Part shown: positions 1-44,842 of the stretch, piece after piece | How positions within the stretch are numbered: position 1 is the stretch's first letter | Layout of the letters: each line of letters starts with the position of its first letter | DNA from: an uncultured Elusimicrobia bacterium | GTDB taxonomy: Bacteria > Elusimicrobiota > Elusimicrobia > F11 | Direction of reading: 5' to 3' | Assembly: GCA_964463805.1 (NCBI GenBank) | Contig: CAYXDS010000002.1 | Location: forward strand, 1 to 44,842 | Length of the DNA: 44,842 bases | Position numbers and translations under genes: made by a program | Notes under the pieces: generated by a model | Told to the model about the DNA's origin: nothing | Databases searched by the model: none | The model's input: the letters and a program-made list of their open reading frames with translations, nothing else

Positions 1-613
1 GAGCGATCGCGTTGCGGTGTGAGTAGCCGAGCTGTGTTATCGCGCCGGTTTTGTACATATTGCCGAGATCCATACCGAAACCGCTGCCTGAAAAACCGGC
101 TACGTTTTGATGAATCGCTTTCAAAGTGGCCCCCAACGACATCTTCGCGTTCATCTTATATCCGTCGGAGAACATCAAAGCGGTGCGGGATTCGCCAAAC
201 GAACCCTGTTCTTGGCCCGTCTCCGAAAAACGGCGGAAATTATCGGCGCGCAAATTCACGATGCCGATGCCCATCGTGCCGTAGCGCTGCGTCGGACGCG
301 CTACATTTAATGAACCATAACTAAAACCTTCATAAAGAGTGGAGTACATCATCACCGCGTCGCCGGTTTGCAATTGCGTGAGGCCGGACGGGTTCCAATA
401 AACGGCCGACGCATCGTCGGCAACACCCGTATGCGCTTTTCCCATTCCCAGCGAACGTGCGCTCGCCGCAAAATCAAGGAACGCGCCCGGCTGGCCTCCG
501 TCGTGGCCGGTCAAATCGATGATCTCGGCTCTCACATGGTTCGAGGAAAAAATCGAACCCGTGAAAAGCAGAATCATCGCTAGGCGTTTCGTTACATGTG
601 TGATTGACTTCAT
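1..613 (-). CDS. PorV/PorQ-like (FadL-fold) outer-membrane beta-barrel protein, 5' part only (gene continues past the left window edge)
   Basis: Absent from the ORF track because it has no in-window stop. Hand reverse-complement translation from ATG 613-611 gives MKSITHVTKRLAMILLFTGSIFSSNHVRA/EIIDLTGHDGGQPGAFLDFAASARSLGMGKAHTGVADDASAVYWNPSGLTQL..., open to nt 1. It has a signal peptide plus the N-terminal 'FL..aSARslGMG....DDASAvyWNPsGL' signature I associate with PorV/PorQ and other FadL-type barrels. Confidence 0.6.
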   Translation of the reverse strand, partial: MKSITHVTKRLAMILLFTGSIFSSNHVRAEIIDLTGHDGGQPGAFLDFAASARSLGMGKAHTGVADDASAVYWNPSGLTQLQTGDAVMMYSTLYEGFSYGSLNVARPTQRYGTMGIGIVNLRADNFRRFSETGQEQGSFGESRTALMFSDGYKMNAKMSLGATLKAIHQNVAGFSGSGFGMDLGNMYKTGAITQLGYSHRNAIA

Positions 614-664
614 GTAACAAAGATAAAAATAACAGCTTAAGAGCGCCTTAAGGTCGGATTAAAA
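614..664 (-). promoter_or_regulatory. Conserved upstream module, copy A (promoter/operator candidate for the PorV-like gene)
   Basis: Plus strand GTAACAAAGATAAA(614-627)...CTTAAG(636-641)...CCTTAAGG(646-653)...GATTAAAA(657-664). The same blocks lie at identical distances from the ATG of the giant gene (15922-15972). Confidence 0.5.
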
Positions 665-711
665 GGAATGGAAGTTTAAATCAGATTGAAAAAACAAAGC
701 GTTTTTTCGTG

Positions 712-3700
712 TTACTGCGCGACGGCCAATTTGAACTTGTAGGTTCCGCGCGACGGAATCTTCAGGATCGCGATGTAACCGCCGTTGCCGGTGCTGCCCA
801 CATCCCAACGAACGAGGTTTTCGCCGGGCTGGCCTGAAATTTTACGATGCATCACATTCTCGCCGGTGGGCGTAATGATCGTAAGATCGACGTTGTCGTC
901 GCCGTTTTGCAGATAGAAGCGAATTGTGGCGCCGGTTCGTGCGCTGCATGGATTCGGATAAATTGTGAAATTCACTTCGGACGGCGTGTCGAGCACGGTC
1001 ACAGTCACTTGAGCGGCCGCCGAACGCACGCCGTTCGAGTTCCAAACAACCAATTCAAACACGAGCTTGGTCGGACCGATGACGGCCGGCGCTTGGAAAT
1101 GCGGCGTCGGCGTATCGGCGCCGATCAACACGACCGTGGGACCGCTTATTTGTTTCCATTCGTAACCCGCATAGGTCGCTTGCGTTCCAGCACCTTCACT
1201 CATCCCTAGTTGTACGTCCGTCATTTCCGGAACGGTCTGGTCTTTACCTGCGATTTGGAACGGAGCTCCCGGAGCCAACTGCGGAGCCGGCTCAACGGTC
1301 ACCAACACGTCGTCGCTGCCCGACAACACACTGTCGCTGGCCGTTAGACGTAACACATAGTCACCGGGTTGAGAAAATTGTGCGGTTGTCGCCAACGATG
1401 CAACGTTACCGAACGTGACCGTGCCCGGGCCGCTCACTTTACTCCACGTGACCGTAAACGCGCCGGGCGGATTCGGTAAACCGTCGTCGCCGGCCAAGCC
1501 GAACAAATTCGCAGGCGCGGGCAACGTCACTGAGAAATCGGATCCAGCGTTTACGGTCGGCGCTTGATTGCCGCCGGAGCTTGAATTTACCGTGATCGTC
1601 ACATCACTCGTCGTCGACAGCGCGCTGTCGTTCACCGTCAATCGAAGCACATACACGCCGACCGCTGAGAAATTCGCGGTCGTCGCCAAATTATTCGCGT
1701 TACCGAATGTGACCGTACCGGGACCAGTTACGAGACTCCACGTGACAGTGAACGCGCCGGGTGGATTTGGCAAACCATCGTCGGTGGCCGAACCGGACAA
1801 ATTCGCGGCGGCCGGCAATACAATCGTTTGATTGGGACCGGCGTTTGCCGTCGGAGGCTGATTCGAGCCCGAACCCGCGTTCACGGTGACCGTTACATCG
1901 CTCGTCGCAGTCAATTCGCCGTCGTTCCCGGTCAACCGCAGAACATAAATACCGACTGCCGAGAAATCCGCAGACGTCGCCAAATTGTTTGCATTACCGA
2001 ACGTAACCATGCCCGGACCACTCACTTTACTCCACGTTGTCGTCAATACGCCGGGCGGGTTCGGCAGTCCGTCGTCACTTGCCGAGCCGGACAGATTCGC
2101 AGAACCCGGCAAGATGACCGTTTGATTCGATCCGGCGCTCACGATTGGTTTTTGATTGCCACCGGTCCCGCCTTCTTCATTCGCCACAATCGTCACATCG
2201 CTGGTGGTCTTTAATTGGCCATCGTCCACGGTGAGTCGCAACACATACGTACCGGCGGAAGAGAATCCGGCCGTCGTCATTAAATTGTTCGGCTGACTGA
2301 ATGCAACGATTCCCGGGCCGCTGACTTTACTCCACGCCACCGTGAACGCGCCCGGTGGATTTGGCAATCCATCGTCGCTGGCGACGCCCACAAGAACGGC
2401 CGACGCCGGTAACGTTATGCTCTGGTTCAATCCGGCGTTTGCGGTCGGCGGTTGATTGCCGCCCGTGCCGCCGGTGACATTCGCTTCGATTCTCACGTCG
2501 CTGGTCGCTGAAAGCTGACTATCGCTTACCGTGAGCCGCAGCACATAAATACCAGCCGAAGAGAACCCAGCGGTTGTGGCCAACGAATTAACGTTTCCAA
2601 ATGTTACGGTTCCGGGACCGCTCACCTTGCTCCAAACCGTCGTGATTGCGGCTGGCGGGTTCGGGAGTCCATCGTCGCCGGCCGAACCGGTCAAGTTCGC
2701 CGACTGCGGCAACGTAATTATTTGATCGGGCCCCGCATTCGCCGTCGGTTTCTGGTTGCCCTCCGTTCCGCCATCTTCGTTCGCAGTGATCGTTACATCG
2801 CTGGTCACCGTCAGTTGACTGTCGCTCACGGTCAATCGCAACACGTAAATTCCGGCCGAGGAGAAATTCGCGGTCGTTACCAACGCGTTCTCATTTCCAA
2901 ATGTCACGGTGCCAGGACCGCTTATTTTCGTCCACACGGACATAATCGTAGACGGCGGGTTCGGCAATCCGTCGTCTGAGGCGCTGCCATTCAGGTTTGC
3001 GCTCGCCGGCAACGTGATCGTTTGATTGGCTCCGGCGCTCGCGGTCGGAGGCTGGTTGCCGCCCGTGCCGCCGACCACATTCACTTCGACCGGAATGTCG
3101 GCGCTTCCGATTAACTCGCCATCGTTGGCAGCCAAACGCAGTACGTAATTTCCGGCCGATGAGAAATTTGCGGTGGTCGCAATCGCACTTGCGTTGCCAA
3201 AGGTCACGGTGCCAGGACCGCTAACTTTGCTCCACGCATACGTGAGCCGTCCCGGCGGATTCGGCAAACCGTCGTCGGTAGCGCTGCCGCTTAAATTCAC
3301 GCCGGAAGGAAGCGTCGTCGTCAATCCCGGGCCGAGCGTCACAATCGGACGTTGGTTGCCGCCGGTACCGCCTTCTTCATTAACCGTCATCGAGACCAAC
3401 GCCGTATCCGTAAATTCGGTATCGGAAATCTTATAGGTGAAACTGTCGAAACCGACGAACCCGAGCGCCGGCGTATAACTCAGCGTGTTGTTCGAGTTGA
3501 TGACGACCGTGCCGTGCGCGGGCGTTCCGACCGATATGACCGTCAACGCGTCGCCGTCCGGATCGGTATCGTTTGAGAGAACTGGAACGAAGGTCGCCGT
3601 GTTGCGGATCGCCGTCGCATCATCATCGACCGCGTCGGGCGGATCGTTTCTTAAGTTGCCGTTTCCGTCCAAGTGGATCCTTAAGCGGATTGTTGAAACG

Positions 3701-6700
3701 TTGCTGTCCACCTGACCGTCGTTCACTTTGTACGTAAAGTCGTCCGTGCCCGCGTAATTCGAGGCCGGTGTGTAGGTGATGTTCGGCGGCGTGCCGCTGA
3801 TCGAGCCGTGCTGCGGTTGCGTCACGATCGCGAACGTCAGCGGGTCGCCGTCGGGATCGCTACCGAATAAAGTGATGTCCTTGGCGACGTTCACGACCGT
3901 GTGTAGAGATTGTCCTTGCGTCAGTGGCGCGTTATTGTTCGAACTGCGCACGGTGATCGTTACGTCGTCGGAACCGCTCAATTCCCCGTCGAACGCGGTC
4001 AGGCGTAAAATATACACGCCCGATTGCGAGAAGTCGGCCGTCGTCGCGAGCGCGTTCACATTTTCGAATGTAACGTTGCCCGGGCCGCTCACTTTGCTCC
4101 AGGTGGTCGTTAGAGTTCCGTTCGGTAAATCGTCGTCCGACGCACTTCCGCTCAAGATCGCGCTCGACGGCAGCGTGATCGTTTGGTCATTTCCGGCATT
4201 CGCGGTCGGATATTCATTGCCGCCGGTGCCGCCGGGCCTGTTGGCTGTGATCGTCACGTCGGCGATGCCGCTAAGTTCGCTGTCGTTCGCCGTTAAACGA
4301 AGTACGTAAGTTCCCGCCGATGAGAAGTTTGCGGTCGTGGTCAAATTATTCGCGTTGCCGAATGTTACCGTGCCGGGGCCGCTCACTTTGGTCCAGAGGT
4401 ACGTCATCGCGTTGGGCGGATTCGGTAATCCATCATCAGTAGCGCTACCGGAAAGGTTGGCCGCTGAAGGAAGCGTGATCGTTTGATTGGAACCGGCGTT
4501 AACCGTCGGCCGTTGGTTCCCGGTGCCCGGCGTATTTACCGTCATCGTCACGTCACTGGTCGAACTCAATTGGCTGTCGTCGGCGGTCAGACGCAACACA
4601 TATGTTCCCGCTTGTGGGAAGCTTACGGTCGTCGTCAAAGAATTTACGTTTGTGAAATTCGCGCTTCCAGGACCGCTGACTTGACTCCACGTGATCGTCA
4701 CCGTATTCGGCGGATTCGGTAACCCGTCATCGCTGGCCGATCCGGCCATCGTCGCGCTCGCCGGCAACGTTATCGTTTGGTTCGGACCCGCATTCACAGA
4801 CGGCGATTGATTTCCACCGGTACCGCCGTCTTCGTTGACCGTCACCTCAATTTCGTCGTGTCCTGATAATTGAGTGTCGTTCGCCGTCAGACGCAGCACA
4901 TAAATTCCGGCCGAGGAGAAATTCGCGGTCGTGGTCAACGCGGTCGCATTTCCAAACGTCACGTTTCCGGGGCCGCTCACTTTGGTCCAAGCGTACGTCA
5001 ACGCGTTTGGCGGATTCGGCAATCCGTCGTCGGTGGCCGATCCACTCAAGTTCGCGGCGGCCGGCAATGTAATGGTTTGATCGGGCCCCGCGTTTGCGAC
5101 CGGTGATTGATTTCCGCCGCTGCCGCCTTCCTCATTCACTGTCACCGTAATGTCGTCTTGTCCCGATAACGCACTGTCGTCCGCCGTCAATCGCAGCACA
5201 TAGATTCCGGCTGAGGAGAAATTCGCGGTCGTGGTCAATCCATTTGGATTTCCGAACGTCACCGTCCCGGGGCCGCTGACCTTGCTCCAGACGAACGTCA
5301 TTGTATTTGGCGGATTGGGCAGACCGTCGTCCGTCGCGCTGCCGCTTAAATTCACAGGGTCGGGCAACACAATGGTTTGATCCGGGCCCGCATTCACGAC
5401 CGGCGATTGGTTTCCAGCGTTGACGGTGATGTCCACGGCCGCCGACGCCGAAAACTCTCCATCGGAAATCGTGTAATTAAACGAGTCGGACCCCACATAG
5501 TTGTTGGAGGGCGTGTACGTCACCGTATTATTCGAATTGATTGTTACGGTACCGTGAGACGCAGGACCCGCTGCTGTTACCGTTAATGAATCTGCGTCGG
5601 GATCGCTGTCGTTCGTCAACACCGTCACTGTGACCGGCGTGTTTTGCCCCGTACTCGCTGAATCATTGACCGCGTTCGGTGGATCATTTTGACCGTTGCC
5701 ATTTTGATCCGGGTGCACATTTATTGAAACGGTTGCTATGTTACTGTCCAAGCGAGCGTCATTTGCTTTAAACGTAAACGAATCAAGTCCGATGTAACCA
5801 GAGGCCGGCGTATAAGTGAGATTCGGAGCGGTGCCGCTCAATGTCCCGTGCTGCGGCTGTGCAACAACAATATAGGAAAGAGGATCTCCATCTGGATCGG
5901 TCGCTACCAGTGTCACCTGTTTTGCCACGTTGACAACGGTATGAACCGTTTGATTCTGTGCGACCGGCGCCTGATTGTTCGAATTGTAAACAGTGATCGT
6001 CGCGTCGCCGGTGCCCGAAAGCTCACTGTCGTTCGCGGTCAAACGCACGACATAGACGCCCGACTGAGAAAAGCTTGCGGAGGTTGTCAATGCCGTTGCG
6101 TTGCCAAACGTGATCGTGCCCGGGCCGCTCACTTTGCTCCATGCATATGTCAACGCATTCGGCGGATTGGGTAAGCCATCATCGTCCGCACTGCCAGACA
6201 AATTCGCCGACGCCGGCAACGTGATGGTTTGATTCGGTCCGGCGCTCACAGTCGGTTTTTGGTTGCCACCCGTACCGCCTTGTTCATTCACAGTGATCGT
6301 CACGTCGCTCGTCGCGCTCAATTGGCTGTCGCTCGCGGTCAAACGCAGCACGTAGATTCCCGCTTGTGAGAAATTGGCGGTGGTCGTTAAGAAACTCGGG
6401 TTCATGAAACTGACCGGACCGGGACCACTCACTTTACTCCATGCGTACGTCAACTGGCCCGGCGGATTTGGTAAACCGTCATCGTCGGCGGAGCCTGAAA
6501 CCACGGCACCCGAAGGCAATGTGATCGTTTGATTATTTCCCGCGGATACGGTCGGCCGCTGATTGCCGCCCGTGCCGCCTTGTTCGTTCACGGTGATCGT
6601 CACGTCGCCGGTCGCACTCAATTGACTATCGCTTACGGTTAAACGCAAAACGTAGATCCCCGCTTTTGAGAAGCTGGCGGTGGTTGTGAGCGCGTTTGCG

Positions 6701-9700
6701 TTACCGAATGTGACGTCACCGGAGCCGCTCACTTTGCTCCATGTGTAGGTCAACGTATTCGGCGGATTCGGTAGACCGTCGTCGCTCGCGCTACCGGACA
6801 AATTCGCGCTCGACGGCAAAGTGATCGTTTGGTTCTGTCCCGCGTTCGCCGTCGGCGGCTGATTGCCGCCCGATCCTGCGTACACGGTCACCGATATCTC
6901 GTCGAATGTCGGGAATCCGCTGCCGTCGTTGGCGGTCAGACGCAACACGTATGTTCCCGGCATACTGAAATTCGCGAAGGTGGTCGGGCTGTTCGGGTCA
7001 TCAAACGTGACGCCAGGGGGGCCCATACGATAACTCCATAAGCTCGTCAGCGTGCCATTCGGGCGGCCGTCGTCGGTCACCGAACCCGCCATCTGAACGC
7101 GCCCCGGAGGCAATGGCGTCGAAAAGTCCGGACCCGCCGATACCGACGGGAGTTGGTTCCATCCGCTCTGCATCGCCGAAAGGAATTGGGACATGCACAA
7201 CGAAACGACGCGACGTTTGGACTGTGAATTGGACGTGTCGTACGTTTCGACCGACAGCGTGATCGTTTCGTCTTCGATCGACGCGCCGACCACCGCAACG
7301 CGCATCGTCGCGGTAATCAACGAAATCTGACGCAACAGCGGATCAAGATCCAAGAAATACAGATTTCCGTTCGATGTGTCGTAAACGCGCATGCGCGTCA
7401 GGAACGGATTGAAACCCATGTCATAGATTCCGTTGAAGATGAAAAGCATGTTATCGCCGTAAGCGGTTACGTTCACGTTCGGCTGGATAACGGTTGCATC
7501 GGGAATCGCTTTGCGCATAGTTTCCGAATCGAGATCGGCCACGAAATAGCGTCCGTTCCCCATCGGACCGCCGCTAGTATCCACGGTGGTCAGCAATCGG
7601 CTGTTCCGTGCGATGCTCAGCGGCATGCCAGCCATACCCGCGATCGAGATCGCATGTTGATTTGACAACGTGCCGGTCGGGGAAACCGTAAACCGATCAA
7701 TCGAAGAAGCGGAATTACCGACCGCGAACAAATACTGACCGCGAATCTCAATGAATTTATCGGCCAGCGTCGGATAAGAACCTATCAACGAACCGTTCGA
7801 ATCGTAGGCTTCGATCGCTGCCCCGCGAATCACCGATAGAACATAAACAATACCGGTGTTCGAAACCGCCACTTCCGCCTGAGATGAAATCGTTCCTTGC
7901 GTCGGGAATATCGAGCTTTGCTGCGTGGCCAAATCTTCGAGCTTTACTTGTCCCGTCGCCGAGCCGGAGGCCGGCGCGGTGAGCACCGCTACGTATCGTT
8001 TGTTTTCCGACACGTCCGCGTAACGGATGTTATTGTCTTGGTCGAGCGGCAGCAACGATGCGGCGGTCCAGATATCGACAACCGACGCCCAATGCGGCAG
8101 GCGATTTACGATCGACGGACGGTCGGTCATAACCGCCATGCCTTTGCCGAGTCCGACTAAATCGCCTCCAATCGACGAATGCGTGGTTTCGACCCACACC
8201 GGCGCCGCGCCCGGCAGCGGGCAACGCACGTCGTCGTGATCGGTGACTTGAACGCTTACATCGTCGAAGGACGAATATTCTCCGTCGGTCGCCGAGAGCC
8301 GCAGTTGATAGGTGCCCGCTTCCGAGAAACCGACCGTGGTGATCGCTTGGTTCGGCGTCGAGAAATACACGTTGCCGGGACCGCTGATTTTCGTCCATGA
8401 AATCGTCGTAGCGCCGGGCGGGTTCGGCAAACCGTCGTCGGTAACGGAAACACCGACGCTGATTTTAGAAGGCCGTTCGACCACGCGATCGGGCCCCGCA
8501 TCCACCACGGGGCCGCTGTTCGCGCCGATCGTCACATCATCGGTCCGCGTTAAATGACCGTCGAACGCGCTCAAACGCAACACGTACACGCCGGTCGTTG
8601 AGAACGAAGCAGTGGTATTAAGCGCATTGGCGTTGCCGAAAGTGACCGTCCCAGGACCACTCACCTTGCTCCAGGTTGTCACAAGCGCCGACGGTAATCC
8701 GTCGTCGGTTGCGGTTCCGTCCAATGTCGCGCCCGCGCCCAACTCGATCGATTGATCCGGCCCCGCATTGACGGTCGGCGCCGAGTGGATCACAATGCGC
8801 AACTTACGCGAGGTTTGGAATTGACCGTCGTCCGCCGTCAGCACCAAATTATAAAGGCCTTTCGCGTCGATCGACGCTTGCGTGACGAGCGCCGACGCAT
8901 TCGTGAACGTCACGTTGCCCGGGCCGGTCAGCTTGCTCCATGTGGTTGTCAATGCTCCTGGCGGGTTCGGAAATCCGTCGTCGCTCGCGGTGCCGCTTAA
9001 ATTCACGAGTGTCGGCGATTGCGTGTACTCAATTAATAAGGTGGATCCGGGATCGACGACAGGAGGTTGATTGATCGTGACTGTGACTTGGTTCGACACG
9101 CCGACATTCATCGCTTTATCGACCGCGAGCGCGCGAAGCAGATGAGAGCCGTTCAACTGAGCCGTGTTCCAATCGATTTCGTAGGGCGCTGTGGAATCGA
9201 CGCCGATCAGCGTATCGCCGTCGTAGAAATTTACGCGGAATATGCCGCTCGCGTCCGATGCGGTCGCGGCGATCTTCACAAGGCCGTTGACGGTGGAACC
9301 GTCGGTCGGCGTGGAAATGCTCACGAGCGGCGGAGTTTCATCTGGTAACGCTCCCCCGCTGCAGAGGCTTGTGAATTGATACGTTTTGCCGCGACCGGTC
9401 GCGACCAAATCCGACCGGCCGTCCAAATTCATGTCGGCGCCGGCGACGGCCGTCTCAACCGCATTCGCGTTCGGTTGCCATTTAATACCGGTATTACGTC
9501 CATTGTTGAGGCCGTACATTTGCAGCACCGGCGTGAAAGGCGGACTGAAACCTTGAACGACCACATTCTCGCCGGTCGTCGAATTTTCAAAGGGCCACAT
9601 CAAGAAGTGCGAAACCGGATACCATTCTTCCCAACTGTCGAGCAGCGAGAACGTGGTTTGGTTGCCGTTGTTCTTGACCACGCGCACAAAGCTGTGAACG

Positions 9701-12700
9701 ATGGTGGCGGAAGGCGCAATCGACCAAATAATATCATCGCGGCGACCATCGCCGTCGGCGTCGCCGATCGCAATGACGGGCGTTCCTCCCATCAGCGTGT
9801 TTGGATTCGAATCAACCGGTTGGCCCGGCCACGGGTTTGCAAAGTTACCAACGTTCCACAACACGTTTAACTTCGCATCAAAACCGGCATAAGCGATGTC
9901 GGGACGTCCGTCTCTATCGAAATCTCTCACGACGAAACCGAATCTTCCCGTTCCGAACAAATTCATCGCGACGATCGTCTTCTCGTAGTTGCCGTTGCCA
10001 CGGTTCAGATAGACCCAAATCTGTCCTTTCTCAGGCAACACGCTTGACGTATACCCGCTGACCGCGATGTCCATTTTTCCGTCATAGTTGAAGTCGGCGA
10101 ACGCGACGTCGCCTTTGAGTAAACCGCTGTCGATCAAGACCGGCGTGCCGAATTGATTGTTGCTGTACGGCCAACGCAACAGCCGCGGATTGTCCGACGC
10201 ATCTTTGCCCGAGGCGATCACATCGCCGCTGTCGGGCATGATCACAGCGCCGCCCGTCGTGATGTTGCTGTTCGGCAAGGGAATCGGCACGTAAGGAGTC
10301 TCGGGATTTCCGGGCACGTTATGAAACACGACTACATTGCTCCCGGACGGCGTTACGCCGGTTCCGACCATATCCATCAGGCCGTCGTGGTCGAAGTCGC
10401 CAGACTTCAAGGTACCGGCGCCGCCGAAAAAACCGGAAGCGGCCATGTCGGTCTCGTCGAAACCAATACGCCCACAATTAAAGACATGAACGGGCGCCGA
10501 AACGGCGGCATTCCCGACCGTGTCGAACGCCTTCGCGGTCAACGCGCGACGTCCACCCGCCGAATTCGCCGTATTCCATGTCGTCGAATACGGCGGGTTT
10601 GTGGCTGATCCAATCAAAATGTTTTCGTTATAAAACTCGACGCGCGCGATCGCATTGTTGTCGGATGCACTCGCCGAAATCGTAACCTGGCCCGTCACAA
10701 CATCGTTTTCGAGCGGAGACGTAATTGATACGGTCGGTAACGTGTGATCGACGATTACATTTACAGGCGCCGACGTTCCGATCGAACTGTTCATCGCGGT
10801 GGCGCGTGCGGTTAAAACATGCGGGCCTTCGGTCAGTGCAGACGTATTCCAATTTATCGTGTAAGGAGAATTCGTCGCCGTGCCGATTAGATTGCCGTCC
10901 GCGAGGAACTCGATTTTTTGAATACCGGACAATGCTGACGCGACTGCGGACACCGTCGCTTGAAGTCCTACAAATCCGTTGTTGGTCGGCATCGTAATCG
11001 CAACCGTCGGAACCGTGCAGGTCGCCGTGAAAAGAGCGACTTTTCCATGGCCCCATGACCCGTCCTCAAAGGCGCCAAAATCCACAAAATCAAGACGACC
11101 GTCATCGTTGAAATCACCGGCGCCGAAACCACCGAGGAAAATCCCTTGTCCAGCCGGCAAATTCCATCCCATGGAGTGGTTATAAAGACCGTTTCCGTTC
11201 GCTATATAAAGCGCCGTTTGCCCTTGATCTTGCGCTGATGGAGGAGGGGTAGAATGATCGCCTTGTACGAGGATATCTTCTCCTTTTCCAACCGAGCATG
11301 TGAACGGACCTGTCATTAGAGCATCAACGGCGAATGGCACTGTCCACGTGTCGGACTGAGAAAACGTACCGTTTTTATTTTGGAACACGCGAATCACACC
11401 GTTGGCCGTGTTCTCTGGCATTACGTCCCACACGATGTCGTTCTTGAGTCCGTCGCCATCAACGTCGCCGACCGCGACTCTCCCGAAAAACGCGTTTTGA
11501 ACCGTACCGATTTCTTTCATGGCCCAAGGACTTCCGAAATTCGGCTCACCGATCTGAGCGCCGTTGTTTTCGTAGACACGCAAAGCTTGATTTGTTCCGT
11601 TTCCATAAGAGAGAACGATATCTGGTTTTCCATCGCCGTTGAAATCACCCACATCGATTTGTCCCTGTGCCGCTGGCGCGGTATCGACCAACTTCACATG
11701 CCCATTATGGCTGCAAATAAGCTCGATAACGAAATGGAAAACGCTTCCACTGGAATTTCCGACAATCGCGATGTCCGAAAGTCCGTCCCCATCGAAATCT
11801 GCGATTTTTAAATTCCCGCCGACCAAGCCGGCCGAAGCCATCGCCACCGGAAGCCCATAGGTATGCGCGCCTGTGTGTGGCCATCGCTGCAATCCGGTCC
11901 CACTTCCACCTGAGCCGGAGGCGATGATATCGCCCGTTTCCGGAATCAACCCGATGCCACCATCCACGGTGCCGTTTATCAGGGGGACCGTCAAAAAACT
12001 CGGCGGATTCGTACGATTGTTAAAGTAGACGGCTGGATGAGGGAAATAAGGATTAAGCGAGTCAACATAATTTTCAATGAAGTCCAGCTTACCATCGTGA
12101 TCAATATCAGCGACGATTGCATCCATGCCCTTGAAAGATGGCGCCCTTGGATACGCGTGATTAGGGAAGGTCGTCAATGTGGAAGCTAAGAAGTCGCCGT
12201 TCGGGCAATTTCCACACAAATTCGAACCGCCATTCGAGACGGTCACATTAACGTCGGTAGACCACGCCTCGTGGCCCGCGTTATCGATCGCCCTCGCTTT
12301 CAGCGTGTGCGTTCCGTCTGAGAAACGCGTGGTATCCCAACGGAAATTGTAGGGGGTCGAGAGAATCGATCCCACTTGCTGCGAATCGACGAAGAAAAGC
12401 ACGCGCGCAATTCCTAAGCCGTCCGCAGCGTTCGCCGAGATCGTCACGACGCCTTGGTTCGTCGAGCTCGGCGCCGGAGACGTGATTGATACCGTCGGCG
12501 GATTGTTGTCCACCTTCACGTCTACCACCAAACTGTTGCCGGTGTTTCCGGCCGCGTCATACGCTCTCGCGATCAACGAGTAACGGCCATCGGGAACAGA
12601 TGAGGTATTCCACGTAATAGAGTAAGGGGACGATGCATCGGAACCTATCAATACGGCACCGTAATAAAATTCGACTTTCGTCACGCCGATGTTGTCACTC

Positions 12701-15700
12701 GCATCTGCGGTCAATAGCGCGTTGCCTTCCAACAACATATTCGCAGTCGGCGTTGTAATCGCAACCGTTGGTGCGGTCTGGTCGTTGTCCGATGTGACCG
12801 TAATCGACGCGCGCGCGACATTGCCTTCAGCGTCGACGGCAACGACCGTTATCACATGCGGGCCGTTAATGAATGCTTGCGAGTTCCAAATCGCGTCGTA
12901 TGAGGCCATCGCTGTGTTCGTCGAAAAAATCACCATCGAATCGACGTAGATGCGAACTTCGGTCACACCTACGTTGTCGGTCACTGTAGCGGAAACAGGC
13001 ACATTGCCTAAAACCGGCGCGTTGGGAGCGGGCGCCGTGATTTGAATGACGGGCGGCACTTCATCACGCGAGCGCGGGGGTATTCCGCAAATATTCATAT
13101 ACGGATAAAGTCCCGTATATCCGGCATAGGAGAACATTGCGCCAGGTAAAATGCCGCTGCCGATGAAATCCAATCGACCGTCGGCATCCAAATCTTTCAC
13201 GATCATTACGCCGTTCCCAAGCGCCATCGTATGCGAATTGTCCGCGGTCCAATCGGGAATATGATGATAAACGCCAGGCTGAGAAGCTTGCGGCGTGTAA
13301 AGCGATGTATGCGTCGTCCAAGAGTAATCGCGCCAATAAGCAAAACGGTTCGACGTTTGAATGACAATGTCATCCGCTTTTCTCGCCGTACCATTCGATG
13401 AACAGGTGAACGGCGCGGCGATGATGTCGGACACCGATTCGAGGGAATACCACTCGTCCGTTTTTACGAACGAACGGTTCCCGTTGTAACGGAAAACTTG
13501 AACGAAACCGCTGTTGAACGCATCGAGATCGGAAGAACCGAAAATCAAATCGTTCGATTTCCCGTCGGCATCAAGATCCCCGACCGCGACAGCCGCATCC
13601 AACGTACATTTCTTGTTGCTCACATCGGTTCGCGGCCAAGCATTGGTGCCATTGTTCCAATAAACGGTCAACGTGGGTGCATTCGGAGAGAGGAAAGCGT
13701 CCATTCTGGCGCCGGAGGTAATGATGTCGATTTTTCCATCGCCATCGATATCCGCGGCGCGCATTTTTCCGCGACCTGTGTCACCAACGACGAACGGCGT
13801 GAAATTGCCGCTTGCATCGGCGAAATAAATTCGAGTGCCGGTATCTCCGCTGATCGCTACATCGAGTCGCCCGTCCTTATTAAAGTCGGCGACAACTTGT
13901 CCGCCCCCTTGGGCGCCGACGCCGATCTCCTCTGGGGTTTGAGACCATTGATCATTTCCCAAATAACGCCATCGTGAGAATTTACCGCCAATACTACCGA
14001 CGATATCGCCGGACCCCGGAACAAATGAAACGCCCGCGGTCGGATAACTGAATCGAATCGCTTCATAGGGACTCTCAAGATCACCGGTCCCTTTATAAAC
14101 ATACGCGGGCGTGTAGTACGAGCCGCCGTTGCCGACAAGATCGAGTATGCCGTCATTATTGTAATCACCGATGTCCATGCTGGCGATAGAGTGAGGAGAA
14201 GTGTTGTCATCGGTAAAAATTCCGTCATCAAACCGATTAAATATCAGTCCGGCATTTGTCGTAAATTCAGGATAGGGGCAGCAATTGTCCGGCGGTGGAG
14301 GAACGTTCGGATCGGTGGTCACTTTGATTTGCGAGCGGCTTACGTTGCCGGCGGCGTCAATCGCTACCGCCGTCAAAATATGAGTGCCGAGCGAGGAATA
14401 ACGAGAAGTATCCCACGAGGCTGTGTAAGGCGGCGTCGTATCTTGGCTAAGCTGTGCTTCTCCGTCGACATAAAACTCCACTCTTTTTACGGAGACATTA
14501 TCGGACGCAGTCGCGCTGATCGTTACGAGTCCGTTCGGGAGCACGACCGCTCCATATAATGGAGCGGTAATTTGTACGGTTGGCGCCACTTCGTCGCCCG
14601 GCACTTGGGGAAGGCCGCAAACATTCGAATACATCACAAGCTTGGAGACCAATGCACCGCCTGTGACGCTCTTGCTCAAAAGACCGGTTCCTAAAATGTC
14701 GTATCGACCGTTTTGCATCATGCCGTATTCGCTAGCCAACGCGCCTTCACCCAGGTCCAAACCGCCTTGCTGATTGCCGGCGATCCAGTCCGGAAGGTGT
14801 TTGAATTGTCCCACCGCGCGCGGCGTGTAAAGCGCGGTGCGCATCGTCCACGGACGCGTGGTAAAAACTTCGGAGATGTCGGATTGTTGGATCACGATGT
14901 CGTCGCCGTATGTTGAACATGTGAAACGTCCGGCGATGATGTCGGTGACGCCGCCTTTCACATACCAGCGGTCGGTTCGCGTGAATTTACGGTTTCCCAA
15001 GTTACGGTAAATTTCGATAAAGCCGTTTAACGATCCGTCGAGGTCGGCGGAAGCGAAAGCGAGATCCAATTGGCCGTCTTGCCTGTCGAAATCACCGACG
15101 GCGACATTCGCATCGCCGGCAAACATAGTGGTGGCGACATCGGTGTAACTCCACGGCGCTGAAAAGTTTCCATCGTTCCAATAAACACGCAAGGTGGGAC
15201 TTGGGTTATAAATATGGAGCGGATTAAAATGGTCGACAAATCCGGCCACCACCAGATCAGGTTTTCCGTCACCATCCATGTCGGCAATGCGCAGGCGGCC
15301 ACGCGACTGACCTTTGAAAGCGTCCGTGACCGCAACTTTCGTATAAGTACCGTTCGCGGAACCGAGATAAACCCAAACGTCGTCGCCGCCGGAACGGCCG
15401 CCGCTGATCGCAATATCGGGGATGTTGTCGTTGTTCAGGTCTGCGACGGCAAAGCCCCCGTTAACGAGTCCCTCTCCGATTTGGACCGAAGACCCGAATT
15501 GGTTGTTTCCAAGATAAGGCCACTTTCTTACGGTGGTATTAAGACTGGAATCCGCGTAACAACCGACCACGCTGCCGTCGGGTAAAAAGGCCGCGCCATT
15601 GTTCGGCCCCCCGTCAGGAAGCTCAAGCAGCGTGAAATTTCCCCCGCCGTTGTTTTTGTAAACGTAACCAGCCCGGTTGTTCAAATCTCTGTTGCCGGCC

Positions 15701-15921
15701 GCCACCGCGTCGTACCAGCCATCACGGTTGTAATCGGAGATGGCCAGTGAAGCGATGCCGCGGGGAGATGTGTGGTATTCGGTATATATCCCGGCTGTGT
15801 TTCCATCGATGGAGGTAAAACCGGGATTCGTGCAGCAATCGGCCCACAGCCGATTGGGAACAAGGGCAAGAACGAAAAACGAGCCTGCAAGGCTCGTCCG
15901 AGCGAAATTCGTCCATCTCAT
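712..15921 (-). CDS. Giant secreted mosaic repeat protein (5069 aa): signal peptide, 4x[FG-GAP/VCBS propeller + Ig-like domains], ~20 PKD-like repeats, 2 cadherin-like doublets, orphan central domain, T9SS-type C-terminal sorting domain
   Basis: Single uninterrupted 15,210-nt ORF. N-terminus [30 protein letters not shown] is a signal peptide. FG-GAP/VCBS motifs include [29 protein letters not shown] and [15 protein letters not shown]. Other motif classes are listed under the sub-features below. Confidence 0.92.
   Translation of the reverse strand: [5069 protein letters not shown]
715..981 (-). other. C-terminal sorting domain of the giant protein (T9SS type-A-like / FlgD-Ig-like), aa 4981-5069
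   Basis: [89 protein letters not shown]. It shows the YPNP motif, a 'GGY..ilK' motif and a terminal K.KLAV strand at the extreme C-terminus, as in Por_Secre_tail-type CTDs. A FlgD-Ig-type fold cannot be excluded by eye. Confidence 0.55.
982..3385 (-). repeat. PKD-like tandem array 4: 7 canonical ~300-nt units (1290-3385) plus 1 divergent terminal unit (982-1290); boundaries approximate
   Basis: Recurrent unit ...NQTI(T/V)LPxxANLSGSA(S/T)[66 protein letters not shown].... At DNA level, ccgaa(t/c)gtgaccgt(g/a)cc(c/g)gg(g/a)cc recurs about every 297-300 nt. Confidence 0.8.
3386..3945 (-). repeat. Cadherin-like (bacterial Ig/Big_9-type) doublet, copy 2; boundaries approximate
   Basis: [74 protein letters not shown]... 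followed by [76 protein letters not shown].... The pattern 'D-PDGD-LT...HGT....tYTP...y.G.DsFtY' fits this class. Confidence 0.7.
3946..5420 (-). repeat. PKD-like tandem array 3 (5 units); boundaries approximate
   Basis: Five consecutive units carrying SGSA(T/S)DDGLPNPP...W(S/T)(K/Q)VSGPG...YVLRLTA(D/N)D. Confidence 0.8.
5421..5985 (-). repeat. Cadherin-like (bacterial Ig/Big_9-type) doublet, copy 1; boundaries approximate
   Basis: [74 protein letters not shown]... followed by [76 protein letters not shown].... It aligns end to end with copy 2. Confidence 0.7.
5986..7150 (-). repeat. PKD-like tandem array 2 (4 units); boundaries approximate
   Basis: Four units. Adjacent units at 6291-6590 and 6591-6890 are in exact 300-nt register and look about three-quarters identical by eye. 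Confidence 0.8.
7151..8239 (-). other. Orphan central domain (~363 aa, aa ~2561-2923) inserted between PKD arrays; fold unknown (beta-rich, possibly propeller)
   Basis: Non-repetitive stretch from ...[22 protein letters not shown]... to ...[18 protein letters not shown].... It carries none of the PKD, FG-GAP or cadherin motifs, and a single Cys sits near each boundary. Confidence 0.5.
8240..9075 (-). repeat. PKD-like tandem array 1 (3 more divergent units); boundaries approximate
   Basis: [59 protein letters not shown] and [32 protein letters not shown]. Confidence 0.75.
9076..15840 (-). repeat. Four FG-GAP/VCBS propeller + Ig-like supermodules (approx. 14290-15840, 12230-14289, 10480-12229, 9076-10479), carrying 1, 3, 2 and 1 Ig-like domains
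   Basis: Each module opens with a Cys motif ([34 protein letters not shown]) and contains repeated (D/N)x(D/N)xDGxxD(I/L)(V/A)xxG calcium-loop-like motifs. Each ends at a Cys (VCGLP, ICGIP, ATCTVP, SLCSGG). Ig-like units follow, of the type P(T/L)V(S/A)ITxPxxxxxVxGxVxIxAxASDNxGVxxVEFYVDG...PYxxxWNT....GxHxLxAxAxDxAGN. Confidence 0.75.
15841..15921 (-). other. Signal peptide of the giant protein (aa 1-27)
   Basis: [28 protein letters not shown] has a basic n-region, a hydrophobic core and an AxA-like LWA cleavage site. Confidence 0.7.
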
Positions 15922-15972
15922 GTAACAAAGATAAATCGAATTTCTTAAGAATTCCTTAAGGAAAGATTAAAA
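15922..15972 (-). promoter_or_regulatory. Conserved upstream module, copy B (promoter/operator candidate for the giant gene)
   Basis: Plus strand GTAACAAAGATAAA(15922-15935)...TCTTAAGA(15943-15950)...CCTTAAGG(15954-15961)...GATTAAAA(15965-15972). Block offsets from the ATG (+23, +33, +44 nt) are identical to copy A at 614-664. Confidence 0.5.
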
Positions 15973-15990
15973 CTGCACGAAGAAAATGCT

Positions 15991-16035
15991 TTTCACAAAA
16001 TCAGGCTGAAAAGACACGCCGGATTTTGTGTGAAA
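15991..16035 (-). terminator. Candidate stem-loop terminator downstream of the RNase E/G-family gene
   Basis: Arms TTTCACAAAATC (15991-16002) and GATTTTGTGTGAAA (16022-16035) pair with a 2-nt bulge around a ~19-nt loop. On the minus-strand RNA the hairpin is followed by AGCAUUUUCUUC. The stem is AT-rich and the loop large, so this is weak. Confidence 0.3.
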
Positions 16036-16043
16036 TTTTAGTG

Positions 16044-17477
16044 CTATTCCAAAATAAGTCGATAATGTTCCCAGGGCAGCGTCTCGTCGTCGATAAGTTC
16101 GACCGAACGGCCGACTTGTTTCTCCATCCGCTCCTTGTTCTCGCGGAAGTACTGCGCGAGCGCCGATTGCAGATAAATCTTCAATCGTCCGTCCGGACGG
16201 CCTTGCGTGAGCTCGATGATTTCCTTGCGGATCTTTAGGAACATCGAGTCGCGCGACAGCACCCAACCGCTTCCCGAGCACTCGACGCAGGTTTCGCAGG
16301 TCATCGACTGAAGCGATTCCCGGCGGCGTTCGCGCGTCATTTCGACGAGACCGAGACGCGTGATCGGCAAAATTTTGATTTTCGCGTGGTCGTTGCGCGT
16401 GGCGCGGGCCAGCGCTTCCATCACCTTGTCGCGGTTGCGGCGTTTTTTCATGTCGATGAAGTCGATCACGATGATGCCGCCGATGTTGCGCAAGCGCAGC
16501 TGCCGCGCCACTTCGACCGCGGCCTCGATGTTCGTGGCCGTGACCGTTTCTTCCTGCGAGTTGCGGCCCGTGAATTTACCGGTGTTCACGTCGATCGCGC
16601 ACAGCGATTCCGCTTCTTGCAGCACCAAATAGCCGCCCGAGGGCAGGTCGATACGTGCATTGCGCAATTTGACGAGTTCGTTATCCACATTGAACGACGA
16701 GAGAATCGGCGTACGTCCTTCGTAGAGTTTCACACGATCCGCCAGTTCGGGCGCCAACATATCGACGAACCCTTTGACGTCTTCGTATTCCTGTTTGTTG
16801 TCGAGCAGGAACGCTTCGACATCCTCGGAAAGGATGTCGCGCACCACTTGGAAGGTCAAACCGAGTTCTTTGTGGATCAGGCCTTTCTGTACTTTTTCCT
16901 GGCGCTTTTTGATCGTCTCCCAAAGCCGGGTCAAATATTTCATCTCGCGGCGCAACGCGCGCTCGTCGGCCCCTTCGGCCTCGGTGCGAACGATCACGCC
17001 GCCCGGCGGGTTCAATGACTCGACGATTTTGCGCAGTCGTTCACGTTCCGAGTGCTCTTCGACTTGGCGTGACACGCCCACATGCTCGGAGAGCGGCATC
17101 AAAATCAAAAATCGTCCCGGCAGAGAAATGTCCATCGTCACTTTCATACCCTTGGTCCCGATCGCTTCTTTGGCGACTTGAACGAGGATCGTCGACCCTT
17201 TTTTCAAGATCTTGCTGATATCGCGTTCGTTGTTGTCCGAGAGCACGTCCGAGATATAAAGGTACGCGTTTTTTTCCTGGCCCACGTCGATAAACGCCGA
17301 CGAGATGCCGGGCAACACGTTTTCGACTTTGCCTTGATAGATGTTGCCGACCACTTTGTCGTTGCCGCCGATGTGGCGGTCGATGAAGTATTCGGCCAAC
17401 TGATCGTTTTCGAGAATCGCCACGCGCGTTTCATCGGGCGTCGTGGCTGCGAGAATTTGTTTCTTAAGCTGTTTCAT
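16044..17477 (-). CDS. rng: Ribonuclease E/G family protein (RNase G-like, 477 aa)
   Basis: MKQLKKQILAATTPDETRVAILENDQLAEYFIDR...VGNIYQGKVENVLPGISSAFIDVGQEKNAYLYISD matches the S1 domain followed by the RNase E/G catalytic core (...CAIDVNTGKFTG..., ...GGIIVIDFIDM...). The size fits Rng rather than full-length Rne. Confidence 0.9.
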   Translation of the reverse strand: MKQLKKQILAATTPDETRVAILENDQLAEYFIDRHIGGNDKVVGNIYQGKVENVLPGISSAFIDVGQEKNAYLYISDVLSDNNERDISKILKKGSTILVQVAKEAIGTKGMKVTMDISLPGRFLILMPLSEHVGVSRQVEEHSERERLRKIVESLNPPGGVIVRTEAEGADERALRREMKYLTRLWETIKKRQEKVQKGLIHKELGLTFQVVRDILSEDVEAFLLDNKQEYEDVKGFVDMLAPELADRVKLYEGRTPILSSFNVDNELVKLRNARIDLPSGGYLVLQEAESLCAIDVNTGKFTGRNSQEETVTATNIEAAVEVARQLRLRNIGGIIVIDFIDMKKRRNRDKVMEALARATRNDHAKIKILPITRLGLVEMTRERRRESLQSMTCETCVECSGSGWVLSRDSMFLKIRKEIIELTQGRPDGRLKIYLQSALAQYFRENKERMEKQVGRSVELIDDETLPWEHYRLILE

Positions 17478-17495
17478 ATTTTTCCTTTTTTATTT

Positions 17496-17564
17496 GTCTC
17501 CCCCGCGAAGGCGGGGGCCCAGACACTTCAGGTGGCTGGATTCCCGCCTTCGCGGGAATGACGG
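17496..17564. repeat. REP/MITE-like nested-palindromic element, copy 1 (69 nt)
   Basis: GTCTCCCCCGCGAAGGCGGGGGCCCAGACACTTCAGGTGGCTGGATTCCCGCCTTCGCGGGAATGACGG. This forms three consecutive hairpins: CCCCCGC-GAAG-GCGGGGG, an imperfect CCAGACAC..GTGGCTGG, and TTCCCGC-CTTC-GCGGGAA. It matches the reverse complement of copy 2 at 66 of 69 positions (hand count). Confidence 0.85.
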
Positions 17565-17569
17565 CATTT

Positions 17570-18274
17570 TTATGGTTCCACCAACTGTCCGTCGGTTTTT
17601 TCCAAATATAATTTGAGTCTTTTCACGCGGAGGCTTTGAGTGGGAACACCCATCTCCACCTGCGCGTCGTCCCATCCGCACACCGCTTGAACGATGCGCT
17701 CGGGCTTCAATGTGCGTCCGGGGCCGAACCGTATGTCGAGCATGAGTCGGTCCCCTTCCAATTTCCAAGCGCGCACGCACGCGCGCACATCGATGACCAC
17801 GTCACCGCTTTCTTTTTTCTTCGTGACCATCACATGTTGCTGCTTTGAAAAATCTTCCCACTTGCCCTCGGTGCCGGCCAGCTGCGGCGCCACCAGTTCG
17901 TACGACGCCGCGTTCAACGTCTGATCGAGTGACGGAAAAAAGCGCGGAATCGACTTCACGTTGACCAGCCGATAACCTTCCGGCAAATGTTTCTGCAACG
18001 ATTCGGCGGCCGTCGTCATGTTCAATCGCGACATCAGCTCAACATCGCAATACTCGGCGTCCGATTCGTACCCGACCGAAATCGCCGGACCAAACGACAC
18101 CTTCGGCTTCGGCCGTTTTCCCTCCGACTTGGCCAGCGGCCAATCGGATTTTTCAAGCGCGCGACGCACCGCTTCGATCTGCTGCAAATGGCTCACCTGC
18201 GAAGCCACGCCGCTGCGCGAAAGTTTCAACCGTACTCGCTGCAATGCAATGATCACAGCATGTACCTGCGCCAA
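17570..18274 (-). CDS. DUF2344-type (TIGR03936-like, radical-SAM-associated) protein
   Basis: ...RVRLKLSRSGVASQVSHLQQIEAVRRALEKSDWPLAKSEGKRPKPKVSFGPAISVGYESDAEYCDVEL... matches the family pattern 'r.rf.K.G.lrf.SHL.....RA..Ra..P.a.S.GF.P.Pk.sf.paL.vG.eS.aEy.d.el'. The start is uncertain: TTG at 18274, or GTG at 18256 which overlaps the rodA stop as GTGA. Confidence 0.7.
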   Translation of the reverse strand: MAQVHAVIIALQRVRLKLSRSGVASQVSHLQQIEAVRRALEKSDWPLAKSEGKRPKPKVSFGPAISVGYESDAEYCDVELMSRLNMTTAAESLQKHLPEGYRLVNVKSIPRFFPSLDQTLNAASYELVAPQLAGTEGKWEDFSKQQHVMVTKKKESGDVVIDVRACVRAWKLEGDRLMLDIRFGPGRTLKPERIVQAVCGWDDAQVEMGVPTQSLRVKRLKLYLEKTDGQLVEP

Positions 18275-19611
18275 TGAATGGAAAGCAAAATGCCGACCGC
18301 GAACATCGAACTGACCACCGATGAACCGCCGTAGGACACCATCGGCAACGGCACGCCGGCGACAGGGGCCATGCCCATCGTCATGCCGAGATTTAGCAAC
18401 GCGTAAAACGCGAACATCGATGCGAAACCGGCCGCCACGAGCCCGCCGAACCGATCGCGTGCAACCAAAGAAATCTCAAAGCCTCTCCATATGATGAGGA
18501 AGTAGAAAGTGAGCACGATCATCGCGCGAAGAAATCCTTGCTCTTCGCCGATCACCGAGAAAATGAAGTCGGTGTTCCGGCTGGGCAGAAATCCGAGCCG
18601 CGACTGCGTGCCTTTTCCGTATCCTTTTCCGAGGATGCGACCTGAACCGATCGCAATCTGCGATTGCCGCACGTTGTAGCCTCCGCCGAGCGGATCGAGC
18701 TCGGGACTCACGAACGCCACCAATCGTTTGCGCTGATACACTTTGATCACGCGGTTCGTGCCGATCGCGCCGAGCACGCCGGCCAGCAACAAGCCGAGCG
18801 TGACCCACAAATAAAGCGCCGGTACGTACACGCGCATTTTGCGCAGGAACCACCAAACCAAAATCAACGACACGAACACGCCGACGAAAAGCCAAACGCT
18901 CGGCCATCCGCCGTGGATCGATTGCGCGATGAAATGAAGCACCGGGCGTTTTTTAATCGCTTCCCCCATGAGACTCAAGTAGGTGGACAACAACGGAATA
19001 CCGGCCGCCAAGCCGCCGACCAAACACAACGCAAGTAAATGAATCGTGCGGGCACCGGCCGCATAGAACATCACGAGCGTGACCGGAATATAGACGAGGC
19101 TCGACGAAAAATCAGGCTGAATGATGATCAACAGAATCGGCAAGAAAGCGAGTGCAAACGGCGCGACCAACGATTTCACATACGTCCATTGAATACGCCG
19201 ATCCAAATAGCCGGCCAACGTGAGAACGAACGTTATCTTCGTCACTTCCGACGATTGCAAATACACGGGGCCCAAATGAAACCACCCGCGCGTTCCGCGA
19301 AGGTTCGCACCGAACACCAGCACGCCGACCAAAACGCAGAGCATGAAAATATAGATCGGCCGAATGTAACCGCGGAAAATCTGATACGGCAACACGGTCA
19401 ACACCAACATGCCCGCCAATCCAACCATCGCGGCCGTCGATTGCCGCAATACAAAACCGTTGGATCCGCCGGATTCCGTCGAATAAATCGTGAGAATGCC
19501 GATGACCACCGTGAGGATCGTCGCGATCAACAAAACGAAATCCACGTGGAACCCGCGTGAGAAAAACGAAACGTGTTGAGCAGCCGATGTGCCGTATCCG
19601 CGCGAACTCAT
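18253..19611 (-). CDS. rodA: SEDS-family peptidoglycan glycosyltransferase RodA
   Basis: Polytopic membrane protein (452 aa) with an FtsW/RodA-type C-terminal region (...GYNVRQSQIAIGSGRILGKGYGKGTQSRLGFLPSRNTDFIFSVIGEE...GVPLPMVSYGGSS...). Its ATG overlaps the mrdA stop as ATGA. Confidence 0.9.
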   Translation of the reverse strand: MSSRGYGTSAAQHVSFFSRGFHVDFVLLIATILTVVIGILTIYSTESGGSNGFVLRQSTAAMVGLAGMLVLTVLPYQIFRGYIRPIYIFMLCVLVGVLVFGANLRGTRGWFHLGPVYLQSSEVTKITFVLTLAGYLDRRIQWTYVKSLVAPFALAFLPILLIIIQPDFSSSLVYIPVTLVMFYAAGARTIHLLALCLVGGLAAGIPLLSTYLSLMGEAIKKRPVLHFIAQSIHGGWPSVWLFVGVFVSLILVWWFLRKMRVYVPALYLWVTLGLLLAGVLGAIGTNRVIKVYQRKRLVAFVSPELDPLGGGYNVRQSQIAIGSGRILGKGYGKGTQSRLGFLPSRNTDFIFSVIGEEQGFLRAMIVLTFYFLIIWRGFEISLVARDRFGGLVAAGFASMFAFYALLNLGMTMGMAPVAGVPLPMVSYGGSSVVSSMFAVGILLSIHWRRYML

Positions 19612-21458
19612 TGCAGCTCCTTTTCTGATTCTGCCACCGGCTTCTGTTCCTCAGCAGCGGGCTTGCCCGCCGTAGCCTCGGCGGAGGCGGGAGCATTGGG
19701 ATCGGGCAACGCGGTTTCGAGCATCCGACGAACGATCGGTGCCGATACCACGCCGCCGTGGCCGCCGTTTTCCACGAATACACAGATCGAGATCTTCGGC
19801 GCTTGACCTTTGTATCCGGCATAACCGGCAAACCACGCATGATCTTCGCCGTGCGGATTTTGCGCGGTTCCGGTTTTTCCGCGAACGTCCAGATAGGAAA
19901 TCTTCGTCGCCATTCCGGTTCCTTGCTGCACCACATTCTCAAGCGAACGGCTCACGTTTTCCCATGTGCTTTCTTTAAGTTGAATCGTGCGCTTCAAGGA
20001 CGGCGCGTGCTTGTATCGCAACACGCCGTTCATATCGATCACGCTGTCGAGCGCATAGGTGCGGAATATTTGGCCGTGCGTGGCAATCGCGGTCATCATC
20101 ACCGCAACCTGCAGCGGCGTGGCCACCGTGTAACCTTGACCGATCGCCATGTTGTACGTGTCGCCCGTCGACCAACCACCGAGTCCCAATTTCCGTTTCC
20201 ACGCGGGACTCCCGACCACGCCTTTATTTTCTCCGGACAGAGTGTCTTGCACCGGCCCGCCAAAGCCAAACATCTGCGCGGTATCGGCGATTGATTGCGG
20301 ACCGATTTTTTTGCCGAGCGCATAGAAATAACTGTCGCACGACTCGCCCATCGCGCGCCAGTAATCGACATATCCGTGCTTCTTCCAACATTTGTAGCGC
20401 TTCTCGCCGCCTTTACCGTCGGGCAGTGAAACGAAGCCGACACAGTTCACAATTTCCGAGGTACGAATCATTTCCTTTTCAAAACCGGCGATCGCCGTGA
20501 TAATTTTAAACGTGGAACCCGGCGGATAACCGCCCTTGTACACGCGATCTAAGAATGGCGACTTTGGATCTTTCAAATTATCAACCATCGATCCGGTCGG
20601 ATCGAACGCGGGCGCGCTGGCCCACGCGAGAATCGCTCCGTTCGTCACGTCGATCGCCACCGCCGCGCCGCGTTTGCTTTCCGTTTTCTGCAATTCTTCT
20701 TCGGCCACCCGCTGAACATCGAGATCGAGCGTCAAATGCACGTCGCCGCCTTTCTGGAACGGCAACTCCTTGATGACGCGCTTCAGTCGACCCACCGAAT
20801 CAACTTCGATCATCATGCCGCCGTCGCGGCCGCGCAACTTATCGTCTTGTATACGTTCGATGCCCATTTTTCCGACCAGATCGCCCGGCTTGAGCACGCC
20901 TTTGATTTCATTTTCGCCGACTTCACCGAGATAACCGATCAAGTGCGGCGCGCTGATGCCAAGCGGATACCCGCGCCGGAATTCCATGACCACGCGGAGT
21001 CCGGGCAAAATCAATTCCATTTCGCGCATGAGAAATGCGACTTTGTCCGGCACGTTCTCGACCAGACGCACCATCTGTTTGCTCTGAAACGCTTTCGACA
21101 GCCGTTTCATCCAATATTGTGGGAACGGTTCGAGGAACGGTTTGAGCGTCTGCTCCACCACCGACTGCGACACAGTGGATTTCTCTGGCACCGAATACAC
21201 AAGCGACCACGTGGGCCGATTCGTTACGAACACGCGCCCTTTGCGATCAAAAAAATCTCCGCGCGGCGCGCGCAAAAAAATCACCTGCGTGCGATTCGAC
21301 TCCGACAAATGCGCAAGATCGTTCCCCCGCACCACCTGCAAATCAAACAATCGCAGCGCAATCACCGAATACCCGGCCGCAAACAACACGCTCATAAACC
21401 GCACGCGCCCGCGAAACCGCTTCTCGGAAAAAGTATCTGTGCTACCGCCGACCCACAT
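19608..21458 (-). CDS. mrdA: Penicillin-binding protein 2 (elongasome transpeptidase)
   Basis: PBP2-like N-terminus (...RFRGRVRFMSVLFAAGYSVIALRLFDLQVVRGNDL...NRTQVIFLRAPRGDFFDRKG) and transpeptidase motifs (PPGSTFKI, ...SGENKG..., ...KTGTAQ). I place the start at ATG 21458. The track ORF extends to a GTG at 21563 by reading into the hairpin-rich spacer. Confidence 0.88.
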   Translation of the reverse strand: MWVGGSTDTFSEKRFRGRVRFMSVLFAAGYSVIALRLFDLQVVRGNDLAHLSESNRTQVIFLRAPRGDFFDRKGRVFVTNRPTWSLVYSVPEKSTVSQSVVEQTLKPFLEPFPQYWMKRLSKAFQSKQMVRLVENVPDKVAFLMREMELILPGLRVVMEFRRGYPLGISAPHLIGYLGEVGENEIKGVLKPGDLVGKMGIERIQDDKLRGRDGGMMIEVDSVGRLKRVIKELPFQKGGDVHLTLDLDVQRVAEEELQKTESKRGAAVAIDVTNGAILAWASAPAFDPTGSMVDNLKDPKSPFLDRVYKGGYPPGSTFKIITAIAGFEKEMIRTSEIVNCVGFVSLPDGKGGEKRYKCWKKHGYVDYWRAMGESCDSYFYALGKKIGPQSIADTAQMFGFGGPVQDTLSGENKGVVGSPAWKRKLGLGGWSTGDTYNMAIGQGYTVATPLQVAVMMTAIATHGQIFRTYALDSVIDMNGVLRYKHAPSLKRTIQLKESTWENVSRSLENVVQQGTGMATKISYLDVRGKTGTAQNPHGEDHAWFAGYAGYKGQAPKISICVFVENGGHGGVVSAPIVRRMLETALPDPNAPASAEATAGKPAAEEQKPVAESEKELQ

Positions 21459-21861
21459 CGCTACACCTGCCTCTGAGAACACGCAAACATGAGTTCCTCC
21501 CCGCCGTGAGGGGAGGTTAGGAGGGGAGCCCACACCGAAGCGATCGCTCCGGTGTTGCCCCACCCCTGGCCCTCGCCAGGGCGAGTCACCTGCGGAGACC
21601 TCCCCTTCGGGGAGTGGAATGATATTGGTCGTCGCCCCGGCCCTTCAGCGGCTGCGCACACATAAGAAAGGTGTAAGCCGGGGCCTCGATTGTGTTCGAA
21701 CTCCGATTCCTGGTCGAGGTCCCCACCTTCGCAAGCTACGGTGGGCAAGCCGGCTTGCCGGCCGTAGCGTTTTTCAGCGGAGGCCGGGACGACGAGGGGG
21801 CCGAAGGGTTTTTCCCCTCTTTGAGGGGAAATTAAAAGGGGAGAACTGTTCGCCGTGCGCA
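21459..21861. repeat. 403-nt GC-rich, hairpin-dense spacer between mreD and mrdA (REP-cluster or structured-RNA candidate)
   Basis: At least eight stem-loops are readable. Examples: CCTCCCC-gccgtga-GGGGAGG (~21497-21517), CCCTGGC-cctc-GCCAGGG (~21564-21581), CTCCC-cttcg-GGGAG (~21600-21614) and GCCCCGGC...GCCGGGGC (~21634-21683). Further examples: CCTCGA...TCGAGG (~21684-21719), CCCACC...GGTGGG (~21722-21745), the palindrome GCAAGCCGGCTTGC (~21745-21758) and TTCCCCTC-ttt-GAGGGGAA (~21812-21830). Confidence 0.6.
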
Positions 21862-22359
21862 TCATATGTGCTCCTGCGGAATGTGCCACAGCGAGACCCA
21901 GCGTTCGGTAAACACAAACAGCACGGTGGCGAACAGAACGTTGTAAACCGCTTCCAACATGAAATGGAGAATGGAGAAATGGCCCTGCGCTTCGTCGAAC
22001 ATCGCGTGGAGGCCGGCGGTGGCCAGCATGTAGTAGAGCGTGGCGACGAGTGCGATCACCATCTGAGCGGTTGGACGTTCGCTGGCCACGCGGCGGCGCA
22101 AATGGCCGGCCACATAACCGGCCAGCGCGAGCATCAGCGCGTTCATGCCGAACAAGCGAATGCCCGACGCATCGCTCATGAGGCCCCAACAAAATCCGAG
22201 AACTTCGCCCATGATCGGACCGAAAATAAATCCGTGCGCGATGGTCAGCAGAAGTAACACTTGCGGAGACGCGTCGTACAACGACAGGTAATGGTGCAAC
22301 ACCAATTGAAGCAAAGCGCCGACGATGAGCGTGCCGCAAACAAACAAAAAGCGGATCAT
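21862..22359 (-). CDS. mreD: Rod shape-determining protein MreD
   Basis: 165-aa polytopic membrane protein directly after mreC, overlapping it by 4 nt. Its position and size are typical of MreD. Confidence 0.8.
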   Translation of the reverse strand: MIRFLFVCGTLIVGALLQLVLHHYLSLYDASPQVLLLLTIAHGFIFGPIMGEVLGFCWGLMSDASGIRLFGMNALMLALAGYVAGHLRRRVASERPTAQMVIALVATLYYMLATAGLHAMFDEAQGHFSILHFMLEAVYNVLFATVLFVFTERWVSLWHIPQEHI

Positions 22360-23222
22360 GGTTTTGCGGTTTCCTTCACGTCCGGTTCTTTCGCGAGTTC
22401 TTTGCGTTCGAGAACAAGCACGTCTCGCAGCGAACCGGCGTTCACATACGGCATGACCACCGCTTCTTTAAAAAATCCGTCGGCGGAATCTTTCACGCTC
22501 GTGACTTGGCCGACCGGGATGCCGGGCGGAAAAATGCCACCGAGACCCGCGGTCACCGCTTCGTCGCCGACCACGACGTCCGCCAAATGCGGCAAATAAT
22601 TAAGTTTGGCCCATGGTTTATTCTGACCTTCGAGCAATCCCATATCGCCGGTGCGAACGATCGTTACCGACACCGCCGACAATGAATCGGACAACAATAA
22701 AACCTTGCCCACGTTATCGCGCAATTCAATTACGCGTCCGACCAACATCGGCCGTTCGGTCGTGCCCGACACGACGGCGGCCGACGATCCAACGCCATCG
22801 GCGGAACCTTTATTGATCGAGATCGCATGAAACCAATCGCGCATATCGCGGCCGATCACTTCGGCGCCGATGCCTTTCGGAAATTTTTGCTGACGCAGAT
22901 CGAGCAACGCGCGCAGTCGATTGTTTTCCGCTTCAAGCGCGTCGCGCTCGACTTCGCGCTTCGACAATTGGGCGTTCTGTGTGCGGAGGATGGAATTCTC
23001 GGCTTCGGCGCGCACGAGACCGAAAAATCGGCCGGCCGTCGAATCCAATGTATTGAAAAAATGGCCGGAACCGGCGACCGTCGGAGATACGAGGAACCAT
23101 ACGCTGGCCTTCAGCGCCATTACGGTCGCGGCCGCTTGGAGCGACATCGTCAGCATAGAGAAGATCGTGAAACACAACATCAGCACGCCCGCACGATGCC
23201 GGTGTAAAAATTCAAGAAACAC
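22356..23222 (-). CDS. mreC: Rod shape-determining protein MreC
   Basis: N-terminal TM segment, coiled-coil region (...ENSILRTQNAQLSKREVERDALEAENNRLRALLDLRQQ...), then a beta-rich domain (...VVSGTTERPMLVGRVIEL...GGIFPPGIPVGQVTSV...). The start is GTG at 23222, preceded by AGGGGA. Confidence 0.88.
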   Translation of the reverse strand: MFLEFLHRHRAGVLMLCFTIFSMLTMSLQAAATVMALKASVWFLVSPTVAGSGHFFNTLDSTAGRFFGLVRAEAENSILRTQNAQLSKREVERDALEAENNRLRALLDLRQQKFPKGIGAEVIGRDMRDWFHAISINKGSADGVGSSAAVVSGTTERPMLVGRVIELRDNVGKVLLLSDSLSAVSVTIVRTGDMGLLEGQNKPWAKLNYLPHLADVVVGDEAVTAGLGGIFPPGIPVGQVTSVKDSADGFFKEAVVMPYVNAGSLRDVLVLERKELAKEPDVKETAKP

Positions 23223-23371
23223 GGCACTTGTCCCCTATGAAGTGGGATGCGGAATTAGTGACAGTTTGTGGGAGGTGTATGTATCGCGAGCGAAAAAGAA
23301 TTAGAAAAATTTTTTTCACGAAGAGTCCGTGTCTCCAAAATTAGTCTTGAGATAAAAATTTGTGTGTTCAT

Positions 23372-24412
<1,041 letters not shown>

Positions 24413-24422
24413 TTGTCCCTCT

Positions 24423-24491
24423 CCGTCATTCCCGCGAAGGCGGGAATCCAGACACCTCAAGTGCCTGGGCCCCCGCCTTCGCGGGGGAGAC
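24423..24491. repeat. REP/MITE-like nested-palindromic element, copy 2 (69 nt, inverted relative to copy 1)
   Basis: CCGTCATTCCCGCGAAGGCGGGAATCCAGACACCTCAAGTGCCTGGGCCCCCGCCTTCGCGGGGGAGAC, located between the rplQ stop and the mreB SD. Confidence 0.85.
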
Positions 24492-24528
24492 GACATTTTG
24501 TAATAGCTTTGTAGCTATTTTGACGTTA

Positions 24529-24882
24529 TCAGGCAATTAATTTGATCAGCGCCATCTGCGCGTTGTCGCCCTGACGGTTTTGCAGACGGAACACTTTCGT
24601 GTATCCGCCGACACGATTTGCGTAACGCGTGGCGAGAACGTCGAAAAGCTTCTTCGTCACTTCGACATCGCGAATATCTTTCGCAACGACACGACGCGCG
24701 TTCATATCGCCTTTTTTCGCGGCCGAGATGACTTTCTCGGTCATCCGCGAACATTCTTTCGCTTTGGGAAACGTGGTTTGAATTTGTTCGTAACGGATCA
24801 AATCCGTCGTAAGACTGCGGAGCATCGCAAAGCGAAACCCCGTTTTGCGGCCGAGTTTACGGCCCGCGCCTGTCTTTGCCAT
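24529..24882 (-). CDS. rplQ: 50S ribosomal protein L17
   Basis: MAKTGAGRKLGRKTGFRFAMLRSLTTDLIRYEQIQTT.PKAKE...; positioned after rpoA. Confidence 0.95.
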   Translation of the reverse strand: MAKTGAGRKLGRKTGFRFAMLRSLTTDLIRYEQIQTTFPKAKECSRMTEKVISAAKKGDMNARRVVAKDIRDVEVTKKLFDVLATRYANRVGGYTKVFRLQNRQGDNAQMALIKLIA

Positions 24883-24888
24883 GGCTGA

Positions 24889-25884
24889 TTAAACTCCCGC
24901 AGGCTGGCTCGCCGAACCGGTCGAGCGACCGAGGCCCAAGCCCATTTCTTTCAAACGGTCGCGAATTTCGTCGAGCGACTTTTTGCCAAAGTTTTTGTAC
25001 GACAACAGTTCGTCTTCGGACTTGCTCACGAGTTCGCCGATCGTTTTGATCTTCGCGACTTTCAAGCAGTTCGACGCGCGGACCGAGAGTTCGATGATCT
25101 CGACCGGCTGTTGCAGCAACTCTTCCATCTTCGCGGACTCTTCGGTGCGAACTTGCGCTTGGATCGGCGCCACTTCTTGTTCGTCAAACGTGATGAACGT
25201 GGTCAACGAGTCCTTCAAGATTTTCGCCGAGTACGCGAGAGCGTCGCCCGGGGTCACGCTGCCGTCGGTCCAAACTTCGACGATCAGCTTGTCGTAGTCG
25301 GTCATTTGACCGACGCGCGCGTTTTCGACTTCGTAGTGAACTTTCGACACCGGCGAGAACAGCGCGTCGACTGGAATCGTGCCGAGCGGCTGGCCGTCTT
25401 TCTTCAAACGGTCGGCCGGAATGTAGCCGCGGCCTTTCGACACTTCGATTTCCATGTCCAATTCGACGCCGTCATCGATCGTCGCGAGCACCAGATCCGG
25501 CGTAAGAATTTCAACTTGATTGTTCGGCTCGATGTCTTTCGCGTACACTTCGCCCTGGCGACGGATTTTCAAACGCAGCGTTTCCGGGCCTTGGCTGTAG
25601 AGTTTCACGCGCAGCTTTTTCATGTTCAAGATGATGTGGATCACGTCTTCGCGAACGCCCTTCAGCGCCGTGAATTCGTGCAGCGCGCCTTTGATGCGCA
25701 CCGCTGTGACCGCCGCTCCTTCGAGCGACGAGAGCAAAATGCGGCGAAGCGAGTTTCCAATCGTATGGCCGTACCCTTTTTCGAACGGCTCCGCCACGAA
25801 GCGACCGTAGCGGTCGGTCAATGTGGCGTTGTCGATTTCGAGACGTTGCGGCAATACGAGACCTTGCGTAATTTGAGTTGTCAT
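24889..25884 (-). CDS. rpoA: DNA-directed RNA polymerase subunit alpha
   Basis: ...GYGHTIGNSLRRILLSSLEGAAVTAVRIKG..., with a C-terminal domain ...ELSVRASNCLKVAKIKTIGELV.... The start is ATG 25884 (MTTQITQG), preceded by AGGAGA. The track ORF start at 25923 is probably an upstream extension. Confidence 0.95.
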   Translation of the reverse strand: MTTQITQGLVLPQRLEIDNATLTDRYGRFVAEPFEKGYGHTIGNSLRRILLSSLEGAAVTAVRIKGALHEFTALKGVREDVIHIILNMKKLRVKLYSQGPETLRLKIRRQGEVYAKDIEPNNQVEILTPDLVLATIDDGVELDMEIEVSKGRGYIPADRLKKDGQPLGTIPVDALFSPVSKVHYEVENARVGQMTDYDKLIVEVWTDGSVTPGDALAYSAKILKDSLTTFITFDEQEVAPIQAQVRTEESAKMEELLQQPVEIIELSVRASNCLKVAKIKTIGELVSKSEDELLSYKNFGKKSLDEIRDRLKEMGLGLGRSTGSASQPAGV

Positions 25885-25975
25885 TTTTTTATTCTCCTGT
25901 TTTATCGTTGCAACGACATGCATCTCTCATGTGAAACACGGGATGCAGCCTTTCCGCGACGATGTTTAAAAATTT

Positions 25976-26045
25976 CGTCTTTCCCGCGAAGGCGGGAATC
26001 CAGACACCTTAGGCGTCTGGGCCCCCGCCTACGCGGGGGTGACGG
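25976..26045. repeat. REP/MITE-like nested-palindromic element, copy 3 (~70 nt, same orientation as copy 2)
   Basis: CGTCTTTCCCGCGAAGGCGGGAATCCAGACACCTTAGGCGTCTGGGCCCCCGCCTACGCGGGGGTGACGG, located between the rpsD stop and the rpoA start. Confidence 0.8.
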
Positions 26046-26050
26046 CTAAA

Positions 26051-26734
26051 TTATTTCGAGTACAGTTCGACGATGTACTGTTCGTTGACCGGGTACGACA
26101 TTTCTTCGCGGGTCGGCATCAATTTCACGGTGCCTTCCACTTTCATTTCTTTCAGATCAACGGGCAAATCTTTTGAACGACCAAGAGCATCCGCCACGGC
26201 CGGGTTGAGTTCCAACCATGCCGGAATCTGACGATGCAGTTGCGTCGCGATCGCACGTTGAATGCGCGCGTTGCCTTTCTGACCTTCGGACAACGTCACA
26301 ACGTCACCGATCTTCGTAATGTACGAAGCGGTGTTCACACGCTTGCCGTTCACCGAAATGTGACCATGGTTCACGAGCTGACGGGCCGACGCCATCGACG
26401 AGGCAAAGCCCAAACGGCGGACCACGTTGTCGAGACGCGTCTCAAGGAAACGCAACAACGCTTCGCCGGTTTTTCCCGGTTCGTGCGTGGCGCGATCGAA
26501 GTACGAATAAAACGAACGTTCAAGAAGACCGGCGATACGCTTGGTCTTTTGTTTCTCGCGGAGCCGCTTACCGTATTCGGTGATTTTCGATCGACGTTTT
26601 CCGTGCTGACCCGGCACCAACGCACCGGTCGGCTTATCGATCGGACACTTTGTGTAGCAGCGTTCCCCTTTTAGGAAAAGCTTCGTGCCTTCCCGACGGC
26701 ATAATTTGCAAACAGCTCCAATATATCTGGCCAA
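26051..26734 (-). CDS. rpsD: 30S ribosomal protein S4 (with N-terminal Cys4 cluster)
   Basis: MARYIGAVCKLCRREGTKLFLKGERCYTKCPIDK...; conserved position in the alpha operon. Confidence 0.95.
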   Translation of the reverse strand: MARYIGAVCKLCRREGTKLFLKGERCYTKCPIDKPTGALVPGQHGKRRSKITEYGKRLREKQKTKRIAGLLERSFYSYFDRATHEPGKTGEALLRFLETRLDNVVRRLGFASSMASARQLVNHGHISVNGKRVNTASYITKIGDVVTLSEGQKGNARIQRAIATQLHRQIPAWLELNPAVADALGRSKDLPVDLKEMKVEGTVKLMPTREEMSYPVNEQYIVELYSK

Positions 26735-26755
26735 CGTAATTCTCCTTTCTTCTGA

Positions 26756-27214
26756 TTAAACTCTGCGAGGTTTCGGCGGCCGGCAACCGTTGTGCGGAAT
26801 CGGCGTGACATCGCGGATAAGTGTGATGGTAAAACCGGCGGCTTGAAGCGCGCGGATCGCGGTCTCGCGGCCGGAACCCGGGCCTTTCACGAAAACCATG
26901 ACTTGGCGAACGCCCATTTCCTTCGCTTTAGAGGCCGCTTTATCGGCGGTCACTTGCGCGGCGAACGGCGTGCCTTTCTTCGTGCCTTTAAATCCCGAGC
27001 TTCCGGACGACGCCCATGAAATCACGCCTCCGTGGTCATCGGTGATCGAAACGATCGTGTTATTGAACGTGCACTGCACGTACGCGCGAGCGAAGCTCAC
27101 ATCGCGCTGGACTTTCTTTTTCTTGACGGGTTTATCCGCCGGCTTTTTCGCCGCCGCTTCTGCACCGTCCGCTTTCGCGGCCGCTTTTTTAACTTCAGGT
27201 TTCTTTTCGTCCAT
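26756..27214 (-). CDS. rpsK: 30S ribosomal protein S11 (with ~20-aa Lys/Ala-rich N-terminal extension)
   Basis: ...[46 protein letters not shown]... Confidence 0.95.
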
Positions 27215-27232
27215 ACTAAATTCCCATTCTCC

Positions 27233-27610
27233 TTAGGCTTCGGCCGCTTTCTGCGAACCGACTGTGCGACGACGACCGCGACGCGTACGCGCGTTCGATT
27301 TCGTGCGTTGACCGTGCACCGGCAAGTTGCGGCGATGGCGGAATCCACGGTACGAATTGATTTCAATCAAGCGACGGATGTTGCCTTGAACTTCGCGGCG
27401 AAGATCGCCTTCGACGCGAAACGATTTCGTGATTTCCGTGTTGATTTTCGAAACGTCTCCCTCAGTCAAATCTTTGACGCGGGTGGCCGGATTGATGCCG
27501 GTCGCTTCGAGCAAAAGGTTCGCGCGGTGCGGACCGACGCCGTAGATGTAACGCAACGCGATGTCGACGCGTTTCGCTTTCGGTAAATCAATGCCTGCAA
27601 CTCGAGCCAT
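27233..27610 (-). CDS. rpsM: 30S ribosomal protein S13
   Basis: [26 protein letters not shown]... Confidence 0.97.
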
Positions 27611-27622
27611 ATTATTCCTCTC

Positions 27623-27736
27623 CTATCCTTGTCGCTGCTTGTGACGCGCGTTCGCGCACACAATGTAAACTTTTCCGTGCCGTTTGATCACTTTGCACTT
27701 GTCGCACATTTTCTTCACTGACGCCCTGACTCTCAA
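27623..27736 (-). CDS. rpmJ: 50S ribosomal protein L36 (zinc-ribbon form)
   Basis: Absent from the ORF track because it is too short. Hand translation gives (M)[36 protein letters not shown]. The TTG at 27736 sits 5 nt after GGAGG. An in-frame ATG at 27748 would add MEDT. Confidence 0.9.
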
Positions 27737-27750
27737 AGTATCCTCCATTC

Positions 27751-27854
27751 GTCTCCCCCGCGTAGGCGGGGGTCCAGTCACTTAAAGTACTTACCGCCTC
27801 CAGAACTGTCTTGGCCCTACAACCTGATTAATGAATGAGGATGTAGGGTGACGG
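27751..27854. repeat. REP/MITE-like element, copy 4 (variant: left hairpin conserved, right half replaced)
   Basis: GTCTCCCCCGCGTAGGCGGGGGTCCAGTCACTTAAAGTAC... has a left arm like copy 1, with the GTAG loop seen in copy 3. The second hairpin is instead CCCTACA-(19 nt)-TGTAGGG, and the element ends in GTGACGG like copy 3. Confidence 0.6.
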
Positions 27855-27856
27855 CT

Positions 27857-28075
27857 TTATTTCGCGCGATACGTGATGCGGCCGCGCGTCAAATCATAGG
27901 GAGACAATTCCACTTTCACTTTATCTCCCGGCAAAATCTTAATGTAATGCATGCGCATCTTTCCCGAAATGTGCGCGAGTATCTTGTGGCCGCCTTCCAT
28001 CTCGACGCGAAACATCGCGTTCGGCAGCGCTTCTAAAATCGTTCCTTCGACTTCAATCTTTTCTTCTTTCGCCAT
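27857..28075 (-). CDS. infA: Translation initiation factor IF-1
   Basis: [70 protein letters not shown]. Confidence 0.97.
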
Positions 28076-28082
28076 TCTGTCC

Positions 28083-28856
28083 TTATTTAACCTGTGTCAA
28101 AATTTCCGGCCCGTTCGCCGTGATCGCGATCGTATGTTCGAAATGAGCAGCCAACGACCCGTCTTCGGTCACCACGGTCCAACCGTCTTCCAGCATCCGC
28201 ACGTTCCAATCTCCGAACGTGACCATCGGTTCCACCGCGAGAACGAGTCCCTCTTCCAGTCTCAACCCCGTGCCCTTGGTTCCGTAATTCGGAACCGCCG
28301 GTTCTTCATGCATCTTGCGACCGATGCCGTGTCCAACAAAATCTCTTACGACGCCGAAGCCGTTTGATTCGGCGACTTGCTGTACCGCCGCGCCCACATC
28401 TCCGAGCCGGTTGCCCGGTTTCATCGCGTCGATGCCCGCGTACAGCGACTGTTCGGTTACGCGAACCAACTTCTCAGCTTCCGCCGTCACCGGCGGTACG
28501 ATCACCGTGGTTGCCGTGTCCCCGACGAATCCGTCGATCGTTGCGGCCACATCGATGCTTACTACGTCGCCCGCTTTCAACTTGCGGCTTCCCGGAATCC
28601 CGTGAACCACTTCGTCGTTGATCGACACACACAACGACGCCGGATACCCTCGGTAACCAATGAACGTCGGCGTCGCGCCGTTCTTACGAATAAAATTTTC
28701 AGCGACCCGGTCCAACTCTTTCGTCGTTACGCCGGGCGCGATCGCTTTTGCCACTTCTTGCAACGTGCGGCCCGCGATCTGTCCGGCCGTCCGCATCAAC
28801 GCGATCTCTGCTTTGGTTTTAAGCTCGACCGTCCGTCTTGCCGCTGAATGTGCCAA
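28083..28856 (-). CDS. map: Type I methionine aminopeptidase
   Basis: ...[22 protein letters not shown]...GDVVSIDV...GFVGDTA...GHGIG...HE.P.V....LEEG.VLA.EP... Confidence 0.93.
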
Positions 28857-28869
28857 CGGCGTTCACCGC

Positions 28870-29511
28870 TTAATTCGCGGCGGCGACGATGTCGGCCGCC
28901 ACGTTCGCGATCGGTTGCGCCGCATTGATCTTACGGAACCCCGCGTGCGACTTATAAAAATCCAAAACCGGCTCGGTCAGCTTCGAGTAAATGCGAAGAC
29001 GCTCTTCGACGATGTTTGGCTGATCGTCGGCCCGGTGAATCAACGCGGAACCGCACTTGTCGCACGTGTCCGCTTTTTTCGGCGGCTTCATGGCCAAGTT
29101 ATAAACCTCTTTGCATTTTCCGCATTGACGGCGCGCCGACAATCGCTTCACGAGTTCGTCAAACGCCACATCAAAAAAGATCACCAAGTCGAGCGTCAAA
29201 CCTTTCGACTTCGCGAACGCCTCGAGCGCTTTCGCTTGCTCGACCGTGCGCGGATAACCGTCCAATAAAAATCCTTGTGTCTTCGACAACGACGAGACTT
29301 TATCGAAAACCAATTTCGACACGAGTTCGTCGGGCACCAACTTGCCGCCGGTCACGTACGCCTTAATTTCTTGACCGAGTTCCGTTTCACCATTGATTGC
29401 ATCGCGAAACATATCGCCGGTCGACAAATGCAAAAGCTTCTTCGCATCGGCCAAACCTTTCGCCTGCGTTCCCTTGCCGGAGCCCGGGGGTCCTAAAAAA
29501 ATTACGTTCAA
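28870..29511 (-). CDS. adk: Adenylate kinase (Cys4 zinc-lid type)
   Basis: (M)NVIFLGPPGSGKGTQA..., with lid CGKCKEVYNL....CDKCG. The TTG start overlaps the secY stop as TTGA. Confidence 0.93.
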   Translation of the reverse strand: MNVIFLGPPGSGKGTQAKGLADAKKLLHLSTGDMFRDAINGETELGQEIKAYVTGGKLVPDELVSKLVFDKVSSLSKTQGFLLDGYPRTVEQAKALEAFAKSKGLTLDLVIFFDVAFDELVKRLSARRQCGKCKEVYNLAMKPPKKADTCDKCGSALIHRADDQPNIVEERLRIYSKLTEPVLDFYKSHAGFRKINAAQPIANVAADIVAAAN

Positions 29512-30842
29512 CTTGCGTACCAGCGGCCGCGCCCCGCGACCTTTCCGGCTTTGCTGAAGCCTTCGTAGTGACGCATGATCAAATGCGACTCGAGCTGACT
29601 CACCGTATCGAGCGCGACGCCTACCACGATCAAAATAGATGTTCCACCGAAGAAGAACGGCACATTAAACTTACGCTGCAAAATCGTCGGCAACACCGCG
29701 AGCAACGCCACGGCCAACGAACCGCCGAGCGTGATGCGCTCCATCACTTTTTCCAAATAAGCGGCGGTCTGTTCACCGGGCCGAATACCCAGCACGAATC
29801 CGCCCCACTTCTTCAAATTCTCTGCAATATCTTTCGGATTGAACGACACCGAATTGTAAAAATAACAAAAGAAAATAATCAGCGTCGCGTACGAGATGTC
29901 ATACCACCACGCACCGTGGTTAAACACATCGTTGATTTTGTGCGCCCAAGACGATTGCGGCGAGAATGACGCGATCGTCACCGGGAACGACAACAACGAC
30001 ACCGCGAAGATCACCGCGATTACGCCCGACTGATCCACTTTCAACGGCAAAAATGTGCTCTGGCCGCCCATCATTTTGCGACCCACCACGCGCTTCGCGT
30101 ATTGCACCGGAATTTTCCGTTGACCCGTTTCGAGCCATACAACCAAGCCCGTGACAACCAACACCACGGCCAACACCAACGCCGCGCCGAACAAACTGCG
30201 CTGTTGCAACTCGAATACTTCGCGAAACACATTCGACACCGCCGGCCACAAACGGTCGACGATACCGGTAAAAATAATTAATGAAATTCCATTACCGATG
30301 CCGAACTCGGTGATTTGTTCGCCGAGCCACATCACGAACACGGTGCCGGTCACCAAGGTCACCATCGTGGTCAGCGTGAAGCCGAGACCCGGATCGGTGA
30401 CGATCGGAACGTTGCCGGCGATCGGCATGCGCGAAATCAATTGGGTCAATCCGAACGATTGGATGAAACCGAGGACCACCGTCGCGTAACGCGTTATTTG
30501 ATTCAAACGCTTGCGGCCCGCTTCGCCTTCTTTGGCCAAATGATCGAGGTACGGAATCACATGCGCGCCTTGCAACAAGCTCATGATGATCGACGCGTTG
30601 ATGTAGGGCATGATGCCCATCGAGAAGATCGACATGCGCGAAAGCGCGCCGCCTGAAAATACGTCGAGGAATCCCAACAACGAATTCGACTGCTGCTTGA
30701 ACAAATACGTAAGCGCATCGGCGTTCACACCCGGAATCGGCACGGTCACACCGAGACGGTACAACGCGATCACGCCGAGCGTGATCAAAATGCGCTTGCG
30801 CAGCTCCTGAATTTTGAAAAGATCGAAAACCGACTGAATCAT
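29508..30842 (-). CDS. secY: Preprotein translocase subunit SecY
   Basis: 444-aa polytopic protein with ...LRKRILITLGVIALYRLGVTVPIPGV...GALSRMSIFSMGIMPYINASIIM.... Its ATG overlaps the rplO stop. Confidence 0.96.
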   Translation of the reverse strand: MIQSVFDLFKIQELRKRILITLGVIALYRLGVTVPIPGVNADALTYLFKQQSNSLLGFLDVFSGGALSRMSIFSMGIMPYINASIIMSLLQGAHVIPYLDHLAKEGEAGRKRLNQITRYATVVLGFIQSFGLTQLISRMPIAGNVPIVTDPGLGFTLTTMVTLVTGTVFVMWLGEQITEFGIGNGISLIIFTGIVDRLWPAVSNVFREVFELQQRSLFGAALVLAVVLVVTGLVVWLETGQRKIPVQYAKRVVGRKMMGGQSTFLPLKVDQSGVIAVIFAVSLLSFPVTIASFSPQSSWAHKINDVFNHGAWWYDISYATLIIFFCYFYNSVSFNPKDIAENLKKWGGFVLGIRPGEQTAAYLEKVMERITLGGSLAVALLAVLPTILQRKFNVPFFFGGTSILIVVGVALDTVSQLESHLIMRHYEGFSKAGKVAGRGRWYAS

Positions 30843-31288
30843 GCTTTGATCGCCGTCGATGTCCCGCCGGCGTCTTTGATGGCCTTCTCGGCCGACTTCG
30901 AAAACTTATTCGCGGTCACTTTCAGCGCCTTCGTCAATTTGCCGAGGCCCAGAACCTTGAACGGCGTGTCCGCTTTTTTGATCAAACCTTTTTTGAACAA
31001 CGCTTCGCCGGTCACTTGCTCGCCGGCTTTAAATTTTTCCTCGAGAACGATCACGTTGATCGCTTCATAAGTGATTTTTGATCCGCTCACGAAACCGCGT
31101 TTCGGAATGCGGCGCCACAACGGCGTCTGTCCGCCTTCGAAGCCCATCATCACGGTGTCACCGGTACGGCTCGATTGACCTTTCTGGCCTTTGCCGGCCG
31201 TTTGACCGAGGCCGGAACCCTCACCGCGTCCGACGATATGTTTCGCCGGGCGAGATCCCGGCGCTGGTTTCAATTCATGCAACCGCAT
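30839..31288 (-). CDS. rplO: 50S ribosomal protein L15
   Basis: [38 protein letters not shown].... Its start overlaps the 3' end of rpsE by 14 nt. Confidence 0.96.
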
Positions 31289-31805
31289 TGACTTGTTCTC
31301 CTGTAAATTTTCTGTCGGCTTCGACGGTCTTGCCGCGGAGACGCGAGATTTCTTCGGGCAACTTCAATCCTTGAAGACCGCGAAGCGTCGCATACACCAC
31401 ATTGAAATGATTGCGGCTGCCGAGGGATTTCGTCAGCACGTCTTTTACGCCGGCCGCTTCGAGCACCGCGCGCGCCGAACCGCCGGCGATAACGCCGGTT
31501 CCGGGGGCCGCCGGGCGAAGAAGAATCGCGCCGGCGCCGAATTTTCCGATCGTGTCATGCGGAATCGTGGTGCCGCTCAATGAAATTTTGCAGATGTCTT
31601 TCGCCGCTTGCGTGTTGCCTTTCTTAATCGCGGATTGAACTTCTTTCGCTTTGCCGAGGCCCACGCCGACATGGCCTGCGCCGTCGCCGACGACGACCAA
31701 CGCGTTGAAGGAAAAGCGCTTACCGCCTTTCACCACTTTCGCGACGCGACCGATTTTGATCACGGTCTCCGTCAGAGTCAAATTGCTTGGATCAATTTTG
31801 TTCAT
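31275..31805 (-). CDS. rpsE: 30S ribosomal protein S5
   Basis: ...[42 protein letters not shown]... Confidence 0.96.
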
Positions 31806-31815
31806 ATATCTTCCT

Positions 31816-32160
31816 TTAAAACTTGAGGCCGGCTTGACGCGCGCCGTCGGCCAACGCTTTCACGCGACCATGATAGGGACGTGCGCCACGGTCGAATACA
31901 ACCGCGCTAATGCCTTTCTCGACCGCTTTTTTACCGATCGCTTCGCCGACTTTCGTCGCCGCTTTAATACCCGAACCGGCCAAACCTTTATCTTTCGACG
32001 AAGCCGCAGCCAACGTCTTGCCTTGCGCGTCGTCGATGATCTGTGCATAAATGTGCTTCAAGCTCCGGTACACGGATAAGCGCGGATTCGCGCTCACGTT
32101 ACGGATCTTGCTGCGAACACGCAGCTTACGAAATGTATATCGCTCTGAACGAGGCTTCAT
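31816..32160 (-). CDS. rplR: 50S ribosomal protein L18
   Basis: ...[33 protein letters not shown]...[19 protein letters not shown]. Confidence 0.96.
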
Positions 32161-32765
32161 TATTTCTTCCCTCCGCCGGCTCCGGCTCCCGCCGCGCCCG
32201 CCGCCGCTTTACCGGCTTTGCGTTTGATCACTTCGTTTTCGTAACGAATACCGGTCCCTTTATACGGTTCCGGTTTTTTGATCGCGCGAATCTGAGCGGC
32301 GATTTGACCGACGCGTTGTTTATCGTTTCCTTCGATCGCCAAGATGTTCGGCGCTTTCGGATCAATCGTAATTTTGATGTCTTTCGGAATTTCAAAAACG
32401 GCCGGATGCGAAAAACCGAGCGTCATCGTGAGTTTCGGGCCGGCGATCGCCGCGCGAAAACCGACGCCTTCGATCACAAGTTTCTTTTGGAACCCTTTCG
32501 TGACACCTTCGATCATATTCAAAACGAGTTTGCGCGAGAGCCCGTGCAACGCTTTCGATTCACCGCTGTTGATGGTCGGAGACAATTTCACCTGGTTGCC
32601 TTCGACTTTCGCCGTGATCAAATTCGGCAACGTCCAAGCGAGTTTTCCGCGTGAACCTTCGGCTTGCACCGTGTTTGCGTTTACGTTGACTTTCACACCC
32701 GACGGGATTTCGACGGGTTTACGTCCCAAACGGGACAATGGAGCTTCTTTTTTCTCACCAGACAT
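32160..32765 (-). CDS. rplF: 50S ribosomal protein L6
   Basis: ...[19 protein letters not shown].... I prefer ATG 32765 (MSGEKKE), which overlaps the rpsH 3' end by 11 nt. The track ORF uses an upstream GTG at 32783. Confidence 0.9.
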
Positions 32766-33144
32766 AACAGAGTACTTCCCCACCTAATTTTTTTTCTTTC
32801 GCTTTCTGACCCGAAAGAACGCCTTTCGACGTTGAAATGATCGCGGTGCCGAGACCGTTTTGTACCGACGGGATCTCGTCCCATTTGCGATAAACGCGCA
32901 AGCCCGGTTTCGAAACGCGCTTCACGCCTTGCAGCACGCGCTCTTTCTGCGCCGAATATTTCATCGTCACGCGGATCGTGTTCGCGCGTTTCTCTTGGGC
33001 CACGCGGAAATTGCTGATGTAACCTTCTTCTTTCAGCACACGCGCGATTTCGGCTTTCACTTTCGAAGCCGGCACGTCGACGGTTTCTTTAAATTTGTGG
33101 TTCGCGTTGAACAACTGCGCCAACATGTTTGCAATCGGGTCCAT
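32755..33144 (-). CDS. rpsH: 30S ribosomal protein S8
   Basis: MDPIANMLAQLFNANHKFKETVDVPASKVKAEIARVLKEEGYI... Confidence 0.96.
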   Translation of the reverse strand: MDPIANMLAQLFNANHKFKETVDVPASKVKAEIARVLKEEGYISNFRVAQEKRANTIRVTMKYSAQKERVLQGVKRVSKPGLRVYRKWDEIPSVQNGLGTAIISTSKGVLSGQKAKEKKLGGEVLCYVW

Positions 33145-33153
33145 TCGTCTCTC

Positions 33154-33339
33154 CTACCAGCTTGACTTCAAAACGCCTGGGATCTGGGCGCGATGAGCTA
33201 AATTTCTAAAACATATTCTGCAAAGACCGAAGTCGCGGTAAAAGCTGCGGGAACGGCCGCAGAGGCGGCAGCGGTTGCGGAATCGCGTGGCGAATTTCTG
33301 CGGTTTGCGCATCTTCGCCATCCAAGCGTATGTGGCCAT
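33154..33339 (-). CDS. rpsN: 30S ribosomal protein S14, type Z (zinc-binding, 61 aa)
   Basis: ...[23 protein letters not shown]... has a CxxC...CxxC pattern. It is 61 aa and sits between rplE and rpsH. Confidence 0.95.
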
Positions 33340-33349
33340 CTATAATCTC

Positions 33350-33934
33350 CTAATTCTTTTTGTCCTTGGCGAACGGCAAGCCAAGAACGTTCAATAATTC
33401 AAAAGCGTCTTTGTCGGACTGAGCCGACGTCACGAACGTAATGTTCATTCCGCGCGGCGCGTCGGACTTTTCAACGTTTACTTCCGGGAAAATGTATTGC
33501 TCGCGGATGCCGAGGTTGTAATTTCCTCCGCCGTCGAAACCCTTCGGGTTCAGCCCACGAAAGTCCCGGATACGCGGCGAAGCGATCGAGATGAAACGGT
33601 CGAGAAATTCGTACATGCGCGCGCCGCGCAACGTGACGGCCACGCCGATCGGCATGCCTTCACGCAATTTGAACGCGGAAATGGATTTCTTCGAACGGCG
33701 AACCGTCGGCTTCTGGCCCGTGATCTGCGCCAATTCTTCGGTCGCGATGTCGAGCGCTTTGATGTTTTCGCGCGCGGCGGACACGCCGATGTTCACGACG
33801 ATTTTTTGAAGTCTCGGCACGGCCATCACGTTCGGTTTAGCGAGACGTTCTTGCAGCATCTTAATGCCGGCCGTACGAAACGCTTCTTTTAAGCGCGGTG
33901 TGTGCGATGTGTGTGTTTTCTCTGCGGAACTCAC
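33350..33934 (-). CDS. rplE: 50S ribosomal protein L5
   Basis: ...PRLKEAFRTAGIKMLQERLAKPNVMAVPRLQKIVVNIGV... Confidence 0.96.
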   Translation of the reverse strand: MSSAEKTHTSHTPRLKEAFRTAGIKMLQERLAKPNVMAVPRLQKIVVNIGVSAARENIKALDIATEELAQITGQKPTVRRSKKSISAFKLREGMPIGVAVTLRGARMYEFLDRFISIASPRIRDFRGLNPKGFDGGGNYNLGIREQYIFPEVNVEKSDAPRGMNITFVTSAQSDKDAFELLNVLGLPFAKDKKN

Positions 33935-33949
33935 TTCGGTTCTCCTAAA

Positions 33950-34279
33950 TTATCGTTTCTTCGGTTCGGCGATTACGGCACCCGTCGAGCGGTTCAGCCG
34001 GATCTTCGTTCCGTCGGACAAGCGGTCAAACTTCGGACGCGTTGCTTTCTTCGTCTCGGGATCGATCAACATGACTTTCGCTAGCGGCAAGTACAATTCC
34101 TTGTCCTTGATGCCTCCCGCTTCCACCTGTCCTTGCGGACGCGTGTGGCGTTTCGCCAAATTCATTTTGGCCACCAAAACTTTGCCTTTGCGCGGATTCA
34201 CTTCGATCACTTCGCCTTCTTTTCCGCGATCTTTGCCCCAAAGGATTTTCACTTTATCGTGTTTGCGAATCGACATCAT
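33950..34279 (-). CDS. rplX: 50S ribosomal protein L24
   Basis: [27 protein letters not shown]... Confidence 0.95.
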
Positions 34280-34281
34280 GG

Positions 34282-34650
34282 TTACAGCACCTCAGGAGCG
34301 AGCGAAATGATCTTCAAGAAATTGCGTTCGCGAAGTTCGCGCGCGATCGGCCCGAAAATACGCGTACCGCGCGGCTCGTTTTCGTCGTTGATCACGACGC
34401 CCGCGTTGTCGTCGAAACGAATGTAGCTGCCGTCGGTGCGGCGCGACTCTTTGCGTTGACGAACGATCACCGCTTTCACCACGTCGCCTTTTTTAATCGT
34501 GGCGCCCGGCAAAGCGTCTTTCACCGCGCACACCACTTTATCGCCGATCGCCGCATAGCGACGGCCGGACGAACCTGACACGTGGATCACCATCAATTCA
34601 CGGGCGCCGGAATTATCGGCCACCGTCAAATACGTTTGCTGTTGAATCAT
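34282..34650 (-). CDS. rplN: 50S ribosomal protein L14
   Basis: [24 protein letters not shown]... Confidence 0.97.
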
Positions 34651-34651
34651 G

Positions 34652-34930
34652 TTATTTCACCGCACCCTTGCTAAGGATTTCGGTCACGCGCCAACGCTTC
34701 TTCGCCGACATCGGACGAGTTTCCATCACCCGAACACGGTCACCTGAATGTGACTCATTTTTTTCATCGTGCGCGTAAACTTTCGTGGTTCTGTTGAGAA
34801 CTTTTTCGTAATTCGGATCGCGTTTGGACCAACGGATCTCGATCACGCGCGTCTTGTCCATCTTGTCGGACACGACCCACCCCTCAAGGACCTTGCGCGC
34901 CGAGCGATCTTCTTGAACTTGCTCGGTCAT
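34652..34930 (-). CDS. rpsQ: 30S ribosomal protein S17
   Basis: ...[44 protein letters not shown]... Confidence 0.95.
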
Positions 34931-35193
34931 GATTTCTTTCTCCCGGTTTTAGATTTCGAAGCGGTCGCGACGGCCACCGGCGCCGATTTCGGCTCCGCTG
35001 TGCGTTGCTTCATGAATGTGTAGATGCGCGCGATGTCGCGACGCAGAGTGCGAATCTGCATCACATTTTTCACGGGCGCGGACGAAGCGCGGAAACGAAG
35101 CTTGAACAATTCCTGCTGGTTCTTCTGCAGGCGCGCGTTCAAATCTCCCTCGCTCGCTTGTTTGTAATCAAATTCTTTTTCTTTCTTAGCCAT
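34927..35193 (-). CDS. rpmC: 50S ribosomal protein L29 (with C-terminal basic extension)
   Basis: ...DLNARLQKNQQELFKLRFRASSAPVKNVMQIRTLRRDIARIYT...; positioned between rplP and rpsQ. Confidence 0.92.
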   Translation of the reverse strand: MAKKEKEFDYKQASEGDLNARLQKNQQELFKLRFRASSAPVKNVMQIRTLRRDIARIYTFMKQRTAEPKSAPVAVATASKSKTGRKKS

Positions 35194-35214
35194 AGGTAAT
35201 CCGTTTCTCCGAAA

Positions 35215-35628
35215 TTAATGTGCGATGCGTTCGATGTATTGGCAGTGAATCGGCAATTTATCCGACGCGACTTTCATCGCCGCTTTCGCATCCGCCGGCG
35301 TCACGCCTTCCATTTCGAATAAAATGCGTCCGCGCTTCACCACGGCCACCCAAAACGCCGGATCGCCTTTACCTTTACCCATGCGGGTTTCCGCTGGTTT
35401 TTGCGAGATTGGTTTGTCCGGGAAAATTCGAACCCAAACTTTTCCGCCTTTCTTCGTGTAACGAGCGAGCGCCACGCGCGCCGCTTCGATCTGACGGGCG
35501 GTCACCCATTTGTTGCCGAGCGCTTGCAATCCGTATTCTCCGAATGCGAGTGTGCAGCCTTTATGCGCAGAACCTTTCATGCGTCCACGATGCTGTTTTC
35601 TAAATTTTACGCGAGCCGGCATCAACAT
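35215..35628 (-). CDS. rplP: 50S ribosomal protein L16
   Basis: [37 protein letters not shown]... Confidence 0.97.
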
Positions 35629-35631
35629 GAC

Positions 35632-36378
35632 TTATTTCTCCCCATCCGCCGGAGTTGCCGCCGGCGCTTGCGCGACTTCGCCGCCCACTTCAACAGGGGT
35701 CGGCGCCGTGAGCGGCGTCACTTCCGCTTCTTTCATCAAGTCTTTTTCGGACTTCAGGAAGAATTCTTTTTTGAAAATCCAGCATTTGATTCCGATGCGG
35801 CCCATCGTGATGTGCGCTTCGGTGAATCCGTAATCGATGTCGGCGCGGAACGTGTGCAACGGCACGCGACCTTCCATCGTCCATTCGGTGCGCGCGATTT
35901 CGGCGCCGCCGAGACGGCCGGCCACCATGATCTTCACGCCGCCGGCGCCCGCTTGCATCGTGCGTTCAACGGCGCGTTTCATCGCACGGCGGAAAGCGAT
36001 CTGCTTCTCAAGCTGGAATGCCACGCTCTCGGCAACCAATTGCGCATCGAGCTCGGGACGTTTGATTTCAACGACGTTGATCGTCGCTTCCGACGAGGTC
36101 ATGTCTTGCACTTGTTTCTTCAATTCTTCGATGTCCGCGCCTTTCTTACCGATGATCACGCCGGGACGGGCCGTGTGCAGATTTACGCGAATATATTTTC
36201 CGGTGCGCTCGATCGTCACTTTCGAGAGCGCAGCCATACGGAAACGTTCTTTCAAAAATTGGCGAATTCGAAAATCTTCTTCGATGAGATCCGGCATGTC
36301 TTTCGGAGCATACCAGCGGGACTCCCAATCCTGGATGTAACCAACGCGAAGCGCTTTAGGCGAAATCTTATGACCCAC
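35632..36378 (-). CDS. rpsC: 30S ribosomal protein S3 (with Ala/Pro-rich C-terminal tail)
   Basis: MGHKISPKALRVGYIQDWESRWYA... Confidence 0.97.
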   Translation of the reverse strand: MGHKISPKALRVGYIQDWESRWYAPKDMPDLIEEDFRIRQFLKERFRMAALSKVTIERTGKYIRVNLHTARPGVIIGKKGADIEELKKQVQDMTSSEATINVVEIKRPELDAQLVAESVAFQLEKQIAFRRAMKRAVERTMQAGAGGVKIMVAGRLGGAEIARTEWTMEGRVPLHTFRADIDYGFTEAHITMGRIGIKCWIFKKEFFLKSEKDLMKEAEVTPLTAPTPVEVGGEVAQAPAATPADGEK

Positions 36379-36390
36379 TGAAAATACCCC

Positions 36391-36729
36391 TTATTTCTCA
36401 ACCGGCTTCTGATCCGTCACTTTGATCGTGACGTGGCAGGTTTTACGTTTATAAATGCCGCGAGCGCCCATGGCCATTGGACGGATGCGTTTGAGCACCG
36501 GCCCGTTGTCCACCCAAGCTTCTTTTACATACATCGTATTCGCATCCGCCGCGCCCGAGTTCGCAAACGCGCTCTTCAGCGTTTTGAAAACCATGATACC
36601 GGCCGCGCGCGGCACGGTCGGCAAGATGTTGTACGCTTTCGCGACGGATTTTCCACGGATCAAACCGAGAACTTGTCCCACTTTGCGCGGTGAAAAACGT
36701 TGATGTTTGGCTTTGGCAATCGCTTCCAT
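36391..36729 (-). CDS. rplV: 50S ribosomal protein L22
   Basis: MEAIAKAKHQRFSPRKVGQVLGLIRGKSVAKAYNIL... Confidence 0.96.
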   Translation of the reverse strand: MEAIAKAKHQRFSPRKVGQVLGLIRGKSVAKAYNILPTVPRAAGIMVFKTLKSAFANSGAADANTMYVKEAWVDNGPVLKRIRPMAMGARGIYKRKTCHVTIKVTDQKPVEK

Positions 36730-36741
36730 AAAAATCCTTAA

Positions 36742-37029
36742 TTACGTCAGAGAGCTGGCTTCTTTCGTGTGAGCGGCGCCGTGACCTTTGAAGAAGCGGG
36801 TCGGGGCGAACTCACCGAGCTTGTGGCCAACCATCTGTTCGGTGATATAAATCGGCAAAAACTTCCGGCCGTTGTGAATGCCGATCGTAAAGCCGACGAA
36901 GTCCGGAGAAATGTCCGAGTTGCGCGCCCAGGTATTGATGACCTTTTTCTCGCCTTTCGCTTTCATCTTCTCGATCTTCTCGATCAAGTTCGCGTCGACG
37001 TAGGGGCCTTTTTTTGTTGAACGACTCAT
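36742..37029 (-). CDS. rpsS: 30S ribosomal protein S19
   Basis: [22 protein letters not shown]...[16 protein letters not shown]. The start is ATG 37029, preceded by AGGAGA. The track ORF (to 37092) adds 21 spurious residues that overlap rplB. Confidence 0.95.
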
Positions 37030-37045
37030 TTCATTCTCCTCGAAA

Positions 37046-37894
37046 TTAAGCGGTCGCGGCGGCCACTTTGGTGGCGCGGCGGTCGCGCACAATCAAACGG
37101 TTCGTCTGATGGCGCGTACGCGTCTTGTAACCTTTCGCCGGTTGATTCCACGGCGAACGGGGTTGATTGTTACCTTTCGAACGACCTCGGCCTCCGCCGT
37201 GCGGATGGTCGACCGAGTTCATCGCGGTTCCGCGAACGGTCGGACGAACGCCCATGTGACGCGAACGTCCGGCGTTGCCCCAAGAAAGATTTTCGTGTTC
37301 GAGATTGCCGACTTGACCGACGGTGGCCATCGCGTTTGACGGAATCAAACGAATTTCGCCGGACGGCAAACGGACTTGGCAGAAGTCGCGCTCTTTGGCC
37401 ATCAATTGAGCAGCGCCGCCGGCCGAACGCACGATTTGCGCGCCTTTGCCTGCGACGAGTTCGATGTTGTGAATAACGGTACCTTCGGTGATCGCCGACA
37501 ACGGAAGCGCGTTGCCGATTTTGATTTCGGCGTTCGGACCGGCCATCACTTTGTCGCCGACCTTCAGACCTTCCGGATAAACAATGTAACGCTTGTCGCC
37601 GTTCACGAAGAAAATGAGCGCGATGCGCGCGGTGCGGTTCGGATCGTACTCGATCGAAACCACGCGACCGGCGATTCCCCAATTGTCGCGTCTGAAATCA
37701 ATCAAGCGATAACGACGTTGATGACGGCCGCCGATGTGGCGAACCATGATTTGACCGGTGTTGTTGCGACCCCCGGTTTTCGACAGCGGACGAAGCAAAC
37801 GTTTTTCCGGCGCTTTCTTCGTGAGCCACGAAAAATCCTCAACGGTCATGCTGCGACGCGAGGGTGTATAAGGTTTAAAAGATTTTAATGGCAT
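37046..37894 (-). CDS. rplB: 50S ribosomal protein L2
   Basis: [22 protein letters not shown]...[17 protein letters not shown]... Confidence 0.97.
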
Positions 37895-37896
37895 GA

Positions 37897-38187
37897 TCAG
37901 GCGACCTCTTCCCAGTTAATTTTCTGGCCAGCCTTAATGTTAACGATCGCTTTTTTGCGGTCCGGTTGATATCCGCCGAGCGGGCCAACTTTGCGACGAT
38001 ATTTACCGAGCACTTTCACCGTATGCACGCTTAGCACGCTCACTTTGAAGCGCTCTTCAATCGCCGAGCGGATCTGACCTTTGCTGGCCGACGGATCCAC
38101 TTCGATCACGTAACGGTTGTTTTCGCGCAGGCGCGTCGATTTCTCGGTGACGAGAGGACGACGCAAAACGTTAAAATTCTCTGACAT
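37897..38187 (-). CDS. rplW: 50S ribosomal protein L23
   Basis: ...[43 protein letters not shown]... Confidence 0.95.
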
Positions 38188-38189
38188 GA

Positions 38190-38822
38190 TTAGTTCTCTT
38201 TGTGGGCGATGCGAGCGGTCAGTTGCTCGAGGCCGGCTTTAGTAATGAACACGCGACGCGCGCGCAGGCAATCGTACGTATTGAACGAAGCAACGTCCGA
38301 CACGATCACATTCGCGATGTTGCGCGACGCGCGATTGAACTTCTCGTCGACTTTATCGACGAGAAAAATCGAATCGGTCGGCGCTTTCCACTTCGAGTAA
38401 ACGGCCGCCACGTTTTTCGTTTTTGCTTCGGAAATTTTGATCGGCTCGACCACTTGGAGACGATCGTCCTTCAACAATCCCTCCACGGCCATTTTGAACG
38501 CCAATTGTTTTTTCTTCTTCGGCAGGCTTTGCGAGTAGTCGCGGTCGACCGGACCAAAAATGATTCCGCCTTTTCTCCACAGCGGCGAACGCGTCGAACC
38601 CGAACGCGCGTTACCGGTTCCTTTTTGACGCCACGGCTTCAAACCGCCGCCCGATACCATCGAGCGCGTTTTCACCGAATGCGTACCGGAGCGAAGGCCC
38701 GCTTGGTAAGCGACGATCACTTCATGAAGCAACGCTTTCGACGCTTTATTTTGAACGAGCGCTTCGTCGAATTGGACGCTGCCCGATTCCTTTCCTGCAT
38801 TATCAATAATTTTTAGTTCCAT
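38190..38822 (-). CDS. rplD: 50S ribosomal protein L4
   Basis: ...KPWRQKGTGNARSGSTRSPLWRKGGIIFGP... Confidence 0.96.
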   Translation of the reverse strand: MELKIIDNAGKESGSVQFDEALVQNKASKALLHEVIVAYQAGLRSGTHSVKTRSMVSGGGLKPWRQKGTGNARSGSTRSPLWRKGGIIFGPVDRDYSQSLPKKKKQLAFKMAVEGLLKDDRLQVVEPIKISEAKTKNVAAVYSKWKAPTDSIFLVDKVDEKFNRASRNIANVIVSDVASFNTYDCLRARRVFITKAGLEQLTARIAHKEN

Positions 38823-38855
38823 ACAATTCCTAGTTCAACCCGTGGGATTCAGCTT

Positions 38856-39590
38856 TTATTTCTTCTTCTTGGGTTGTTGAGGTTGGGCTTTAACCACTCG
38901 GCTGGTCGGCTTCAGCACAACATAATTTCCGTTGGCGCCAGGGATGGAGCCGCGGAGCAAAATCAAATTCTTTTCGGCATCGACGTCGATGACTTCAATC
39001 TTTGGAACCGTCGACCAAATCACACCCATATGACCTGGTTTGCGCGTACCTGGAAGCACATGCTGCGGGCCTTGCGCACCGTTGGTACCCGGATGGCGAC
39101 GATACTCGCCATTACCGTGGCTGTGCGGGAGACCGGCGAAACCGTGACGCTTCATGACGCCGGCATAACCTTTACCACGAGTCGTACCGGAAACTTGTAG
39201 CCATTCACCTTTTTGGAAAACAGTCGCCGGAACCGATTGACCGATCTTAAATGGGGCGACATCTTTCACGCGAAATTCTTTGAGGATACGTTTCAACACG
39301 AGACCTTTTTTCGCCAAGTGCTGAGCTTCCGCTTTCGATAATTTCTTTTCCGAGACATCGCTGTAACCGACTTGAACAGCGTCGTAACCGTCGCTCGCTT
39401 TTGTTTTCACTTGGGTAACGATGTTGCCTTCGGTAGAAATAACGGTGACCGGAACCATACGCGTATCGTCGATGAAAACACGCGTCATGCCGATTTTCGT
39501 TCCGACAATGCCTTTCAATGGAGCCGCCTCGACCGGAGTCGCGGCGCTATCCGTTTTAACTTCGTTTTCTGCTTTAACTTCTTGGTCCAT
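38856..39590 (-). CDS. rplC: 50S ribosomal protein L3
   Basis: ...KGIVGTKIGMTRVFIDD...GKGYAGVMKRHGFAG.... The ATG at 39590 gives a 24-aa acidic/Lys-rich leader. An in-frame TTG at 39518, preceded by GAGG, would give the canonical (M)KGIVGTKIGMT start. Confidence 0.9.
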   Translation of the reverse strand: MDQEVKAENEVKTDSAATPVEAAPLKGIVGTKIGMTRVFIDDTRMVPVTVISTEGNIVTQVKTKASDGYDAVQVGYSDVSEKKLSKAEAQHLAKKGLVLKRILKEFRVKDVAPFKIGQSVPATVFQKGEWLQVSGTTRGKGYAGVMKRHGFAGLPHSHGNGEYRRHPGTNGAQGPQHVLPGTRKPGHMGVIWSTVPKIEVIDVDAEKNLILLRGSIPGANGNYVVLKPTSRVVKAQPQQPKKKK

Positions 39591-39613
39591 AAATAATTAC
39601 TCTTTAAATAAAA

Positions 39614-39961
39614 TTAAAAATCAATCCTCGGAAGTTGAATAGCGACATCAACTCCAGCAGGCAAATCAAGTTTGCGCAATTCTTCAACCGTGCGAGCGGT
39701 CGGCTCAACAATATCCACCAACCGTTTGTGAATCCGCATCTCAAATTGCTCTCGGGATTTTTTATCGGTGTGAGGGGAGCGCAGCACTGTATATTTTTTA
39801 ATCGATGTTGGCAAGAGAACAGGGCCCGACAAATTGGCGCCGGTCCGCTGCACGGTGTCCACGATTTTCGCCAACGAATCGTCAAGCATACGGTAATCGT
39901 AGGCCCTCAATTTGATGCGAATTCTCTGTGCGTCTAATGTGGTTGCTGCACGATCTGCCAT
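39614..39961 (-). CDS. rpsJ: 30S ribosomal protein S10
   Basis: ...[41 protein letters not shown]...[12 protein letters not shown]... Confidence 0.96.
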
Positions 39962-39998
39962 TTTCGTTCTCCCATTTCCATGATCTAGATTAGTTGAT

Positions 39999-40021
39999 GG
40001 GACCGTTCCGTGACACGGTCC
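39999..40021 (-). promoter_or_regulatory. Stem-loop abutting the fusA stop codon in the fusA-rpsJ spacer (attenuator/processing-site candidate)
   Basis: GGACCGT-tccgtgac-ACGGTCC has a 7-bp GC-rich stem. No U-tract follows on the minus-strand RNA, so it is not a classical intrinsic terminator. Confidence 0.3.
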
Positions 40022-42102
40022 TACACCTTGGCCGTTGCGACAAGCTCTTCGGCGATATTTCTCGGTACTTCTTCGTAGTGGCTGGGCTCCATCGAATACG
40101 AGGCGCGGCCTTGCGACAACGAACGGATCGTGGTCGCGTAACCGAACATTTCACTCAACGGCACGAACCCGTGGATGTATTGAATCACGCCTTTGTCTTC
40201 CACTTGTTCGATGCGGCCGCGACGGCGGTTTAAGTCGCCGATCACGTCGCCCATATAATCTTTCGGCGTCACGACGTCGATGCGCATGATCGGCTCGAGC
40301 AAGAACGGACCCGCTTTTCTGCAGCCTTCTTTGAACGCCATCGAAGCGGCGATTTGAAATGCCATATCGTTCGAGTCGACTTCGTGGAAACTTCCGTCGA
40401 ACAACGTCACTTTCACGTCGACGACCGGATAACCGGCCATCACACCGGAATCCAACGCACCCAACAAACCTTTCTGAACCGACGGAATATATTCTTTCGG
40501 AATACGTCCGCCTTTGATCTTGTCGATGAACTCATAACCCTTGCCGGTTTCGTTCGGCTCAACGTTGATCCAAACGTGTCCATAGTTACCGCGTCCGCCG
40601 GACTGCTTAATGTATTTTCCTTCCTGCTCGACTTTCTTGCGGATCGTCTCGCGGTAAGCGACTTGCGGCTTACCGATGTTCGCTTCAACTTTAAACTCGC
40701 GTTTCATGCGATCGACGAGAATTTCCAAGTGCAGTTCACCCATACCGGAAATAATGGTCTGGCCCGTTTCTTGGTCGGTGCGGATTTTAAACGTCGGATC
40801 TTCTTCCGCCAAACGGCCGAGAGCGATACCAAGTTTTTCCTGGTCCGCTTGCGACTTCGGCTCGATCGCCAACGAAATAACAGGTTCCGGAAATTTCGGC
40901 GGCTCGATCACGATCGGTTTCGCTTCATCTGAAATCGTTTGACCGGTGGTCACGCCTTTAAGTCCGATCACCGCGCCGATATTGCCGGCTGTGATTTCCT
41001 GAACTTCTTCGCGTTTGTCCGCGTGCATGCGCAAGATGCGGCCGATGCGTTCACGCGTTTTCTTCGTCGCGTTGTAAACTTCGGTTCCGGCTTTTAGTTT
41101 GCCGGAGTACACGCGAACGAACGTCAGTTTTCCGACATGCGGGTCGGTTTGAATTTTGAACGCGAGCGCGGTCAACGGTTCGTTGTCCGCTTTTTTGCGC
41201 GTGACTTCTTCGCCGTTGTCCGGATCGACGCCTTTGAGAATTTCGTTTTCAACCGGCGAAGGCAAATACATGTTCACCGCGTCCAGCAACGGCTGCACGC
41301 CTTTGTTTTTGAATGACGTGCCGCACATAAACGGGAAGAAACTGCCGGTGATCGTGGCTTTCCGCATCACCTTATTGATTTCTTCGATCGTGATTTCTTT
41401 ACCTTCCAAATATTTATGCGCAAACTCATCGTCGAAGTCCGCGAGTTTTTCGATCAGCGTCTCGCGGTATTTTTTCGCATCTTCAACCATGTCTTCGGGA
41501 ATTTCAACTTCTTCGAATTTCGCGCCGAGCTCTTCTCCGCTCCACACGAGCGCCTTCATTTTGACGAGGTCCACGACGCCCTTAAACGTGGCTTCCATAC
41601 CGATCGGCAACTGGATTGGCACGGCGTTCGCGCCGAGTTTGTCGTGGATGGATTTGAGGCACATATAAAAGTCCGCGCCGAGCTTGTCCATCTTGTTTGC
41701 AAAAACGATTCGCGGGACTTTGTATTCGGTGGCTTGGCGCCAAACGGTTTCGGACTGCGGCTCAACGCCTTGTGATCCGTCGAGCAACACAACCGCGCCG
41801 TCCAATACGCGCAGCGAACGCTGCACTTCGGCCGTAAAGTCGATGTGACCGGGGGTATCGATAATGTTGTACGCGCATTCCTTCCAGTTGCAATGCGTGG
41901 CGGCCGAGGTGATCGTGATACCGCGTTCGCGCTCTTGCTCCATCCAGTCCATGACGGTGTTGCCTTCGTGAACTTCGCCGATTTTATAAATGCGGCCCGT
42001 GTAATAAAGGATGCGTTCGGTGGTGGTGGTTTTTCCGGCATCGATGTGCGCGATGATGCCGATGTTTCGGATCTTGGATTTCTCTACTTCTTTCTCTGCC
42101 AT
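40021..42102 (-). CDS. fusA: Translation elongation factor G
   Basis: [69 protein letters not shown]...[10 protein letters not shown]... Confidence 0.98.
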
Positions 42103-42108
42103 GATCGA

Positions 42109-42588
42109 TTACCAGCGATAGTGCGCGAACGCTTTATTCGCATCCGCCATTTTGTGCGTGTCTTCGCGCTTCTTGATCGAAAGACCCTCTTTTTTGCTCG
42201 CGGCCAAAAGTTCTTCGGCCAAACGGTCTTTCATCGGCTTGCCTGTTTTTGCGCGTGAAAAAGTAAGGATCCAGCGCATGGCCAACGCAAGGCCGCGGGC
42301 TTGGGTGACTTCGGAAGGAACTTGGTAAGTAGCTCCGCCGACGCGACGGGCTTTCACTTCAACCAACGGGCGCACGTTTTCGATCGCGCGCGTGAATACC
42401 GTAAGCGGTTCTTCACCGGATTTTTCTTTGATTCGTTCCATCGCACCATAAATGATTTTTTCGGCGGTGGTTTTCTTTCCGCCCTCAATCAGCTTGTTGA
42501 CGAGTTGTGCGATGATCGTTGATTTGTAAATCGGGTCCGGACCCGGGCCCGTTCGGCGGTCTTTGGCTTTTAAATCCTTGCGTGGCAT
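42109..42588 (-). CDS. rpsG: 30S ribosomal protein S7
   Basis: MPRKDLKAKDRR...YKSTIIAQLVNKLIEGGKKTTAEKIIYGA... Confidence 0.97.
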   Translation of the reverse strand: MPRKDLKAKDRRTGPGPDPIYKSTIIAQLVNKLIEGGKKTTAEKIIYGAMERIKEKSGEEPLTVFTRAIENVRPLVEVKARRVGGATYQVPSEVTQARGLALAMRWILTFSRAKTGKPMKDRLAEELLAASKKEGLSIKKREDTHKMADANKAFAHYRW

Positions 42589-42589
42589 G

Positions 42590-42976
42590 TTACTTGCTCT
42601 CCTTGGCTTTTGGTCTCTTCGCTCCGTACTTCGAACGGCCTTGTCTGCGGTCGGTAACGCCGGCCGAGTCCAGTACGCCTCGGATAATATGATATCGGAC
42701 GCCGGGAAGATCTTTCACGCGGCCACCCCGAATCATTACGATCGAGTGTTCTTGCAGATTGTGTCCGACGCCTGGAATATAAGCGGTTACTTCCACTCCC
42801 GTCGTCAACTTTACGCGCGCGATTTTGCGCAGCGCCGAGTTCGGTTTTTTCGGCGTGGTCGTTTTTACTTGCGTGCAAACGCCGCGGCGCTGAGGACAAT
42901 TCTCAAGCGCAGGTGATTTTGTTTTTGATCCCTGGGCTTCGCGAATACCCCGGATAAGTTGACTGGTTGTTGGCAT
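42590..42976 (-). CDS. rpsL: 30S ribosomal protein S12
   Basis: [13 protein letters not shown]....[39 protein letters not shown]... Confidence 0.98.
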
Positions 42977-42977
42977 G

Positions 42978-44842
42978 TTATTTCTTCTCCGCCGCTTCGA
43001 TTAGACCCCGCTCATAGAAACCGGTTCCAGCCGGGATCAGATGACCGATGATCACGTTTTCTTTAAGACCGAGCAGTTCGTCAACCGCGCCGGTCGTGGC
43101 CGCTTCGACGAGAACACGAGTGGTCTCTTGGAAGCTTGCCGCCGATATAAAGGATTCAGAAGCCAACGACGCTTTCGTGATACCGAGCAACACGGGCTGC
43201 GCTTCGGCCTGTTCGCCGCGCTTCGCCGCTTTGTTCAGCGCAACGAACCGCGTGCGCGGCACGATTTCACCGGCAAGCAAGTCGGTCGAGCCGGACTTCG
43301 TGATTGCCACGTTCGACAACATGCGGCGCACGATGATCTCGATGTGCTTGTCGTTGATGATAACGCCTTGCAGGCGGTACACTTCTTGGATCTCGTTCAC
43401 GAGGAACTCTTGCACTTCCTTCGCGCCTTTGACCTTCAAGATGTCGTGCGGGTTCACCGCGCCGTCGACGATCGGCTCTCCGACGCCCACGCGGTCGCCT
43501 TCGTACACGACCAAGTGTTTGCCTTGCGGCACGTTGTAGTCGCGTTGGAGACCGGTGTCTTCGTTGGTCACGATGACTTTGAGGCCGCCCTTCGGGGTCG
43601 ACGCCAATTTCACGGTACCTTCGATTTCCGAGATCACGGACGGATTCTTCGGCTTACGCGCTTCGAACAATTCGGCAACGCGCGGAAGACCGCCGGTGAT
43701 GTCTTTGGACTTTGAAATTTCTTGCGGAATCTTGGCCACGATGTCGCCCTGGCGCACTTTGTCGCCGTCTTGAACAACGAGGTTTGTGTCGACCGGCAGC
43801 GGATACGTCGCGACCGCTTTACCGGACTTGCCGATGATGACCACTTGCGGGTGCAGCGCCTCAACGCGGTGCTCGATGATCTTGCGTTCGATCAAGCCCG
43901 TGATGCGGTTCTTTTCTTCGTGCAGCGTTACACCTTCGGTCACGTCCTCGAGCTTCACCGTTCCTTCTTCTTCGGTGATGATCGGCAGCGAGTATGGATC
44001 CCACTCGACGAGCAGGTCTCCTTTTTCGATCGCCTTATTGTCGGACACTTTCACACGCGCACCGTATGGAACTTCATAATGCGAACGCTCTTTGCCGCCG
44101 GTTTCCCGAATCGACAAGAAGCCGTTGCGTGATACGCACACTTCTTGACCTTCGCGGTTCGTCAACGTGCGCACGCCGTGGAATTTCACGGAGCCGCTTT
44201 CTTTCGCCAGTACTTGAGATTTTTGAATAACGCGGCTCGCCGTACCACCGATGTGGAACGTACGCAACGTCAACTGCGTGCCGGGTTCGCCGATCGACTG
44301 CGCGGCGATGATGCCGACCGCTTCGCCGACTTCGACCATACGGCCGGTGGCGAGGTTGAGTCCGTAGCACTTTGCGCAAACGCCGTGCTTCGCTTCGCAG
44401 GTGAGGATCGAGCGGATGCGCAGACGGTCGATGCCGGATTTCGTTAATTTTTTCGACTGCTCGTCGGAAAGCATTTCGTTCGACTTCACGATCACTTCGT
44501 CGGTCAACGGATCGACGATGTTGTCGAGCGTCACGCGGCCCACCACGCGCTCTTCGAGCATTTCGATCACGTCTTCGCCCGACTGCAACGTTCCGACGGA
44601 AATGCCGTTGATGGTTTTGCAATCTTCTTCGGTGACCACGATGTCGTGAGCCACGTCGACCAAACGACGGGTCAGGTAACCGGCGTCCGCTGTTTTAAGA
44701 GCGGTGTCGGCCAAACCTTTACGGCCTCCGTGCGTCGAGATGAAGTACTCGAGCACCGACAGGCCTTCGCGGAAGTTCGCGGTGATCGGGTTTTCGATAA
44801 TTTCACCGTCGGCACCGGTCCGTTTCTTCTGCGGTTTCTGCT
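42978..44842 (-). CDS. rpoC: DNA-directed RNA polymerase subunit beta' (C-terminal ~620 codons; gene continues past the right window edge)
   Basis: The frame is open to nt 44842: ...[51 protein letters not shown].... The track ORF starts at an internal Met (44756). The stop lies 1 nt before the rpsL start. Confidence 0.95.

Follow-up and report, generated by a model that had tools for sequence, protein, structure and literature searches.

Several described systems join a protein with a C-terminal sorting domain (CTD) to an outer-membrane barrel, and the closest to the locus analysed here belong to the secretion system of type IX (T9SS). In the attachment complex of Porphyromonas gingivalis, the CTDs of PorZ and PorU are the two that are known to be retained and to remain bound, to PorQ and PorV, respectively (PMC10202324). 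The genes of these partners do not adjoin one another, and the proteins belong to a machine of approximately 20 components in the Bacteroidota, in which PorV, present as a single housekeeping copy for many cargoes, is the shuttle of the type-A CTDs on the SprA translocon (6h3i, 8gl6). In Flavobacterium johnsoniae, by contrast, the gene of the giant repetitive adhesin SprB, which has a type B CTD, is followed by the gene of a dedicated FadL-fold barrel, SprF. Type B CTDs and PorP/SprF barrels form many paralogous pairs per genome, and the barrel has been proposed as the anchor of the uncleaved cargo (PMC10202324). Published surveys restrict T9SS genes to the FCB group (PMC11285876), and reviews confine both these genes and the CTD cargo to the Bacteroidota or the FCB group (PMC10202324, PMC11285876).

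Two further groups are of relevance. In the TpsA/TpsB systems, the gene of a very large repetitive exoprotein also adjoins that of a dedicated outer-membrane barrel, although TpsB is a 16-strand Omp85 barrel with POTRA domains, which reads an N-terminal TPS domain. The 14-strand plugged barrel fold is found in FadL/TodX and in the FadL-like outer-membrane proteins of the spirochaetes (UPF0164), and for neither of these is a pairing with genes of CTD-tailed proteins known; a C-terminal TPR extension is described for the FadL-like proteins of Treponema pallidum.

The present analysis concerns two adjacent genes of a genome of the Elusimicrobiota, which encode a giant adhesin-like protein and a barrel of the PorV/PorQ family. 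To judge from their sequences and from those of related loci, the two products probably constitute a cognate cargo-barrel docking pair, carried as an accessory, lineage-specific module.

Genomic Context and Upstream Cassettes

In a profile scan of the window, that is, of the whole 44,842-nt contig, the genes other than the pair were all of the housekeeping kind, and EF-G assigns the contig to the Elusimicrobiota, outside the FCB group, which bears out an earlier note on this DNA, in which the genome was thought not to be typical of the Bacteroidota. The same note described the genome as GC-rich and as one that uses Shine-Dalgarno sites. The GC content of the window is 0.50–0.58, and a GGAG-type site precedes most of its genes, but neither the giant gene nor its barrel neighbour has one. 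No RNA family of Rfam was matched anywhere in the window, and an exact-protein look-up of its RNase G returned no identical entry. In relatives with a 70–82% identical RNase G, the flanking synteny is kept, and the pair that follows RNase G in the window is missing. Given that these nearest relatives lack it at this point, the pair is an accessory insertion, and probably a lineage-specific two-gene module of this Elusimicrobiota genome.

A cassette of approximately 100 nt stands before each member of the pair, and before no other gene (Table 1). Ahead of the giant gene, a hairpin and U-run stand right after the RNase G stop (~15994–16030) and are followed by TTTTAATC, while two palindromic CTTAAG hexamers lie 11 bp apart (15944–15961), and TTTATCTTTGTTAC abuts the ATG. 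The cassette of the barrel gene repeats these components, with a hairpin and U-run (688–708), TTTTAATC, CTTAAG-N5-CTTAAG (636–653), and TTTATCTTTGTTAC. The cassette and its CTTAAG-N5-CTTAAG element were absent from the 166 related loci searched, and both are therefore regarded as private to this genome.

Table 1. Positions of the features of the giant gene, the barrel gene, and their upstream cassettes in the window
Feature	Position	Strand	Basis or remark
PorV/PorQ-family outer-membrane barrel gene, 5' part, 204 codons	1..613	-	cut by contig end
Barrel-gene intergenic cassette	614..711	-	homologous to giant-gene cassette
C-terminal Ig-like sorting/anchoring tail, aa 4981-5069, 89 aa	715..981	-	probable divergent T9SS type-A CTD / FlgD-Ig superfamily member
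17 PKD-like units broken by two Big_9/Cadherin_5 doublets, aa 2925-4980	982..7149	-	Pfam + iterated HMM
Orphan central domain, aa 2561-2924, 364 aa	7150..8241	-	no homologue detectable
First PKD-like (K319L-like) block, with three units, aa 2287-2560	8242..9063	-	Pfam + iterated HMM
Four propeller modules (FG-GAP/VCBS), each with one to three Big_7 Ig domains behind it, aa 28-2286	9064..15840	-	Pfam
Signal peptide of giant protein, aa 1-27 (MRWTNFARTSLAGSFFVLALVPNRLWA / D)	15841..15921	-	cleavage read by eye
Giant-gene upstream cassette	15919..16043	-	no Shine-Dalgarno site

The Giant Protein

The giant gene is a single ORF of the minus strand (712–15921), which runs from an ATG to a TAA at 712–714 and encodes 5069 amino acids, in agreement with the uninterrupted 15.2-kb frame reported previously, for which no strand had been given. 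The architecture proposed at that time was confirmed; it comprises a signal peptide, FG-GAP/Ig modules (four), some 20 PKD-like units, a pair of cadherin-like doublets, and an orphan domain. The FG-GAP_3 and FG-GAP matches fall into four separate blocks with Big_7 Ig domains behind each, and a cysteine-containing motif opens every propeller module (CCTNPGF, CCPYPEF, CGNCPNGDF, and CGRIGF). The PKD-like (K319L-like) units number approximately 20, with 19 strong ones detected by the iterated HMM and a weaker one by Pfam at ~aa 4891–4976, and neighbouring units of the 17-unit array have a DNA identity of 73–76%. The Big_9/Cadherin_5 doublets occupy aa 3318–3501 and aa 3997–4181. Beta-hairpins abound in the orphan domain, for which no homologue was detected by word-indexed search, among 1.84 billion representatives, in Pfam, or in the PDB; its AF2 model, built from the single sequence, is unusable (pLDDT 36.6). 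The product of the giant gene is predicted to be a Sec-exported adhesin-like protein, composed of FG-GAP propellers and Ig, PKD, cadherin-like, and orphan domains.

The C-Terminal Tail

The motifs IYPNP, GGYIAILKI, and YKFKLAVAQ, on which a likeness to the T9SS CTDs had been based, are all present in the translation, and IYPNP, GGYIAIL, and KFKLAV fall in columns of the tail family. The tail has the PxP near its start, the GxY, and the basic/hydrophobic last strand of a type-A CTD, and the match spans aa 4984–5068 of 5069, that is, the extreme C-terminus. The C-terminal half of the giant protein scores 60.2 bits against TIGR04183 (cut-off 23), and no stretch of it other than the tail passes alone, and an HMM of 27 other barrel-adjacent tails gives the window tail 45.4 bits, against 11.5 for the best of 2000 shuffles.

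The earlier likeness holds in so far as the tail is closer to the T9SS CTDs than to FlgD, given that FlgD_ig (PF13860) does not match it at E<=10, but the isolated tail (100 aa) stays under the cut-offs of both TIGR04183 (21.3 bits, E 2e-4, cut-off 23) and PF18962 (18.6 bits, cut-off 27). Among the related barrel-adjacent tails, FlgD_ig matches 19 of 28, which indicates that the two families overlap. The type B models TIGR04131 and CHU_C (PF13585) find no match in the window tail, and the weak CHU_C matches seen in 13 of the 28 family tails do not include it. Within the superfamily of T9SS type-A CTDs and FlgD-Ig domains, the tail is probably a divergent member.

The family as a whole is recognised by TIGR04183 (24/28, E<=0.01), by the PorZ model (24/28), and by the PorU model (18/28). 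Its profile places the PorZ CTD first among the PDB structures (5m11, 1.3e-11), followed by the PorU CTD (6za2, 4.7e-10); the window tail alone matched no solved CTD in the PDB by phmmer, and is detected by profiles only. This ranking bears on the possibility that the giant protein is an ordinary T9SS cargo, with a full T9SS elsewhere in the genome (SprA/Sov, PorKLMN, PorU, and PorZ), a type-A CTD cleaved by PorU, and a barrel that is the general PorV shuttle, located beside one cargo by chance. Both tail and barrel belong to T9SS-associated superfamilies, as this would imply, and a large SprA-type pore (6h3i, 8gl6) would suit such a big protein of folded domains, but the tail family lies nearer to the CTDs that PorZ and PorU retain (E ~1e-11) than to the cleaved CTDs of the gingipains (0.015), and the range reported for the T9SS does not include this phylum (PMC11285876, PMC4793230). 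This origin is considered unlikely.

The Barrel

The barrel gene starts with an ATG at 611–613, 98 nt past the TAA of the giant gene, and continues beyond the left end of the window; it had been missing from the list of ORFs because those that run off an end go unlisted. The protein has a signal peptide, with cleavage at ~VRA/E, and a plug motif, ARSLGMG..DDASAVYWNPSGL, whose two parts agree with those quoted in the earlier note. The 204-aa product, a fragment of ~60%, scores 88.5 bits against the PorV/PorQ model NF033709 (cut-off 90), over profile positions 6–164 of 326. That cut-off is passed by nine of the 10 full-length relatives scanned (108–198 bits), with the tenth just under it (L022, 87.7), and the closest relatives, P0001, P0003, and L003, score 122–139 bits. 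The equivalog models are not reached by the fragment, which scores 26.6 bits for PorV (NF033710, cut-off 250), 74.1 for PorQ (NF033711, cut-off 220), and 69.5 for PorV2 (NF052325, cut-off 325), nor by the full-length relatives, for which the highest scores are 85, 115, and 93 bits, respectively. The distance of the fragment and its relatives from the PorV cut-off is a further argument against an ordinary T9SS cargo served by the general shuttle, and the barrels of this family are also shorter (~300–330 aa) than PorV (367–402). The PorP/SprF model TIGR03519 found no match in the fragment, and gave P0001 19 bits (cut-off 90.55). The best match in the search for orthologues of the barrel was just 49% identical.

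The barrel could, alternatively, be a FadL/TodX-type channel for hydrophobic uptake or a BamG-like accessory of the BAM complex, functionally unrelated to the giant protein, with the tail as a mere terminal Ig domain. The fragment has weak Pfam matches to Toluene_X and UPF0164, although the former (PF03349) reaches 19.3 bits against a cut-off of 29.7, and is confined to the plug motif (aa 49–84). For P0001, the closest relative, the best structural match of the AF2 model (pLDDT 87) is the PorV chain of the substrate-bound T9SS complex (8gl6_F, TMq 0.74), but the FadL structures are nearly equal (TMq 0.67–0.72), and the fold alone does not separate the two; BamG chains match too (PMC12578637), with a TMq of only 0.55–0.58. 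The sequence profiles favour PorV, given that the barrel-family profile finds PorV (6h3i_F) with an E of 6.7e-31, and FadL with a marginal 0.16, a difference of some 30 orders of magnitude, while the regulatory cassette common to the two genes and the conservation of the adjacent tail gene across phyla also argue against an unrelated channel, which is regarded as very improbable. PorV is, then, the best match among the solved structures in both sequence and fold, with the N-terminal plug motifs aligned, and the family, together with the closest relative of the truncated window protein, is predicted to form 14-strand FadL-fold barrels with an N-terminal plug, nearer to PorV than to FadL. The assignment of the downstream gene to the PorV/PorQ family rather than to the FadL-type transporters, as first suggested, is thus supported by the profile scores.

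Pairing Across Genomes

The notion of a dedicated pair, which had been put forward for this locus alone, is backed by a strong enrichment of the adjacency of tail and barrel genes across many genomes. A tail-bearing ORF is found immediately upstream, on the same strand, of 29 of the 69 barrel-family ORFs, and immediately downstream of seven more, while only 24 tail-bearing ORFs are found elsewhere among 825 ORFs. Among the relatives of the window barrel, the four closest (P0001, P0002, P0003, and L003) all have a tail-bearing gene upstream, twice in L003, which makes five pairs. Several Elusimicrobiota have several barrel paralogues per genome, each beside a different tail-bearing gene. Within the Elusimicrobiota, pairs are carried by the contigs CAZFYO010000005, JAJUJA010000016/22, JACPOW010000134, JACQRQ010000251, and CAYJXJ010000031. 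Beyond this phylum, the pairing recurs in at least 10 other lineages, the Poribacteria, WOR-3, and FCPU426 among them; the related barrel of a Phycisphaerae genome (L079) has no tail-bearing neighbour. Both the enrichment and the distinct partners of the paralogues are at odds with an ordinary T9SS cargo that adjoins its shuttle by chance. The 'PorV2' of NCBI was discarded as a precedent for dedicated pairs, since the PorV2 of Nonlabens adjoins Lnt, with no CTD cargo gene.

No T9SS core gene was found in the 44.8-kb window or beside any pair examined. The neighbours scanned include LeuRS, a FliG-like/TPR protein, anti-sigma regulators, a TonB-dependent receptor, an AddA-like helicase, RNase R, and ComEC, with a few that match no family. 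A search of the literature on the T9SS in the Elusimicrobia recovered no relevant paper and, for the other candidate phyla, only surveys.

The lack of core genes near the pairs, and their presence in phyla such as the Elusimicrobiota, Poribacteria, WOR-3, and FCPU426, in which no T9SS is described (PMC11285876), could reflect an autonomous two-partner system, in which the barrel, either alone or with BAM, is both exporter and anchor, in function akin to TpsA/TpsB or to a two-gene version of an inverse autotransporter. The periplasmic TPR extension of many related barrels, which is C-terminal in some relatives, could, in this case, hold the unfolded partner. A plugged 14-strand FadL-fold barrel is narrow, however, and cargoes that range up to >3300–5069 aa point to a powered or large-bore machine, while the absence of core genes holds for the surroundings of the pairs. 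Translocation of polypeptides is not known for any FadL-fold protein, and such a system seems improbable.

A Putative Docking Module

In the preferred reading, that of a cognate docking pair, Sec would carry both proteins across the inner membrane, and BAM would insert the barrel. The tail of the giant protein would then dock onto its own barrel, by analogy with PorZ and PorU, whose retained CTDs dock onto PorQ and PorV, and with type B CTD cargo on the cognate PorP/SprF barrels. Homology and the conserved adjacency of the genes suggest that the barrel escorts the giant protein, anchors it at the outer membrane, or both, and the shared upstream cassette suggests that the two genes are switched on together. 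The literature reports T9SS genes from nowhere but the FCB group (PMC11285876), which leaves translocation across the outer membrane without an assigned machine. This tells against the reading, as do the scores of the isolated tail, the truncation of the barrel, the lack of core genes in the window and beside the pairs examined, and a fold that does not by itself separate PorV from FadL.

The pair resembles PorZ-PorQ and PorU-PorV in its type-A-like Ig CTD at the extreme C-terminus, its PorV/PorQ-family 14-strand barrel, the preference of the tail-family profile for the PorZ and PorU CTDs, and barrel HMM scores that are higher for PorQ than for PorV. It differs from them in its giant adhesin-like partner, its adjacent genes, its host in the Elusimicrobiota, and its scores below both equivalog cut-offs. 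The comparison with SprB and SprF in the earlier note was imprecise, given that SprB has a type B CTD and SprF belongs to the PorP/SprF family, and the models of neither match the window; the likeness lies in the order of a giant repetitive adhesin gene and a dedicated FadL-fold barrel gene, and in the many paralogous pairs, in another phylum. The TpsA/TpsB systems are set apart by the fold of the barrel, by the signal, which is a C-terminal Ig domain in the window, and by a reversed gene order.

A broader proposal, which is possible but doubtful, is that the CTD tail and the PorV/PorQ-like barrel represent a self-contained module of surface display or secretion, without the T9SS core and widespread outside the FCB group, which may be an ancestral docking unit that was later recruited as PorV, PorQ, and PorP/SprF.

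The tight pairing of a CTD-like tail and a PorV/PorQ-family barrel in the Elusimicrobiota runs against the limit to the Bacteroidota or the FCB group set by the reviews (PMC10202324, PMC11285876). Either a type IX translocon exists unrecognised in these phyla, or the docking of cargo and barrel exists independently of the translocon, which, if true, would bear on the evolution of the T9SS. The duplicated private promoter cassette provides a handle on the regulation of the pair. The pairing also suggests a rule for annotation, by which a barrel paralogue beside a tail-bearing gene marks the product of that gene as a likely surface protein, and this would aid the prediction of adhesins and surface enzymes in uncultured phyla.

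The gene pair and its host

The giant surface-protein gene, and the second gene 98 nt beyond it that the earlier note had found missing from the ORF track, are both present as described. The barrel gene is absent from the ORF list because reading frames that touch an end go unlisted. The self-match of EF-G gives a longest contig of 44842 bases, so the window is the whole contig and the barrel gene cannot be completed. The remainder of the window is occupied by housekeeping genes on the same strand as the pair, that is, the 3' end of rpoC, fusA, a ribosomal protein cluster, rpoA, L17, mreB, mreC, PBP2, rodA, DUF2344, and RNase G. The EF-G is 91% identical to proteins named Elusimicrobia or Elusimicrobiota, and all the named top matches belong to this phylum, which places the host in the Elusimicrobiota and bears out the earlier impression that it is not a typical Bacteroidota genome. 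The T9SS genes are found in the Bacteroidota, and perhaps in other FCB phyla, and are absent elsewhere according to the reviews (PMC11285876, PMC4793230, PMC10202324). A literature search recovered no paper linking the Elusimicrobia with the T9SS.

Domain organization of the giant protein

The Pfam matches, the iterated HMM, and the reading of the signal peptide agree on the domain inventory of the giant protein, which had been drawn up correctly from the sequence. At the DNA level, neighboring PKD units share 73-76% identity. Each FG-GAP module opens with a short cysteine-containing motif (CCTNPGF, CCPYPEF, CGNCPNGDF, and CGRIGF, respectively), and these motifs may act as disulfide staples. 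The orphan central domain had no match in Pfam or the PDB, in a word-indexed search of 5.8 billion proteins, or among 1.84 billion representatives scanned exhaustively with phmmer. Its single-sequence AF2 model is unreliable (pLDDT 36.6) and contains only serial beta-hairpins; the domain may be a very divergent propeller.

Location of the features of the gene pair and of the closest relatives of its barrel (aa, residues of the giant protein)
Feature	Location	Strand	Basis or remark
Giant ORF, uninterrupted	712..15921	-	5069 aa, ATG start
Barrel gene start	ATG 611-613, 98 nt past the giant-gene TAA	-	204 codons to the left window end
Signal peptide	N-terminus of the giant protein	-	Direct reading
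FG-GAP_3/FG-GAP, four separate blocks, with Big_7 Ig domains after each	aa 28-2286	-	Pfam
Cys motifs	Window ~15830, 14280, 12200, 10520; aa ~29, 547, 1240, 1800	-	Starts of the four FG-GAP modules
19 strong PKD-like (K319L-like) units	aa 2287-2560, 2925-3312, 3507-3992, 4192-4877	-	HMM iterated on the giant protein itself
One weaker PKD-like unit	aa ~4891-4976	-	Pfam
Two Big_9/Cadherin_5 doublets	aa 3318-3501, 3997-4181	-	Within the PKD-like array
Orphan central domain, 364 aa	aa 2561-2924, window 7150-8241	-	No homologue matched
Cassette copies	15919-16043 and 611-711	-	One before each gene of the pair
P0003 (barrel relative)	In L002		After a tail-bearing protein of >2562 aa
P0001 (barrel relative)	In L165		After a tail-bearing gene
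P0002 (barrel relative)	In L166		After a tail-bearing gene
L003 (related locus)	17-10331		Two cargo-barrel pairs in tandem

The C-terminal tail

For the last 100 aa of the giant protein, TIGR04183 gives 21.3 bits (E 2e-4; cut-off 23) and PF18962 gives 18.6 bits (cut-off 27). The CTD part of NF052323 is matched at E 2.7e-8, and FlgD_ig is not matched even at E<=10. A phmmer search with the tail alone as the query found no solved CTD. The C-terminal half of the protein reaches 60.2 bits on TIGR04183, the tail being the sole stretch that passes alone.

A tail family was assembled from 27 proteins whose genes lie directly upstream of related barrel genes, and the window tail aligns with their tails motif by motif (YPNP, the V.L.I strand, W, GGY, and K.KLAV). 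An HMM of this family built without the window sequence recognizes the tail at 45.4 bits over aa 4984-5068, against a maximum of 11.5 bits in 2000 shuffles. TIGR04183 and the PorZ model each match 24 of the 28 members, the PorU model 18, FlgD_ig 19, and PF18962 15. The best solved relatives of the family profile are the CTDs of PorZ (5m11, E 1.3e-11) and PorU (6za2, 4.7e-10), followed by FlgD (2e-9) and the cleaved gingipain CTDs (0.015). Among type-A CTD proteins, PorZ and PorU are the two that retain the CTD, which stays bound to the barrels PorQ and PorV (PMC10202324). These matches place the tail in the CTD/FlgD-Ig superfamily; by itself, it remains below both cut-offs for the T9SS sorting domain.

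The barrel

The 204-aa barrel fragment scores 88.5 bits on the PorV/PorQ profile NF033709 (cut-off 90), covering positions 6-164 of 326, as against 19.3 bits on Toluene_X/FadL, where the match is restricted to the plug motif. Its scores for PorQ (74.1 bits), PorV2 (69.5), and PorV (26.6) are all far below the equivalog cut-offs, which none of the ten full-length relatives scanned reached either. Nine of these ten relatives pass NF033709 at 108-198 bits, with L022 slightly below the cut-off, at 87.7. Homologues of the barrel are rare and distant, with the best being 49% identical, and relatives are already named "PorV/PorQ family protein" at the NCBI.

The AF2 model of P0001, the closest relative, is a FadL-fold barrel (pLDDT 87, pTM 0.83), most similar to PorV of the substrate-bound T9SS complex (8gl6_F, TMq 0.74), with FadL close behind (0.67-0.72) and the BamG chains lower (0.55-0.58). 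An unrelated FadL- or BamG-like role might be read from this similarity, but is very improbable. The fold does not separate PorV from FadL. The sequence does, with the barrel-family profile matching PorV (6h3i_F) at 6.7e-31 and FadL at 0.16. On sequence grounds, then, the barrel sides with the PorV/PorQ family rather than with FadL, as had been claimed.

Many barrels of other phyla (L012, L015, L022, L041, and others) are ~600-690 aa long, with that of L041 at 401 aa; they combine a PorV/PorQ barrel with a C-terminal, presumably periplasmic TPR region, as do the longer of the ten relatives scanned. P0004 (269 aa, from a 1017-nt JGI contig), whose local identity of 67% is the highest among the relatives, carries a beta-helix-like sequence fused in frame ahead of the barrel N-terminus, no signal peptide intervening; the fusion may be real or may stem from a gene-call read-through.

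Conservation of the pairing

The barrel alignment, run against a single genome for each GTDB species, yielded 217 relatives, of which the best 80 loci come from the Elusimicrobiota, Ignavibacteria, Zixibacteria, Krumholzibacteriia, Eisenbacteria, Latescibacteria, Poribacteria, KSB1, WOR-3, FCPU426, Gemmatimonadota, Fibrobacteraceae, and Phycisphaerae. In several Elusimicrobiota MAGs, the scan picked up two or more barrel loci. At approximately 31 loci, the barrel is directly preceded on the same strand by a large ORF (up to >3300 aa) with the tail motif at its end, at a distance of -58 to ~200 nt, mostly within 20 nt. By crude gene calls, a tail-bearing ORF is immediately upstream of 29 of the 69 barrel-family ORFs and immediately downstream of seven more, with only 24 elsewhere among 825 ORFs. 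Each closest relative of the window barrel (P0003, P0001, P0002, and L003) follows a tail-bearing gene. The adjacency of the two genes is conserved, and the pair of giant cargo and barrel proposed from the window holds.

The cargo varies from pair to pair, and includes NHL propellers, OmpL47-type domains, and glycanases, for example; the barrel is therefore associated with the tail rather than with any one passenger. Beside the scanned pairs, no T9SS core genes were found. The CTD-like tail could also denote a plain T9SS cargo served by a general PorV, which seems unlikely beside this pairing. An autonomous system, with the barrel itself as the exporter of the cargo, seems equally unlikely.

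The tail-bearing gene is directly downstream, not upstream, in L008, L016, L044, L051, L075, and L077, and a sensor-kinase-like gene precedes the barrel in L008 and L009. In four Elusimicrobia loci (L004, L005, L007, and L010; ~10.7-13.6 kb), a gene of ~630-960 aa comes after the barrel gene, and its products, scanned in L005 and L010, contain a FliG-like domain and TPR repeats. These loci represent a different context for the barrel. In L148, retrieved only via its RNase G (53% identity), a 982-aa tail-bearing gene followed by a 340-aa barrel (17451-21424, minus strand) lies ~6 kb from the RNase G gene.

Insertion and upstream cassette

The synteny from S4 to RNase G (rpoA-mreB-rodA-RNase G) is kept in the metagenome contigs L083-L088 (RNase G 70-82% identical), which were compared with window 15900-17500. 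No giant gene comes after RNase G in these contigs, but genes of ordinary size, namely a pair of small ones in the closest two (L083 and L084) and ~500-aa genes in the others. Given that these relatives keep the synteny without the giant gene, the comparison identifies the pair as a lineage-specific insertion after RNase G. The pair carries a duplicated private cassette.

The two copies of this cassette (~100 nt), which occupy 125 nt ahead of the giant gene and 101 nt ahead of the barrel gene, are homologous. A hairpin and U-run right past the preceding stop are followed by TTTTAATC, two palindromic CTTAAG hexamers 11 bp apart (CTTAAG-N5-CTTAAG), and TTTATCTTTGTTAC, which abuts the ATG. These motifs were found neither in the rest of the window nor in 166 related loci. 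A GGAG-type Shine-Dalgarno site is present on most other window genes, as had been remarked, but on neither gene of the pair. The -7 box of Bacteroidota promoters is TAnnTTTG, which TATCTTTG of the cassette fits; speculatively, its position would have transcription begin at the ATG or close to it. The cassette may be a shared operator and a leaderless start.

Relationship to known systems

The tail of the giant protein would dock onto its own barrel, which would thereby escort or anchor this adhesin-like protein at the outer membrane. A cognate docking pair, with the translocon unspecified, is probably the best description. Equivalent docking of a CTD on a barrel is found in PorZ-PorQ, PorU-PorV, and the type B CTD proteins with PorP/SprF, where a dedicated barrel beside a giant CTD cargo is already known. 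In contrast with the latter, the tail here is type-A-like, nearest to PorZ and PorU, and the barrel belongs to the PorV/PorQ family, so the analogy with SprB/SprF drawn in the earlier note is a loose one. The earlier reading as a whole is supported in part. The PorV2 of Nonlabens was rejected as a precedent for a dedicated pair, as no cargo gene adjoins it.

The searchable literature provided no description of a type-A-like tail paired with a PorV/PorQ barrel outside the FCB. The components of the pair are recognizable, and what differs is their combination, that is, a type-A-like tail with a PorV/PorQ barrel, in a tight gene pairing, in a host outside the FCB, and recurring across many candidate phyla.

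Follow-up and report, generated by a model that had tools for sequence, protein, structure and literature searches.

Two adjacent minus-strand genes in the window (the whole 44.8-kb stretch of DNA analysed here), one encoding a giant protein of 5069 amino acids with a type IX secretion (T9SS) sorting domain and the other a PorV-like outer-membrane protein, are each preceded by a copy of the same control module. The module is real and under selection, and it probably represents an activator-dependent leaderless promoter, in which a regulator of the OmpR/PhoB type would act in place of a -35 element and transcription would start at the A of the ATG. Most likely, we are dealing with an ordinary type of bacterial control region that occurs in an unusual combination and in an unusual host.

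Architecture of the module

The 51 nt upstream of the two start codons, ATG(613) and ATG(15921), align without gaps and are identical at 39 of 51 positions, the value that an earlier reading made from the letters alone (hereafter the sequence-only reading) had reached by hand count; the four blocks described there were recovered at the same offsets in both copies (Table 1). On the coding strand both copies follow the consensus TTTTAATC-N3-CCTTAAGG-N3-TCTTAAG-N8-TTTATCTTTGTTAC-ATG. All 37 block positions are identical, as compared to 2 of the 14 spacer positions (n = 2 copies), and the mismatches, which had been described as confined to the spacers, do fall there without exception (12/12 in 14 spacer positions; p = 5.7e-10 for random placement). 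Outside the module the likeness breaks off on both sides: the upstream flanks share 21 of 99 nt (~21%), while the first 60 coding nucleotides of the two genes share 20 (33%). As the blocks are identical, the spacers randomised and the flanks random, selection acts on the blocks only. The sequence-only reading had preferred protein-binding sites to a plain recent duplication, for which it would have expected the similarity to extend equally into the flanking sequence; given the sharp stop at the module edges, binding sites are also the best-supported reading here. The two intergenic regions are AT-rich islands, as had been noted (33% GC vs. 55% for the window), and neither the CCTTAAGG-N3-TCTTAAG pair nor the 14-mer TTTATCTTTGTTAC has any further occurrence in the 44.8-kb window.

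Within the module, the hexamers TTTAAT, CTTAAG, and CTTAAG start at -50, -39, and -28, which is an exact 11-bp period in both copies. The layout is 8 + 3 + 8 + 3 + 7, with a gap of 10 bp between the proximal hexamer and the hexamer TATCTT. A spacing of 10 bp, about one helical turn, had been proposed for the palindromes, but the CTTAAG and TTTAAT cores are 11 bp apart and the lower value reflects how the blocks were drawn. The palindromic character of the blocks was confirmed in part: CCTTAAGG is a perfect 8-bp palindrome in both copies and CTTAAG is self-complementary, while TCTTAAGA is palindromic in the giant-gene copy only, the PorV-like copy reading TCTTAAGC. The distal block TTTTAATC is not palindromic.

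The identities given to the two genes were upheld by profile matches, with a T9SS type A sorting domain at the C-terminus of the 5069-aa protein (TIGR04183, 25.4 bits, cut-off 23) and a PorV-like match for its neighbour (NF033709, 88.5 bits on the 204-aa fragment). In both genes an in-frame TAA lies at -48, inside the distal block, with no start codon between this TAA and the ATG; both ATGs are thus the first possible start, and good signal peptides follow them. A terminator-like hairpin precedes each copy of the module, and shared regulation from separate copies, as already suggested in the sequence-only reading, is the best-supported view of the pair. The hairpin behind the giant gene is possibly a weak terminator, and because of this weakness some read-through from the giant gene into the PorV-like gene is possible.

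Table 1. Positions of the module blocks, genes, hairpins, and other features discussed in the text (window coordinates unless another locus is named; offsets relative to the ATG)
Feature	Position	Strand	Remarks
Distal block TTTTAATC, giant-gene copy	15965..15972	-	-51..-44; half-site 1 TTTAAT, -50..-45
Middle block CCTTAAGG, giant-gene copy	15954..15961	-	-40..-33; half-site 2 CTTAAG, -39..-34
Proximal block TCTTAAG, giant-gene copy	15944..15950	-	-29..-23; half-site 3 CTTAAG, -28..-23
14-mer TTTATCTTTGTTAC, giant-gene copy	15922..15935	-	abuts ATG; predicted -10 TATCTT at 15928-15933, then TGTTAC
Distal block TTTTAATC, PorV-like copy	657..664	-	-51..-44; half-site 1 TTTAAT
Middle block CCTTAAGG, PorV-like copy	646..653	-	-40..-33; half-site 2 CTTAAG
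Proximal block TCTTAAG, PorV-like copy	636..642	-	-29..-23; half-site 3 CTTAAG
14-mer TTTATCTTTGTTAC, PorV-like copy	614..627	-	predicted -10 TATCTT at 620-625
Giant gene, 5069 aa, 15.2 kb	712..15921	-	signal peptide, FG-GAP, Big_7, PKD, cadherin-like repeats, C-terminal T9SS domain
PorV/PorQ-family outer-membrane protein gene	1..613	-	N-terminal 204 aa, signal peptide; runs off the window
Terminator-like hairpin with U-rich run	15994..16030	-	3' of rng, 5' of the giant-gene module; intergenic z = -2.45
Weak A/U-rich hairpin GAAAAAAC/GUUUUUUC	688..708	-	after the giant-gene stop codon
Weak promoter-like site TCGACT-16-TAAAAT	16062-16035	-	inside the 3' end of rng
One-mismatch YTTAAK-N5-YTTAAK match TTTAATTTTATTTAAAG	39602-39618	-	between the 115-aa and 244-aa genes
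REP-like element, four copies	17489-17572, 24421-24499, 25967-26050, 27747-27788		intergenic, mre/rpoA/ribosomal-protein cluster
PilZ promoter region, relative L020	15763-15885	-
rplU promoter regions, relatives	L020 11435-11481; L021 11435-11514; L023 9599-9704; L024, L025, L026 tail
CTTAAG-type direct repeats, Flavobacterium MAG (L001)	4468-4484 and 6868-6895
CTTAAG-N5-CTTAAG, metagenome contig (L009)	11598-11614

Upstream blocks as candidate response-regulator sites

In both copies, each of the three blocks contains a YTTAAK hexamer, with 5 bp between successive hexamers. This is the consensus of the PmrA box, a direct repeat bound head-to-tail by an OmpR/PhoB-family regulator and known as CTTAAG/NTTAAT from Salmonella and as TTTAAG-N5-TTTAAG from Acinetobacter (PMC3973317, PMC10927774). 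A PmrA half-site overlaps the -35 (PMC4660055). PhoB boxes consist of 8-bp repeats with 3-bp linkers and stand 10 bp ahead of a TAN3T -10; the cyanobacterial SphR has at least three tandem CTTAACCT boxes, also with 3-bp linkers (PMC1906773). By analogy with these systems, the three blocks are most likely tandem sites for a response regulator of the OmpR/PhoB family, with the limit that direct and inverted repeats can be told apart only by the TTTAAT block and the flanking bases, because CTTAAG is its own reverse complement. The idea of operator or promoter sites put forward in the sequence-only reading therefore stands as far as binding sites plus promoter elements are concerned, while the separate palindromes give way to three direct repeats.

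Exact YTTAAK-N5-YTTAAK repeats are found in the 44.8 kb only in the two modules, and when up to one mismatch is allowed 8 matches are obtained vs. 0.94 expected. No regulator gene was found in the window or in the loci of its relatives. One of the one-mismatch matches, TTTAATTTTATTTAAAG, lies apart from the gene pair, in the ribosomal-protein cluster downstream of EF-G (Table 1), and is probably a chance match in AT-rich sequence.

The three-block core TTAATC-N3-CCTTAAGG-N3-TCTTAAG has a single match in 185,579 species genomes (596 Gb; the host genome is not part of this set). It is located in a Flavobacterium MAG (L001), in which an OmpR-family regulator gene is followed by a histidine kinase gene; the boxes begin at the kinase stop codon, and the next gene encodes an RND pump. 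The locus has another YTTAAK-N5-YTTAAK box, in the divergent region that the regulator gene shares with a sulfatase-family, EptA-like gene. In metagenomes, the pattern CTTAAGG-N3-TCTTAAG-N6-10-TTTATC was recovered at 14 loci, none of which carries the distal block or the full 14-mer (0/14); one adjoins an OmpR-type system, and the other 13 match the ~10 chance matches expected. On an unrelated high-GC metagenome contig (L009), a regulator gene and a kinase gene are followed by CTTAAG-N5-CTTAAG, 19 nt past the kinase stop codon, and by an MscS channel gene. The boxes of these two loci look like PmrA-box-like regulons outside the Proteobacteria. The full module was found neither in the 185,579 species genomes nor in the JGI metagenomes, and nothing in these collections, which do not include the host genome, points to a wider regulon. 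In the sequence-only reading, a motif that occurs nowhere else was one half of a refuting condition, the other half being a single read-through transcript; for the full module the result agrees with the first half, but it weighs little in collections from which the host genome is missing.

Predicted core promoter and leaderless start

The only TAnnnT hexamer common to both copies is TATCTT, at -12..-7. A scan with the sigma70 consensus gave no -35/-10 pair inside either module, and the 20 nt upstream of either ATG contain no GGAG-like Shine-Dalgarno motif, while most genes of the host lineage carry a GGAG ribosome-binding site. Bacterial leaderless genes are marked, according to published work, by a TAnnnT element ~12 bp ahead of the start codon (PMC3160421, PMC12340547). 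For the 14-mer, the best reading is a sigma70-type -10 with a discriminator, and the alternative-sigma element considered in the sequence-only reading is not borne out.

A further instance of this core was found in one of the close relatives (L020), in which a PilZ-domain gene starts with TATGTTTGTTAC-ATG, differing from the module 14-mer by one mismatch at a low-information -10 position (TATGTT at the same position as TATCTT). For a 15-nt match with one mismatch ~0.007 occurrences are expected in the ~160 kb searched, and the match abuts the annotated start. The elements further upstream are different ones, an extended -10 (TGnTATGTT) and a perfect CRP/FNR-type palindrome TGTGACCTTGGTCACA (TGTGA-N6-TCACA) at -66..-51, and from its sequence this region looks like another leaderless promoter under a different regulator. 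Because the same core is combined here with other upstream elements, the 14-mer behaves like a core promoter that can be reused, and the blocks like a regulatory input that can be exchanged.

In the seven relatives (L020-L026), rplU is preceded by a near-consensus sigma70 promoter, TTGACC-N17/18-TACAAT, the -10 of which ends 8-9 nt short of the ATG, and a Shine-Dalgarno motif is lacking; by this spacing it probably heads a ribosomal-protein operon that is leaderless or has a leader of 2-3 nt. The promoter sequences indicate that the host lineage uses promoters of the sigma70 (E. coli) type. Promoter function alone does not account for the conservation of TGTTAC, the hexamer that follows the -10 and leads up to the ATG in three promoters.

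Host, insertion site, and relatives of the gene pair

The EF-G encoded in the window is 91-94% identical to proteins from Elusimicrobiota MAGs, which places the host outside the Bacteroidota/FCB group. Type IX secretion has been studied in the Bacteroidota/FCB group, and the Elusimicrobiota lie outside of it; our search of the literature for T9SS or leaderless genes in Elusimicrobia returned nothing specific. The DNA of the window is present in activated-sludge metagenomes, with a contig depth of 2-6x; at this depth, the contigs of four runs did not recover even the second of the two module copies.

In six of the seven close relatives (RNase G 86-91% identical), rplU directly follows rng, and in the seventh (L026) a pair of Xre-antitoxin and RES-toxin genes is inserted at this junction. 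The giant gene and its PorV-like partner are absent from all seven. Since the relatives have rplU or the Xre/RES pair at this place, the site between rng and rplU is a variable one, and the two genes represent a lineage-specific insertion into it. In GC content the insertion matches the genes around it. A mobile-element origin of the insertion was considered and rejected (no plasmid match, GC like the neighbours).

Among homologues of the PorV-like protein, identity over most of the query does not exceed 49%; a single short match has 67% over 46%. The module is absent from their loci. At three of these loci (L016, L017, and L018; PorV-like proteins 41-49% identical) the gene in front of the PorV-like one is large and encodes a CTD-like C-terminus, which reaches the TIGR04183 cut-off in L018 and stays just below it in L016 and L017. 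Translational coupling of the pair, through an ATGA overlap, is seen in L017 and L018. As far as these sequences tell, the pairing of cargo and PorV-like genes is old and the separate second promoter is new. Because both copies of the module lie on one insertion and distant relatives have no intergenic module, one copy was probably duplicated from the other.

Elsewhere in the window, a REP-like GC-rich element of ~70-84 nt, with two hairpins and the core CCCGCGAAGGCGGG, occurs in four copies (one of them a half copy) and in both orientations (Table 1).

Proposed mechanism and alternatives

In the mechanism that we propose, a phosphorylated winged-helix regulator of the OmpR/PhoB family would bind the three YTTAAK half-sites head-to-tail, and the occupied half-sites would cover the position of the missing -35. 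Once in place, the regulator would bring sigma70-type RNA polymerase to the weak -10 TATCTT (-12..-7), and transcription would start at or within 1-2 bases of the A of the ATG (15921 and 613, respectively). The resulting leaderless mRNA, which has no Shine-Dalgarno sequence, would be translated from its 5'-terminal AUG. The position of the module would then be locked to the ATG because the -10 sets the start of transcription there. One signal would switch on both the 15.2-kb cargo gene and the PorV-like partner, each through its own copy, and the second copy would free the partner from read-through of the 15-kb gene. We infer the regulator and its signal, as well as activation rather than repression, from the arrangement of the sites and its likeness to known systems.

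Among the alternatives, the one that fares best, unlikely as we consider it, takes the palindromes CCTTAAGG and TCTTAAGA as an operator at which a repressor or another dimeric protein would block RNA polymerase. The perfect symmetry of CCTTAAGG and the self-complementary CTTAAG would suit such a protein, and repression is possible from sites overlapping the -35 region; however, the modules have no recognisable -35 to occlude, TCTTAAGA keeps its symmetry in one copy only, and the distal TTTTAATC, which is non-palindromic, nevertheless fits the direct-repeat consensus. Three units with an 11-bp period are moreover typical of tandem winged-helix binding, and like blocks adjoin OmpR-type two-component operons elsewhere (the three-block core in the Flavobacterium MAG and the paired CTTAAG on the high-GC contig).

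It is more doubtful still that the module belongs to a 5' UTR transcribed from an upstream promoter and acts within the transcript, by means of a CUUAAG/CUUAAG hairpin and a non-Shine-Dalgarno initiation region. The two CTTAAG hexamers can form a 6-bp stem with a 5-nt loop, but the predicted fold (~-4 kcal/mol) is no better than that of shuffled sequences (z = +0.25 and +0.15), the loop and the flanks are not conserved, and the module has no Rfam match. A weak promoter-like site, TCGACT-16-TAAAAT, is available inside the 3' end of rng, upstream of the terminator-like hairpin; such sites are, however, at chance level (6 found, 10.3 expected), and the PorV-like copy has no counterpart. The non-pairing distal block and a TAnnnT at exactly -12 would also be left unexplained.

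Two further readings are very improbable. The first treats the module as a duplication relic or a cassette boundary that reflects shared ancestry and has no regulatory meaning, in line with the location of both copies on one insertion absent from the seven relatives and with distant relatives in which the PorV-like gene is joined to the cargo gene without an intergenic module, but neutral decay would not confine all 12 differences to spacers or end the similarity so abruptly on both sides, the copies do not sit at the two ends of the insertion, and no plasmid matches it. In the second, which has as little in its favour, TATCTTTG would be the -7 box (TAnnTTTG) of a Bacteroidota-type promoter carried along with T9SS-type genes from the FCB group; it does match this box and the genes are T9SS-type, yet the host belongs to the Elusimicrobiota and its relatives use TTGACC/TACAAT, no TTG is found at -33 (expected ~19 bp from TAnnTTTG), the 14-mer core precedes, with one mismatch, a native PilZ gene in L020, and the GC content of the cassette equals that of the rest of the window.

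Implications

No new kind of mechanism is indicated by the module. If confirmed, the activator-dependent leaderless promoter would be a clean natural case in which a leaderless core promoter is joined directly to an activator array of the OmpR/PhoB type, and in which a duplicated promoter spares a small partner gene the dependence on a 15-kb read-through. It also provides a cis-element, TTTAAT-N5-CTTAAG-N5-CTTAAG-N10-TATCTT-N6-ATG, with which the regulator and regulon of T9SS-type cargo could be sought in uncultured Elusimicrobiota, while TATNTTTGTTAC-ATG can serve as search pattern for the core promoter. On a more speculative note, the cassette could be a self-contained transferable unit, in which a giant T9SS-type cargo and its own PorV-like shuttle, each under a two-component-controlled leaderless promoter, were inserted at a recombination-prone rng-rplU site. 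We give this low probability; if true, the module would mark a signal-responsive regulon made up of cargo/PorV pairs in an Elusimicrobiota lineage.

Comparison with known systems

The closest parallels are of three kinds. With the PmrA (BasR) box of Enterobacteria and Acinetobacter, the module shares the YTTAAK half-sites, the 5-bp spacing, the direct-repeat order, and a candidate overlap with the -35 position. It differs in having three half-sites instead of two and an apparently leaderless promoter, in belonging to a different phylum, the Elusimicrobiota, and in its targets, which are a T9SS-type cargo gene and a PorV-like gene, whereas PmrA targets LPS-modification genes.

The Pho boxes (E. 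coli PhoB and SphR) have in common with it the 8-bp units, the 3-bp linkers, and the resulting 11-bp period, as well as a distance of ~10 bp to a predicted TAN3T -10, in place of a -35. The SphR boxes come nearest in number and sequence, with three units and a CTTAA-containing consensus (CTTAACCT). On the other hand, the 3' half of the unit is AAGG/AATC in the module and AACCT in the Pho boxes, and no phosphate gene is linked to the module within the window.

Finally, the leaderless promoters of Actinobacteria and Deinococcus-Thermus resemble the module in the TAnnnT at ~-12, in the lack of a Shine-Dalgarno sequence, and in the use of the first available start codon. Those promoters are mostly constitutive and consist of a -10 alone, whereas the module adds a candidate upstream activator array, and it does so in a lineage whose genes mostly carry Shine-Dalgarno sites.
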